Assembly (NCBI GenBank): GCA_963773065.1
Contig: CAVYZN010000023.1
Location: 1 to 64,000, forward strand
From: an uncultured Gammaproteobacteria bacterium
GTDB lineage: Bacteria > Pseudomonadota > Gammaproteobacteria > UBA9214
Direction: 5' to 3'
Length of the DNA: 64,000 bases
Shown: piece after piece, positions 1 through 64,000 of the stretch
Position numbering within the stretch: the stretch's first letter is position 1
How the letters are laid out: every line of letters starts with the position of its first letter
The notes under the pieces: model-generated
The model's database searches: none
Seen by the model: the letters and a program-made list of their open reading frames with translations, nothing else
Told to the model about the DNA's origin: nothing
Translations under genes and position numbers: made by a program

Positions 1-28
1 GCACGGGGCCGGTCAATCCCGGCAGCGC

Positions 29-439
29 TTACTCCGCGCGCACCTCGATCTTGCGCGGCCGCACTTCGGCGCGCTTGGGGATGCGCACGCTGAGCACGCC
101 GTCCTTGAGGCTTGCGTCGATCTCCCCGGTCTCCAGTTCACCGCTCAGGGTAAAGCTGCGCCGGTACCGGGTCGAACGCACATCCGCATACAGCGCCTCC
201 ATGCCCTCGGGCGTATCGATCAGGGCATCGCCCTCGACGAGCAGCATGTCCTTGTCGACCTCGATAGTGAGTCGGTCCCGGGACACCCCGGGCATGTCCG
301 CCATCAGGGTGATGCCGTCGGCATCTTCATAGATATCGACCGGCGGACGCAGCACCACTTCGGGCGCGCGCTCGCCTTGTTGCACCCCGGTGGATTCGGA
401 TGGCTTCACGTTCTTACTCTCGGTTGTTGTCTTTGCCAT
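29..439 (-). CDS. Hsp20/alpha-crystallin small heat shock protein
   Basis: PPVDIYE, ADMPGV, YRRSFTL, ASLKDGVLSVRIPK and C-terminal IxV motif (KIEV). Confidence 0.95.
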   Translation of the reverse strand: MAKTTTESKNVKPSESTGVQQGERAPEVVLRPPVDIYEDADGITLMADMPGVSRDRLTIEVDKDMLLVEGDALIDTPEGMEALYADVRSTRYRRSFTLSGELETGEIDASLKDGVLSVRIPKRAEVRPRKIEVRAE

Positions 440-529
440 GGCGCTATCTCCTTAAAACATTGATTCGACAAGTTCGCTATCCGGCGGCTCCGGTTGCGGA
501 GCCGCACTACAGGCGGCCAGCGCCGCCTG

Positions 530-973
530 TCACTTCACCTCGATCTGCCGCGGCTGCTTCGCCTCGCGCCGCTTGACGTGTATCTCCAACACCCCGTCAC
601 GGTAGCGTGCATCAACCCGCTCCGGATCGACATCGTCCGGCAGGGTGATCAGCCGGCGGAACGGGCCGTCGAAGCGCTCCTTGCGGTAGTAGTTCGCCTC
701 CTCCTTGACCGGCGCCTGGCGCTCCCCGGATACCGTCAACAGGTTCTGCTGCAGGGAAATATCCAGCGTCTTGGGATCCAGACCGGCCGCGAAGAGATAC
801 ACATCCACCTGTTCAGGCGTTGCGCCGACGTTGACCGGTGGATAGGTCCCCCGCGTTACGGAGCGAATCCCGGCCGGCATGGGCCAGAATCCGTAGAGTC
901 CCTCCATCTCATCCTGCAGGCGCCTGAACTCGTCGAACAGGCTGCCCCCGAAATTTGTCAGATGACTAATCAT
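530..973 (-). CDS. Hsp20/alpha-crystallin small heat shock protein
   Basis: YRKERFDGPFRRLITLP, ARYRDGVLEI, QIEVK; strong AGGAGG SD upstream. Confidence 0.95.
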   Translation of the reverse strand: MISHLTNFGGSLFDEFRRLQDEMEGLYGFWPMPAGIRSVTRGTYPPVNVGATPEQVDVYLFAAGLDPKTLDISLQQNLLTVSGERQAPVKEEANYYRKERFDGPFRRLITLPDDVDPERVDARYRDGVLEIHVKRREAKQPRQIEVK

Positions 974-1016
974 GTCAGCACCTCCTTTTAGGCCGATGAG
1001 TGTCTGTCAATTCCTG

Positions 1017-1044
1017 ATATTGGGCCGCTCGCGGCGGTTTCAAG
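1017..1044 (-). promoter_or_regulatory. Putative sigma32 (RpoH) promoter of the hsp20 pair
   Basis: Minus strand reads CTTGAAA-N13-CCCAATAT, close to the consensus CTTGAAA-N13/14-CCCCATNT, ~45 nt upstream of the hsp20 start. Confidence 0.7.
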
Positions 1045-1192
1045 TCCCCGCCTCAGATGCCGAGGCGTCTCGCGCCCATCGTTCCAGCGTCAGCGCGAGG
1101 TCTACCGGCAGGTTGCGGCATCACTGGAGGGCTAACCGCTGGTGATCCGCACACTCGACCTGGGCGGCTGTACCCGTAAACCGTGGGGTCAT

Positions 1193-2572
1193 TCAGTGCA
1201 TGACTTCCAGACGCTGCTCTTCGCCGGCGGGGCCGACGGTGTAGACGCGCACGGGGCGGCGCCACACCTTGTAGAGGTATTGCAGCACATGCTGGGCGCG
1301 GCGGGTGTCGAGGCCGCGGCCGTCATTCACGTGGTCGTGGCGCAGCACCAGGGTGCCGTCGTGGCGCAGCTCCTCGACGGTGATACGCGGGGCGCCGAAG
1401 TTGTACTTCGGCTGCAGGATGGCCTCCCGCAGCTCGCCGAGGTCGAACTCGGTGACGAGGACGCGACCCTGGCGGCTGCGCTGGTAGGTGAACAGGTTCA
1501 GCTCGCGCGCGAGTTCCAGGCTCAGATGGTTGCGGATGAAGCCGAAGTCGTCCTCCTCCGTCATGATGCGCCGCGCCGTCTCCATGCCGTGCTCCTCGGT
1601 CAGCAGCCGCCACATCTCGAAGCCGAGGTGGTAGGGATTGATCGATAGCGCCACCTGGCGCTCGCCGGCATAGGGACGGACCACGTCGGAGTGGGTCTTC
1701 ATCGCATCGATATAGAGCTCATCCGGGATGAAGTCGAGCTCGCGCAGCAACTGCGCATGCCAGAATGAGGCCCAGCCCTCGTTCATGATCTGGCAGTTAA
1801 ACACCGGCAGAAAATAAAACGCCTCCTCACGCACGGCGAGGAAGATGTCGCGTTCCCAGTCCTCCAGAGCCGGACCGTAGGTAGCGATGAACCAGAGCAG
1901 ATCGGCCTCGGGCTGCGGCGGCAGACGCCACTCGGCGGGGGTCTCCGGCATCACCGGCAGCGCCTGTTGCTCGCCCGGCAGGTGCCCGAAGCGGCGCTGA
2001 AAGGATCCGCCCTGCGCCGGCGCCTTGCGCTCGTCGCCGCGCCGGTACTTGCCGCGCGCGATCGGCTGGCCGGCATCGATGTGCTGCTCCAGCGCCAGGG
2101 CGGCGTCCAGCACGGCCTCCACCCGCTGGCGGCCGTGTGCGGCGATGGCCTCGTCGATGCGGTGGGCATGCGCCGCGGCCTGCTCGACGATGTGGTAGCC
2201 CGCCTCGCGCTGGCTGCGTATGAACAGCAGGTTGTTGTGCGAAAAGTCGGCGTGACCCAGCACGTGCGCCGCCACCAGCGAGTTTTCCGCCAGCGAGTTG
2301 ACGTCGACCAGATAGGCGCGGTTCGGCTTGCCGGGGAAGATGACCTCGAAGATCCGCGAGTGGCCCATGCGGTGCTGGATCATCTGGTAGATCCAGCGCA
2401 CACCGAAAGACCAGTGCGGCATGCGCACCGGCAGGCCGTAGACCGCCACCTCCATCATGAAACTGGGCGGCACCAGCTCAAAGTCCACCGGGTAGTAATC
2501 GAGCCCCAGCGCGCGCGCCGCCGCCTCGATCTGGGGGATGTAATCGCGCAGCAGCGCCTCCATGTCAGGCAT
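1193..2572 (-). CDS. SpoVR family protein
   Basis: YGLPVRMPHWSFG, AHVLGHADF, IMNEGWASFWH, NPYHLG motifs; follows a DUF444 gene. Confidence 0.92.
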   Translation of the reverse strand: MPDMEALLRDYIPQIEAAARALGLDYYPVDFELVPPSFMMEVAVYGLPVRMPHWSFGVRWIYQMIQHRMGHSRIFEVIFPGKPNRAYLVDVNSLAENSLVAAHVLGHADFSHNNLLFIRSQREAGYHIVEQAAAHAHRIDEAIAAHGRQRVEAVLDAALALEQHIDAGQPIARGKYRRGDERKAPAQGGSFQRRFGHLPGEQQALPVMPETPAEWRLPPQPEADLLWFIATYGPALEDWERDIFLAVREEAFYFLPVFNCQIMNEGWASFWHAQLLRELDFIPDELYIDAMKTHSDVVRPYAGERQVALSINPYHLGFEMWRLLTEEHGMETARRIMTEEDDFGFIRNHLSLELARELNLFTYQRSRQGRVLVTEFDLGELREAILQPKYNFGAPRITVEELRHDGTLVLRHDHVNDGRGLDTRRAQHVLQYLYKVWRRPVRVYTVGPAGEEQRLEVMH

Positions 2573-3731
2573 CCGCCGCCGTTTGGGACTGGAAGAAGGC
2601 CTTGATCGCCGGCCAGATGTCCGCTTCGTCGGTCACCGCGAAGCTGCCGACCGGCGCCTCCTGCCCCTCCATGGCGCGGAACAGGTTGCCCATCTCGGTG
2701 TCCAGGTGCTGGTTGTAGCCGCTGGACACCTCGAGGTAGCCGAAGAAGTTCATCTGCGGGGCGAGCGCCGCCAGCGCCGCGCGGACGGCCTCGCGGTCGT
2801 CCGGAAAATTGTCGCCGTCGCTGGCGTAGAACAGATAGCCATTGTAGCGGTCCAGGTCATAATGGTTCGCAACGATCTCGCGCACCAGCTTTATCGCCGA
2901 GGAGGCCTTGGTGCCGCCCTCGCCGCGCACCTCGAAAAACTGCGCCTCCTCGAACTCCCAGGCATCGACGGTATGGGCGATGAACACGGTGTCGATGTGC
3001 CGGAACCGGCGGCGGATGCCGTGCAGGACCCAGAAGAAGAAAGTCTTGGCGAGCTTGCGGCACTCGGCGTCCATGCTGGCCGAGGCGTCCAGCACGAAGA
3101 ACACGACCGCATCCACGGTCGGCCGCCTACGCTGCACCAGTTGGCGGAAACGCAGGTCCTCGTTGCTGAAGGCGGTAGCCGTCTCGCCCTGCACGGAGCG
3201 CCGCTTCACCGCCTCCTTGAGGGTGCGCCGCCGGTCCAGTCGCGCACGCGGCCCGCGCCGGTCCCAGCCCTCGCGCTCCAGCTCGTCCTGCTCCAGGTTG
3301 CTGCCGCGCCGCGGCTGCAGATTGGGCAGCTCGAGCTCTTCCCAGAGCCAGTCGAGGATGTCGTCGACATTGAACTCCAGAACGAAGCTGGGCCCGCCCT
3401 GCTCGTCGCCGCCCTGGCCGGCGGCGCGGCCTTCGGCGTCGGTGTGCGGCTCCAGCACATCGCCCGGCTTGGCCTGGCCCTGCCCGGCCCCGGTCTCCTG
3501 TGACTGTTCCAACAGACGGAAGCGGTGATGCTCCAGGAAGCGCACCGGCACCTGCACGGTGCGGTTCTCGGGCCTCGACAGCACGTCGGAGCGCGCCACC
3601 AGATCGGGCAGGGCCTCGCGTACGGCGTCGCGGATCTTCTGGTTGTGACGCAGCCAGTCACGGTTGCCGCGTGAGAACAGATCGTACCAGCGGCGTTCCT
3701 GATCGCCCGGACCGCCTTCGGAATGCGGCAT
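2565..3731 (-). CDS. DUF444/YeaH/YhbH family vWA-like protein
   Basis: EDLRFR, VVFFVLDASASM, FIAH, GGTKASSA, ASDGDN; lies between prkA and spoVR. Confidence 0.92.
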   Translation of the reverse strand: MPHSEGGPGDQERRWYDLFSRGNRDWLRHNQKIRDAVREALPDLVARSDVLSRPENRTVQVPVRFLEHHRFRLLEQSQETGAGQGQAKPGDVLEPHTDAEGRAAGQGGDEQGGPSFVLEFNVDDILDWLWEELELPNLQPRRGSNLEQDELEREGWDRRGPRARLDRRRTLKEAVKRRSVQGETATAFSNEDLRFRQLVQRRRPTVDAVVFFVLDASASMDAECRKLAKTFFFWVLHGIRRRFRHIDTVFIAHTVDAWEFEEAQFFEVRGEGGTKASSAIKLVREIVANHYDLDRYNGYLFYASDGDNFPDDREAVRAALAALAPQMNFFGYLEVSSGYNQHLDTEMGNLFRAMEGQEAPVGSFAVTDEADIWPAIKAFFQSQTAADA

Positions 3732-3748
3732 TAGGGACCTCCCCGCCC

Positions 3749-5689
3749 CTACTCCTGCGACAGCAGGGTGGTGACGTAATTGAGCGCCTCGCGCGCGCTG
3801 TGGCTGTCGTAACCATAGTCCTCGACCAGGCGCTGCTCGACCGCCGCGATCTTCTCGCGCGTGTCGTCGTCGGGCCGCGCCTTGGAGGTCACCAGGCGCA
3901 GCACGTCGCGGCGCTCCTCGAACAGATACTGATCCACCGCTTCCTTGAGTCGGCTGTGGCGGTCGAGCGTGAACTTTTCGCCTTTCTTGTAAGCGACCAT
4001 GGCCTTACGCACGACCTCCTGGCGGAAGCTGGCCTTGCCGGCGTCGGAGATATGGATCTTCTCCTCCACCGAGCGCAGGAAACGCTCGTCGGGGCGACGC
4101 GACTCGCCGGTGATGGGGTCGGTGATCTCGCGCTGATCGAGCGCCGCCTCCACCTCGTCCAGATACTTGTCCAGCAGCTCCTGCGCCTCCTCCGCGAACG
4201 AGGCGAACAGCGCCTTGTGCACGTCCTCCTTGACCCACTGGTTGTAGAAGTCCTTGCGCACGCCGACCAGCAAGTCAACCCATTCGCGCTTCTGCCTGGC
4301 CTCGATGCGGGCGTCGCTCTCGATGGCGTCCTTGAGCGTGATCAGCACCTCCATGCTGGTCAGGCTCTGGACTTCGCTGCGCGAGATGGCGTTCGACAGC
4401 GCGTTGATGACGAAGCGCGGACTGATGCCCGCCAGTCCCTCGTCGGGGGAGGCGGCGCGGATGCGCTCGACGTCGGCCTCGGTAAAGCCCTCCACGTCAT
4501 GACCCGCGTACAGGCGCGCCTTTTTGGGGAGATCCAGCCCTTCACGCTCGGACGGCTCCAGCCGGCTCAACACGGCGAACACCGCGGCGAGGTCCAGGGC
4601 GTGCGGGTCCAGGTGCACCTCGCGGAAGGCCGGCGCGGAGGCGATCAGCTTGCGGTAGATGCGCGCCTCGTCCTTGTAGGACAGGGTGTAGGGCACCTTG
4701 ACGATGACCATGCGGTCGAGCAGCGCCTCGTTCTCCTTCTCCTGCAGGAACTTGCGGAACTCGGCCAGGTTGGTGTGGGCGATGATCGTCTCGTCGAGAT
4801 AGATCAGCGGGAAGCGCGAGACCTTGACGTTTTTCTCCTGGGTCAGCGTCAGCAGCAGGTACAGAAACTCGCGTTTGACCTTCAGTATCTCGATCATCTC
4901 CAGCACGCCGCGGCTGGCCGCGTAGACCGCACCCGACCAGGACCAGGCGCGCGGATCACCCTCGTCGCCGTACTCGGAGACCTTGGACAGATCCACCGAG
5001 CCGATCAGGTCTGCCAGGTCCGCGGTGGTCGGGTCGTGCGGCGCGTAGGTGCCGACGCCGACGCGCGCGGCCTCGGAGATGAAGATGCGCTCCACCGGCA
5101 GGCGCATGAAGTCGTGTTCGAACTGGTTCTCAAGCCGCGACTGGCACAGCGGACACAGTTGGCCGGTGACCTCGAAACCGTAGGTCTCGCGGAAGCCGGC
5201 GCGCAGGGTGCGCGGGATCAGGTGCAGCGGATTCTCGTGCAGCGGACACCCCTGGATACCGTAGAGCGCGCCCTCCTCGCTATGGCTGTACTCGGCCAGA
5301 CCTTGCTTGAGCAGGATGACCAGCGTCGACTTGCCGCCTGAGGGCGGTCCCAGCAACAGCAGCAGGCGGCGTCCAACCTCGGAGCCGGCACTGGCGGCCT
5401 TGAAGTAGTCGACCACGCGACGCAGCGGCTCGTCCATGCCGTAGAGTTCGTGGGAGAAGAGGCGGAACTCGCGGCTCTCCCCGCCATCCTCACTCCGGTC
5501 TTCCTGGCGCCAGCGCAGCATATCCCACAGATACTGATGGCTGCCGCGAGTCAACCGTGCGGGATCGCGCGTGACGATCTCCCGGAGAAAGGCTTCAAAG
5601 AGACCCTCCCAATGGCGGGCCCGGTGTTTTTTCGTGAATGCCGTCAGAGAGTCGAGAAAACTCTGACGCGTCTCGTCATGCTCGGACAT
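3749..5689 (-). CDS. prkA: PrkA/YeaG family AAA serine protein kinase
   Basis: Walker A GPPSGGKST, GDEGDPRAW, NEALLDR, VPYTL, GISPRF; likely start MSEHDE at 5689. Confidence 0.93.
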   Translation of the reverse strand: MSEHDETRQSFLDSLTAFTKKHRARHWEGLFEAFLREIVTRDPARLTRGSHQYLWDMLRWRQEDRSEDGGESREFRLFSHELYGMDEPLRRVVDYFKAASAGSEVGRRLLLLLGPPSGGKSTLVILLKQGLAEYSHSEEGALYGIQGCPLHENPLHLIPRTLRAGFRETYGFEVTGQLCPLCQSRLENQFEHDFMRLPVERIFISEAARVGVGTYAPHDPTTADLADLIGSVDLSKVSEYGDEGDPRAWSWSGAVYAASRGVLEMIEILKVKREFLYLLLTLTQEKNVKVSRFPLIYLDETIIAHTNLAEFRKFLQEKENEALLDRMVIVKVPYTLSYKDEARIYRKLIASAPAFREVHLDPHALDLAAVFAVLSRLEPSEREGLDLPKKARLYAGHDVEGFTEADVERIRAASPDEGLAGISPRFVINALSNAISRSEVQSLTSMEVLITLKDAIESDARIEARQKREWVDLLVGVRKDFYNQWVKEDVHKALFASFAEEAQELLDKYLDEVEAALDQREITDPITGESRRPDERFLRSVEEKIHISDAGKASFRQEVVRKAMVAYKKGEKFTLDRHSRLKEAVDQYLFEERRDVLRLVTSKARPDDDTREKIAAVEQRLVEDYGYDSHSAREALNYVTTLLSQE

Positions 5690-5757
5690 ACAACACCCCC
5701 TGTTGTATTGCAGCGGGAACAGGGACGTGATCATTCAGGTCACGAGTGGCACAACCC

Positions 5758-5773
5758 CCTTGATATATCAAGG
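5758..5773. promoter_or_regulatory. Perfect 16-bp palindrome CCTTGATATATCAAGG, possible operator
   Basis: Perfect dyad in the AT-rich divergent intergenic region ~70 bp upstream of prkA; TTGAT half-sites are FNR-like but the spacing is shorter than an FNR box. Confidence 0.35.
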
Positions 5774-5957
5774 ATAGATCACGCTGCGCGGAAATGGTTC
5801 ACTGGGACCGAGCTATTGCAAATCTGCGAACCACACCATTGAAATCAAGGAGATAAATAGTATCGATTCAAGCAAACTATCATTGCATGGCGGCAGACAC
5901 CGGTGGCGCTGCGCGCCTCGTCTAGTGGCGTCTCGCGTACGCTGTTATAGTCGCGCC

Positions 5958-7161
5958 ATGCGTAAACGCAGCGCAGGATTACTGGTTGTGGCTTTGATTA
6001 CGGCGTGGGGTCTGGGCTGGTATTCGCGCGATCGCTGGGTGTCCGAACCGCTGGTATCCCGCGTACCGGCAAGGATAATGCCGTCACCGCCGGCTGTCAT
6101 CCCGAAGTCTGCTGACAATGTCGCCGCGGCACGGCCGGAGCGCAACGACGCTATCCGGCAACTGCTGGAAAGCAAGGCATTTGCGCGCGCCATGGAACGT
6201 TACGAGGCACTGCAGGCGCAGGCGGATGATGCAGCCGTACAGCGCGCCAGAGTCCAGCTACTGACGCACGCCCGCCGACTGATTGCGCAAGCGGACTACC
6301 GGTCGGCGATACAGTTGTTGCAACTTTACCTGCAGGTCGACTACCGCGATGTGGAGTCGCGCATGCTGCTGGCGGATGCCTATCGTGGCGAGAAAGACAT
6401 GCGCGCCGCGATCGCGCAGCTCTACGAGGCGAAAGGACAGGCCTGGCGCCCGGAGACATTGGAGGAGCTGACCCGGCGCATTCGCGCAGTGGTGGTGGAT
6501 TATGCGGATAGCCCTGAAGCGAAGCGGCAATAACGCCGGTCTACTGGAGCTTTACCAGGATCTCACCCAGCTCGAACCGAGCTATGCGCCGTATTTCATC
6601 GGTCTCGCCACGGCGCAACTGGCGCTCGCCGATAACGACGCCGCGCGTCAATCGTTGCTGCTGGTGGCGCAGGACCCGGAGGTCGGCGCCCAGGCGCGGG
6701 AGTTGCTCGAGCGTGCGCGTGTAGGCGCGACCGAACCGCAGCAGTCGGAAACGTCTGCGCCTGCGACCGAGGTCGCTGGTATACCGTTATTGCGCAGCGG
6801 CAACCATTTCCTGGTCGATGCCAGCCTGGGCTCGCAGCAGGCGCGCCTGCTCATCGACACCGGCGCCAGCCTGACCATGCTCACGCCTGCCACGCTGAAA
6901 CGCCGTGGCGTCGCCGCCCAGGCCACCGGCAGAACCGGCATCTTCAACACGGCCAACGGCCGCATCAGTGCGCCAATCTACCGCCTCGACTCGTTGTCGG
7001 TCGGTGACTGGCAGATCAGCAACCTCGACGTCGGCGTTCTCGAACTGGATGATCCGCAGTTCGACGGCCTGTTGGGCATGAACTTCCTGGGACATTTCCA
7101 GTTCTTCATCGACCAGAACGAGGCGCTGCTGCGGCTGTCGAACGGTGCGCAACCGGATTAA
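5958..7161 (+). CDS. Membrane-anchored TPR-like protein with C-terminal retropepsin-like aspartyl protease (one frameshift near 6510)
   Basis: N-terminal hydrophobic helix, helical repeats, then LLIDTGAS, TANG and GLLGMNFL; ORFs 5883..6533 and 6502..7161 join. Confidence 0.8.
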
Positions 7162-7183
7162 CACCGGGTTTCAGCCACATTGA

Positions 7184-7229
7184 GGATGGGGCTATCGGCC
7201 CCTTTCTTCATGGATGGCGGAGAGGGAGG
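7184..7229 (-). repeat. Third partial copy of the tRNA-Ser 3' end plus terminator-like hairpin (tRNA-linked repeat)
   Basis: tggatggcggagagggagg at 7211-7229 is identical to the 3' ends of both tRNAs and is preceded by a GGGGC..GCCCC hairpin, as in the other two units. Confidence 0.75.
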
Positions 7230-7365
7230 CCGCTCCTGCGCATCCTGCGCCCGCGGCATTTGTACATCCCTGTACATCAGGATAATTCAGGTTGCGCGGC
7301 TGCGCCGCTGGTCGAACCGGCCAATTGATTATCGAGGGCTCGAATCCATCATCACAATCCAAAGA

Positions 7366-7389
7366 AAAAGGGGCGCAAGGCCCCTTTGT
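7366..7389 (-). terminator. Intrinsic terminator after tRNA-Ser(GGA)
   Basis: AAAAGGGGC-GCAAG-GCCCCTTT hairpin with U-tract on the minus strand. Confidence 0.7.
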
Positions 7390-7396
7390 CATTGGA

Positions 7397-7487
7397 TGGC
7401 GGAGAGGGAGGGATTCGAACCCTCGATACGGGATTACCGTATACACACTTTCCAGGCGTGCTCCTTCAACCACTCGGACACCTCTCC
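7397..7487 (-). tRNA. tRNA-Ser (anticodon GGA)
   Basis: Reverse complement GGAGAGGTGTCCGAGTGG...CCTGGAAAG...long variable arm...GGTTCGAATCCC...TCTCCGCCA. Confidence 0.96.
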
Positions 7488-7586
7488 CAATTCTTGTCTA
7501 TTCGACACCGTGCTTGAATACACCGGTCGGGATGACTCGGGCCTGCGGCCCTCGCCCCTGCGGGGCCGCCGCCTGACGGCGGCGTT

Positions 7587-7638
7587 CTCGGCAATTGCTC
7601 CCTGCATTGCACTACCTCCTGCATCCCTGCAGTCGTGC
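7587..7638 (-). repeat. GGA-hairpin repeat module
   Basis: Reverse complement GCACGACTGCAGGGATGCAGGAGGTAGTGCAATGCAGGGAGCAATTGCCGAG nearly matches 33617-33667 and resembles 25747-25795. Confidence 0.8.
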
Positions 7639-7706
7639 GCGGCTGCACCGCTGGTCGAACCCGGCTATCCTAATATCGAGGTTTCGAATCCATCATCACA
7701 ATTTAT

Positions 7707-7735
7707 AAAGGAAAGGGCCGTTGGCCCCTTTCCTT
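7707..7735 (-). terminator. Intrinsic terminator after tRNA-Ser(CGA)
   Basis: AAGGAAAGGG...CCCTTTCCTT inverted repeat directly downstream of the CCA end. Confidence 0.65.
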
Positions 7736-7740
7736 ATGGA

Positions 7741-7833
7741 TGGCGGAGAGGGAGGGATTCGAACCCTCGTAGGGCGGTAAAGCCCTCAACCGATTTCGAG
7801 TCGGTGCCGTTGTGACCACTTCGGTACCTCTCC
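7741..7833 (-). tRNA. tRNA-Ser (anticodon CGA)
   Basis: Reverse complement GGAGAGGTACCGAAGTGG...ACTCGAAAT...long variable arm...GGTTCGAATCCC...CCGCCA. Confidence 0.96.
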
Positions 7834-7971
7834 GGAATTTTCAATATTGTGATGAACAGCCCTGCGGCGAAAACCGGCCGGTGCAGTATGATACTCACCT
7901 TAATACCCTGAAGAAATAAACGATGTTAGCCGCAATACTTGATAATGGCGCTAAACAAACCAAGGGCACGT

Positions 7972-9414
7972 ATGATACCAGCCACGCAAGCGACGTATTC
8001 TATCGCAAGCCGGGTGAGCGGCACCATGGCCGGAAGTTTTTTATTCGCGCTCTGTTGCCTGTTGATTGCCGCTTGTGAAAAGACGCCCCTGCTGGATCAG
8101 ATCAAGGCACGGAATGAGCTCGTTGTTCTGACCCGCAACAGCCCCACTACGTATTACGAGGGCATCGATGGACCTACCGGTTTCGAGTATGACCTGGCGA
8201 GCCGGTTCGCGCAGTACCTGGGTGTCGAACTGCGGATGGTGGTCCCGCCGAACTCGAACGATATCCTGCCTCTGGTCGTGCGCGGCGATGCGCACCTTGC
8301 CGCCGCCGGTCTTACGATAACCGACACGCGCAAGGAAATCGTCCGCTTCGGGCCCGTCTACCAGAAGATCACGCCCGAGCTTGTTTATCGCAGCGGAACC
8401 CCGTGTCCCAAAAGCCTGGCCGATGTCAAGGGACAGATCGACGTGGTCGCCGGCAGCAGCCATGCGGAGCGCCTGGTCGCACTGAAGGAGAAATATCCCA
8501 ACCTGACCTGGCAGGAAAATGAGGGGGTGGAAAGCGAGGAGCTGCTCTACCTGGTCTGGCAGGAGCTCTATGACTACACCATCGTCGATTCCAATGAACT
8601 GATCATCAACCGCCGCTACTATCCCGAACTCCAACCCGCCTTCGCCATCAGTCAACCGAAATCACTGGCCTGGGCGTTCGCCCGTTCGGAGGATGACAGC
8701 CTATACAACGCGGCGGTGGACTTTTTCAAGAAAATAAGGAAGGACGGCACCCTGGACCAACTGATCGAACGTTATTATGGACATATTGGGAAATTCGACT
8801 ATGTCGGCACACGTCGCTACCAGGCGGACATCGAACAGCGCCTGCCCGACTACCGCGAGATATTCGAGCAGGCCGCACAGGAGTTCAGCATAGATTGGCG
8901 CCTGCTTGCCGCCATCGGCTACCAGGAGTCGCACTGGAACCCGGAAGCGGTCTCACCCACGGGTGTGCGCGGCCTGATGATGCTGACCCGCGAAGCGGCC
9001 ACGGAACTGGAAATCGACGACCTGGCGGACCCGGTACAGAGTATTCAGGGCGGCAGCGAATACCTGCATCGCATGCTGCAGAAGATTCCCGAAAGGATTG
9101 CGGAACCGGACCGGACCTGGCTCGGACTGGCGGCCTACAATATCGGCCTCGGGCATCTGGAAGATGCCCGTATTCTTACCCAGAAAAACGGCGGCGACGC
9201 CGACAAGTGGGTGGATGTGAAAAAGAACCTGCCGCTCCTCGGCAAGGAAAAATGGTTCCAGCAAACGCGCTATGGCTACGCACGGGGACGTGAACCGGTG
9301 CGCTTTGTGGAAAACATCCGTACTTACTACGACATCCTGATCTGGTTCACGGACCGGGAAGCGGTTAAAGAGGAGACACCCAAACCGCTGTTGCTGGACA
9401 CCCCTATCCTCTAG
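7972..9414 (+). CDS. mltF: Membrane-bound lytic murein transglycosylase F
   Basis: SBP domain (NSPTTYY, GFEYDLA) plus SLT domain (YQESHW, GLMMLT, AAYNIG, YGYARG); start uncertain (7972 or 8026). Confidence 0.93.
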   Translation: MIPATQATYSIASRVSGTMAGSFLFALCCLLIAACEKTPLLDQIKARNELVVLTRNSPTTYYEGIDGPTGFEYDLASRFAQYLGVELRMVVPPNSNDILPLVVRGDAHLAAAGLTITDTRKEIVRFGPVYQKITPELVYRSGTPCPKSLADVKGQIDVVAGSSHAERLVALKEKYPNLTWQENEGVESEELLYLVWQELYDYTIVDSNELIINRRYYPELQPAFAISQPKSLAWAFARSEDDSLYNAAVDFFKKIRKDGTLDQLIERYYGHIGKFDYVGTRRYQADIEQRLPDYREIFEQAAQEFSIDWRLLAAIGYQESHWNPEAVSPTGVRGLMMLTREAATELEIDDLADPVQSIQGGSEYLHRMLQKIPERIAEPDRTWLGLAAYNIGLGHLEDARILTQKNGGDADKWVDVKKNLPLLGKEKWFQQTRYGYARGREPVRFVENIRTYYDILIWFTDREAVKEETPKPLLLDTPIL

Positions 9415-10403
9415 CTCCCGGGCAATGACTTCTCGCCCAGCATTTCCGCCTCGAGCGAGAGGTAGACCTGGTAGGCATTGCGGCGATTGGCTTCGGCGAA
9501 GGCGGGCAGCTCCTCGAATCCGCCCCAGTCAACCCCGGCATAGGCCTCGTCGAAGGGAACCAACTCCCGCACCGCCGCTCCCATCGTTTCGCGCAGGTAC
9601 TCCAGATAGCGGCGCGTGAAGTCTATGGCCTTGCGCGGATCATTGACCACCGGACCGTGGCCTGGCACGAGCGCCGCCAGGTGTTCCTTCTCCATGCGCT
9701 CCAGCACCTTGAGCCAGTGCCGGGTATCCGCATCACCCAGAAACGGCACCAGGTCCTGGAAAACGATATCGCCGGAAAACAGCACCCGATCCGGCTCGAC
9801 ATACAGCGACAGGTCGCCATCGGAATGGGCGGCGCCGAGCAGGGTGATGATGAACTCCACATCGCCGAGCCGGAAGCGGGTGCCCTCGCCCAGGTAGTGA
9901 TCGGGGCGGACAAGACGCGTGTTTTCATCCACCCAGGGAGCGAGCGTGATACGGCGCTCCTCCAGCCCTCGCCTGGCCTCCTCCGACTCGAGGTATTCGT
10001 CCGACCCGTCCGGTGCGAGGATCTCGGCATCCAGGTCCGCGAAGACCTGCAATCCGTAGATATGGTCGGCGTGATAGTGGCTCACGACGACCCGGACGAC
10101 GGGTTCATCGGTAATGCCGCGGATCTTCTCCAGCAGCAGCCTGGCAAGCGCCGGCGAACCCAGCGCATCGAATACCACCACGCCGGCGCCGGTGACGATA
10201 AAGCCGGCATTCGCGACGAAACCCTGGTTGCCCGTCAGCGCGCCGGGGACACCCTCGACACAATAGACATGCCCGGATATCTGCCGGACGGTCATGTCGA
10301 CCGTCGCGCGCGGGTAGTCATATTCCCCGATCGGCGCTTCTTCGGCGCAGGCAATGGCCGGCAGCAGCAACAGCATGCCCAAAAGTAAACCCGTACGCCG
10401 CAT
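9411..10403 (-). CDS. Secreted MBL-fold metallo-hydrolase (SoxH-like)
   Basis: Signal peptide MRRTGLLL, NAGFIV, SHYHADH, AH, FSGD, PGHG. Confidence 0.85.
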   Translation of the reverse strand: MRRTGLLLGMLLLLPAIACAEEAPIGEYDYPRATVDMTVRQISGHVYCVEGVPGALTGNQGFVANAGFIVTGAGVVVFDALGSPALARLLLEKIRGITDEPVVRVVVSHYHADHIYGLQVFADLDAEILAPDGSDEYLESEEARRGLEERRITLAPWVDENTRLVRPDHYLGEGTRFRLGDVEFIITLLGAAHSDGDLSLYVEPDRVLFSGDIVFQDLVPFLGDADTRHWLKVLERMEKEHLAALVPGHGPVVNDPRKAIDFTRRYLEYLRETMGAAVRELVPFDEAYAGVDWGGFEELPAFAEANRRNAYQVYLSLEAEMLGEKSLPGS

Positions 10404-10546
10404 CACCCGCCTACTCCCGTCCTGTCGCCGATCCTCCCGTCCAATGCCGCCCGGGCGGCGGTAAGATACGCCCTTCCCGCCGCGCCGGCCAGTCCCGTCC
10501 GTGCGGCTTTGCGTGGCATCCGTTTCTTTATGGGATGGACACGGTG

Positions 10547-12048
<1,502 letters not shown>

Positions 12049-12050
<2 letters not shown>

Positions 12051-12249
12051 ACGACTCGAAGGCATCGCGCCCATTGGTGACCGCCTCGGCCTCGGTTTCC
12101 CCATCTGACATACATCCAGGCAAGTCCGGAAATGTGATCAGGAAACCACCGCCTCCTCTACGGGTAACGGGCTAACGATATGGGCATAGGCCTCAAACGG
12201 ATACGGCGGGCTTACCCGTCCGAATTTTCTTGATCGAATCTTGGCTCAT
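12049..12249 (-). pseudogene. HicB antitoxin N-terminal fragment (frameshifted, C-terminus lost)
   Basis: Reads ...GGFLITFPDLPGCMSDGETEAEAVTNGRDAFES then stops at the junction with NERD DNA; ATGA overlap with hicA. Confidence 0.8.
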
Positions 12250-12491
12250 CGTTTTAGCTCCTTCACGGCATCCACGAGCAACAGGAACTGGCGGATGTAG
12301 ATCGGCTTGATTGGCCGGTGGGCTGGCACGCACACGTCGTTTTCTACACCGAGATAGCTGAAAACGTGGTGGCTGCCACCATGGTTACGGCACTCGATCT
12401 CAAACTGCTTGGCCACCGTGATCAGGTCATCAATCCGCCAGTCGCGTGGATTGTTGCGCATGGCATCGAGCAGTTTGGCCCGCTTGTTCAC
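12246..12491 (-). CDS. HicA family toxin
   Basis: 81 aa, NNPRDWRIDDL, GGSH, VPAHRPIKPIYIRQFL. Confidence 0.88.
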   Translation of the reverse strand: MNKRAKLLDAMRNNPRDWRIDDLITVAKQFEIECRNHGGSHHVFSYLGVENDVCVPAHRPIKPIYIRQFLLLVDAVKELKR

Positions 12492-12498
12492 GGTGAGT

Positions 12499-12517
12499 AT
12501 AGTATCTTATTTGATAC
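12499..12517 (-). promoter_or_regulatory. hicA -10 element (TACTAT) with overlapping palindrome GTATC-N6-GATAC
   Basis: TACTAT lies 7 nt before the GTG start with no SD (leaderless-like); the dyad resembles a TA autorepression operator. Confidence 0.45.
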
Positions 12518-12719
12518 GGCATCCAGAGCAACAGGAACTGGCGGATGAAGATCGGCTAGATTGGCCGGTGAGCTGGCACGCACACGTCGTTTTCTACACC
12601 GAGATAGCTGAAAACGTGGTGGCTGCCACCATGGTTACGGCACTCGACTCTCAAATGCTTGGCCACCATGATCAGGTCATCAATCCGTCAGTCGCGCGGA
12701 TTATTGCGATGGCGTCGAG
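12516..12719 (-). pseudogene. Decayed tandem duplicate of hicA
   Basis: Aligns to 12265-12470 with scattered substitutions and indels, including TGG to TGA. Confidence 0.85.
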
Positions 12720-12807
12720 AGCTGCAGCAGGTCCATGGCGGCATCGGGAGTAAGCGCATTCGATACTGCCATCGTGGCCAAAGCCAGGCAGCCCGGCCTG
12801 GAAGGAC

Positions 12808-14395
12808 TTATTCCCACTCGATGGTCGCCGGGGGTTTGCCGGAAATATCGTAGGCGACGCGGGAGATGCTGAGGCACTTCGTTGATGATGCGGCGGGAGA
12901 CGAGATCGAGGAACTCGTAGGGCAGGTGCGCCCAGCGGGCCGTCATGAAATCCACCGTCTCCACCGCGCGCAGGGCGACCACGTAGGAATAGCGGCGCCC
13001 GTCGCCGGTCACGCCCACGGATTTCACCGGCAGGAATACCGTAAACGCCTGGCTGACCGTGTCGTACAGCTCATGACGGCGCAGTTCCTCGATGAAGATG
13101 TGGTCGGCGAGACGCAGGGTATCGGCGTACTCCTTGCGCACCTCGCCGAGGATGCGCACGCCCAGGCCGGGGCCCGGAAACGGATGGCGGTAGACCATGT
13201 CGTAGGGCAGGCCGAGCTCCACGCCGAGCTGGCGCACCTCATCCTTGAACAGTTCGCGCAGCGGCTCGAGCAGCCGCAGGTTCATGTCCTGCGGCAGGCC
13301 GCCGACGTTGTGGTGCGACTTGATCAGATGCGCCTTGCCGGTCCTCGCCCCGGCCGACTCGATGACATCCGGGTAGATGGTCCCCTGCGCGAGCCATTGC
13401 ACGTCGCCGCTCAGTTTCCCGGCCTCCTCCTCGAACACCTCGATGAACAGGTTGCCGATGACCTTGCGCTTGCGCTCGGGATCGTCGATCCCTTCCAGGG
13501 CGGCGAGGAAACGCGCCTCGGCATCCACGCGGATCACGCGCACCCCCATGTGTTCGGCGAAGGTGGCCATGACCTGGTCGCCCTCCCGGTGGCGCAGCAG
13601 CCCGTTGTCGACGAACACGCAGGTGAGTTGCTCGCCGATCGCCTTGTGCAGCAGCGCGGCGACCACGGAGGAATCCACGCCGCCGGAGAGGCCCAGCAGG
13701 ACGTTGTCCTCGCCCACCTGCTCGCGCACCGCATCGATGCTGTTTTCGATGATATTGCCGGGCGTCCACAGCGCGGCGCAGCCGCACAGCTCGATGACGA
13801 AACGCTGCAGGATGCGCTGCCCCTGGCGCGTATGGGTGACCTCGGGGTGAAACTGCAGGCCGTAGAAGCGGCGTTCATCGTCCGCCATGCCGGCTATCGG
13901 GGCGCTGTCGGTGCTGGCGATGATCCTGAAGCCGGGCGGCAGCTCGGTCACACGGTCGCCATGGCTCATCCAGACATCGAGCAGGCCGTAGCCCTCGGGA
14001 CTGGTATGGTCCTCGATATCCTTCAGCAGGCGCGAATGCCCGCGGGCGCGCACCTGGGCATAGCCGTATTCATGCCGGGTCGCCGTCTCCACCCGGCCGC
14101 CGAGCTGCTGCGCCATCGCCTGCAGGCCATAGCAGATGCCCAGCACCGGCACGCCCAGCCTGAAGACCAGGGACGGCACCTGCGGCGCATAGTCGGCGGT
14201 GACGGTCTCCGGGCCGCCGGAGAGGATCACGCCGCGGGGATGGAACACGCGGATCTCGCCCTCCTCCATGTCATAGGGATGGATCTCGCAATAGACCCCG
14301 GCCTCGCGCACGCGCCGCGCGATAAGCTGCGTGTACTGGGAACCGAAATCCAGGATCAGGATGCGGTGGGCATGTATGTCGCTGTGTGTGTCCAA
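12808..14395 (-). CDS. guaA: GMP synthase (frameshift near 12870)
   Basis: [26 protein letters not shown]; native C-terminus [14 protein letters not shown]-stop is present in the shifted frame ending 12808. Confidence 0.96.
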
Positions 14396-14456
14396 CGTGG
14401 TCGGAGGCCGGATTCAGTTGCAGTGAGTTGTCCATGCTCGGATAACATGAAAATCA

Positions 14457-14584
14457 ACCGCAAAGACGCAAAGAGATCATTGATCATTACATTGAGAAAA
14501 TAACGGCGCGATATCGAGGCAGCAACGTCATTCGATGGTTCAAGCAATGAATTCTTTCCTCTGCGTCCTTTGCGTCTTTGCGGT
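14457..14584. repeat. Element bounded by a perfect 17-bp inverted repeat ACCGCAAAGACGCAAAG
   Basis: 14457-14473 and 14568-14584 are exact reverse complements around an AT-rich core. Confidence 0.75.
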
Positions 14585-14642
14585 GAGAATAGGGGTCATG
14601 GTTGCGGCGAGCGGCGCCTGTCATCGCCCTCCCCGGGCGCGA

Positions 14643-16100
14643 TCAGTCCACCCGGTAGTTCGGCGCTTCCTTGGTGATGGTGACATCGTGCACATGGCTT
14701 TCCCGCATGCCGGCATTGGTCACCCGGATGAACTCGGGCTTGCGGCGCATCTCCTCGATGCTGGCGCAACCGGTGTACCCCATGCTGGAGCGCAGGCCGC
14801 CCATCAACTGGTGCAATATGGTCAGCATGCTGCCCTTGTAGGGAACCCGGCCTTCGATGCCTTCCGGCACCAGCTTGTCCGGTTCGCCGCCCTCCTGGAA
14901 ATAGCGATCGCTGGAACCCTGCTGCATGGCGCCGAGCGAACCCATGCCCCGATAGGCTTTGTAGGAGCGGCCCTTGTACAGCTCCACCTCGCCGGGCGCT
15001 TCCTCCGTCCCGGCCAGCATGCTGCCGATCATGACCGACCAGGCGCCCGCCGCGATGGCCTTGGCGATATCGCCCGAATAGCGGATACCGCCGTCGGCGA
15101 TCACCGGGACGCCGTCAGGGCCGAGTTCTTCCGCGACATTGGCCACGGCCGAGATCTGCGGCACGCCGATGCCGGCCACGATGCGGGTGGTGCAGATGGA
15201 ACCGGGCCCGATGCCCACCTTGACCGCGTCGGCGCCGGCCTCGACCAGGGCGCGCGCGGCGGCGCCCGTGGCGATATTGCCGCCGATGATCTGCACATCC
15301 GGGTAATGCCGCTTGATCCACCTGACCCGGTCCAGCACGCCCTCGGAGTGGCCGTGGGCCGTGTCCACCACGATGACGTCGACGTCCGACTCGACCAGCG
15401 CGGCGATGCGCTGATCGTTTTCCGCGCTGGTGCCCACCGCGGCGCCCACGCGCAGGCGGCCCTGGTCATCCTTGCAGGCATTCGGGTAGTCGGTGGACTT
15501 CTGGATGTCCTTCACCGTGATCATGCCGCGCAGCTTGAAGCCGCCGTTGATGACCAGCACCCGCTCGATGCGGTGCTTGTGCAGCAGCGCGATCACCTCC
15601 CCCCGGTCCGCGCCCTCCCGGACCGTGACCAGCCGCTCCCTTGGCGTCATGACGCTGGTGACCGGCTTGTCCAGGTTGGTCTCGAAGCGCCGGTCGCGGC
15701 TGGTCACGATGCCCACCAGGTCCTCGCCGTCCACGACCGGTACACCGGAGATGTTGTTGGCGCGGGTCAGATCGATGACTTCGCGTATCGTGGCGGTGGA
15801 AGGGACGGTGATCGGGTCCTTGATCACGCCGCTCTCGAATTTCTTGACGCTGCGGACCTCGGCGGCCTGCTGCTCGGCCGGCATGTTTTTGTGGATGATG
15901 CCGATGCCGCCTTCCTGGGCCAGGCTGATCGCCAGCCGGGATTCGGTGACCGTGTCCATGGCGGCCGATAGCAGGGGGATCTTCAGCTCGATTTCGCGCG
16001 TCAGCCGGCTGTGCAGGCTGACATTGCGGGGCAGCACGGTGGAATGCGCCGGCAGCAGCAGGACATCATCGAAAGTAAGGGCTTCCTGCACGATGCGCAT
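14643..16100 (-). CDS. guaB: IMP dehydrogenase
   Basis: [12 protein letters not shown] pair, [23 protein letters not shown]. Confidence 0.98.
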
Positions 16101-16246
16101 AAGGAGGGTGAAGATCCGACAGTAGAGGTTGGCCGCTAATTATAGGGGCTGCACTGATTGCGGTAAACCATATCCAGTGTTTGCGGCCCTAAAACACCTC
16201 TACGGGACGGGTATTCCCGAAACAAACAATGCTATCCTTGCCCGCC

Positions 16247-17623
16247 ATGGCGGATTCGACAGTGGACCACGGCGGCACGGCGCCGGAGCGCGACATCTAC
16301 AGCGTCTCCCGTCTCAACCTGGAGGCGCGGCTGCTGCTCGAGCAGGGTTTCCCCCGCATCTGGCTGGAAGGCGAGTTATCCAATGTCTCCCGCCCCTCCT
16401 CCGGTCACCTCTACTTCACCCTCAAGGATGCCCGCGCCCAGATCCGCGCCGCGATGTTTCGCACCCGCAACCAGGCCATCCGCTTCCGCCCGGATGAAGG
16501 CATGCAGGTGCTGGTGCGCGCCCGGGTCAGCCTGTACGAGCCGCGCGGCGACTATCAGCTCATCGTCGAGCACATGGAGGAAGCCGGCGACGGGGCGCTG
16601 CGCCGGGCGTTCGAGGAACTCAAGCAGAGACTGGCCGTTGAAGGCCTCTTCGATGCCGCCCACAAGCAGCCCCTGCCCGTGCTGCCGCGGCGCATCGGCG
16701 TCATCACTTCCCCTTCGGGCGCGGCGGTACGCGATGTGATCAGCGTGCTTGGCCGCCGCTTCCCCGCCATCCCGGTGCTGATTTATCCGGTGCCGGTGCA
16801 AGGCAGGGAGGCCGCCGGCGAAATCGCGGACGCCATCCGGCTGGCCGGCGCGCGCGCCGATTGCGATGTGCTGATTCTGACTCGCGGCGGCGGTTCGCTG
16901 GAGGACCTGTGGCCGTTCAATGAAGAGGTGGTGGCGCGGGCGATCCATGAGTGCCGGATACCGCTGGTCAGCGCCGTCGGGCATGAGATCGATTTCACCA
17001 TCGCCGACTTCGTCGCCGACCAGCGCGCCGCGACGCCCTCCGCCGCGGCGGAACTGGTCAGTCCCGACCAGTTCGAGTGGCTCGCCCGGATCACGCAACT
17101 CGCCGCCCGGCTGGAACAGCGCCTGCGGCACACGCTCTCCGACCAACACCGGCAGGTGGCATGGATCGAGAAGCGCCTGCAGCAGGTGCATCCCGGACAA
17201 TACCTGCGCCAGCAGGCCCAGCGTCTGGATGAACTCGAACAGCGCGCGCGATTTGTCATCGGCATGCGGATCAGAGAGTTGCAATCCGGACTTAATGAAA
17301 TGCATGCGAAGCTGCAGCGCCACTCCCCGGCCCACCAGGTGGCCCGTCTTGGCCTGCAGCAGCACCTGCTGGCGCAACGCCTGGGCGCGGCCATGCAGGC
17401 CCTGCTCGCGGAAAAGCAACGCCGGCTGGGACTGGCCTGCCGATCGCTCGACACCGTCAGTCCTCTGGCCACGCTTAAGCGCGGTTACGCCATCGTCAGC
17501 CGCCTGCCCGATCGACTAATCCTGCGTAAGGCGACGGCGGTCAAACCCGGCGACCGGGTGGAAGCCAGGTTGGCTGATGGAACTCTGGTCTGCATCGTGG
17601 ACCCGGCCGGCCTACCCGAATAA
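16247..17623 (+). CDS. xseA: Exodeoxyribonuclease VII large subunit
   Basis: SGHLYFTLKD, RGGGSLEDLW, GHEID, RAATPSAAAE; divergent from guaB. Confidence 0.96.
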   Translation: MADSTVDHGGTAPERDIYSVSRLNLEARLLLEQGFPRIWLEGELSNVSRPSSGHLYFTLKDARAQIRAAMFRTRNQAIRFRPDEGMQVLVRARVSLYEPRGDYQLIVEHMEEAGDGALRRAFEELKQRLAVEGLFDAAHKQPLPVLPRRIGVITSPSGAAVRDVISVLGRRFPAIPVLIYPVPVQGREAAGEIADAIRLAGARADCDVLILTRGGGSLEDLWPFNEEVVARAIHECRIPLVSAVGHEIDFTIADFVADQRAATPSAAAELVSPDQFEWLARITQLAARLEQRLRHTLSDQHRQVAWIEKRLQQVHPGQYLRQQAQRLDELEQRARFVIGMRIRELQSGLNEMHAKLQRHSPAHQVARLGLQQHLLAQRLGAAMQALLAEKQRRLGLACRSLDTVSPLATLKRGYAIVSRLPDRLILRKATAVKPGDRVEARLADGTLVCIVDPAGLPE

Positions 17624-17671
17624 CCCGGTCAGCCGTCACGACAACCCCTTTCATCCGGAAGCGAGCTGATC

Positions 17672-18535
17672 ATGCCCCGTTCAACGACCCTGTGTTCCAT
17701 CATCGCGCTGCTGCTGCCCGCGTGGTGCCATGCCTTTACCTTCGATCACACGCCCGTACCTGGCGGCATCGCCGCGATCCGCCTGCCCGCCGATGCCGAC
17801 CCGGAGAGCGTGCGCTACCGGCAGCGGCATGTCCTCATCACCCGCCAGGAGGGTCAGACCTACGCCATCGTCGGTCTGGCGCTCGAAACGCAACCCGGTA
17901 CGCATTACCTGGAGGCGCGGACCCGCGCGAAGCAGCCGCTGCGCCTGTCCTTCCAGGTCACCGACAAGGCCTACGAGACCCAGCACCTCACCATCGAGGA
18001 CAAGCGCAAGGTCAACCCGGAGAAGCGCGACCTGGAGCGCATCGACCGCGAAGAGAAACGGATCGGGGCGGCCCTGCGGCACTGGTCGAATGGTGATGCG
18101 GTAACCCTCGACTTCGGCAAGCCGGTGGACGGTCCGTTGAGCAGTCCCTTCGGGCTGCGGCGTTTCTTCAACGAACAGCCCCGCAAGCCGCACAGCGGTC
18201 TCGACATTGCGGCCGCGGAAGGCGCCCCCATCAAAGCCCCCGCCCCCGGCACCGTCATCGACAGCGGCGATTTCTTCTTCAACGGCAACACCGTGTTCAT
18301 CGACCACGGCCAGGGCCTGATCACCATGTACTGCCACATGAGCCGCATCGACGTGAAGCCGGGCCAGCGCGTGGCGACCGGCGAGGTGATCGGCGCGGTC
18401 GGCATGACCGGCCGCGTCACCGGTCCGCATCTGCACTGGGGCGTGAGCCTCAATGACGCCCGCGTGGACCCGCTGCTGTTCCTGGGTGAAAGCGCCGTGG
18501 TTGATGTGTCCGCCACACCGGCGCCGGTGCGGTGA
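17672..18535 (+). CDS. M23 family peptidoglycan DD-metalloendopeptidase
   Basis: Signal peptide, HSGLD, YCH, GPHLHW. Confidence 0.92.
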   Translation: MPRSTTLCSIIALLLPAWCHAFTFDHTPVPGGIAAIRLPADADPESVRYRQRHVLITRQEGQTYAIVGLALETQPGTHYLEARTRAKQPLRLSFQVTDKAYETQHLTIEDKRKVNPEKRDLERIDREEKRIGAALRHWSNGDAVTLDFGKPVDGPLSSPFGLRRFFNEQPRKPHSGLDIAAAEGAPIKAPAPGTVIDSGDFFFNGNTVFIDHGQGLITMYCHMSRIDVKPGQRVATGEVIGAVGMTGRVTGPHLHWGVSLNDARVDPLLFLGESAVVDVSATPAPVR

Positions 18536-18536
18536 A

Positions 18537-19037
18537 TCAACTCTTGCGCTCCGCCAGCTCCCGTCGATAGAGTTCGGCATCGCTTTCGCTGAAACAGCAG
18601 GCGATGATGCGTTCAAAGCGGTCTTCGTGCGCTCGCATCGCCTCGAGCGCGATGGCCGCCGCCTGGTCTTTGGGATAACCGTAGACGCCGGTGCTGATGC
18701 CCGGGAAGGCGATGGAGCGCGCCTGGTTGGCGAGCGCCAGGGCGAAACTCGATTGGTAGCAGGACTTAAGCAACTGCGCCTCGCCGTGCCTGCCGCCATG
18801 CCACACGGGACCGACGGTATGGATGACCCACCGGGCCGGCAGCATGAAACCGGGCGTGATCTTCGCCTCGCCCGTCCGGCACCCGCCCAGGGTGCGGCAA
18901 TACGCCAGCAACTCGGGTCCGGCCGCCCGGTGGATCGCGCCATCCACACCGCCGCCGCCCAGCAGGCTGCTGTTGGCGGCATTGACGATGGCGTCCACCT
19001 GGAGACCGGTTATATCCGCCACTATCACTTCGATCAT
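18537..19037 (-). CDS. Macro domain O-acetyl-ADP-ribose deacetylase (YmdB-like)
   Basis: [33 protein letters not shown]. Confidence 0.93.
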
Positions 19038-19169
19038 CCGTACCTCTCAGGTCTCATACATCCGATACTTGGCGCGCACAAGCCCATGCCCTCCGTGGCC
19101 GCATTCAAATCCGCTGCGGATATGGTAACGTAAGACGCGCGACTTTCCCGAATCCCTGCAGGAGCATCC

Positions 19170-20671
19170 ATGCCGCGCCTGATTTCACTCTCCCAAGCCG
19201 CCCGTATGGTCGGGGTCAAGCGCAGCGAACTGCAAACCCGCATCCAGTCCGGGGAGTTGCGCACCTTTGAAGGCGCGATACTGCTGTCCGATCTGCTGCA
19301 CGCCTATCCGCAGGCGCAGGTCGAGGACTCCAGCATGCTGGATCGCGTCGGGGAAATCATGGAGCAGGCGGTCGACAAGGTCATCCGTCGTGAACGCGAA
19401 TTCCCGGATATCACGGCCTGCGCCAACCGCATCCAGGCGCTGAGCCGGGAACTGGCGAAGACCAGGAGCGAGTCACGACGTTACCGGGAACTGCTCGATA
19501 ACCTGAAACTCAAACTGCAGGACCTCGACCGCGAGGATCTTGAACGGGAAGCGGCATTCGGCCAGCTCCGGGGCTGGCTGCACGAGGCGGTGCAGGCGCT
19601 CCGGGCGGCATCGGGCGAGGCGGAGGATATCCTCACGCGGGAGGAATTTCCGCGCTTCATGGCGGCCAAGGTGCGAGTCCTGCCGAGCGGACATGAATTC
19701 TACATCGACGGGGCGAATTCCGTCCTGGAAGCCGGGCTGAGCAGCGGGCTGGCGCTGAACTACGGCTGCAATACTGGCACCTGCGGTCTGTGCAAGGCCA
19801 AGGTGGTTTCCGGACAACTGAAAAAAATCTGTCTGCACGACTACTCCCTGACGGAAACCGAGAAGGCCCTGGGCTACTTCCTGGCCTGTTGCAACACCGC
19901 GGCATCCGACCTGGTGATCGAGGCCGAGGAGGCCAGCGGCACGCATGATATCCCCCTGCAGGAAATCGACATACGCGTGAAAAAGATCGAGCGGCCGGAT
20001 GCAGGCACATTCATCGTGCGCGCCAGGACATCGCGCACCAAACGGCTGCGTTTCCTGGCCGGCCAGTATGTCTCGTTGCGGCTCGATCACCTGCCCCCCC
20101 GTGACTGCTCCATCGCGAGCTGCCCCTGTGATGACAAGTCGCTCGATTTCCACATCCCCAAGCTCGCGGGACAGGAGATTTCCGCCTACCTCGCCCAGCA
20201 CGCTCAAGGTGAACGAGGTGATCACCATCCGGGGGCCGCGCGGTGAATTCACCCTTGACGAGGACTCCACCCGGACGCTGGTGTTCGTCGCCTGCAATAC
20301 CGGGTTCGCGCCAGTGAAGAGCCTGGTCGAACACGCCCTGTCGCTCAATACCTCGCAGCAGGTGCATCTGTACTGGATCACCACCGACGACAACACCCAC
20401 TACCTCGGCAACCTCTGCCGTTCCTGGCAGGACGCGCTGGAGAATTTCCATTATCACCCGATCGAACTGGCGAGCGGCAGGCTGGTGGAAGACGTACTGC
20501 CGGACATCATCGCCGCTGTCGGGGAAGTGGCCGACTTGTGATTACTACATGTGTCTTCCGGGGGCATTGCTGGAAACCACGGAAGCCTTCCTGCTGGAAA
20601 GCGGCGTGCCCGCCAAACAGCTGCACATGGAACCCATCCGCAATAACCCATCGCCGAAACTCGGCGGTTAG
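19170..20671 (+). CDS. HTH + coiled coil + 2Fe-2S ferredoxin + FAD/NAD-binding oxidoreductase (two frameshifts)
   Basis: N-terminal LSQAARMVGV HTH, CNTGTCGLC...CC, FLAGQY, GPRGEF, TGFAP, LYW. Confidence 0.75.
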
Positions 20672-20681
20672 CAACAGGGGA

Positions 20682-21060
20682 CTACTTGACCACCTTGAGC
20701 CGCGGCCGCCTGGAAGAACTCGCCGAAGGGGCGTCAGGCGCGGGTTCGTCCTCATCTTCGGCGAAGACCATGCCGCGCCCGTTCTCCTTGGCGTAGACGG
20801 CGAGAATGGCATCGACGGGAACATAAACATCGGTGGCGATGCCGCCAAAGCGGGCGCGAAAGCTAATGGCATCGTTAGCGAGCGTCAATCCCTCAACGGC
20901 CTGTGGGACTGACATTGAGCACGATCTTTCCGTTCTGACCGTGCTGGCGCGGCACATCGACACCTTCACCCTCGATATCCACCAGCAAATAGGGTGTCAT
21001 GAAGTTATCCAGGATCCACTCATGAATGGCCCGTATGAGGTAGGGACGACTGCTGGTCAT
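20682..21060 (-). CDS. sspB: ClpXP adaptor SspB (frameshift near 20905)
   Basis: MTSSRPYLIRAIHEWILDN, ARFGG, YAKENGRGMVF, C-terminal LKVVK. Confidence 0.93.
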
Positions 21061-21174
21061 GGCGGAAAAGATACAAGAGCGAGGCGAAAAGATACAGGAA
21101 AACCGCCCCGCCCTGCCACGCCTGATGAGGCGGGGATGGTACGGTAGCACCCGGCCAGGCGAGGACCGGGTTTA

Positions 21175-21798
21175 TTACATCATATCGCGTTCGGCTTCGG
21201 AAAGACTGGCCTTGAACGCATCACGCGCGAACATGCGCCCGGCATACAGCAAAACCGATTTGGCCTGGCGCGGCAGATCGATGTGGTAGTGCTTGAGGCG
21301 CCAGAGGATGGGGATGATGGTCGCATCCACCAGGGAAAATTCATCGCTCAGGAAATACGGTTTGGCGCCGAACACCTCGGCCCCGGCCGTGAGGCTGTCG
21401 CGCAGCAACTTGCGCGCCTTGGTGGAGACCTTCTCACTCTTGGACTCCAGTGCGGGCAGCTCTGTATACCAGTCCTTCTCGATACGGTAGAGCGCCAGCC
21501 GGGCGCGCGCCCGGGACACGGGATCGACCGGCATCAGCGGCGGATGCGGGAAACGCTCATCGAGGTATTCCATGATGGTGCGGGGATCGTAGAGAACCAG
21601 TTCCCGGTCCACCAGTGTCGGGACGCTGTTGTAGGGATTCAGGTCTACCAGGTCTTCGGGCTTGTTATTGCCGTCGACATCCACCACTTCCACCGTGATG
21701 CCTTTCTCCGCGAACACCAGACGCACCCGGTGGCTCTCCGGGCCGGTTGCCGAAGAGAACAAGGTCATGACCGAACGTCGATTGGCAACCAGCGCCAT
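21175..21798 (-). CDS. sspA: Stringent starvation protein A
   Basis: NRRSVMTLFS, LNPYNSVPTLVDR, YLDERFPHPPLMPV. Confidence 0.96.
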   Translation of the reverse strand: MALVANRRSVMTLFSSATGPESHRVRLVFAEKGITVEVVDVDGNNKPEDLVDLNPYNSVPTLVDRELVLYDPRTIMEYLDERFPHPPLMPVDPVSRARARLALYRIEKDWYTELPALESKSEKVSTKARKLLRDSLTAGAEVFGAKPYFLSDEFSLVDATIIPILWRLKHYHIDLPRQAKSVLLYAGRMFARDAFKASLSEAERDMM

Positions 21799-21990
21799 GC
21801 GGCTTTACTCCCCAAGGAAAATCTGATTAATGCAAACGGCATCCACCCCGCGCCAGCGGGAATCCAGCAAGGCGTGGAAAATGGACACCCGGATCCTGCT
21901 CCCGTCCCCGTTCTCGCGCGGGTTCGGCCGGCATGGCGGTTGAATCAAAGCCTCCCCAAGTAAATGTTTTCAGGCCCGGGAAAAACCGGA

Positions 21991-22728
21991 TCAGTGTACG
22001 TCTTTCCAGAATTCCTTTTTCATCAGGTAGGCGACCACCAGAAACACCAGCAGGAACATGATCACCTTCACGCCTAAAGCACGCCGCTCATGTTTGCCGG
22101 GCTCGGCCATATAATCCAGGAAATTGACCAGATCGCGCACGGCGCGATCGTATTCCTTGGGGCTCATCAAACCGGGTTCTTCCAGCTCGAGTTCGACCAC
22201 CTTACGCTCGGTACCATCAGGATCCCTGACGGTGGTGATGACCGGCTTCTGCCAGCCCTGCAGCTCCCAAAGCACGAACGGCATGCCCACGTCAGGGAAC
22301 ACCAGGTTGTTGACGCCGGTGACGCGCGAGCCATCCTTGTAGAAGGAGCGTAAATAGGAGTACAGCCAGTCGACGCCGCGTGAACGCGCGATAACAGACA
22401 GATCCGGTGGCACGGTGCCGAACCACTCGATGGCATCCTCGGGATCGGTGGCGACGGTCATCAGCTCGCCGACCCTGCCGCCGGTAAACATCAGGTTCTC
22501 GGCAACCACCGGTTCACTGATGCCGAGGTCATGGCCCATGCGCTCGTAACGCATCAGGGCCGCCGCATGGCAGCTCAGGCAATAATTGACGAACAGGCGT
22601 GCGCCACGCTGCAACGACTGCTGGTTATCGGGGTCGATGTTGGCCTTGTCGAGATGCACGCCGCCCGTGGCCGCCATCGTAAATGCGGGTGTAAGCATGA
22701 GCAACAAGGAGAGTAATCGCTTCTTCAT
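21991..22728 (-). CDS. petC: Cytochrome c1
   Basis: Signal peptide, CLSCH, PPDLS, C-terminal TM and KKEFWKDVH. Confidence 0.95.
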   Translation of the reverse strand: MKKRLLSLLLMLTPAFTMAATGGVHLDKANIDPDNQQSLQRGARLFVNYCLSCHAAALMRYERMGHDLGISEPVVAENLMFTGGRVGELMTVATDPEDAIEWFGTVPPDLSVIARSRGVDWLYSYLRSFYKDGSRVTGVNNLVFPDVGMPFVLWELQGWQKPVITTVRDPDGTERKVVELELEEPGLMSPKEYDRAVRDLVNFLDYMAEPGKHERRALGVKVIMFLLVFLVVAYLMKKEFWKDVH

Positions 22729-23954
22729 TATGACGTTACCCTGTCCGGTACCGGTTTGGTTTTTTCGAATATGGGGATGATCAGCAAGGCCGCGAAGAAC
22801 GCAAAATACAGAATGCTGAACACCCGGGCGAAGTTGGTGAGCAGCGGCGTTGCCGGCTCGCCGCCCAGATAACCCAGCGCGAGGAAACTGATGATGAACA
22901 CGGCCAAGGACAGCTTGTACGAGGTTCCCCGGTAACGTATGGATTTTACCGGACTGCGGTCCAGCCAAGGCAGGAAAAACAGCAGCACGATGGCCGCGCC
23001 CATGGCCACGACCCCGAAGAACTTGTCCGGCACCGCGCGCAGGACGGCGTAGAACGGCGTGAAGTACCACAGCGGCTTGATATGCTCGGGCGTCTTCAGG
23101 GGATCCGCGGGCACGAAGTTGTCATGCTCCAGGAAATAGCCGCCCAGCTCCGGCGTGAAGAACACCGCGATGCAGAAGAGGATCAGGAAGACGATCACGC
23201 CCACGATGTCCTTCACGGTGTAGTAGGGATGAAACGGAATACCGTCCAGGGGATGGCCGTCCGGACCCTTGGTTTTCTTGATCTCCACGCCGTCCGGATT
23301 GTTCGAACCGACCTCGTGCAGGGCGAGGATGTGCATCACCACCAGCGCCAGCAGGATGATCGGCACCGCGATGACATGGAAGGCGAAAAAGCGATTCAGG
23401 GTGACGTCGGAGATCACGTAGTCGCCGCGTATCCACAGCGCCAGGGCTTCCCCGATGCCGGGAATGGCGCCGAACAGCGAGATGATGACCTGGGCGCCCC
23501 AGTAGGACATCTGCCCCCAGGGCAGCAGGTAGCCCATGAACGCCTCGGCCATCAGGCACACGTAGATGATCATGCCGAAGATCCAGATCAGTTCCCGCGG
23601 TTTCTTGTAGGAGCCATACAGCAGGGCGCGGAACATGTGCAGGTACACCACGATAAAGAAGAAGGAGGCGCCGGTGGAATGCATGTAACGGATCAGCCAG
23701 CCCCAGTTCACATCCCGCATGATGTATTCGACGGAATTGAATGCCAGCAGGGCGTCCGGTTTGTAATTCATGGTGAGCCAGATGCCGGTCACGATCTGCA
23801 TGACCAGCACCAGCAGGGCCAGGGAGCCGAAGTAGTACCAGAAGTTGAAGTTCTTGGGTGCGTAATACTCCGCCAGGTGCTCATTCCACATCTGGCTGAG
23901 CGGGAAACGCGCGTCGATCCAGCCGAGCAGGCCGGTCTTCCATTTTTCAGCCAT
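22728..23954 (-). CDS. petB: Cytochrome b
   Basis: GWLIRYMH, YLLPWGQMSYWG, HEVGSNNP, HIKPLWY. Confidence 0.97.
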   Translation of the reverse strand: MAEKWKTGLLGWIDARFPLSQMWNEHLAEYYAPKNFNFWYYFGSLALLVLVMQIVTGIWLTMNYKPDALLAFNSVEYIMRDVNWGWLIRYMHSTGASFFFIVVYLHMFRALLYGSYKKPRELIWIFGMIIYVCLMAEAFMGYLLPWGQMSYWGAQVIISLFGAIPGIGEALALWIRGDYVISDVTLNRFFAFHVIAVPIILLALVVMHILALHEVGSNNPDGVEIKKTKGPDGHPLDGIPFHPYYTVKDIVGVIVFLILFCIAVFFTPELGGYFLEHDNFVPADPLKTPEHIKPLWYFTPFYAVLRAVPDKFFGVVAMGAAIVLLFFLPWLDRSPVKSIRYRGTSYKLSLAVFIISFLALGYLGGEPATPLLTNFARVFSILYFAFFAALLIIPIFEKTKPVPDRVTS

Positions 23955-24547
23955 TACGCAGCCCCTCCTTCATCTCCGATCAGGAGCTCAGTCGCGCTCA
24001 GGTAGCGGTGCGGGGGCACCGGCAGGTTCAGCGGCGCCGGCACGCCCTGGAATACCCGCCCGGCCAGATCGAAACGGGAACCGTGGCAGGGGCAGAAGAA
24101 GCCGCCTTTCCAGTCCTTGCCCAGATCGGCCGGTGCGACATCCGGGCGAAAGGTCGGCGAGCAACCCAGATGGGTGCAGATGCCGATCAGCACCAGATAT
24201 AAGGGTTTGATGGAACGGTACTCGTTTTTAGCGTAGTCGGGCTGCTCCGACTGCTGAGACTCGGGGTCGCGCAGTTGGCCATCGAGCGTCGGCAGTGTGT
24301 CGAGCATTGCCTGGGTCCGGTTGACGATCCAGATCGGCTTGCCGCGCCACTTGACGCGTATCATTTGACCCGGTTCAAGTTTGCTGATATCGGCCCGTAC
24401 CGGGGCGCCTGCGGCGCGAGCCTTGGCGCTGGGCTGCATGGATGAAATGAAAGGCACCAAAGCAAAAGCCACTCCCACCCCGCCGATGACGGTGGTGGCT
24501 GCGGTCAAAAACCGACGCCTGCTTGGATTGACCTCATCGCCACTCAT
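23954..24547 (-). CDS. petA: Rieske iron-sulfur subunit of the bc1 complex
   Basis: Tat motif SRRRFL, CTHLGC, CPCHGS. Confidence 0.97.
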
Positions 24548-24770
24548 ACGAGCATTCTCCAAGTAGAGAAATCAATAACTTGTATCCCCGCCAGCAACGA
24601 TGGCCCGGCAAGGTAATATTAATTAATTCGGAATATACTGAATTGCTAGATGAACTCCGTCAGGACGGCATAGGATGGTCCAACTGCCCCACAAGGTCAA
24701 GGGCAATATGGGAAAAAGTCAGCCACAAAGCCGTTTAGATCAGCCGTGCGATCAGGCCGGGCGGAACTGC

Positions 24771-25529
24771 TCAGACCGGGTTTTCAATGTCGATAAACTG
24801 GTGCCGTAGCGCGAAGCGTTCCGCCAGATGATTACCCAGCGCCCGCACCCCAAAGCGTTCCGTCGCGTGATGACCGGCCGCGAAGTAGTGTATGCCGCAT
24901 TCGCGCGCGACATGCACGGTCTGTTCCGAGATTTCCCCACTGATAAAGGCATCCAGCCCAAGTCCCGCCGCCGCCTCGATGTAGGATTGCGCCGCGCCCG
25001 TGCACCAGCCAAGCGAACGGATAACCTCACGCGCGCCGGGGATGTGCTGCGGCGCCCGGCCCAGCGCGCGGCTGATAAGCTCGGTGAGCGCCGGCGCATC
25101 CAGCTCCGGCGCCAGCATGGCATAGTGCGCCAGGCCCGTCCCGTCATTGCCTCCGAAGGTGCCGCGGGTTTCAACACCCAACACCCGGGCCAGTTGGGCA
25201 TTATTGCCCAGTTCCGGATGTGCATCGAGCGGCAGGTGATAGGCCAGCAGGCTGATCTGCGCGCCGAGCAGCCGCTGCAAGCGCCGGCGCTTCATGCCGG
25301 TAATGCACGGGTCTTCCCCTTTCCAGAAATACCCGTGGTGCACCAGCACGGCATCGGCACCCGCCGCGATCGCCGCCTCAATCAGGGCCAGGCTGGCCGT
25401 CACCCCGCTGACCAGAATACCGACTTCCGGCCTGCCCTCCACCTGGAGACCGTTGGGACAATAGTCCTGGAAGCGCCCGATATCGAGCAGGGTATTCGCG
25501 TAATCCACCAGTTCCCGCAGGGTTGCCAT
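24771..25529 (-). CDS. Nif3-like dinuclear metal center protein
   Basis: DYCPNGLQVEG, VHHGYFW, YHLPLDAH, GHHATE. Confidence 0.93.
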   Translation of the reverse strand: MATLRELVDYANTLLDIGRFQDYCPNGLQVEGRPEVGILVSGVTASLALIEAAIAAGADAVLVHHGYFWKGEDPCITGMKRRRLQRLLGAQISLLAYHLPLDAHPELGNNAQLARVLGVETRGTFGGNDGTGLAHYAMLAPELDAPALTELISRALGRAPQHIPGAREVIRSLGWCTGAAQSYIEAAAGLGLDAFISGEISEQTVHVARECGIHYFAAGHHATERFGVRALGNHLAERFALRHQFIDIENPV

Positions 25530-25571
25530 GCGTTCCGGTTCCCTAATGTGATATGTTAGCCGGTATGAAAA

Positions 25572-25818
25572 ATTCACCGCGGAGAGGCCGAGAGCGCAGG
25601 GTCATTGAAGTATGTTCCGCCTTACTGTTTACCGAAAATGGCCTGCTTGAACATTGAGCATGATTACCCCATCCGCCAACCCGTTGTGCTTCCCTGTTCC
25701 CGGTTATTAAGGCTTATGGATTACTCTAAGCTGTAATTTTCTCCACCGACTACAGGGAGGTAGGAGGTAGGGTAACGTCGGGAGTAGTTACCAAGTACTT
25801 TGCGCCTCCGCGGTAAAT
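25572..25818. repeat. Intergenic element with imperfect ATT(C/T)ACCGCGGAG inverted ends and an internal GGA-hairpin module (25747-25795)
   Basis: 12 of 13 bp IR at 25572-25584 and 25806-25818; internal CGACTACAGGGAGGTAGGAGGTAGGGTAAC...GTTACC matches the module at 33620. Confidence 0.6.
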
Positions 25819-25858
25819 CAGCACAGCGCTTCTGAGTCATCAGCAGGTTATACCACCC

Positions 25859-27061
<1,203 letters not shown>

Positions 27062-27094
27062 AGGAGGGGCGCCAACAGATATCAAAGGATTATC

Positions 27095-27156
27095 AGAGTA
27101 CTTGATCCGCCGTGTCCTGATGGTTCGATTGCTCGTGGGATGTATTCAAGTACTCT
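27095..27156. repeat. 11-bp inverted repeat AGAGTACTTGA at the edge of the foreign insert
   Basis: 27095-27105 and 27146-27156 are reverse complements. Confidence 0.5.
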
Positions 27157-27172
27157 AACCCTTGATCGCGCG

Positions 27173-28414
27173 CTATTGAATCTGCGGCGATAAGTTTAAC
27201 CGCGTAAAAAGGGACGCCAATTTTCGCACATTCGATGACAAATCAAATTCCTTCAAAACCCATTTTTGACCAAGAGCGGCTCGCCTTTGGGCCTCAGTTG
27301 GGTCTGCATAAATTTGGGATAATACATCCGCGAGCGCAGTGATATTTTCAGGAGGCACAAGCCAGCCGGTCTCGCCATTTCTGACCAACTCAGGAATTCC
27401 AGAAATGGATGTTGCCACAACTGGAATACCGCTAGCCATGGCCTCCATCAGCGCCACCGGGATGCCCTCCATTTTGCCGGTGGAAGTTACAACGCTCGGT
27501 TGGGCATAACAATTTGCCGTTCGCAACAAGCGCGAGACCTCATCCTGGGTGCGTGGTCCCATCAATTCGACAAGATCCTCAATATGATACTCATGAATGA
27601 TGCGTTCCAATGCGGCACGCAATTCTCCGCCACCAACAATCCTGCACCGAAATGGGATACCGCGCTCTCGAAGTTCCACACAAGCCCTGATCAGGTACCT
27701 GTACCCCTTGTAGGGTTGCAAACTTCCAATACTGATGATTTCAAGCCGATTGGCATCATGAACGTTATTTACATTTCCGGATTCGTAATACGCAGGGTCT
27801 ATTCCGCATCGAACAATCTGGGTCTTTTCTTTAACCCAGGGACCTAACATATCTGCCAGATAATTGCGGTTAAATTCCGATACCGAGGAAACAAAAACGG
27901 AATCCTGCAATTTGGTTGCGAGCATGGACTTCTCAACGAATATGTCATGCGCATGGACGGTAATGCTGTAAGAAATGCCCGTCAACTGATTGATCAGCCA
28001 GGCAACCAGCGCAGGATGCGTCGCATAATGCGCGTGGATGTGGTCGATGTGATCGAGTTTGAACCGGTCCGCCATCCACACGGCGCGCGGGAACAAAACG
28101 ATTGCACGCGCCAAAAACTTGGGGCTGCTGATATTCTCCCGCAACACTCTCCATAACAGTGAAAAATACTGACGCGGTCGATCGATCATTTTCTGAATAT
28201 TCGCCCGCAGTAAACTGAAGGAAAGCCAAGGCACAGCATGCGCACGCATCAGCCAGGGACGCGCCTCGTTATGTACAAGCTCCTCTCTCTGAATGATCAG
28301 CGGGTACAATTCAATTTGCCATCCCAACTGCTCCAAAGAGATCATTTCACGCAGGATAAACGTTTCAGGCAGGTGCGGAAATCGCGAAACAATATAGGCG
28401 ATTTTGTTCGGCAT
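27173..28414 (-). CDS. Glycosyltransferase family 4 (WcaL-like)
   Basis: FPHLPETFI, HIHAH, HAHDIF, EGIPVALMEAMASG; AT-richer than host genes. Confidence 0.9.
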   Translation of the reverse strand: MPNKIAYIVSRFPHLPETFILREMISLEQLGWQIELYPLIIQREELVHNEARPWLMRAHAVPWLSFSLLRANIQKMIDRPRQYFSLLWRVLRENISSPKFLARAIVLFPRAVWMADRFKLDHIDHIHAHYATHPALVAWLINQLTGISYSITVHAHDIFVEKSMLATKLQDSVFVSSVSEFNRNYLADMLGPWVKEKTQIVRCGIDPAYYESGNVNNVHDANRLEIISIGSLQPYKGYRYLIRACVELRERGIPFRCRIVGGGELRAALERIIHEYHIEDLVELMGPRTQDEVSRLLRTANCYAQPSVVTSTGKMEGIPVALMEAMASGIPVVATSISGIPELVRNGETGWLVPPENITALADVLSQIYADPTEAQRRAALGQKWVLKEFDLSSNVRKLASLFTRLNLSPQIQ

Positions 28415-28429
28415 CGATACACTCTCTTC

Positions 28430-28720
28430 TTTACTGCGTGTCGTCGCTGTTGAAACACATCGAACACGGTCATAATGAGCATGGTGATATCCAACCGCAC
28501 GCTTGCGCGCTCAATGTAGGTAATGTCCAGCCGCAAGCGTTCATCAAACTCAAGTTACGCGCGGCCAAAATTCTCAATAGACCAGTGATGCCCGGCATGA
28601 CGTCCGATCGGCGTGGGTGCAAACTTGTAAGTCGCTGGACCAAACGAAGTGGAACACGGTCCGACAAGACTCATCTCACCGCGTAGAACATGGGCGATAG
28701 GAATCATAACCCACCCCTTT
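28430..28720 (-). pseudogene. Degraded 3' fragment of a priming sugar transferase (WcaJ/CpsE family)
   Basis: Broken frames give VLRGEMSLVGP, PGITGL, RLDITYI...LDITML. Confidence 0.75.
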
Positions 28721-28866
28721 CGTGAGAAACAACCCGAAAACGGCCGCCGCTGATTTACCTCGACACTGAATCCGGGATGAATCCGGTCCGGTTCACACGG
28801 ATCACGCCGTCTCACGTCGGTTTCTTCCGCATCTTTGGCGGTTATCCTGTCGATAGTCCCTGCCCT

Positions 28867-29950
28867 CTAGAGCAGGGACGCCAGCGCCGCCACGAAGGCG
28901 GCGTTTTCCTCCGGTTTCCCGACGGTCACGCGCAGGCAGTCCGCGAGCGCCGGCGCGGAACCACCCAGGTTCTTGATCAGGATGCCGTTTGACATCAGCC
29001 CCTCGAACACTGCACCGCCCCGCCCAGGCGGCACGCGAAACAGGATGAAATTCGCCACGCTCGGGTAAACCGTCAGTCCCGGCAACGCCTGCAATCGACC
29101 GAGCAACTCGCCGCGCTGCTGACGGATGGTCTTCGCCTGCTCCTCGAAGACCGCGTAGTGCCTGAGCGCGAACTCGCCGGTGAGCTGATCGATGCTGCTG
29201 ATGTTGTAAGGCAGGCGCGTTTTCTCGATTTCGACAAGCCATGTCCCCGGACCCGGCCAGCAGACCGAGACGCAGGCCGGCGAGTCCGAGTTTGGAAAGC
29301 GTCCGCAGCACCAGGAGATTGTCATAGGACACCAGGTCGCGCAGGAAACTGTCGTCGGCGAAGGGGGCATAGGCTTCATCGACCACGACCAGACCCGGCG
29401 CACATGCCAGGATAGTCTCGATCGCCTCCCGATCGAACAGGTTGCCGGTCGGGTTGTTGGGATAGGCGAGGAATACCACCGCCGGCTGGTGCGTGGCGAT
29501 GGCATCGAGCATGGCGTGCGCATCGAGCGCAAAATCCTCGCGTAACGGCACGCCCTGGAAGTCGAGGCCGGTAACCACCGCGATTTGACGGTACATCACG
29601 AAGGTCGGCTCCGGCGCCAGGATCACGTGTCCCGGCGCCGCCACCGATTGAATGATCATCTGGATCAGTTCATCCGAGCCGTTGCCGAGTATCACATCGG
29701 CCGCCTCGGGCACTCCCAGTACGCCGCGCATTCGGGATTTCAGGGCGCGCGCCGCGGGATCCGGATAGCGGTTAAGCGCGGCGCCCCGGAGCGTGTTCAA
29801 CCAGTCGTTCACCAACCACTCAGGCCAGGAATAGGGGTTCTCCATGGCATCGAACTTGATCAGATCGGCGGCCGGCGGCACATGGTAGGCCTGCAGCGCC
29901 CGGAGCTGCGGGCGGATGAAGCGATTAATCCTGTAGGTGGATGAAGTCAT
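28867..29950 (-). CDS. hisC: Histidinol-phosphate aminotransferase (frameshift near 29250)
   Basis: DAMENP, NRYPD, GNGSDE, PNNPTG, DEAY, RTLSK, ANFILF, CLRVTVG. Confidence 0.94.
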
Positions 29951-29956
29951 ACCGGC

Positions 29957-31265
29957 TCAGCCGTCCTTCTTGATCCTGGCTTCCGCGGAGCGGGCGTGGG
30001 CGGTCAGGCCCTCGCCGCGGGCGAGGATGGCGGCGGTCCTGCCGAGCACGCTGGCGCCGTCCGCCGAACACCGGATCAGGCTGGAGCGCTTCTGGAAATC
30101 ATAGACACCCAGCGGCGAGGAAAAGCGGGCCGTGCGCGCGGTGGGCAGGACATGGTTCGGGCCCGCGCAGTAATCCCCGAGAACCTCGGCGGTGTAGCGG
30201 CCCATGAAGATCGCACCGGCATGGCGGATCCGCGCCGCCAGCGCCTGCGGCTCCGCGACGGAGAGTTCCAGATGCTCCGGTGCGATGAAGTTGGCGATCT
30301 CGACGGCCTCCTCCAGGTCCCGCACCCGGATCAGGGCGCCCTGCCCCCGCAGCGCGGCCTCGATAATCGCCGCGCGCGGCATGTCCGGCAACAGCCGTTC
30401 GATGCTCTCGCCCACCTGCGACAGAAATTCCGCGTCCGGGCTGAGCAGTATGGACTGGGCATCCTCGTCGTGTTCGGCCTGGGAAAAGAGATCCACGGCG
30501 ATCCAGTCCGGGTCGGTCCTGCCGTCGCAGACCACCAGGATCTCCGAGGGGCCGGCGATCATGTCGATACCGACCTTGCCGAACACCCGGCGTTTGGCGG
30601 CGGCGACATAGGCGTTGCCCGGACCGACGATCTTGTCCACCGCCGGCACCGTCGCGGTGCCATAGGCGAGCGCCGCCACGGCCTGCGCGCCCCCCAGCGC
30701 GAACACCCGGTCCACCCCGGCGATGGCGGCGGCGGCGAGCACCATGTCGTTGACCTCGCCGCGCGGCGTCGGCACCACCATGACCAGTTCCGGCACGCCG
30801 GCCACCTTGGCGGGCACGGCGTTCATCAACACGGACGATGGATAGGCCGCCTTGCCCCCGGGCACGTAAAGACCGACCCGGTCCATGGCGGTGACCTGCT
30901 GCCCGAGCAGCGTCCCGTCGGCCTCCGTGTAGGACCAGGATTCGAGCCGCTGGTGTTCGGCGTACTGGCGCACCCGCTGGGCCGCCAGCTCCAGCGCGGC
31001 GCGCTCGGCGTCGCCGATGGATTCGCAGCGCCAGCGCGCAGCGCGCCGGCGGGATCTCCAGATCGGCGGCATGACGCGGCGTCCAGTGATCGAAACGGCG
31101 GGTCAGGTCGAGCAGCGCCGCATCGCCGCGCGAGCGCACCTCCTCGATGATGTCACTGACCGTCGTATCGATCGTGCGGTCGTACGCCTCTGCGCGGGTC
31201 ACCAGCCTTTCCAGCGCCTGGCGGAAACCGGCGTCGCGGCTGTCAAGTCGTGTTATCTCGGCCAT
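29957..31265 (-). CDS. hisD: Histidinol dehydrogenase (frameshift near 31030)
   Basis: [40 protein letters not shown]. Confidence 0.95.
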
Positions 31266-31283
31266 GGTGATGAGAAATGCGGG

Positions 31284-31916
31284 TTAATGACCGCAGGCCG
31301 CCTTGAGCCGGGCAATGAGCTGTGTGATGCGCTGGTGTTTCATCTTCATGGCGGCCTTGTTGACGATCAGCCGCGAGCTGATGTCGGCGATGTGCTCGAG
31401 CGGCACCAGGCCGTTGGCCCTGAGCGTGTTGCCCGTGTCCACCAGATCGACAATCCGGTCGGCCAGCCCGACCAGCGGCGCCAGTTCCATGGAGCCGTAG
31501 AGCTTGATGATTTCCACCTGCTCGCGCCGGTCGGCATAGTAACGGCGGGTGCTCTGCACATACTTGGTGGCAATGCGCAGGCGCCGGGTTGGGCAGACCC
31601 GCTGCTCGGGACCGGCCACCATCAGCCGGCAGCGGGCGATACCCAGATCGACGGGCTCGTAGAGGCCGTTGCCGCCGTGTTCCATCAGCACGTCCTTGCC
31701 GGCCACGCCCAGGTCGGCGGCGCCGTATTCGACGTAGGTCGGCACGTCCGCGGCGCGGATAATGACCAGTTTCACGTCGTCCTGGCTGGTATCCAGGATC
31801 AGCTTGCGGCTGGTGTCCGGGTCGTCCGCGGGCTCGATGCCGGCCGCGGCCAGCAGCGGCAGCGTCTCCCTGAAGATGCGTCCCTTGGACAGGGCGATGG
31901 TCAGCAGCGTATTCAT
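31284..31916 (-). CDS. hisG: ATP phosphoribosyltransferase (short form)
   Basis: [30 protein letters not shown]. Confidence 0.96.
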
Positions 31917-31968
31917 GACGGACAAGTTTCAGGGAGATAACCCTGATTTACAAGCGTGCGGGGGTGCA

Positions 31969-33240
<1,272 letters not shown>

Positions 33241-33480
33241 CTAGCGCCCCGGCCCTTGCCGGGCGTCCGGTGTCAGGGTACGCAGGCTCAACGCGTGGAT
33301 TTCACCGCCCATGCGTTCACCCAGCGTGGCGTAGACCAGGCGGTGCTGCTGCACCATGGTAAGGCCGGCAAACTGGCGGCTGACGACCACCGCCTCAAAA
33401 TGATCGCCTTCCCCCTTGACGATCACCTCGGCATCCGGCATTCCGGATTGGATCAGGGCCTGTAATTCACTTGCCTGCAT
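33241..33480 (-). CDS. ibaG: BolA/IbaG family protein
   Basis: GDHF, QQHRLVY, IHALSL; between mlaB and murA. Confidence 0.9.
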   Translation of the reverse strand: MQASELQALIQSGMPDAEVIVKGEGDHFEAVVVSRQFAGLTMVQQHRLVYATLGERMGGEIHALSLRTLTPDARQGPGR

Positions 33481-33530
33481 GGCTGCGCTGCTCCCGCACG
33501 GTGTCGCAACTCACCGATATCGATAACTGC

Positions 33531-33756
33531 CTTAACAAAGCCTCATGCCGGGTAAGTCCTGTAGTGACCGTCGGCCGCAGGGACGATGCACAGGGATGTG
33601 CAAGTGTCGCGTGAGGGCACGACTGCAGGGATGCAGGAGGTAGGGTAACGCAGGAGCAGTTACCGAGATGCCCGAGCGACTGCGGCCGTCGAGCGTACAG
33701 GGACGTATTCACAGCGTGTCACGGAAGGATTTACCCGGCATGAGGCGTCTATTAAG
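33531..33756. mobile_element. MITE-like element (~226 bp) with long terminal inverted repeats and internal GGA hairpins
   Basis: Left end CTTAACAAAGCCTCATGCCGGGTAAGTCCT, right end AGGATTTACCCGGCATGAGGCGTCTATTAAG (20 of 21 bp core IR); no transposase. Confidence 0.75.
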
Positions 33757-33786
33757 CGTCTATACAATAGGAGGCAAAATAGCGTT

Positions 33787-34092
33787 TCAACCAGTGCCTG
33801 ACGGCAGTATCCCGTCGAGTCCGCAGACGCGCGCTATCGACTGCATCTGCACCGGCATATTCATAAAGGTAATGGATTTGCCCAGCCGTTCCGATTCCCG
33901 CAGCCACTCGATCAGCAGCGCCAGTCCCGCGCTATCCGAGCGCGTCACCCCCGCGAGGTCGATACTGATCCGGGGACGGTCCGTCGCCTTGAAGTCCGGC
34001 CCGGTCCGCAGGGCGGGAACGGTACTGAAGCTCAGGTCGCCGGTGAGTTTCCAGCTCCCGTGCCCGGTCTCCTCGATGCGGGGTTCGTTCAT
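33787..34092 (-). CDS. mlaB: STAS domain protein MlaB
   Basis: LTGDLSF, IDLAGVTRSDSAGLALL. Confidence 0.88.
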   Translation of the reverse strand: MNEPRIEETGHGSWKLTGDLSFSTVPALRTGPDFKATDRPRISIDLAGVTRSDSAGLALLIEWLRESERLGKSITFMNMPVQMQSIARVCGLDGILPSGTG

Positions 34093-34795
34093 CGGCCGGC
34101 CGCCCCGTTGCGTTCCGCAGAGCTGCCGGATCAGGCTGTCCATACCCTGTTCCCGAATGATGGCGGCGAAGGACGAGCGGTAATTGGTCACCAGACTGAC
34201 GCCATCGACTAACACGTCATAGACCTTCCAGCCATCCCCGGTAAGATACATGGCATAGACAAGCTGGATCGGATTTCCGCCCGCCTGTTCGATCTCGCAA
34301 CGGACATTGACCTGCCGCGCATCCGGTGCGGCCAGCAGCGGAAGGTAACTGATCTTCATGTCGCGGTAATCCATCAGGGTATGGCCGTAGGTGCGCACCA
34401 TCAGTTGCTGGAATTCCCCGACAAACCGGTCGCGCTGTTCCGGCGTCGCGGAACGCCAGTAGGGCCCCAGTACCCACATGCCCATGCGCCTGAAATCGAA
34501 ATGCGGCAGCGCAATCTCGGAGATCAGTTCGTAGAGCCGGCCCTCATTCTGGTCGATAGCCGCCTTTTCCGTCCTTGAGAGCCGTCAGCATCCGCGACGT
34601 GGTGTCCCGCACCAGATCGACGGGCGAGGGATTGCCGGCGACGGCGAGCAGCGGCAGCAGTGCGCACACCGCCGGTATGAGGATGGTTTTCAGTCGCCGC
34701 TGAATCTTCCCCGAGCGCAGGAAGAAGCGTCCGCCGGCAGCGCGCCTGCCGTCCCGCCCTGCTGCGCCCGTAGCGACCGGAACGAAGGCCGTCAC
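34089..34795 (-). CDS. mlaC: Phospholipid-binding protein MlaC (frameshifted)
   Basis: PHFDF, VLGPYW, WKVYDVLVDGVSLVTNYRSSF. Confidence 0.88.
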
Positions 34796-35262
34796 TTGTT
34801 TTCTTTCGCGGCCGCGTTGTAGAGAAACTGACCGATGATCTGTTCCATCACCAGGGCCGACTGGGTCAGGTGTATCCGGTCGCCCGCCTTGAGGTTCTGC
34901 TCCGAACCCCCCGGCTGCAGCGAAATGTACTGCTCGCCCAGCAGGCCGGCGGTGAAGATGCTGGCGGAGGTGTCTTCGGGGAAGCTGTTGTACTTGTCCT
35001 CGATGCGCAGAGAGACCACGGCCTCATAGGCGCTGGTATCATAATCGATGGCCTCGACGCGCCCGACGCGCACGCCGGAGACGGTCACCGGCGAGCGGAC
35101 CTTCAGTCCGCCGATGTTCTGGAACGCCGCGGTCACGATGTAGCTCTCGCCGCTGATGTTGGCGCTGAGATTGCTGACCTGCATGGCGAGCATGAACAGG
35201 GCGGCCATGCCGCCGGCAACGAACAGACCCACCCCGATTTCCACTGCCCTGCTATTTTGCAT
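34792..35262 (-). CDS. mlaD: MCE protein MlaD
   Basis: VGLFV, FQNIGGLKVRSPV, TAGLLGEQY. Confidence 0.95.
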   Translation of the reverse strand: MQNSRAVEIGVGLFVAGGMAALFMLAMQVSNLSANISGESYIVTAAFQNIGGLKVRSPVTVSGVRVGRVEAIDYDTSAYEAVVSLRIEDKYNSFPEDTSASIFTAGLLGEQYISLQPGGSEQNLKAGDRIHLTQSALVMEQIIGQFLYNAAAKENK

Positions 35263-35265
35263 CTC

Positions 35266-36048
35266 TCAACCTCCAAACATCAGCGCCGTCAGGACAAAAT
35301 CCAGGCCGAGTATCGCCAGGGCGGTATGCACGACCGTGCGCGTCGTCGCGCGGCTGACGCCTTCGGATGTCGGCACGGCATCATACCCCTCGAAAACGGC
35401 GATCCAGACCGCAACAAAACCGAACACGACGCTCTTGATGACGCCGTTGAGAACGTCCTCGTGCAGGTCCACCTTGGCCTGCATCTGTGACCAGAAGGCG
35501 CCGTCATCGACGCCGAGCAGCCCCACCCCCACGAAATAGCCGCCATAGATGCCGACCGCGCTGAATATGGCCGCCAGCAGCGGCATGGAAAGAAAACCAG
35601 CCAGGAAGCGCGGCGCCACCACCCGTTTCATGGGATCGACGGCCATCATCTCCATGCCGGACAACTGCTCCGTTGCCTTCATGAGTCCGATTTCCGCCGT
35701 CAGCGCCGACCCCGCCCGTCCGGCGAACAGCAGCCCCGCCACCACCGGACCCAGTTCCCGCACCAGCGACAGGGCAACCACCACACCGAGCGACTCCTCG
35801 GCGCCGAAATCGACCAGGGTATTGTATCCCTGCAGGCCGAGCACCATGCCGACGAACAGTCCCGACACCAGGATGATCAGCAGGGTCAGCACCCCGACCG
35901 AGTAGAGTTGCGCGATCACCAGGCGCGGGCGCAGCAATATCCCGGGAATCCCCGCCAGCGTATACATCAGGAACAGGTGGCCGCGGCCCAGGCGCTCGAA
36001 AAAACCCAGGCCGGCCCTGCCCAGTTGCTGCAATGCATCCAGTATCAC
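35266..36048 (-). CDS. mlaE: ABC permease MlaE
   Basis: [31 protein letters not shown]; GTG start at 36048. Confidence 0.94.
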
Positions 36049-36888
36049 GCGCACGCCATCTCCCGCGATCAGGTCTTCCCGTAATTCCTTGGCGGGATAA
36101 TGAAAATGAACCGGTCCGTCCGGCTTGCCGTTGAGGAACTGCTGCGACCACTCCGAGGCCGACTCCCACAGCCTTGCCGGCACACCGTGATCCACCACCT
36201 TGCCGTCGGAGAGCAGGTAGACATAATCGGCGATCGCGGCCGCTTCCTTCACGTCATGCGAAACCACGACGCTGGTCAGCCCGAGGGCATCGTTCAGTTC
36301 CCGTATCAGCTTCATCAGCACCCCCATGGATATCGGATCCTGCCCGGTAAACGGTTCATCGTAAAGGACAATTGCCGGATCCAGCGCGATGGCGCGGGCC
36401 ATGGCCACGCGCCGCGCCATGCCGCCGGACAATTCGTTCGGCATCAGGTGGCAGGCGCCGCGCAGCCCCACCGCCTGCAGTTTCATCAGCACCAGGCCAC
36501 GCACCAGGGACTCGGGAAGAGCGGTATGCTCCCGGATCGGGAAAGCCACGTTATCGAAAACATCCAGATCGGTCAGCAGCGCACCGCTTTGAAACATCAT
36601 GCCCATGCGCTTGCGCAGGTTGTAAAGCGCCTGGATGCCGAGCTCCGGCACGTTTTCCCCGTCGACGACGACCGTCCCGGCGGCGGGACGCAACTGCCCG
36701 CCGATCAGCTTGAGCAGGGTGGTCTTGCCGGTACCGCTGGGACCCATGATCGCCGTGACGTAGCCACGCTGGATATCCAGATCGATGCCTTCGAAGATCA
36801 TCCGCTCGCCGCGCGCGTACCGCAGGCCGCGAATCCGGACAATGGCATCACGCGCCGGCTGGCTTGTTTCCTGACTGGCTTTTCCCAT
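36045..36888 (-). CDS. mlaF: ABC ATPase MlaF
   Basis: [34 protein letters not shown]. Confidence 0.94.
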
Positions 36889-37200
36889 AGGATCCGCGGC
36901 TGTTCACCGCAGCCGGCGGCTGCGGATGGTATTCGTAAAGACACCGGCGGCAGGCGTTTGGCCCCCGCACACGGGCGTGTATGATAAAACGTTCGGGTCC
37001 ACTAACGCCATCCATGAAAACCGTCACCCCGGAACCGCTGCCGCCGCCTCGCCGCTTGACAGCCTATCTTGCTCACCAGACCCTGTTATACTTTTCCGGG
37101 ACCGGCAGGCTGGGAGCATTTATTAGCACCGAGATGAATACCCGAACCACACCTCGTGATCACCGACAGGCTGTTCCGCGGTTTTTCGCGGAGTCCCGCC

Positions 37201-38175
37201 ATGAATAGACACAAACTCGAGGAGCTTGCGCTCGCGGTCATCGACATCGAGTCCCGGGCGGTCGCCGCGCTGGCCGGAGAGATCCGGGAAACCAGCTTTT
37301 TCCAGGCCTGTCAGTACATGCTGGAGTGCAAGGGCCGCGTGGTGGTAATCGGCATGGGCAAATCCGGCCATATCGGCGGCAAGATCGCCGCTACCCTGGC
37401 GAGTACCGGCACGCCCGCGTTCTTCGTACACCCGGGCGAGGCGAGCCACGGCGACCTGGGGATGATCACCGCCTCGGACGTGGTGCTGGCGTTGTCCAAT
37501 TCGGGAGAGACCGCGGAAATCATCACCATCCTGCCCATCATCAAGCGCCTCAACGTGCCCCTGATCACCCTCACCGGGAACCCCGAATCGACCCTGGCGA
37601 AGGCCGCCACCGCCAATATCAACGTGCGCGTGGACCGGGAGGCCTGCCCCCTGGACCTGGCGCCCACCGCCAGCACCACGGCGGCGCTCGCCATGGGCGA
37701 TGCCCTGGCGATCGCGCTGCTGGAATCGCGCGGTTTCACCGAGTTGGATTTTGCACGCTCCCATCCCGGCGGGGCGCTGGGCCGGCGTCTGCTGCTGCTG
37801 ATCGATGACCTGATGCATACCGGTGCGGCCATCCCGGCCGTCGGTCCCGACACCCTGCTCAGCAATGCGCTGATGGAGATGACGCGCAAGGGCCTCGGCA
37901 TGACGGCCGTGGTCGACGGGCAGGGCCGGCTGGTCGGCGTATTCACCGATGGCGACCTGCGCCGCGCCATCGACCACAAGGTGGATGTCCATGTCGCACG
38001 AGTCGGGGACGTCATGACGACGAATTGCAAAACGATACGCCCCGGCATGCTGGCCGCCGAGGCGCTGCAACTCATGGACAGCAAATCGATCAACGCCCTG
38101 CCCGTGGTCAATGACGACAATATACTCGTCGGCGCACTGAACATGCATGACCTGCTCAGAGCCGGCGTGGTGTGA
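37201..38175 (+). CDS. kdsD: Arabinose-5-phosphate isomerase
   Basis: GMGKSGHIG, HPGEASHGDLG, APTASTT, HPGGALG, CBS pair. Confidence 0.95.
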   Translation: MNRHKLEELALAVIDIESRAVAALAGEIRETSFFQACQYMLECKGRVVVIGMGKSGHIGGKIAATLASTGTPAFFVHPGEASHGDLGMITASDVVLALSNSGETAEIITILPIIKRLNVPLITLTGNPESTLAKAATANINVRVDREACPLDLAPTASTTAALAMGDALAIALLESRGFTELDFARSHPGGALGRRLLLLIDDLMHTGAAIPAVGPDTLLSNALMEMTRKGLGMTAVVDGQGRLVGVFTDGDLRRAIDHKVDVHVARVGDVMTTNCKTIRPGMLAAEALQLMDSKSINALPVVNDDNILVGALNMHDLLRAGVV

Positions 38176-38191
38176 TTCGGTAGCGGCACCG

Positions 38192-38713
38192 ATGAAAGAC
38201 ATACTCGAAAAGGCAGCCCGCATCCGCCTGCTGGTATTCGACGTCGACGGCGTACTGACCGACGGCAGCCTGTACATCGGCGATGACGGCCAGGAATACA
38301 AGGCCTTCCATTCGCGTGACGGGCATGGCATCAAGATGCTGCTTGGCCATGGCATCGAGATCGCCGTCATCACCGGGCGGACCTCCCATGTGGTTGAACA
38401 CCGCATGAAAAATCTCGGCATAGCGCACGTCTACCAGGGAAAACGGGAAAAACTGCCGGCGTTCCGCGACCTGGCGCGGAAACTGGGCGTTACCGAGGAC
38501 CAGACGGCCTACGTGGGCGACGACGTCGTCGATCTGCCCATCATGCGCCGCGTGGGCCTGGCGATCGCCGTACAGGACGCCCATCCGCTGGTGCGCCATC
38601 ACAGCCACTGGCAGACGCCCAACCCCGGAGGACGCGGCGCCGCGCGCGATGTCTGCGAGCTCATCATGGAAGCCAAAGGCGTGCTTGACGACGAGATGAG
38701 CCGGTACCTGTGA
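38192..38713 (+). CDS. kdsC: KDO-8-phosphate phosphatase
   Basis: FDVDGVLTDG, GDDVVD, GGRGAARDVC. Confidence 0.95.
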   Translation: MKDILEKAARIRLLVFDVDGVLTDGSLYIGDDGQEYKAFHSRDGHGIKMLLGHGIEIAVITGRTSHVVEHRMKNLGIAHVYQGKREKLPAFRDLARKLGVTEDQTAYVGDDVVDLPIMRRVGLAIAVQDAHPLVRHHSHWQTPNPGGRGAARDVCELIMEAKGVLDDEMSRYL

Positions 38714-39274
38714 ACGGGAAACAGGTCATGCTCTTCACTGGGCTGCTGGCGGGAGCGGCCGTGAGCGGCTGGCTGCTGCATGGACCAGGGCGCCCTGAAA
38801 GAACAGCCGACCCCCTCGCCGAGCGGTCCCGATCTGTTCGTCAACGACATGGACCTCAAGATCATCGGCGAGGACGGCAACGTGCACTATCGCGTCCAGG
38901 CGAGCCGCATGGAGCATTTCCCCTTCGATGACCATGCCGAACTGACGGACCCCTTCCTGCAGGTTTTCAGCCAGGAGCGGGCGATCTGGGATGCACGCTC
39001 GGAACGCGGGCGGGTGGCGGACCAGGGCGACACCGTGTGGCTCCTCGGCCGGGTCGTGATCAATCGCCCGCAGTATGCCGACCAGCGGGCGATCAACGTC
39101 GTCACCAGCGATCTGCTGGTCAAACCGCAGTCGGATACCGCCGAATCGGACGCGGCAGCCGTCATCCAGTCCGGCGGCTACCGGATCGAGGGGGTCGGAC
39201 TGCTCGCCAATTTCAGGGAAAGCCGCCTGGATCTGCGCTCGAGGGTCCGAGGCAGAGTCGATGCCGGCGGCTAA
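38710..39274 (+). CDS. lptC: LPS export protein LptC (frameshift near 38780)
   Basis: N-terminal TM plus beta-jellyroll-like sequence; position kdsC-lptC-lptA. Confidence 0.85.
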
Positions 39275-39842
39275 CCGACGCATGCGCCTGCACGCCCTGC
39301 TGCTGCTCTGCCTGCCGGCGCTGGCCCACGGACTGGCCGCTGATCGGGACCAGCCGATCACCATCGAGGCGGACAAGGCAACCCTGAAGGAAAAGGAAGG
39401 CATCAGCATCTATCAGGGCAACGTCTACCTGACTCAGGGCACGCTCAAGCTGCATGGCGACACCATGACGGTTTACACGAAGGATGACCATATCGAGAAA
39501 GCCATACTGACTGGCGCACCGGCCACAGCGGTGCAGCGGCCCGATGGTCAGGATGTCGACCAGCATGCCGAAGCGCAACGCATGGAATATCAGGCCGCCG
39601 GCGGGTTCATGACCCTGCTCGGGCGCGGCGCGCGTCTGGCAGACGGACGGCAAGGAACTGCGCAGCGAGAAAATCATTTACGATATCACCAAGAACACGG
39701 CCAATGCCGGTAGCAGCACCGGCGGTGACCGGGTCCATATCACGCTGCAGCCCAAACCCAAGGAGCCGCAGGCCCCTGAGCCTGCTTCTGCTTCTGCCCC
39801 TGCTCCTGCCCGTGAGCCGGCTCCTGCCAAGGAAACCGCACC

Positions 39843-39846
<4 letters not shown>
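39261..39846 (+). CDS. lptA: LPS transport protein LptA (frameshift near 39625)
   Basis: [24 protein letters not shown]; Pro/Ala-rich tail. Confidence 0.88.
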
Positions 39847-40568
<722 letters not shown>

Positions 40569-40671
40569 ACGGCCGGGCATGCCGGGTTTTTTATCATGGC
40601 ATGGATAATGCTATATACTAGCACCATTAATGATCGAAGACGGCTAGCGCTCCCATTTACCCTGGAATTCT

Positions 40672-42143
40672 ATGAAGCAGTCCCTACAACTTCGCATCAG
40701 CCAGCAGTTGACCATGACGCCCCAGTTGCAGCAGGCCATCCGCCTGTTGCAGCTCTCGACCCTGGAACTGCAATCCGAGATTCAGGACGCGCTTGAATCC
40801 AACCCGATGCTGGAACAGGGGGAAGCGGAGGGGGAAGCACAGGAGGCGCGTGAGGGCGGGGAAGCCGGCCGGGACCGGGAGGCCGGCGCCGTGGATGTGG
40901 ATTCACCCCTCACGGCCGGGCGCACCGACACCATCCCGGATGAACTTCCGGTCGACAGCAACTGGGAAGACATCTACGACACGGGCGCAACCAGTTATAG
41001 CGCTTCGGGCACAGGACGACCGGCGTGACGTCTACGAGACTGTCACGGTCAGCAGCGGCAACCTGCATGACCACCTGTATTGGCAGATGGGCCTGACGAA
41101 TCTGTCAGAAACCGACCGCATCATCGCCACCACCCTGATCGATGCCATCGACGAGGACGGCTACCTGACCCAGGACCTCGAGGAAATGCAACGCAACTTG
41201 TCAGGCCAGGCGGAGATCGAGCTCGACGAGGTCGAGGCCGTACTGCACGGAATCCAGCAGTTTGACCCGGTCGGCGTGGGCGCGCGCAACCTCAGTGAAT
41301 GTCTCTACCTGCAACTCGCGCAGTTCGATCCCGGTACACCCTGGCTGAAAGAAGCCGGCATCCTGATCCGGGATCATCTCAACCTGCTGGGCAACCACGA
41401 CTACACTACCCTGATACGCAGGATGCGGCTCGCCAAGGATGACCTGCAGCACGTCATACACCTGATCCAGTCGCTGAACCCGCGGCCGGGTTCCACGTTC
41501 AGCGCCATGGAGCCGGAATACATCGTGCCGGATGTCTACGTCACCAAACGCGAGGGCAAATGGCAGGTGGAACTGAACACGGAATCGATCCCGAAACTGC
41601 GCATCAACGCCTTCTACGCGAACCTGGTCAAACGGGCCAACAACAGCAAGGACAACACCTACCTCAAAAACAACCTGCAGGAGGCACGCTGGTTCCTGAA
41701 GAGCCTGCAAAGCCGCCACGAGACCCTGCTCAAGGTGGCCAAGAGCATCGTGTCGCGCCAGCGCGCCTTCTTTGACTACGGCGAGGAAGCCATGAAACCC
41801 ATGGTCCTGCGCAGTGTCGCCGAGGAAGTAGAGATGCACGAATCCACCATATCAAGAGTCACGACCCGCAAGTACATGCATACCCCGCGCGGCATCTATG
41901 AATTCAAGTATTTCTTTTCCAGTCACGTCGGCACCGAGGCAGGCGGCGAATGCTCCGCGACCGCCATCCGTGCGATCATCAAAAAACTGGTGGCCGCGGA
42001 GAATCCCGCCAGGCCGCTGAGTGACAGCAAGATGGCCAGTCTGCTTGCCGAACAGGGCATCCAGGTCGCCCGCCGGACCATTGCCAAGTACCGCGAGTCG
42101 CTTTCCATAGCACCTTCCAATGAACGCAAACGCCTGATCATAG
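40672..42143 (+). CDS. rpoN: RNA polymerase sigma-54 factor (frameshifts near 41005 and at the stop)
   Basis: [21 protein letters not shown], RpoN box [10 protein letters not shown]. Confidence 0.96.
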
Positions 42144-42167
42144 GCACGATAATCAAGGAGTCCCGTG

Positions 42168-42488
42168 ATGCAAATAGACCTGACAGGGCAGCATGTCGAT
42201 ATAAGCTCCGCGCTGCGCGAGTACGTCAGCGGCAAGCTGGAACGCCTGATGCGCCATTCCGGCCAGGTACTGGATGTCCACGTCATACTCAGCGTGGAAA
42301 AACTCCGGCACAAGGCGGAGGCCACGCTGCGTCTCAACGGCGGAATCGTGTACGCGGATGCAACCGAGGAAGACATGTATGCCGCAATTGACGCCCTCAC
42401 CGACAGGCTCGACCGCCAGGTGAAAAAACACAACGAGAAAATGAATGATCATCACAAGCACGAGGGTTCCCTGAAGAATCATGTCTGA
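42168..42488 (+). CDS. hpf: Ribosome hibernation promoting factor
   Basis: [17 protein letters not shown]. Confidence 0.94.
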
Positions 42489-42538
42489 AAAGCCGATAAT
42501 CACCCGCACCGGGCGGCTCGGTTCTGGACGGTAGCGCC

Positions 42539-43010
42539 ATGAATATCTCCGAACTACTCAACCAGGACCGGGTTCTGTGCTGCCCGCAGATCGGCAGCAA
42601 GAAACGGTTGCTGGAAAACATCAGCGAACTGTTCGCCAGGAACGCGCCACAGCTTTCCAGGAATGAAATATTCAACAGCCTGATCACCCGTGAAAAACTG
42701 GGCAGTACCGGTCTTGGCAAGGGTGTCGCCATACCGCACGGCCGCATGAGCGGGGCTGGAGCGGCCGGTATGCGCCTTCATCAAGCTCGATCAGCCGATT
42801 GAATTCGACGCGGCGGACGGTCAGCCGGTCGACCTGATATTCGCGCTCATCGTTCCGGAAGACTCCACCGAGGAGCATCTGCGGATCCTCTCCGGCATCG
42901 CCACGCTGTTCGGCAGCCCGGCCTTCTGCAGCGGCATCCGCGACTGTAAAAACGATGCCTGCCTGCTGCAACTGCTCAGCCACAGGGACGTGCAACAGAA
43001 AACCGCATGA
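42539..43010 (+). CDS. ptsN: PTS IIA(Ntr) (frameshift near 42755)
   Basis: SKKRLLE, REKLGSTGLGKGVAIPHGR, then FDAADGQPVDLIFAL in the shifted frame. Confidence 0.92.
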
Positions 43011-43947
43011 GTACCACACTCTCAATCTCCACCCTCCATGACGCCCTGAAGAAGAAACTGGGACTTGAATGGGTGACGGGGGAAGAACATGACGGGCATA
43101 CGATACAGGCGGCAGCGGATGCGGCGGACGAGGTCTCGCTGGTCGGGAACCTCAACCTGATCAACCAGCACCGCATCCAGGTGCTGGGAAGCAAGGAACT
43201 GGATTATCTCGACAAGCTGAAGAAGAACTCGCGCAAGGACGCCATAAGCCAGCTTTTCTCGGGCCAGTCCGATCTGATCATCATCGCCAAGCGCCTGGGC
43301 GCGCCCGAGGACCTGGTAGACGCGGCCATCGCTAGCCGCACGCCGGTGCTGTCCTCCTGCCTGCCCAGCGGGGAAACCATTCAGCACCTGCGTTATTTTC
43401 TCGGCAATTATCTCGCCGAGAAGATCACCCTGCACGGAGTTTTCATGGAAGTCATGGGCACCGGCGTGCTGATTACCGGCGCCTCCAGCATCGGCAAGAG
43501 CGAACTGGCGCTGGAGCTGCTCACGCGCGGCCACCGCCTGATTGCCGATGACGCCACCGAATTTTCACGCGTTGCGCCGGATGTCCTGAACGGCACCTGC
43601 CCGGAAATGCTGCGCGACTTTCTCGAAGTGCGCGGACTGGGCATCCTCAATGTGCGCGCCATGTTCGGCGCCAGTTCCATAAAACAGGACCGTAACCTGC
43701 GTCTGATCATCGTCCTGCAGCAAATGCAGGACGCCGCCACGATGGACCGCCTGCATGGCAGCAAGCGATGCGCACCATCATGGGTGTGGAGATACCGGAG
43801 ATCACCCTCCCGGTCGGGCCCGGCAGGAATCTGTCGGTGCTGGTGGAAGCCGCCGTTCGCAACCACATCCTCAACATAAAAGGCTATGATGCCGGCCAGG
43901 CGTTCATCGAACGCCAGAAACAGCGGCTGGAAAACGTGTCGCGATGA
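43007..43947 (+). CDS. hprK: HPr kinase/phosphorylase (frameshift near 43770)
   Basis: HGVF, GASSIGKSELALEL, LIADD, LEVRGLG, PGRNL. Confidence 0.93.
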
Positions 43948-44801
43948 ATCTCGTCATCATCAGCGGCCTCTCGGGCTCGGGCAAGACCATCGCCCTGCAC
44001 ACCCTGGAGGACATCGGTTATTACTGCACCGACAATCTGCCGGTCGGGTTGCTTGACGCCTTCGCTCTGGAATTCAGCCAGCCGCACCTCTCACGCGTGA
44101 ATAACGTGGCCGTGGGGATCGATGCCCGCAACAATCCCGACCAGATCAGCCGCTTCCCCGCGGTGATCGCCAACTGCCGCAGCCGCGGCATCGACTGCAA
44201 GATCATCTTTCTTCAGGCCGACGACCAGACGCTCCTCAAGCGCTTCAGCGAGACCCGCCGCAAACATCCCCTCACCGGACCCAGCACATCCCTCGCCGAT
44301 GCGCTCCGGGAGGAGCGCAACCTGCTCGCGCCGATAAGCGCGAATGCCGATCTTTTTATCGATACCAGCCGGACGAATGTCCACCAGTTGCGCGATCTCG
44401 TGCGTGATTGCATCGGTGCGCGGGAGAACCCCGGGCTTGCCCTCGTGCTCAGGTCGTTTGGCTACAAACACGGGGTCCCGGCCGATGCCGATTTTGTATT
44501 CGACTCACGCTGCCTGCCCAACCCCTACTGGGAACCCGCCTTGCGCAATCTGACCGGACTCGACCGGGAGGTTATCGAATTTCTTGACGGGGAACCGGCC
44601 GTGCATGAATTATATGCGGATCTGGAAAACTTCCTCGTAAAATGGATCCCCCGTTTCAGCGTGGACAATCGCAGCTACCTGAACATCGCCATCGGCTGCA
44701 CGGGCGGACAGCACCGGTCCGTGTATCTGGTGGAACGCATCGCCGGAAACCTGGGCAGCCAGTATGGGAATATCGTTATCAGGCATCGTGAACTTGCATG
44801 A
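43944..44801 (+). CDS. rapZ: RNase adapter RapZ
   Basis: SGLSGSGKT, RFSETRRKHPL, SFGYKHG, GCTGGQHRS. Confidence 0.96.
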   Translation: MNLVIISGLSGSGKTIALHTLEDIGYYCTDNLPVGLLDAFALEFSQPHLSRVNNVAVGIDARNNPDQISRFPAVIANCRSRGIDCKIIFLQADDQTLLKRFSETRRKHPLTGPSTSLADALREERNLLAPISANADLFIDTSRTNVHQLRDLVRDCIGARENPGLALVLRSFGYKHGVPADADFVFDSRCLPNPYWEPALRNLTGLDREVIEFLDGEPAVHELYADLENFLVKWIPRFSVDNRSYLNIAIGCTGGQHRSVYLVERIAGNLGSQYGNIVIRHRELA

Positions 44802-45199
44802 ACGTCGGATTGCTACTCATCACCCATAATGACCTGGGCCACTACCTGCTGGATACGGCATCAGGCATCCTTGGCAGTTGTCCGATTCGGACCCGATCCC
44901 TGAACGTGCCCGCAAGCTGCGACCCCGACATGGTGCTGGAGAGAGCCTGCGCGCTCTACCGGGAGCTCGACCAAGGTGACGGCGTGCTGGTGCTGACGGA
45001 CCTCTTCGGCAGCACCCCCAGCAACATCGCCGCACGCCTGCTCGATAAGTACAACATCCTGGTGATATCGGGCGTCAACGTCCCGATGCTGGTGCGCATA
45101 CTCAACTACCCGACGTGTTCTCTTGAAGAACTGGCCAACAAGGCGCTTACCGGGGCGCGTGACGGCGTGGTCGTCACCGCCAGAAAGATGGCTTCATAA
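44798..45199 (+). CDS. PTS mannose-class IIA domain protein
   Basis: LLITH, VLTDLFGSTPSN, SGVNVPML. Confidence 0.9.
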   Translation: MNVGLLLITHNDLGHYLLDTASGILGSCPIRTRSLNVPASCDPDMVLERACALYRELDQGDGVLVLTDLFGSTPSNIAARLLDKYNILVISGVNVPMLVRILNYPTCSLEELANKALTGARDGVVVTARKMAS

Positions 45200-45200
45200 G

Positions 45201-45470
45201 ATGCGGCGCAAACAGGTAACCATCACCAACAAACTCGGCCTGCATGCCCGCGCGGCGGCGAAATTCGTGACGCTGGCATCCTCGTTCTCGAGCGTGATCG
45301 ACATCACCAAGGACCATCAGACCGTCAACGGCAAAAGCATCATGGGGGTCATGATGCTGGCCGCCTCCAGAGGAACCAATCTCATCCTTACGATCAACGG
45401 AGAGGATGAGGAAGTGGCCGCCATGTCCCTGGGAAAACTCATAGACGAGAAATTCGGCGAGGTGGAATAA
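45201..45470 (+). CDS. Phosphocarrier HPr/NPr
   Basis: NKLGLHARAA, GKSIMGVMMLAA. Confidence 0.93.
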   Translation: MRRKQVTITNKLGLHARAAAKFVTLASSFSSVIDITKDHQTVNGKSIMGVMMLAASRGTNLILTINGEDEEVAAMSLGKLIDEKFGEVE

Positions 45471-45562
45471 TCGACGCCGATCCGACAACGGGCGGCATGA
45501 TCATCAGCCTATGGGGACTGAACCGCACCACCTTGATCAACTGATGTGGGAGTAAACAGGGT

Positions 45563-47306
45563 ATGAGCCTGGCGCTGACCGGCATAGGCATTTCCCGCGG
45601 CGTTGCCATCGGCAAGGCCCATATCATCGTGCGCGGGTCCCTCGAGGTGCTGGAAAGCGCCATTCCCCCCCAGTTCATCGAGGATGAGGTCACCCGCTAC
45701 CTGGATGCCATAGCCACCGCCCGCTTCCAGCTCAGGGCGATCCGTGAACGCATCCCGAAGGAAACCCGGGCGGATATCACCGCCTTCATCGATACCTATC
45801 TTTTGATGCTCGATGACGCGACGATCGTAGACATACCCGTCGAACTGATCCGCGACACCGGCTGCAATGCCGAATGGGCGCTGAAACAGCAGCGCGATGC
45901 CGTAGTCGATGTGTTCGAGAAGATGAACGACGCCTATCTGCGGACCCGCCGTGATGACGTGGATCATGTCATCAATCGCATCCTGCGCATCCTGATGGCG
46001 ACCGGCCAGAGCGAACTGCATGTCGAAGGCGGCCTGCACGGCGCCATCGTCCTCGCCGACGACCTGACGCCGGCGGAAACCGTGTTGCTCCAGCACCAGG
46101 GCATCAGCGCGTTCGCGACGGAATATGGCGGCCCGCTTTCACACACCGCCATCCTGGCGCGCAGCGTGCAACTGCCCGCCATCGTCGGCGTGCACGGCAT
46201 CCAGCACTTCCTGCAGGATGGCGAGACGGTCATACTCGACGGCCTGCATGGCGTACTGATCGCGGATCCCGACGAGAACATCCTCGCACACTATCGCGAA
46301 CGCCAGGCCCAGGAGGTGCGGCGCCGCACCGAACTGGCGAGCGCTGGTACAGACTCCGGCCATAACGCTCGACCAGACGCCGATCAGGCTCATGGCGAAC
46401 ATCGAACTTCCGGAGGATATCGAGGTCATCGTCCGGGAAAACACCCAGGGTGTCGGTCTCTACCGTACCGAATTCCTGTTCATGAACCGCTTGGCACCCC
46501 CCGATGAAGAGGAACAATACCGCTGTTACACGGGAGTCATCGAAGCGCTGAACGGCAAGCCCCTCACCATCCGCACGCTCGACATGGGCGCGGACAAGCA
46601 GGTGAACGGCGCCGCAACGAGTGGCCTTTGCGGCGGCAACCCGGCCTTGGGACTGCGCGCCATCCGCCTGTGCCTGAAGGACCTGGGCCTGTTCCGCCCC
46701 CAGTTGCGCGCCATACTGCGCGCCTCCGCTCATGGGCCGGTGCGCATGATGATTCCCATGCTGTCGAACACGCATGAACTGCAGCAGGTGCTGAACCTGA
46801 TCGAAGAGGCCAAACACTTTCTGCAGCGCCAGGGCCTGGCCTTTGACCCCCACATCCCGATCGGCGGCATGATCGAAGTCCCGGCCGCCGCACTCTCCGC
46901 GGCGGCCTTTGCCAGGCGCCTGGATTTCCTGTCCATCGGCACCAATGACCTGATCCAGTACACCCTGGCAATCGACCGCGTGGATGACGAGGTGAATTAT
47001 CTCTATGACCCCTTGCACCCGGCCGTGTTGCGGCTCATCAAGATGGTCATCGATGCCGGACTGAGCGCCGGCATACCGGTTGCCATGTGCGGTGAGATGG
47101 CGGGCGATCCGCTCTATACACGCCTGCTGCTGGGCATGGGACTGAGGGAATTCAGCATGCACCCCACCGCGCTGCAGGAAGTCAAACGCGTCATCAACCA
47201 GAGCAGCATCGACCTACTGGCTCCGCAGGTCGAGGCCCTGCTGCAAAGCGGCGAAGCCGACCAGATCATCGCCCAGGTCGAAGCCATCAACAGCTCCCTG
47301 TACTGA
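45563..47306 (+). CDS. ptsI: PEP-protein phosphotransferase, enzyme I (frameshift near 46345)
   Basis: GGPLSHTAILAR, GVGLYRTEF, NPALGLRAIR, SIGTNDL, CGEMAGD; no N-terminal GAF domain. Confidence 0.9.
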
Positions 47307-47497
47307 GCGCAGTCGACTCCGGCGCCGCCAAACGGGGGGGCTCGCCACCTTCTTCACAATCACCATACCGCGGTAATTGCCAACACGCTGGAGTCCTTGC
47401 CACGCGGTCCGCGCGAAGTCCTCCGGAAGCTGGTCAACCTGGACGTGCGGGGAACAGAGATGGAATTGGATTTCATGGTAACCAGTTATGTAATTTC

Positions 47498-47526
47498 TTG
47501 ACATGTCTAGATTTCTACCATATTCT
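47498..47526 (+). promoter_or_regulatory. Sigma70-type promoter of the defence operon
   Basis: TTGACA (47498-47503), 17-nt spacer, TATTCT (47521-47526); ATG 7 nt downstream. Confidence 0.65.
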
Positions 47527-47533
47527 TCTTTCC

Positions 47534-50157
47534 ATGCTAAGAAGACGATACGAATCTGCGCAGTCTCTCGACGGTGTAATTGATCTCGAACGCCTGCGGT
47601 CCGGACCCATTGACAGCCTTGAACGGGACGCCCGGAAGTTTTTCGATCTCACCTATCTCTCGGAAGACCTACACAAGGTGCTCCGCGGGCTCAGCCAGCG
47701 ATTCAAGGAAGGCGGTCCTGGCACCGTACTTGCCCAGGCGGTAAAGGGTTTGGGTAAGTCCCATACGCTTCTCATGGGTTATCACCTATTCGCAAACCCA
47801 AGTGAAGCGAAAGTTTGGGCAGCAAATGCGGGTTACGACTGGGCACCGCCTGCAGACGCCGAGGTGATCGTCCACAAGTTCACCGATCAGTCCATGCGAG
47901 GCGACGCGCTGTGGATGCTGATCGGACAAAGGCTCGGCCAGAAGTGGAGCGAGAGTCGCCCGCCCGATCTTGACGACTCCGCGCAGCAATCAAGGATCGG
48001 CATCTTGTCCTGATCTTCGACGAGCTGGAACGCGGCATCCAGAATATCGTAAATACTGCGCGCCGCAGCCAGAACATCAGTTTTCTCCAGATGTTGAGCG
48101 AAGAGGCCGCGCGTGATACTGACGTCACGTTGTTCGCGGCGGTTTACGATGGCAACGTGGAACCCGGCTCGACGCTCAAGCGTACGCAACGGATCGAACT
48201 TCATTTCCGCAAGGCCGAGGACCGCGCCTCCATTGTCCGGCATCGCCTATTCGCGGATGCCGACAGCTATGACAAGGAGGCTGCTCGGTCTCTCGTTCGG
48301 TCGTATATCAACACTTGGCGTCGGTTCGGAGTAGAAGTTCCAGATGCCTTCATCAACCGCATGGAGACAACCTTTCCGTTTCTGCCTGACTTGATTGAAC
48401 TGGTGTTTGAACGCATCACGGAGAGTGGCGGTTTTCAAGGAACGCGCAGCGCCTTGGGCCTGCTCGGCACCATGCTCGATGCAGTGGGCGAAGGTGCGTA
48501 TCTCATGACTGCCGCGCACTGCCGCATTACCGACGCGGCTTGCGCCGACCGTCTGCTCGATCTCGATCCGACCGGGACACTCGTTAGCGCCGCTCAGTCA
48601 AACTACCGGGACCTCGCGACACAATCGTATGCCGAGGCCATCGCTTCGTCGGTCTTGTTGGCGAGCCTCGTGCCTGGCGGCCGCGCGGCCGGCTTGTCGG
48701 CCGAGGAGCTGGTGCGACATGTGGTCAAGCCCGGGGACGACCCGAATCAATTTCATGCCGGGGTAGAGGCGTTCAAGAAGTTCGGGACGCGCTTTCACGA
48801 GCGCGAGGGACGTCTGTTGTTCGATCTGGAGGAGAACGAATACGCCAAGGTCGAGCTGGATGCAATCCGGCACAACGACGAGGCCGCGCGCGATCAAATC
48901 GTCCAAATCTGGCGACAGGACGTGTTCCGCGACATGCACCAGTGCGTGGTTTTCCGCGACCTTGAGGAGACGCGGTTTACCCTCCAGGGTTTTTCGAAGC
49001 ACGGCCAGCGGTACATGTTGGCGCCGCGGCGTTCGTCCCAAGAGGAACGTTTCGCCCTTTACCAAGGGCTCGAATTGCGAAACCAGGTCCTGTTGCTGGA
49101 GCCGCGCGACAGCAGAGTGGATCATCTCAACAACGCTGACCTGCGGGCGATTGCCAAGCGACTCAAGGCCTCCAAGCAGCTCGCTGAGTCGTCTACAAAT
49201 GTCGAGCGGCGCGCGAAGTTCGAGCGGACGAGCGGGATCAAACGCAGATGATTCAGCGCGCGCTGAAGCAGGCGGGACTCGTCTACGCTCGGATCGAACG
49301 CTGGGGCGACGAGCCGAGCCAGGTGCGATTTGAGGAGGAAAGCCTGGGGCAGGCCAGCAGCAAGGAAGAGGTATTGAGCTACCTCCGCACGCAGGTCTTC
49401 CGGTTTCGCTGTTCGAGGAACACCTTCGCAAGAACCTGCAAGGTTTGATCGGTCAACGCGTAGAGCAAGTAGATCGTGCCTACCGCAACACGTTGGGATC
49501 CCGAGTGCCGCTGACGGTCGGCATGGTAACTGACGCGCTGCGTGCCTTGGTGGAAGACCGCAACCGGATTCTCGGTCGACAACACCCGAGGGGAAATTTG
49601 CGGCGAGCGCGTGACTCTCACGTACTCGGAACTTGGGCAAGCTGTATTGGCTCAGCAATGGGCTACGAAGATGGACCGACCCGCGGCGGTAGCGCCTTCC
49701 ATTGCTTCGATATCCGCAGATCTCCGCAGGTAGTGAGAGGGTAGCACCGATCGGTGTTGATGTTGGCACAGGCGAGCTTGAGCTTCCTGCGCCCGCTGTC
49801 GTAGCCGAGGAAAGGGCCACGCCCCATTGCCGAAGCCTCGGCGAGCTTCGCCAACAAGTCGCGGTACGGCTAACCGATCTGGAAGAACCGGTCATCCGCT
49901 TGGCACGGTTCACAGTGTTTGCGAACTATCGCAACCAGGAGCTTTCAGGATTAGCCGCGGCGTACCGTGGCGCATTGTCCGGTGCAGGCGACCTGGACGT
50001 TCAGCTCGATATTACCGTACGCGGCCCGATGACGAAGGTGGCTCTGGAGCAGCACTGCGAGAAGTTGCCGAATATCGCGAGCGCTAATTATTCCGCGCGC
50101 TTCAGTGTCGAGGTGTCTTCCGAGGGCCGGAACAGGAAGGAGGAAGCGCTCTTGTGA
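47534..50157 (+). CDS. DUF499/BrxC-like P-loop ATPase (several frameshifts)
   Basis: FFDLTY, Walker A KGLGKSH, Walker B LVLIFDELE, IVRHRLF, FPFLP, GFQGTR; joins ORFs 47498, 48091, 49248, 49445, 49702. Confidence 0.72.
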
Positions 50158-51148
50158 ACACTGCCGCGCTGGATCGTGAACTGCTCGACCACCTCACCCG
50201 TCCTGGCGCGCGCCTGCCGAAGCTTGAACGTTGGTTGTTGGACGAGGTGTGGACACAGGCCGCGTTCGAGTCCGCCAGCAAGTCACCGCAAGCCTACTTG
50301 CAGAGTGGCGAAGGGCAGGTCAACGAGCGCGAGAACCTACTGCGAACCGCAGCGGCATCGTTGTTCGACGAGCTGACCGCAACGCCTGCGCAGGATAGGA
50401 CGGTCGGCGCGTTCTTCGCGCAGAACCAGAAGTCGGCCGCTGTGTTGTTTGATGGGTGCTCCCTGCGGGAGATGCCGCGGCTGCTGGATCTCGCTAAGGC
50501 TTCGCGGCGAGAGGTGTTGGAGCTTGGGTGCAGCCGGCGCCGCCATACCGAGCGAGACAGAGTACTTCGTCTCGGATCGCCTTGGCCTGGGATTGCCGAC
50601 CATCGGTCCGTCGCAGCTTACCGGACGCGCCGAGATGAAACAGCGAAATGTCCGCTTCTACTACTACCGGCAGACCAGCGATCACCACACCATCCAGGAT
50701 GGCGAAGAATCGTTTCCGCTTTGGACGCGGTTCCCGGATCAACGCTACACGGACAGCACGGCGACCAATGTAGGCCATGTTTGACGGGCTTTGGGACGGG
50801 CTGGAACAGACCTGGCGACGCACGGTTCAAGCGGTGCCGCCGGATCGCAAGGTGCTGGTCACGAGCGATCACGGCTACATATTCCTCGGCTCGGGATTGA
50901 GCGACCCCAGTCTCAGGGGCGCGGATCGGATACTGGATGGAAAGCGTTTCCGGGTGTTCGAGCCAAACGAGTCGTTGCCGGCGAGCGGCAACGGCCTGTG
51001 GGTAGATGCCAGCCGCCGGTTGGCCGTGTTGGCGGGGCGGGGGCATAACCGGTTTCAAGGTCCAGGAGCGCAATCCGTCTACCGTCACGGTGGGTTGACG
51101 CTGATGGAAATGTTGACGCCCTGGCTGGTTCTGGGGCTGGTTAGGTAA
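50154..51148 (+). CDS. Short PglZ-like alkaline-phosphatase-superfamily protein (two frameshifts)
   Basis: LFDGCSLRE, PSET, VTSDHGY, HGGLTLMEMLTPW; GTGA overlap with the ATPase stop. Confidence 0.8.
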
Positions 51149-51152
51149 GCCT

Positions 51153-52457
51153 ATGTCATACCGCGAAGACCAACTCCTCTTTTACGAAGGCGACTTGGAC
51201 GCCGTACTTCGCGCACAAGTCGCAAGTGTGAGGGAACGTGTGGATGATATCCCTCGCGATCAGTTTCTTTCGTCGCCAGAAGATACGCTTGTGGAGCACA
51301 TTCGCTCATCCATGGAAATTGAGCCGCTCCAGCTCCATGAAGACGCGATGGTGATGGAGCAGCAGGAAACCAAGATCGACGTCAGCCGCTGGCCTGACCG
51401 TAATGTGTTCCGCGAGCCAGGTCCAATTTACGTGTCTGGCGTGAAGGTCACCGTAACGATTCCCTACTCCGGCGATCCGACTCTCTGGAAGTTGCGCTCG
51501 AATCCGTATCAAACGGTTTTCCCGCGCGGCGTTATCCGCATGCCTGGACGCGATAAAATTGGTCATCTGGATGTTGTCCTTCAGCAGCCGAGCGACGAGC
51601 CCGCGGAGAAGCCGAAACGTGAGCTTGATGACACGCTTCGAGGCATCCGCTTTTATCTGGAAAACCAGAAGCGGCAGATTGAACAACACAACGCGGGTCT
51701 ACCAAATGCAATCCGTCAAGCGGTTCAGGCGAGACGCACCCGACTTCAAGCGCACGATGGCATTGCGCAAGCGCTGAATATTCCTCTCAAACGGCGCGAG
51801 GGTGCGCCGGAGATTCGTCCGATCGCCGTGCAGCGGAAACTGGTGCGTCCACTTCCGGCTCCCCCAAAGGGCGGCTACAAACCGGAACCTGGAATCACCG
51901 ATGACGACTATGATCACATTCTCGCCGTCATCCGGCATGAAGGCAGGACATTCGAGACGACGTCCGGAACCTTCGCTGTTCATGACGAAGAACAGTTGAG
52001 GGATATCGTTCTCGCGCACCTCAATGGCCATTACCAGGGTGGTGCAACGGGTGAGACGTTCCGGCGCAGCGGTAAGACAGATATACGTATCGAAAACGAC
52101 AGACGTGCTGCGTTCGTAGCGGAATGCAAAGTATGGCGGGGCGCGAAAGAGTTGACCGATGCGGTTGGTCAATTGCTGAGCTATCTCACCTGGCGCGACT
52201 GCAAGGCCGCGATTGTGATCTTTAACAAGCACAACGCCGGCTTCTCCGAGTTGCTGCAGAAGGTCCCGGAAACGCTTGCGGCGCATCCTCGGGTAAGAAA
52301 GAAACCCGGGCAACGCACTGATGGCGAGTGGCGTTTCGTCTTCGCCTCGGCTGAAGACGAGGCACGTGAAGTCGTCGTCCATGTGTTTCTGTTCAATCTC
52401 TATGTGAAGGATAAGACCGTCCGAGCAGCTTTTGAGGCAGTTGGGCAAGGAGGTTAA
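51153..52457 (+). CDS. Hypothetical protein with C-terminal PD-(D/E)XK restriction-endonuclease-like domain
   Basis: Intact 434 aa; DEEQLRD, GE, KTDIRI, AECK, QLLSY motif series. Confidence 0.65.
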   Translation: MSYREDQLLFYEGDLDAVLRAQVASVRERVDDIPRDQFLSSPEDTLVEHIRSSMEIEPLQLHEDAMVMEQQETKIDVSRWPDRNVFREPGPIYVSGVKVTVTIPYSGDPTLWKLRSNPYQTVFPRGVIRMPGRDKIGHLDVVLQQPSDEPAEKPKRELDDTLRGIRFYLENQKRQIEQHNAGLPNAIRQAVQARRTRLQAHDGIAQALNIPLKRREGAPEIRPIAVQRKLVRPLPAPPKGGYKPEPGITDDDYDHILAVIRHEGRTFETTSGTFAVHDEEQLRDIVLAHLNGHYQGGATGETFRRSGKTDIRIENDRRAAFVAECKVWRGAKELTDAVGQLLSYLTWRDCKAAIVIFNKHNAGFSELLQKVPETLAAHPRVRKKPGQRTDGEWRFVFASAEDEAREVVVHVFLFNLYVKDKTVRAAFEAVGQGG

Positions 52458-52461
52458 TCGT

Positions 52462-52705
52462 ATGAAACAGAAAGTTGGGACTTTAATTGAGGAAGACGTG
52501 GTGCGCCGGGCCAAACGCCGGGCGGCCAACGAAGGGCGGCCCCTGAGCGACCTGATTCAGGACGCCTTGGAAAGCTATTTGTCCACGACGGTTTTAGAGC
52601 CGGCGAAGCGCGATGCGGCCTACCAGCTTTTCTGCGAGCGACCGATGAAGCTCGCTCCCGAGCAGTTCAAGGCCGTGCTCGAAGAGGACGCGTGGGATTC
52701 TGTGA
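52462..52705 (+). CDS. Ribbon-helix-helix/CopG-like antitoxin
   Basis: MKQKVGTLIEEDVVRRAKRRAANEGRPLSDLIQDAL; AGGAGG SD; reads in frame into the PIN domain. Confidence 0.7.
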
Positions 52706-53208
52706 ACCTCGACGACATTCCAAGCGGCAGTCTGTGCGTGATTGATACAAACGTCTTACTCTATGCCGAGCAGAACGTTTCCGATCAGGCGCAGCGGCTC
52801 ATCCGGCGCTGCGCCCAGGGCGAACTGATCGGCACGCTTCCGCAGACGATTTGGCAGGAGCTGACTCACAAGCTCATGCTCGCCGAGGCCATGACGAAAG
52901 GGCTCATTGGGGGTGGCAATCCGGCCGCACGCTTGGGCAGCAAGCCGGATGCGGTACGCGGATTGAGTCTTTATCGAGCCAAGGTTCAGGCGTTAGTGGA
53001 CCTCGGCCTCGGCTTCGAAGTTTGCACCCTGACCGATCTGACCAAAACCGCCTTCGGGCTGCAAGAGAAGTACGGCTTCTTAACTAACGATGCGGTGATG
53101 CTGGCCGTGGCGATACGACTAAAGGCCGATGCATTGGTATCTACAGATCGTGGATTTCGCTCGATCAGCGATATGGCGGTCTTCTATCCCACAGACCTGC
53201 GGATTTGA
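52702..53208 (+). CDS. PIN domain (VapC-like) toxin
   Basis: VIDTNVL, conserved E, TNDA, STDRGF. Confidence 0.85.
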   Translation: MNLDDIPSGSLCVIDTNVLLYAEQNVSDQAQRLIRRCAQGELIGTLPQTIWQELTHKLMLAEAMTKGLIGGGNPAARLGSKPDAVRGLSLYRAKVQALVDLGLGFEVCTLTDLTKTAFGLQEKYGFLTNDAVMLAVAIRLKADALVSTDRGFRSISDMAVFYPTDLRI

Positions 53209-53209
53209 T

Positions 53210-53986
53210 ATGGAAAAGGCAAGAACGCTAATCGAGCGACTGTTATCTGAAGTGTGCAACTCGGATGGTTCCGCAGCTGTCCAGAAATACAGGTCGCTGC
53301 GAGATGTGGACGCAAAGGTACGGGAATTTGGAATGTTGCTGGGTAGCCTTCCCGATAACTCTCGCACGCTAAGGGAGTCCTTCGAAAAGGATGTGGACTT
53401 TACCGCCAATAGCCGGAGAGTGAGGTTGGAAGCGTTGGCCAATTATTGTCGAACTGTTCTGCGATTTTTGGATAACGGCATTATTGAAAATAAGAAACAG
53501 GTTTTTAAGGGGCCGGTTCTTTCGAAAATAACTGCAGTTATGCCACAGCTCGAAGAGGTTATCCAAGATAGATGGATTGAGGCGCAGAAATGTCAGCATG
53601 CTGGGGCATATCTTGCTGCCGTCATCCTGATGGGAAGCATTTTAGAGGCGCTTCTGTTGTCGAGAGCAACAATGACGCCGGCGGACTGCTATACGGCATC
53701 AAGAGCCCCTAAAGATAAGAACAGCAAAATTCTTGCGGTACAGGACTGGAACCTCAGTAGCTTGATCGAGGTGGCCGCCGAGTGCGGATGGCTAAAGGTG
53801 GATAGAGCCAAATTCAGTCATGCACTGAGGGAGTCTCGTAATGTGGTTCACCCATGGCAGCATGTGGCGCTGAGGGCTGAGTTTGACGAAGCCACATGCA
53901 AGACGTGTTGGCATGTTCTAAACGCATCGGTTGATGACCTGCTTAAGTCGATTTCACAGTCACAGGCCGCCGTGAAAATTACATGA
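53210..53986 (+). CDS. HEPN/DUF4145-like helical protein
   Basis: EAQKC...AYLAAVILMGSILEALL, LSSLIEVA, LRESRNVVHP (R-x3/x6-H); AT-richer. Confidence 0.6.
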   Translation: MEKARTLIERLLSEVCNSDGSAAVQKYRSLRDVDAKVREFGMLLGSLPDNSRTLRESFEKDVDFTANSRRVRLEALANYCRTVLRFLDNGIIENKKQVFKGPVLSKITAVMPQLEEVIQDRWIEAQKCQHAGAYLAAVILMGSILEALLLSRATMTPADCYTASRAPKDKNSKILAVQDWNLSSLIEVAAECGWLKVDRAKFSHALRESRNVVHPWQHVALRAEFDEATCKTCWHVLNASVDDLLKSISQSQAAVKIT

Positions 53987-56900
53987 GCGCCCAACCGGAC
54001 ACCCAAGATTTGAAAATACCTTCCCCGCGCGCCATCGAGGTAGGTTTTCCTATCGTCGAAATCAACCGCCTCGCCGAACCGGAGCGCAACAGCTTCAAGC
54101 CGATCTACCAGATGCACAAGTGGTTCGCGCGGCGTGCCTCGTGCGTGTTTCGCGCCATCCTGCTCGGTGCGCTCAAGCCGGCGTTCAATCCGGACGGCAC
54201 GCCGGTGGATCTTGATGGCGGAGTTCTATAAGGACCACGGCCTCGATCCCGATACGCAGGGCAAGGTGGTGCTCGATCCCTTCATGGGCGGCGGCACGAC
54301 GGTGGTGGAGGCGCTGCGCCTCGGGTGCAAGGTGATCGGCATCGATCTCAATCCGGTTGCCTGGTTCATCGTCAAGATCGAAGTGGAACCGGTGGACATC
54401 GAGGCGCTGAAAAGCGCCTTCGAGCGCCTGGCGGCGCGTCCCGTTGCTTGGAACGGCGGGAAGCCCCTGCGGGAAACGCTCCTCGATCTCTACAGGACCG
54501 AGGTGCTGTCCGGTCTCGACGCGGATGTGATCTACACCTTCTGGGTCAAGCACGCGATCTGCACCGACCCTACCTGCAAGAAGGAAGTGCCGCTCTTCAA
54601 GGACTACGTTGTCGCCGCGAAGGCGCTGTCGGTGAGGTACCACCGCGACGTGCGTCTGCCCCGAGTGTAAGAAAGTCCTTCGACTGGGAAGTGAGTATCG
54701 CCTCACTGATCGCCGATCCGGCGATGATGGTGAATAGCCCCAGGGGCGCGGCGGGCGAAGGCCGACCCACGGCGGTGTGGACGTATGCGCCCGAGCCGCC
54801 CAAGACCGAAGAACAGGCGCGAGACAAGTCTTGCGGACATGACCTGTCCGCACTGCGCGAAGTCCGTGCGCGTGCAGGTTCCATGGGACAAGAAGAAGGA
54901 GCGCAAGAAGGTTCCACTCACGGTGCTGCTCTGTCCGGCGTGCGAAGCTGTATGGCAGTGGCGCGGTCCGTTGCCCGAGGGCGAACTCGCCTGCCCTGCG
55001 TGCAAACATGGCTACGACCCGAAGAAGGGTAACGTGCCGGAGAAGGGTTACTTCCAGTGCCGCTGCGGTAACAAGGACCGGATCATCGAAAGCATCCGCC
55101 TGCTGCCGCAGGAGCAGCGTTTGCCGGTTCGCCCCTATGCGTTGCAGGCATATCTTCCGCCCGAATCCGAAGAGGAATCGCCAGGCGATGGCGAGCAGGG
55201 CGTCGCTGTTCGATGACATGCCACAGCAGGCGGTAACTGCTCGCTCGCCCGCCGCCGAACGAAGGCGCACCTGCTGTTGCCGGAGAACGGCAAGTTCTTC
55301 AAGCGTTGGTCCGCTTCCGATCAGGCTCGGCTGCAACGCGCGGAGATGCTGTGGGAGAAGAACAAGACGGGCCTGCCTTATCCCAAGAGCACGATACCGG
55401 TCGGCGAAAAGACCAAATCGGGCTTGCTCGCACACCACTACAACCACTGGCACGAGATGTTCGCCCCGCGCCAGTTGCTCGCGCTCTCCACGCTGCTTGC
55501 AAGGGATTATGGCGGAGCCGGGCGAGAAGCTGCGGGAGACTGTTGCTGTGTGCGTTCTCGGATTGTGTTGGTAGAAACAAATTATTTCTGTCGGTACTTC
55601 AATGACCGCAATACGATACAAGAGATATTCTCGCGCCACGACTATCAGCCGAAGACTGACGATCGCAGAAGGTAGTGTTTTTGGTGACTGACAGTATCCG
55701 TGGCACCTACCCGCAGATGTTTGGGCGTTTGATAGAAGGCAAGACTTTCAACCGTGAGGCGTTCGACTGGAAACGCAATGCAGGTGACAAGCCGGAAAAA
55801 GTCATCGTTGACATTAGATAGTTGATGGCATGTCTGCAAACCTTAGATTGCACGAACTCAGCAACCTTGTTAACGGTTGATCCCATCTACCCCCAATGTG
55901 TTATTACCGACCCACCCTATGTCGGAAACGTTAACTACTCGAGTTGGCGGACTTCTTTCTACGTCTGGCTGCGGCTTGTTTTGAAGGATCGCTATCTTTG
56001 GTTTGCTCCTGAACACACGCCTAAAGCCGAAGAGATCGTCGAGAATCGGACGCGTGTCAAAAGCGAAGCGGATTTCTACGCCGGGCTTATCTGAAGTCTT
56101 CAAGCGCGCGCATGACTTACTGCCACCCGATGGCGTGCTTGCCTTTACGTTTCATCACACTGATCAAAAGGGCACGGTCTGGGAAGGCATGCTCAAGCCC
56201 TGTGCGACACAGGGTACGAAATCGTAGCGGTCTATCCCGTCCATGGTGAACTCGGAGTCCTCTCTGCACTTGATGGACAAGGAGAACATCTCCTATGACC
56301 TGATCCATGTTTGTCGCAAGCGGCAGGACGAATCCGACGCCGCGTTCCTGGGCCGGTATCCGGCAGGAAGTGCGCCGCCTGGCGCGCGCGGAGCTGGCGG
56401 AAATCGAAGAAGGGGCGCTACGGCAACAAGCCGCTGCCCGAACCGGATGTGCGGCTGATCTGCATCGGCAAGTGCCTGGAGCTTTACAGCGCGCACTACG
56501 ACCGGGTGCTCGACCACGAAGGCAAAACTTACCCACTGCACAAGGCGCTGCAGGACATCGGCAGCATCGTGGACCAGCTCGTCACACGCGAGCGCCCACT
56601 GCCGCCAGAGCTGGAAGACGTGGAATCGCTGACCTATGACGTGGCTGCGCCTGCTCGCGGAGGCCAGGCGCGAAAGCTGAGCGTGGACAGGATCAGCAAG
56701 TATTCGCGGGCGATCCAGGTAAGCACCGACGACCTCAAAAGGGCTGGGCTCATCATCCGCGGGCGTACCGGAAAGCGCGGGCGGACGAAAAAGAAACTAC
56801 GAGGTCAAACAGCCGAACGAGCGTCTCGAACAGGCTCTGCTGGAAAAGCTGCGCAAGGCCAGCCAATCGGCGGCACAGGGCAATGAAACTGCTCGAAGAG

Positions 56901-57157
56901 GCGGCGGACCGCGAGAAGGATTCCACTCGATGGATCTGCTCCATGCCTTGATCGCGTTGGCGGATGCCGGTGAATCGGTGCTGCCCTGGCTCGAGCGGTT
57001 CGACGCCGAGGCGCACGGAGATTCTCGCTGGGCTTACGCTTTGTGCGTGAACTGCGGTCGAGACTGGGTCGCTGCGATAGACAAAGTCGTCGCAGTGATC
57101 GAAGGCGCGCCGCTGCTGCAATTCTCCTCCCCTCCCCCGCGAGCGGGAGAGGGTTAG
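53983..57157 (+). CDS. DUF1156-like adenine DNA methyltransferase with Zn-ribbon inserts (many frameshifts)
   Basis: MHKWFARR, VLDPFMGGGT, IDLNPVA, several CxxC pairs, TDPPY, FTFHH. Confidence 0.85.
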
Positions 57158-57165
57158 GGTGGGGG
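57127..57165 (+). repeat. REP/boxC-like repeat CTCCCCTCCCCCGC..GCGGGAGAGGGTTAGGGTGGGGG
   Basis: C-rich/G-rich hairpin plus G-run tail, overlapping the last codons of the methyltransferase. Confidence 0.5.
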
Positions 57166-57170
57166 CAACG

Positions 57171-57606
57171 ATGGCCGGTTACCTGCTGCTAGAAAGAAGA
57201 ATTCCTGATACCCTCAGAAGCCGGATGGCGTAACGCCAAACGCGGTGCGCATGGGGTTCTTGGATTATCTGCGCGAGCTGCGGAGATGAGGCCGTTCCAT
57301 TTTCCTCGCGGTCACAAGATTCTCGTCGAGGGGATCGAGGACGTGCTGATCGCCACGGGGGAGAACCGCGACGATGTCGCCTCGTACATCGATGACCTGC
57401 TGGCCTCGCGGGCGAACGAATTGGAGCGCATTGGGCGGCTTTGTGCAGATCGTTTTCGAGCGGCGCTTGAGCCAGGCCGACGGACTTCTGGATTGGACGT
57501 CGGTGATATGCGGGTTTCGCTGCGCCGTATCTTCGACTCACCGGCGAAGCAAGTGAGGATCGAGCACGGCAACGAATTTTTCGTAGCGGGGTTTAATCTG
57601 ACATGA
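57171..57606 (+). CDS. Small hypothetical protein (frameshifted) coupled to the helicase
   Basis: ATG at 57171; core ORF 57286..57606; ATGA overlap with the helicase start. Confidence 0.5.
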
Positions 57607-60417
57607 GCGAAGCCATTTCTGACGTACAAGATCATCCAAACCGATGACAGGGTCCGGGTGCGGACGCATCCGGAGTGGGGCACGGGCGAGGTGTTGCGGG
57701 TTTCCCAAGAGTTCGGCGTTTATCAAGCCAAGGTTCTCTTCAAGACGAGCGAAGGGGAACACGTCGAGAACCTGCCGGTGGAATGGCTGGAGAAGACCGC
57801 CGACCTCTGGGAACGTCTGGCGGCCGGTGACTTCGACAGTCCCGAAGATTACCGCATCAAGCAGATGGCGCTGGACATGAGCTACGCCAACACCGGCGGT
57901 GAGCTATCCGCCAGCCGTGTGGATCTGCTGCCACATCAGATCCTGCTGGTGCACGACCTGGTCGGGCAATCGCCGCGGCGCATACTGATCGCCGATGAGG
58001 TGGGTCTTGGCAAGACCATCGAGACCGGCATGCTGATCCGCGAGCTGATTGCGCGCGGCGACGCCAAGCGCATCCTGATCGTGGCCCCGGCGGGTCTGGT
58101 TGAGAACTGGCGCCGGGAGTTGGAAGGCTGTTTCCGGTTGCACTTCGATATCCTGGGAAGAGATTTCCAGGATCACGGCTCGGCCGCTTGGGAACGGCAC
58201 AGCCAGGTCATTGCCTCGATTGATACGCTGAAGCAGCAGCGCCGGTTGCAGCGCCTGCTCGCCGCCGCGCCCTGGGACTTGGTGATCTTCGATGAGGCGC
58301 ACCATGTTTCGCGCACGCGCAGCGGCAAAAAAACGGTGACGACCCAGAATTACAAGCTGGCCGAGGCATTGCGCAACCACACGCGCGATCTGATGTTCCT
58401 CTCGGCGACGCCGCACCAAGGCAACGCTTTTCAGTTCTGGTCGCTGCTCCAGATTCTGGACGATCAGCTTTTCGCCAACCCGGACGCCATTACCCACCAC
58501 CGCGGCTTGTTAAACCGTGTGATGATCCGGCGCACCAAGCGCGAGGTGACCGATGTCTCAGGCAAGCCAATTTTCCGCCGGCGTCTGGTATATACCGAAC
58601 GCTTCTCCCTCGCCCCACGCGAGCGACTAGTTCTACGAGCAGTTGAGCGACTATCTGCGTGAAGGCTACAACGCCGCCGGAATTGATCAGAAGCGCACCA
58701 CCAACCAACAGCGGGCCATCGGGTTTGTGATGGCGACATTCCAGAAGATCATGTCGTCGAGTCCGCGGGCAATCCGTCAGGCCCTGCGCCGCAGGCTGCT
58801 TGTACTGCTTGCGCGTAAGCAATTGGAGCTGGAAGTCAGGCGCCGCAGCACACAAGCGCCTGCCAAGGCGGCGGTGTGGGCCGAGGAGATCCTGCGCATA
58901 CAGGACGAAATGCTGGCCGTCGCCAAGGCGATTCTGGGTGAGGGTTCCGCCACGAATAGCGATGCCGAGGCCTACGTCGGGCGCATCCGGCGTCGCTTGC
59001 AGAAGCGTGAAGAGCAGTTGGAAGTGACGGAGTGGTCGCTGGATGGCGATGAGGAGGGGGAAGAAGGAGTATTTGCCGAATCCAATATCCCGGATGAAAT
59101 TCCGAAGGTGCGTGATTTGATTGCGAACGTCCCCGATGGGCCGGATCGCCGCTTCGAGACTCTGGTGCGCGCCATCAGTGACTTGACGCGGGATAACACC
59201 ACCGAGAGGGTTTGTGATCTTCACGCAATACCGGGATACGCTCGGGTTTCTCGCCGAAGAACTGGGCCGTATCTTCGGACGATCGCTACATCGCGACGCT
59301 TAAGGGCGGGCCGCTGGAGGATAAGATCGCGGCGATGGAGGCGTTCTGGAAGGAAGACGGCGCGCGCTTCCTGATTTGCACCTCGGCGGGCGGCGAAGGC
59401 ATCAACCTGCAGATCGGTCGAATTCTCTTCAATTACGATCTGCCCTGGAATCCGATGGCGGTGGAGCAGCGCATTGGCCGCATTCATCGCTACGGGCAAC
59501 AGGAAACTGTGCAGGTGTACAACCTCTTTGCCGAGGACACGGTCGAGCAGCGGATTTACGACCTGCTCGACCATAAGTTGCAGGAAATTGCCCAGTCCAT
59601 CGGCAAGGTGGACGACCAGGGTTCACCACGAGAGGATTTCCGCAGCGAAATTTTGGGTCTTTTGGGCAGCCGTCCAGATTACCAGGATCTCTACAAGCGC
59701 GCGCTGGTGGATCAAGACTATCGCCGGACGGAGAAGGAACTGGCCGTGATGATCAACGAGGCCAACCGGGCACGGGAAGCATTGGGTGCACTTTCGCAGG
59801 ACCTCACAGGTTTCAATCTGGAGAACTATCGCAAAATCGAAGGCCGGCACACGCTCGACGAGTTAGGCCAGTGGGTGCGCGCGGCGGTGCTTCGTCTGGG
59901 CGGCGGCACCATCCCGGAAGGCGAGTTCTGGACATTCCATACCCCTGAGGCGTTACAGCGCCGGTATCACCTCGCGCCGCGCTACGAGAAAATGTGTTTT
60001 GATCGCACGCTGTCCTTGCGCAGCCGCGGAAGTGAGCTGGGTGGTATCGGGCACCCCTTGGTGGATGCACTGCTCAAGGAAGCGCGGGAGCCGAACTTCA
60101 CCGGCGAGGTATCACATTTGGCAGCCGGAAATGCCATCTGTGCACGATATCTGGTGCAATACGATGGCGAACACGGCCAGATCGCAAGCCGCGTTCTTAC
60201 CCTATGTGGTACTCCCGAAGGTGACATTAAGGTCATTGATCACGTGGGGTGGGTGCTAGGGCAAGATGTTCCAGGCGCCGAGGCCCAACACTTTGACATT
60301 GGAAAGCTCAAGTCGCGCTTCGAGGAATTTAGGAAGAGCGTGATTCTGGAGTGGATCCCAGACCGTCAGAAGCGCGCGCGAGTTACAACAACACCAATTG
60401 GTATTCACGCTGGATAG
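57603..60417 (+). CDS. SNF2/RapA-like SF2 helicase (several frameshifts)
   Basis: LLPHQ, IADEVGLGKT, DEAHH, LSATPH, GGEGINLQ, YDLPWNP, EQRIGRIHRYGQ. Confidence 0.9.
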
Positions 60418-60477
60418 CAGTCATTGATCGAAACGGTCGCGACATGGCACTCCGCCTCTGCGGTGAATCACGCTTTT

Positions 60478-61839
60478 TCACGCGCCGGCAACCGTCATCT
60501 GCTCGATCAGCACCGAGCCCGAACGGATGTTGCCGCGCAGATCGACATCGTTGCCCACTTCGACGATGCCGAGAAACATGTCCCTCAGGTTGCCGGCCAC
60601 CGTGATCGCATCGACCGGGTAGCGGATCTCCCCGCCTTCGACCCAGAATCCGGCCACGCCGCGGGAGTAGTCGCCGGTCACCATATTGACGCCGAAACCG
60701 ATGAGTTCGGTCACCAGCAACCCCGTGTCCATCGCGCGCAGCAGGGCGGGAAGATCCTTCCCGCCGGGATCGATGGTCAGATTGCGCACGCCGCCGGCAT
60801 TGCCGGTCGTCGGCATGCCCAACTTGCACGCGGCATAGCTGTCCAGCACATAACCCTGCAGTATGCCGCCGCTGACGATGTCGCGCGCCTGCGTGGCCAC
60901 CCCTTCATGGTCATACGGCGCGCTGCCCAGCGCCTTTTTCAGCAGGGGCTGTTCGTGGATATGCATGAAACCCGGAAATACCTGCTTGCCCAGGTGGTCG
61001 ACGAGAAAGGAGGCGTTGCGGTACAGATTGCCGCCCTTGACGGCGGAGACGAAATTGCCGAACAGGCCGCCGGCGACATCGGCGGCAAACACGACCGGGA
61101 CCCGGCGCGTCGTCAGGTGCCGGGTTCCCAGACGCTGGATGGTTCGTTCACCGGCCTTGCGTCCCACCGCCGCCGGCGTTTCGAGATCATGATGATCGCG
61201 GGCGGAGAAAAACCAGTGATCCCGCTGCATCTCCTCACCCTGCCTGCCGACCACCGCGCAGCCGATGCTGTGCCGGCTGGTCTTGTAGCCGCCGAGAAAC
61301 CCGTGGCTGCTTCCCATGACACGCAGTCCGGCATGACTGGAGAGCGTGGCCCCCTCGGAATTGACGATACGCGCGTCCACGCCGCGCGCCGCATCCTCGC
61401 ATTCCCGCGCCAGGCCGATGGCCTGCTCGGCGCTGACCGGCCACGGATGATACAGATCCAGATCGGGTATCACCGTGGCCAGGCGGGCGGCGTCCGCCAG
61501 CGCGGCGCAGGGATCGCTGCTCGTGTAGCGGGCGATATCGCAGGCCGCCTTGACGGTGGCGCGCAGGCCCTCCGGCTCGAAATCCGCCGTGCTGGCGGAA
61601 CCCTTGCGGTGATCGAAGTAAACGGTCAGCCCGAGGCCGCGGTCACGGTGATATTCCAGGGTTTCCGTCTCACCGAGGCGCACGGTCACGGAAAGCCCGG
61701 TATCGATGCTGACGCCGGCCTCCACGCCATCGGCGCCCAGTTGCCGGGCCTGCGCGATCACGTCCTGCACCAGATCCTCGAGGCGGGACTGCTCGGGAAA
61801 CGGCGGCTGTGCTTCAGTCTGGATCGTCGACATAGTCAT
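60478..61839 (-). CDS. pmbA: Metalloprotease PmbA (TldE)
   Basis: VTVRLGETETLE, YDHEGV, TTGNAGG, TGDYSRG, TVAGNL. Confidence 0.95.
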   Translation of the reverse strand: MTMSTIQTEAQPPFPEQSRLEDLVQDVIAQARQLGADGVEAGVSIDTGLSVTVRLGETETLEYHRDRGLGLTVYFDHRKGSASTADFEPEGLRATVKAACDIARYTSSDPCAALADAARLATVIPDLDLYHPWPVSAEQAIGLARECEDAARGVDARIVNSEGATLSSHAGLRVMGSSHGFLGGYKTSRHSIGCAVVGRQGEEMQRDHWFFSARDHHDLETPAAVGRKAGERTIQRLGTRHLTTRRVPVVFAADVAGGLFGNFVSAVKGGNLYRNASFLVDHLGKQVFPGFMHIHEQPLLKKALGSAPYDHEGVATQARDIVSGGILQGYVLDSYAACKLGMPTTGNAGGVRNLTIDPGGKDLPALLRAMDTGLLVTELIGFGVNMVTGDYSRGVAGFWVEGGEIRYPVDAITVAGNLRDMFLGIVEVGNDVDLRGNIRSGSVLIEQMTVAGA

Positions 61840-61939
61840 TCCTTCACACGGTGGCGCGATTCTACCGGGCATCACCCGGGCGGACAAATCGGCCTGGAAC
61901 CGCTATCCTTGCAGACCGTAACCGGGAGTCGCGAGGCCC

Positions 61940-62449
61940 ATGCAGGATACGGAATTCGACCAGCCGGAAGCGCCCAGCAAGTCCCGGCGCAAGCGCGACA
62001 TGCTCGACTTGCAGAAGCTCGGCGAGGAGTTGCTCACCTTCACCGACGCTGCCTTGCGGCAGATGGGACTGCCGGAACCGTTGCTCGATGCGCTCGAAAC
62101 CGCCCGCCGGATCACGGCGCATGGCGGACTCCGGCGCCAGTTGCAATACATCGGGAAACTGATGCGCGATCTCGATACCGCTCCCATCCGCTCGGCCATC
62201 GCGTCACGGCGGCAGCAGCAAACCACCCATAGCCGGGCCTTTCACCGGCTGGAATTGCTGCGCGAGGCGCTGATCAATGACATTGATGCCGCTCTCGCCG
62301 GGGTGCTCGAACAATTTCCCGCGGCCGACCGGCAGCAATTGCGCCGACTCGCCCGCCAGGCGCGCACGGAGCGGGAAACCCGCCAGCCCCCGCGCGCGGC
62401 GCGCGCCCTGTTCCGCTACCTGCGCGAGCTGCAGGAGCACGCCGGCTGA
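61940..62449 (+). CDS. yjgA: Ribosome biogenesis factor YjgA (DarP)
   Basis: SKSRRKRDM, RRQLQYIGKLMR, DRQQLR; divergent from pmbA. Confidence 0.94.
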   Translation: MQDTEFDQPEAPSKSRRKRDMLDLQKLGEELLTFTDAALRQMGLPEPLLDALETARRITAHGGLRRQLQYIGKLMRDLDTAPIRSAIASRRQQQTTHSRAFHRLELLREALINDIDAALAGVLEQFPAADRQQLRRLARQARTERETRQPPRAARALFRYLRELQEHAG

Positions 62450-62599
62450 ACCGGCGGCGGGCGACGTTAGGCTTCAGCCCAAGTCGTGGAACCTAGGGTG
62501 TACCGGGAGTGTTCCGCGGTACGCCGACATCCAAACTGCCGGCGGGTTTGACTTCTTAACCTGCCTGCAACCTGTTTCGCCCCGCGCGCACGCAGCAGG

Positions 62600-62953
62600 C
62601 TACTCGTCGGGGCACACCAGACGCGCCAGTTGGTCGGGAATGGACCCCGCGGTGATGGGGTTCTCTTCGGAGGAGTCAGGTTGCGACGTGGCCAGTTCTT
62701 CGAGATTCTCACCCTCGCCCAGGTAGCGCACGGTGTGGGCGGCGCAGTCGAACTCCCGCTTGACGTAATGGGTGATGCCGGTCGCGACCCGTTTGACGAC
62801 CAGGGTGGGCTTGCCCGGGCTGCCGCCCTGCTCGACCAGGAAATACTGGCCCTCGAGATCCGTCTGGATGTCGATCGGGGTGTCATCGGCGAGTGCGGAC
62901 AGTGCCCCGAGCGGGCCCGATAAGGCGATAATCAGAACAGCATTCGAGCGCAT
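62600..62953 (-). CDS. Small secreted hypothetical protein
   Basis: Signal peptide, two Cys, KREFDC...YLGEG; GGAG SD. Confidence 0.6.
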   Translation of the reverse strand: MRSNAVLIIALSGPLGALSALADDTPIDIQTDLEGQYFLVEQGGSPGKPTLVVKRVATGITHYVKREFDCAAHTVRYLGEGENLEELATSQPDSSEENPITAGSIPDQLARLVCPDE

Positions 62954-62976
62954 GGGATTCTCCGGTGTCTTGGGTG

Positions 62977-63009
62977 AAAAAGGGCCCCGCCGGGTTGCCC
63001 GGCGGGGCC
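62977..63009 (-). terminator. Intrinsic terminator after the multiheme cytochrome
   Basis: GGCCCCGCCGGG-CAA-CCCGGCGGGGCC followed by a U-tract on the minus strand. Confidence 0.8.
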
Positions 63010-63046
63010 TGGTTTACGGCGGCGGCGTCCCTGCCGCCTCTAGTGG

Positions 63047-64000
63047 CTACTGGTTAGGTACGCAAGTGCTGTCCCAGTAACTCGTGCTGTGGCACACGGC
63101 GCAGCCCACTGGCTGGCCCGTCTGCACCGTCCGACTGCTGAAGGTGCGGGTGTTGAGGACGCGCGAGAGCACCGTGCCGCAACTGTTGCTGCGGCTGGTG
63201 CCGCCGTGGCAGACCTGACAGTTGCTGAAGTTCCCGCCAGGACCTTCGTGCACGCTGCTGCTCGACCACGGGGTGCTGTTGAATGCGATCCGGTGCAGTC
63301 CGTGCGGTCCGTTCAGGTTGTTCCCCGGGTTGCCGGTGCCATGACAGGTGGTGCAGTCGGCGATGGTACCAACGTGGCCCTGCAACTGGGTGGCGGTGAC
63401 GTTGTCGTTGGCGTTCGGATTGGCGTTCGGCCACTCCGCATGGGTCGCCCCATGGCAGCCCTCGCACATTACCCCGCTGTGGCCCGTGCTCACCCGGTAG
63501 AGCTGCGGATTGCCCGCGCCCGCGTTGGGAGTACCGTTGAAGGATGCCGGCACCGCGGGTTCCGCGAACCGCTTGTTGGTCGGCACGATGGGCGTCGCCT
63601 TGGCATCGCCGGTGCGGAAGGCCTGGCGCAGCCGTATGCCGTCGGTGTAGCCGTTGCTGTCCACCGTATTGACGACGAGGCCGCCGCCGGTGGTCACCCG
63701 GCTGACCGCGTCACCCGTATGGCAGGACCCGCAGCCCGGCTCGTTGGCCCATGGCACCCGCGGCGTGTTGGCGTTGGTGTAGAAGTCCTTCGCCAGGATG
63801 AAGGCCCCCGCGTTGCTCGGCGAGACGTTCTTCGAGAAGTCGTTGCCCACCTGGACCATCGAACCGTGGCAGTCGCTGCACAGCACTTCCGCATTGAACA
63901 TCGCGCCGCGCAGGCACTTGGTGTTCGTGCCCGGGTGGCACTCGTAGCAACTGTTCTCCAGCGCCGTCACGCGCGCGCTCTGGTTGGTGATGTTGCCGTT
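63047..64000 (-). CDS. Multiheme c-type cytochrome, C-terminal part (gene runs off the window)
   Basis: Seven CxxCH motifs: CYECH, CSDCH, CGSCH, CEGCH, CTTCH, CQVCH, CAVCH. Confidence 0.9.
   Translation of the reverse strand, partial: NGNITNQSARVTALENSCYECHPGTNTKCLRGAMFNAEVLCSDCHGSMVQVGNDFSKNVSPSNAGAFILAKDFYTNANTPRVPWANEPGCGSCHTGDAVSRVTTGGGLVVNTVDSNGYTDGIRLRQAFRTGDAKATPIVPTNKRFAEPAVPASFNGTPNAGAGNPQLYRVSTGHSGVMCEGCHGATHAEWPNANPNANDNVTATQLQGHVGTIADCTTCHGTGNPGNNLNGPHGLHRIAFNSTPWSSSSVHEGPGGNFSNCQVCHGGTSRSNSCGTVLSRVLNTRTFSSRTVQTGQPVGCAVCHSTSYWDSTCVPNQ

Follow-up and report, generated by a model that had tools for sequence, protein, structure and literature searches.

A probable copy of the Type-3 BREX-Related anti-phage system on a 13-kb island of an uncultured gammaproteobacterium

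Results

Nine co-oriented genes on a genomic island

The DNA analysed here (the window) comprises 64,000 nt of contig CAVYZN010000023.1 (GCA_963773065.1) from an uncultured Gammaproteobacteria bacterium of the UBA9214 lineage. It carries an island between ptsI and pmbA/tldD (Table 1). The island is missing in four genomes of the same genus (G001-G004), whose alignments break off at 47306/47321 and restart at 60450/60474; the empty site in G004 measures 21 nt. A DNA search of 60 relatives gave matches to the flanks only and none to the island. Neither these relatives nor the 55 homologous loci described below contained a close DNA relative of the island, the best reaching ~74% identity.

By homology, nine genes are encoded between 47534 and 60417, all on the plus strand and with overlapping or very short junctions, in the order ATPase, PglZ, PDC-S54, RHH, PIN, 285-aa gene, methylase, 143-aa gene and helicase. 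An earlier note on this DNA had counted 'eight or nine' co-oriented, tightly joined genes behind one sigma70 promoter, which was about right, and a single sigma70-like site was indeed found ahead of the operon. The ATPase ATG begins just 8 nt after the end of the -10 hexamer, and from this spacing the operon transcript may be leaderless. A plus-strand ORF at 60424-62232 was rejected as an additional gene, being an antisense shadow of the convergent pmbA/tldD (60478-61887, minus strand). Only three ORFs are whole as assembled: PDC-S54, the RHH-PIN frame and the 285-aa gene. The five core genes (ATPase, PglZ, methylase, 143-aa gene and helicase) appear as many pieces in differing frames.

Table 1. 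Features of the island (positions in the window)
Feature	Position	Strand	Characteristics
Island, 13.2 kb	47307..60473		between the stop codons of ptsI (+) and pmbA/tldD (-)
Sigma70-like promoter	47498..47526	+	TTGACA-17-TATTCT; 1 site vs 0.2 expected in shuffles
DUF499-type AAA+ ATPase, BrxC/MtsA-like (predicted)	47534..50157	+	family ~870 aa; Walker A GLGKS, Walker B IFDELE
Stand-alone PglZ	50154..51148	+	family ~330 aa; motifs DGCSLRE, TSDHGY, YRHGG
PDC-S54 cargo gene	51153..52457	+	434 aa, intact ORF; PADLOC candidate, 436.5 bits across positions 3-407 of the 410-position profile
RHH/DUF6364-like antitoxin-type gene	52432..52698	+	DUF6364 E 1e-4, under the Pfam cut-off
PIN (VapC-like) nuclease	52693..53208	+	~170 aa, intact; acidic residues in IDTN, QE, TND, D
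Cargo gene, 285 aa	53129..53986	+	intact ORF; overlaps the PIN gene
DUF1156/N6_N4 adenine methyltransferase	53983..57157	+	family ~1030 aa; motif I DPFMGGGT, DPPY, CxxC pairs
143-aa inactive P-loop-like protein	57171..57606	+	5 indels; adjoins the methylase and helicase genes
Swi2/Snf2 helicase, BrxHII/RapA-like	57607..60417	+	~935 aa; GLGKT, DEAH, QRIGRIHRYGQ

ATPase, PglZ, methylase and helicase

In profile searches, plus-strand fragments matched DUF499/HmaC, PglZ, PDC-S54, PIN and DUF6364, DUF1156 and N6_N4_Mtase, as well as SNF2 and Helicase_C. No match to BrxA, BrxL, PglX proper or DUF3780 was obtained in the 27 scanned fragments at E<=0.01. The combination of a DUF499-like ATPase with PglZ, a DUF1156 methyltransferase and SNF2, and the lack of those four families, had both been read from the sequence before, and the profiles bear them out.

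Weak but consistent profile matches, together with the Walker motifs, assign the ATPase to a predicted DUF499 type. In PADLOC, the intact homologue of locus L037 scores 75.4 bits with HmaC and 40.1 bits with DUF499. It matches the NCBIfam model DUF499_antiphage weakly (E 8e-15, 53.8 bits; equivalog cut-off 1200), and the score against Pfam DUF499 lies under the family cut-off. The ATPase profile returned nothing from PDB sequences at E<=1. After frame correction, 747/881 residues are identical to a homologue, and the nearest homologue (P0001) shares 90% identity across a 386-aa piece.

PglZ belongs to a family with 201 representatives at E<=1e-10; among the matches listed, nearly all have at most 362 aa. 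The frame-corrected protein is identical to P0121 at 298/330 positions, and 22 of the 55 PglZ homologues listed bear the precomputed annotation PF08665. The D..S, SDHG and H motifs are invariant in the homologues, and the PglZ profile recognizes the BREX PglZ 9nv3_C (E 9e-4). As a bare domain with its catalytic motifs kept, this stand-alone PglZ is predicted to be catalytically competent.

The insert region of the methylase contains four CxxC zinc-finger pairs. Frame correction yields a protein free of in-frame stops and identical at 734/1022 positions to the L022 protein; the L037 homologue scores 153.5 bits with HmaB. The frame-corrected helicase is identical to the L021 protein at 748/936 positions. 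For the helicase, Pfam gives SNF2-rel_dom and Helicase_C only, and the profile scores are 324.9 bits for BrxHI|BrxHII and 203.8 bits for RapA. Profile searches of the fragments and of intact homologues found no nuclease domain in the helicase. The HmaA profile was aligned only at positions 99-693 of 1176, leaving its C-terminal third unmatched, and PLD_Helicase (112.6 bits) and phospholipD_antiphage (161.9 bits, cut-off 1100) matched by their helicase part only.

The 143-aa protein and its predicted complex with PglZ

The 143-aa protein is modelled with a pLDDT of 93 as an alpha/beta core, in which three short strands are inserted ahead of the last core strands. Its alignment shows no Walker A. 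In a fold search with VIA-align the top matches were mostly RecA/AAA+ P-loop domains (Z <=4.4). Foldseek with the same model returned nothing at E<=0.001, and an hmmsearch of the family profile against PDB sequences gave a marginal RecA stretch alone. The gene was detected beside the methylase gene in 28 loci. From the low-Z fold likeness, the protein is likely the iSTAND component of the Type-3 BR systems discussed below.

Complex prediction with PglZ and the 143-aa protein gave a score of 0.86, the best control reaching 0.01; the 0.86 mark was attained by 116 of 157 solved complexes and by 2 of 215 mismatched pairs. Contacts agreed to at least 95% between runs, and the partner had a pLDDT of 90. 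With the L037 proteins, the predicted interface brings PglZ residues 8-21 and 62-73 together with residues 26-39 and 52-75 of the 143-aa protein. The small PglZ is thus predicted to bind the 143-aa protein, a point that may be new.

Homologous loci share the core in one order

A pattern scan revealed 55 loci with a homologous system. They span Nitrospirota, Gammaproteobacteria, Desulfobacterota, Acidobacteriota, Verrucomicrobiota, Planctomycetota, NC10, Binatia and others. All five core genes are present in identical order in 28 of them. In these 28 complete loci the gene next after the ATPase gene is that of PglZ, with junctions of -62 to +82 nt, and the two proteins co-diverge (rho 0.91). 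One locus in another MAG (L052) is a plainly deleted remnant of the system.

A conserved RHH-PIN pair and variable cargo

Between PglZ and the methylase, a PIN gene was found in 38 of the 46 loci having at least 1.2 kb after PglZ. In the present copy the PIN protein is free of frameshifts and identical to the L021 protein at 131/171 positions. The RHH gene reads in frame into PIN in the assembly owing to an extra base near 52698, where the contig of a relative is one base shorter. Pairwise PIN identities correlate with the identities of PglZ, ATPase and helicase (Spearman 0.83-0.90) as closely as the core genes do among themselves (0.81-0.91). The RHH-PIN pair therefore appears to co-diverge with the core in this clade, which may also be a new point. 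The listed gene contents in the earlier note stood; the 143-aa gene had been missed, and PIN had not been recognized as a conserved part.

Cargo of more than 500 nt lies between core genes in 14 of the 28 complete loci. Among the inserts are PDC-S33, a PARIS-like AriAB, Lamassu LmuACB, a type IIG enzyme, GIY-YIG and MazF. Here, the cargo consists of PDC-S54 and the 285-aa gene. The PDC-S54 protein matched nothing in Pfam or NCBIfam; the automatic name of its Atlas neighbours cites an Mrr-type endonuclease, which serves as a lead only. The 285-aa gene probably starts later than 53129, since a start at this position overlaps the PIN gene. Its product had no match in Pfam, PADLOC or NCBIfam. Its Atlas neighbours are hypothetical proteins with DUF4145 in 24% of members, again a lead only.

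Frameshifts in the core genes

Of the ~37 indels that break the five core genes, the methylase gene alone has 22. The alignment shows 39 indels in total, of which 32 add a single base. Five robust single- or double-base indels lie in the ATPase gene (near 47978, 49228, 49398, 49598 and 49725), two +1 indels in pglZ (near 50538 and 50773) and three robust +1 indels in the helicase gene (near 58630, 59210 and 59286). In the methylase gene there are 19 cases of one extra base, two of two extra bases and one of a missing base. A metagenome run holding 5% of the sampled words yielded contigs of relatives, not of the source strain. These contigs differ from the ATPase gene by indels at 49228, 49397, 49598 and 49724, and are one base shorter than the methylase gene at 54211, 54653 and 54672 and, in one relative, than the helicase gene at 59208 and 59281. 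Homopolymer slippage was rejected as the cause, because the indel sites are non-homopolymer.

After frame correction, the core is free of in-frame stops over ~3,300 codons, its identity to orthologues (72-90%) is in the normal range, and all catalytic motifs are intact. We think it probable that single-base errors left by poor polishing of the assembly, rather than decay, account for the core frameshifts, and that the real core genes are intact. The earlier note had advised repairing frameshifts; that the number and kind of the indels point to assembly error had been overlooked.

Alternatively, the frameshifts are real and the locus is a decaying, non-functional system, in which selection keeps the cargo PDC-S54, RHH-PIN and the 285-aa gene. 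The distribution of the indels fits selection on the cargo: ~3.6/kb in the five core genes (~37 in 10.3 kb) and ~0.35/kb in cargo and PIN (at most one in 2.8 kb), with ~0.7/kb in the flank. So uneven a density is not expected from plain random error; one source of it could be polishing in which reads from related BR alleles were used, and the metagenome contains 204 contigs of such alleles, mostly 85-95% alike. The L052 remnant demonstrates that the system does decay, and the genome's other BR-type locus, the Type-1 BR (Hma) locus on contig C32, is likewise broken, being split among many frames. However, a decaying core should have acquired several to many nonsense substitutions along with so many neutral indels (an estimate only), yet it has neither a nonsense codon nor excess divergence, and its motifs have all remained intact. 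Bacterial pseudogenes have a deletion bias, and the bias towards one-base insertions seen here is the opposite. Comparable insertions also occur in housekeeping genes: in the flank (31-47 kb), comparison with four congeners gave ~11 window-specific sites of the insertion type, again outside homopolymers, including ptsI (46340) and hprK (43768). A frame-tracking HMM gave 965 frameshift-like switches genome-wide, a rough count from an unvalidated model that recovered 5 of the ~11 supported flank sites, and 2 more as 'boundaries', and under-calls inside the island. Annotated hot spots are a type I R-M system, the AcrB pump gene, transposases and the genome's other BR locus. We therefore consider decay unlikely, and retain errors of the assembly as the preferred explanation.

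The gene set matches Type-3 BR

According to the published description, Type-3 BR (the DUF499-centred BREX-Related systems) combines a DUF499-type ATPase, an N6 methylase, a nuclease-less Swi2/Snf2 helicase, a stand-alone PglZ and iSTAND (PMC12839542; Rakesh & Krishnan, NAR 2026). In this survey of 569 taxa, iSTAND is described as a separate gene found in 82% of taxa, with an inactive P-loop, a beta-sheet cap insert and no C-terminal helical bundle (PMC12839542). The parts of the survey considered here report no conserved stand-alone nucleases in Type-3 BR neighbourhoods, back-up nucleases being absent or kept in limited instances (PMC12839542).

As far as that description extends, the locus has the same set: a DUF499-type ATPase, a zinc-finger N6 methylase, a nuclease-free Swi2/Snf2 helicase (BrxHII-like), a stand-alone PglZ with its active-site motifs and, as the likely iSTAND, the small gene for the inactive P-loop-like protein. 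The two 4C fingers in the methylase insert are those described for a subset of Type-3 BR. Set against the published description, the locus differs in the RHH-PIN pair between PglZ and methylase (38/46 informative loci in our collection), in cargo inside the operon (14/28 complete loci) and in the frameshifts of the present copy as assembled. We conclude that the locus is probably a copy of the Type-3 BR anti-phage system on the 13-kb ptsI-pmbA/tldD island, with its RHH-PIN module and its cargo slots.

The earlier note had proposed a BREX-related, methylation-based system with embedded back-up genes, which is supported and fits Type-3 BR as described. It had further presented the locus as a novel hybrid; because the gene set matches Type-3 BR, a class that already bears a name, the locus is not a new hybrid, and such a match was what the note itself had listed as refutation.

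A Type-1 BR (Hma) or Type-2 BR (Gao_RL/MANTIS) system with an unrelated PglZ alongside is very improbable. Hma (PADLOC, PMC8565338), as described, resembles the locus in its trio of helicase, methylase and ATPase, and Hma profiles are indeed the top PADLOC matches of these three proteins; the Gao_RL-type models DUF499_antiphage and DUF1156_antiphage match weakly. But all scores are far under those of the genome's true Hma locus (contig C32, ~62-74.5 kb), where HmaC reaches 371, 314 and 218 bits compared with 32 bits for the ATPase here, and the fixed position of PglZ after a co-diverging ATPase argues against a chance neighbour. Type-1 BR, by the published account, has three genes without PglZ and a helicase usually fused to a C-terminal REase, and Type-2 BR a small DUF3780 protein and an HKD/PLD nuclease-helicase. 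Here PglZ is present, the helicase bears neither nuclease, and DUF3780 was found neither in the 27 window fragments nor in the L037 core proteins. MANTIS likewise unites a DUF499 AAA+ ATPase, a DUF1156-type adenine methylase and a helicase. The sources describe in addition a small co-regulator, MtsB (DUF3780 in PMC12839542, but DUF3870 in the preprint), as well as a nuclease-helicase of the PLD type. The locus lacks both; what it carries instead are PglZ, RHH-PIN and the 143-aa protein.

Canonical Type-3 BREX, listed as BrxF, BrxC, PglXI, BrxHII, PglZ and BrxA (PMC12839542), is less probable still: it shares functional classes with the locus (a BrxC-like ATPase, a PglXI-like methylase with a weak match of 67.5 bits to PglX|PglXI, a RapA-like helicase of the BrxHII type, and PglZ, the presumed effector, beside an inactive P-loop protein as its likely partner), but the PglZ described for BREX types 1-6 is long and multi-domain and is accompanied by BrxA and an ATPase of the BrxC clade, whereas here PglZ is a bare 330 aa without the long N-terminal region, BrxA is unmatched, and the ~870-aa ATPase matches DUF499/HmaC models and not BrxC.

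Discussion

No experiment on Type-3 BR was found in the literature searched, where the class is so far purely computational. Of the related systems, MANTIS, as far as its description was available, is the best experimental guide to how the locus might work. It is reported to hemimethylate asymmetric 6-bp sites, and activation of its methylase needs the ATPase (bioRxiv 10.64898/2026.09.23.753747).

By homology with BREX and MANTIS, the DUF1156 methylase would place an adenine mark on host DNA, recognizing a short site through its zinc-finger target-recognition insert. Methylation and restriction would have their scaffold and switch in the DUF499 ATPase, and the SNF2 motor would translocate along unmarked DNA. 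The stand-alone PglZ, a putative metal-dependent phosphodiesterase/nuclease, would be the effector, and the 143-aa inactive P-loop protein would bind and control it. RHH-PIN (VapBC-like), as a fixed module between PglZ and methylase in this clade, probably works either as an addiction module or as an RNase toxin held in reserve. Unrelated defence cargo, here PDC-S54 and the 285-aa protein, may be accommodated in the gaps between core genes.

A more far-reaching reading, to which we give an even chance, is that Type-3 BR of this clade is a seven-gene machine. An integral, co-evolving RHH-PIN pair between PglZ and methylase would equip a methylation system of the BREX kind with an RNase toxin of its own, and the bare PglZ would form a complex, via its N-terminal helices, with the 143-aa inactive P-loop protein. 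If true, the RHH-PIN module would contradict the statement, in the published text considered here, that conserved nucleases other than PglZ are absent from Type-3 BR.

The locus also calls for caution: ~37 frameshifts in five genes resemble decay but are probably assembly noise, hundreds of similar sites being present in this MAG. No new class emerges from the window. The comparison yields testable detail, namely a fixed RHH-PIN pair in one large clade, a confidently predicted PglZ/143-aa complex with its interface residues, and defined operon slots for defence genes. As the simplest setting with a bare PglZ as presumed effector, Type-3 BR could help to show the role of PglZ in BREX.

Gene content of the operon

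Six-frame fragments of the window were compared with family profiles. On the forward strand between 47534 and 60417, they matched DUF499/HmaC (the ATPase), PglZ, DUF6364 and PIN, as well as DUF1156, N6_N4_Mtase and zinc ribbons, and SNF2 with Helicase_C. The anti-phage-type operon described in the earlier note is real and had been read correctly. BrxA, BrxL, DUF3780 and a PglX-type enzyme proper had no match among the 27 window fragments, as that note had also stated. The PADLOC candidate PDC-S54 was matched over its full length (436.5 bits). The nine genes were placed by tblastn and a purpose-written frameshift-aware alignment to homologues, which also yielded indel counts and identities. Only PDC-S54, the RHH-PIN frame and the 285-aa ORF are whole as assembled; the remaining genes lie in pieces in shifting frames. 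Full-length relatives of the 386-aa ATPase piece have ~870 aa, the closest being 90% identical. The PglZ ORF belongs to a family of ~330-aa stand-alone PglZ proteins, whose locus tags adjoin those of the ATPases on shared contigs and in which the motifs DGCSLRE, TSDHGY and YRHGG are invariant or almost so. A 50%-identity library contains 347 representatives of this family at E<=0.001 and, at the stricter E<=1e-10, 201; nearly all representatives listed have at most 362 aa.

Features of the operon and its flanks in the window, with indels and frame-corrected identity to homologues
Feature	Position	Strand	Basis	Indels	Identity
hprK	43007-43879
ptsI	45563-47306
Island	47307-60473
Sigma70-like site	47498-47526
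ATPase	47534-50157	+	homology	6 (5 robust)	85%
PglZ	50154-51148	+	homology	2	90%
PDC-S54	51153-52457	+	whole ORF
RHH	52432 to about 52698	+	homology; shares whole RHH-PIN frame 52432-53208
PIN	52693-53208	+	homology; in whole RHH-PIN frame	0	77%
285-aa gene	53129-53986	+	whole ORF
Methylase	53983-57157	+	homology	22	72%
143-aa gene	57171-57606	+	homology	5	71%
SNF2 helicase	57607-60417	+	homology	4 (3 robust)	80%
pmbA/tldD	60478-61887	-	complete ORF

Conservation and class of the system

Two PglZ peptide patterns, scanned over one genome per species, identified 55 loci in many phyla. ORF clustering and tblastn with the components revealed a shared order of ATPase, PglZ, (RHH, PIN), methylase, 143-aa gene and helicase. 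The five genes other than RHH and PIN were all present in 28 loci, and many of the incomplete ones end at contig ends. The window keeps this order; PDC-S54 separates PglZ from RHH, and the 285-aa gene separates PIN from the methylase. One locus in a Gammaproteobacteria MAG (L052:9558-10594) is a deleted relic: all that is left are the C-terminal ends of the ATPase and of PglZ, whose remnant is 90% identical to the query, plus an RHH and a piece of the helicase.

As far as the accessible text of Rakesh & Krishnan (NAR 2026, PMC12839542) describes them, BREX-Related (BR) systems centred on DUF499 include three types. Type-1 BR corresponds to Hma; Type-2 BR, which has DUF3780 and an HKD helicase, corresponds to Gao_RL. 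Type-3 BR, counted in 569 taxa, combines a DUF499 ATPase with a methylase, in a subset carrying two 4C zinc fingers, a BrxHII-like helicase whose nuclease has been lost, an active, stand-alone PglZ that is nearly universal and, in 82% of taxa, an iSTAND gene. The window locus has all of these features as described in that text except iSTAND, for which support is partial. It belongs to a class that was named in 2025-26, and the possible novelty raised in the earlier note does not hold. Full-text literature searches found no experiments on Type-3 BR. The nearest experimental model in the available texts is MANTIS, a Type-2 BR system whose preprint, in the part accessible, reports hemimethylation of asymmetric 6-bp sites and a methylase whose activation depends on a small partner as well as on the AAA+ ATPase.

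Another BR-type system of the source genome, a genuine Hma (Type-1 BR) locus, lies on contig C32 (~62000-74531), where HmaA, HmaB and HmaC scored up to 570 bits. It is fragmented, with HmaC in four pieces, HmaB in at least five and HmaA in at least six.

Promoter and genomic setting

The single sigma70 promoter noted earlier was recovered as one sigma70-like site. Its -10 hexamer ends 8 nt upstream of ATG 47534, to which residue 1 of the homologous ATPases aligns. Transcription from this only promoter-like site would yield a leaderless or near-leaderless mRNA. A DNA-level search found no copy of the island in 60 relatives, and between the ptsI stop and the next conserved gene four same-genus genomes have 21 to a few hundred nt. 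Upstream lies the hprK-rapZ-EIIA-ptsI cluster, downstream the convergent pmbA/tldD. A 602-aa forward ORF (60424-62232) without family match was rejected as a gene; it overlaps pmbA/tldD and is an antisense shadow in GC-rich DNA, since the reverse-strand ORF encodes a complete PmbA/TldD metallopeptidase. Elsewhere in the window (~33515-33750), a dispersed small repeat of ~230 nt matches dozens of places in same-genus genomes at 70-100% identity.

Origin of the frameshifts

The window copy is either damaged or badly assembled, the latter being more likely. Real decay of the core genes with the cargo (PDC-S54 and the 285-aa gene) under selection would fit the uneven indel density: at most one indel falls in the 2.8 kb of cargo and PIN, against ~3.6 per kb in the adjoining core genes. 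Polishing that drew on reads of the numerous related BR alleles in such samples would fit this pattern as well. Neutral indels in such number should, we reason, be accompanied by several or more nonsense mutations, extra divergence and a deletion bias; yet the frame-corrected genes contain no in-frame stop, and one-base insertions make up 32 of the 39 indels. On these grounds we consider assembly error the probable source of the operon frameshifts. All catalytic motifs are kept. Compared with contigs of a related allele from a groundwater metagenome, the window shows single-base indels at ten of the operon's indel sites and a further difference at 52698, where its extra base joins RHH to PIN.

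Single-base frameshifts also occur outside the operon. The flank at 31-47 kb has ~11 non-triplet indels against all or most of the four congeners, of which nine are one-base insertions outside homopolymers. The ~11 include frameshifts in two housekeeping genes next to the island, ptsI (46340) and hprK (43768), by one base gained or lost relative to these four genomes. Genome-wide, a purpose-written three-periodic Markov frame tracker found 965 frameshift-like switches in 2.69 Mb called as coding. The Type-1 BR locus was among the hot spots, as were a type I R-M system, an AcrB gene and transposases. Among C8:203-208 kb, C26:94-99 kb, C9:234-240 kb and C27:150-153 kb, three checked hot spots contained type I R-M genes (HsdR, N6_Mtase), an AcrB-family pump in at least three pieces, and transposases with a DruA-like piece; C27 gave no Pfam match. 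The MAG seems to contain many single-base insertion errors, patchily distributed since many ORFs >900 aa survive.

The 143-aa protein as a predicted partner of PglZ

The confident model of the 143-aa family (pLDDT 93) shows an alpha/beta core that has an insert of three short strands ahead of the last core strands. The family lacks a Walker A motif. Fold matches reached Z 4.4 at most and were mainly RecA/AAA+ cores, and a Foldseek search with the model returned no matches at E<=0.001; its identity with the iSTAND of Type-3 BR is partly supported by these models. Complex prediction with PglZ gave a score of 0.86; its three runs agreed (at least 95% of contacts shared, pLDDT of the partner 90), compared to 0.01 for the best control. 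Of solved complexes, 116 of 157 reached that mark, as did 2 of 215 mismatched pairs, counts that are only rough because our own alignments were used. The predicted complex supports, but does not show, binding.

Cargo insertions and the RHH-PIN module

Half of the complete loci (14/28) have >500 nt inserted between core genes, seven between PIN and methylase, one between PglZ and RHH, and three each between methylase and 143-aa gene and between 143-aa gene and helicase. Inserted genes include PDC-S33, PDC-S09, SIR2-like, GIY-YIG, MazF and DUF3800 proteins. Entire defence systems were found within homologous operons (L062:8677-12372, L063:15552-18668, L023:10037-11869, L018:11811-15595): Lamassu LmuA/C/B, a restriction-methylase of type IIG, a PARIS-like AriAB ATPase, and an ATPase of 872 aa that has a SIR2-like partner.

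PIN is present in 38 of 46 loci with at least 1.2 kb beyond PglZ; of the eight PIN-less loci, five belong to one subclade (L060-L067) and the other three are incomplete or remnants. Its usual acidic residues are kept in the sampled clade, and 0-81 nt separate it from the methylase in cargo-free loci. Pairwise identities of PIN correlate with the corresponding values for PglZ, ATPase and helicase (Spearman 0.83-0.90, 22-32 loci) about as core genes do with each other (0.81-0.91), which is suggestive only, because locus pairs are non-independent. In contrast to the PIN frequency here, PMC12839542 states that conserved stand-alone nucleases are absent from Type-3 BR neighbourhoods. To a class already named, these results make modest additions: a fixed RHH-PIN module, a predicted PglZ/143-aa pair and slots for cargo.
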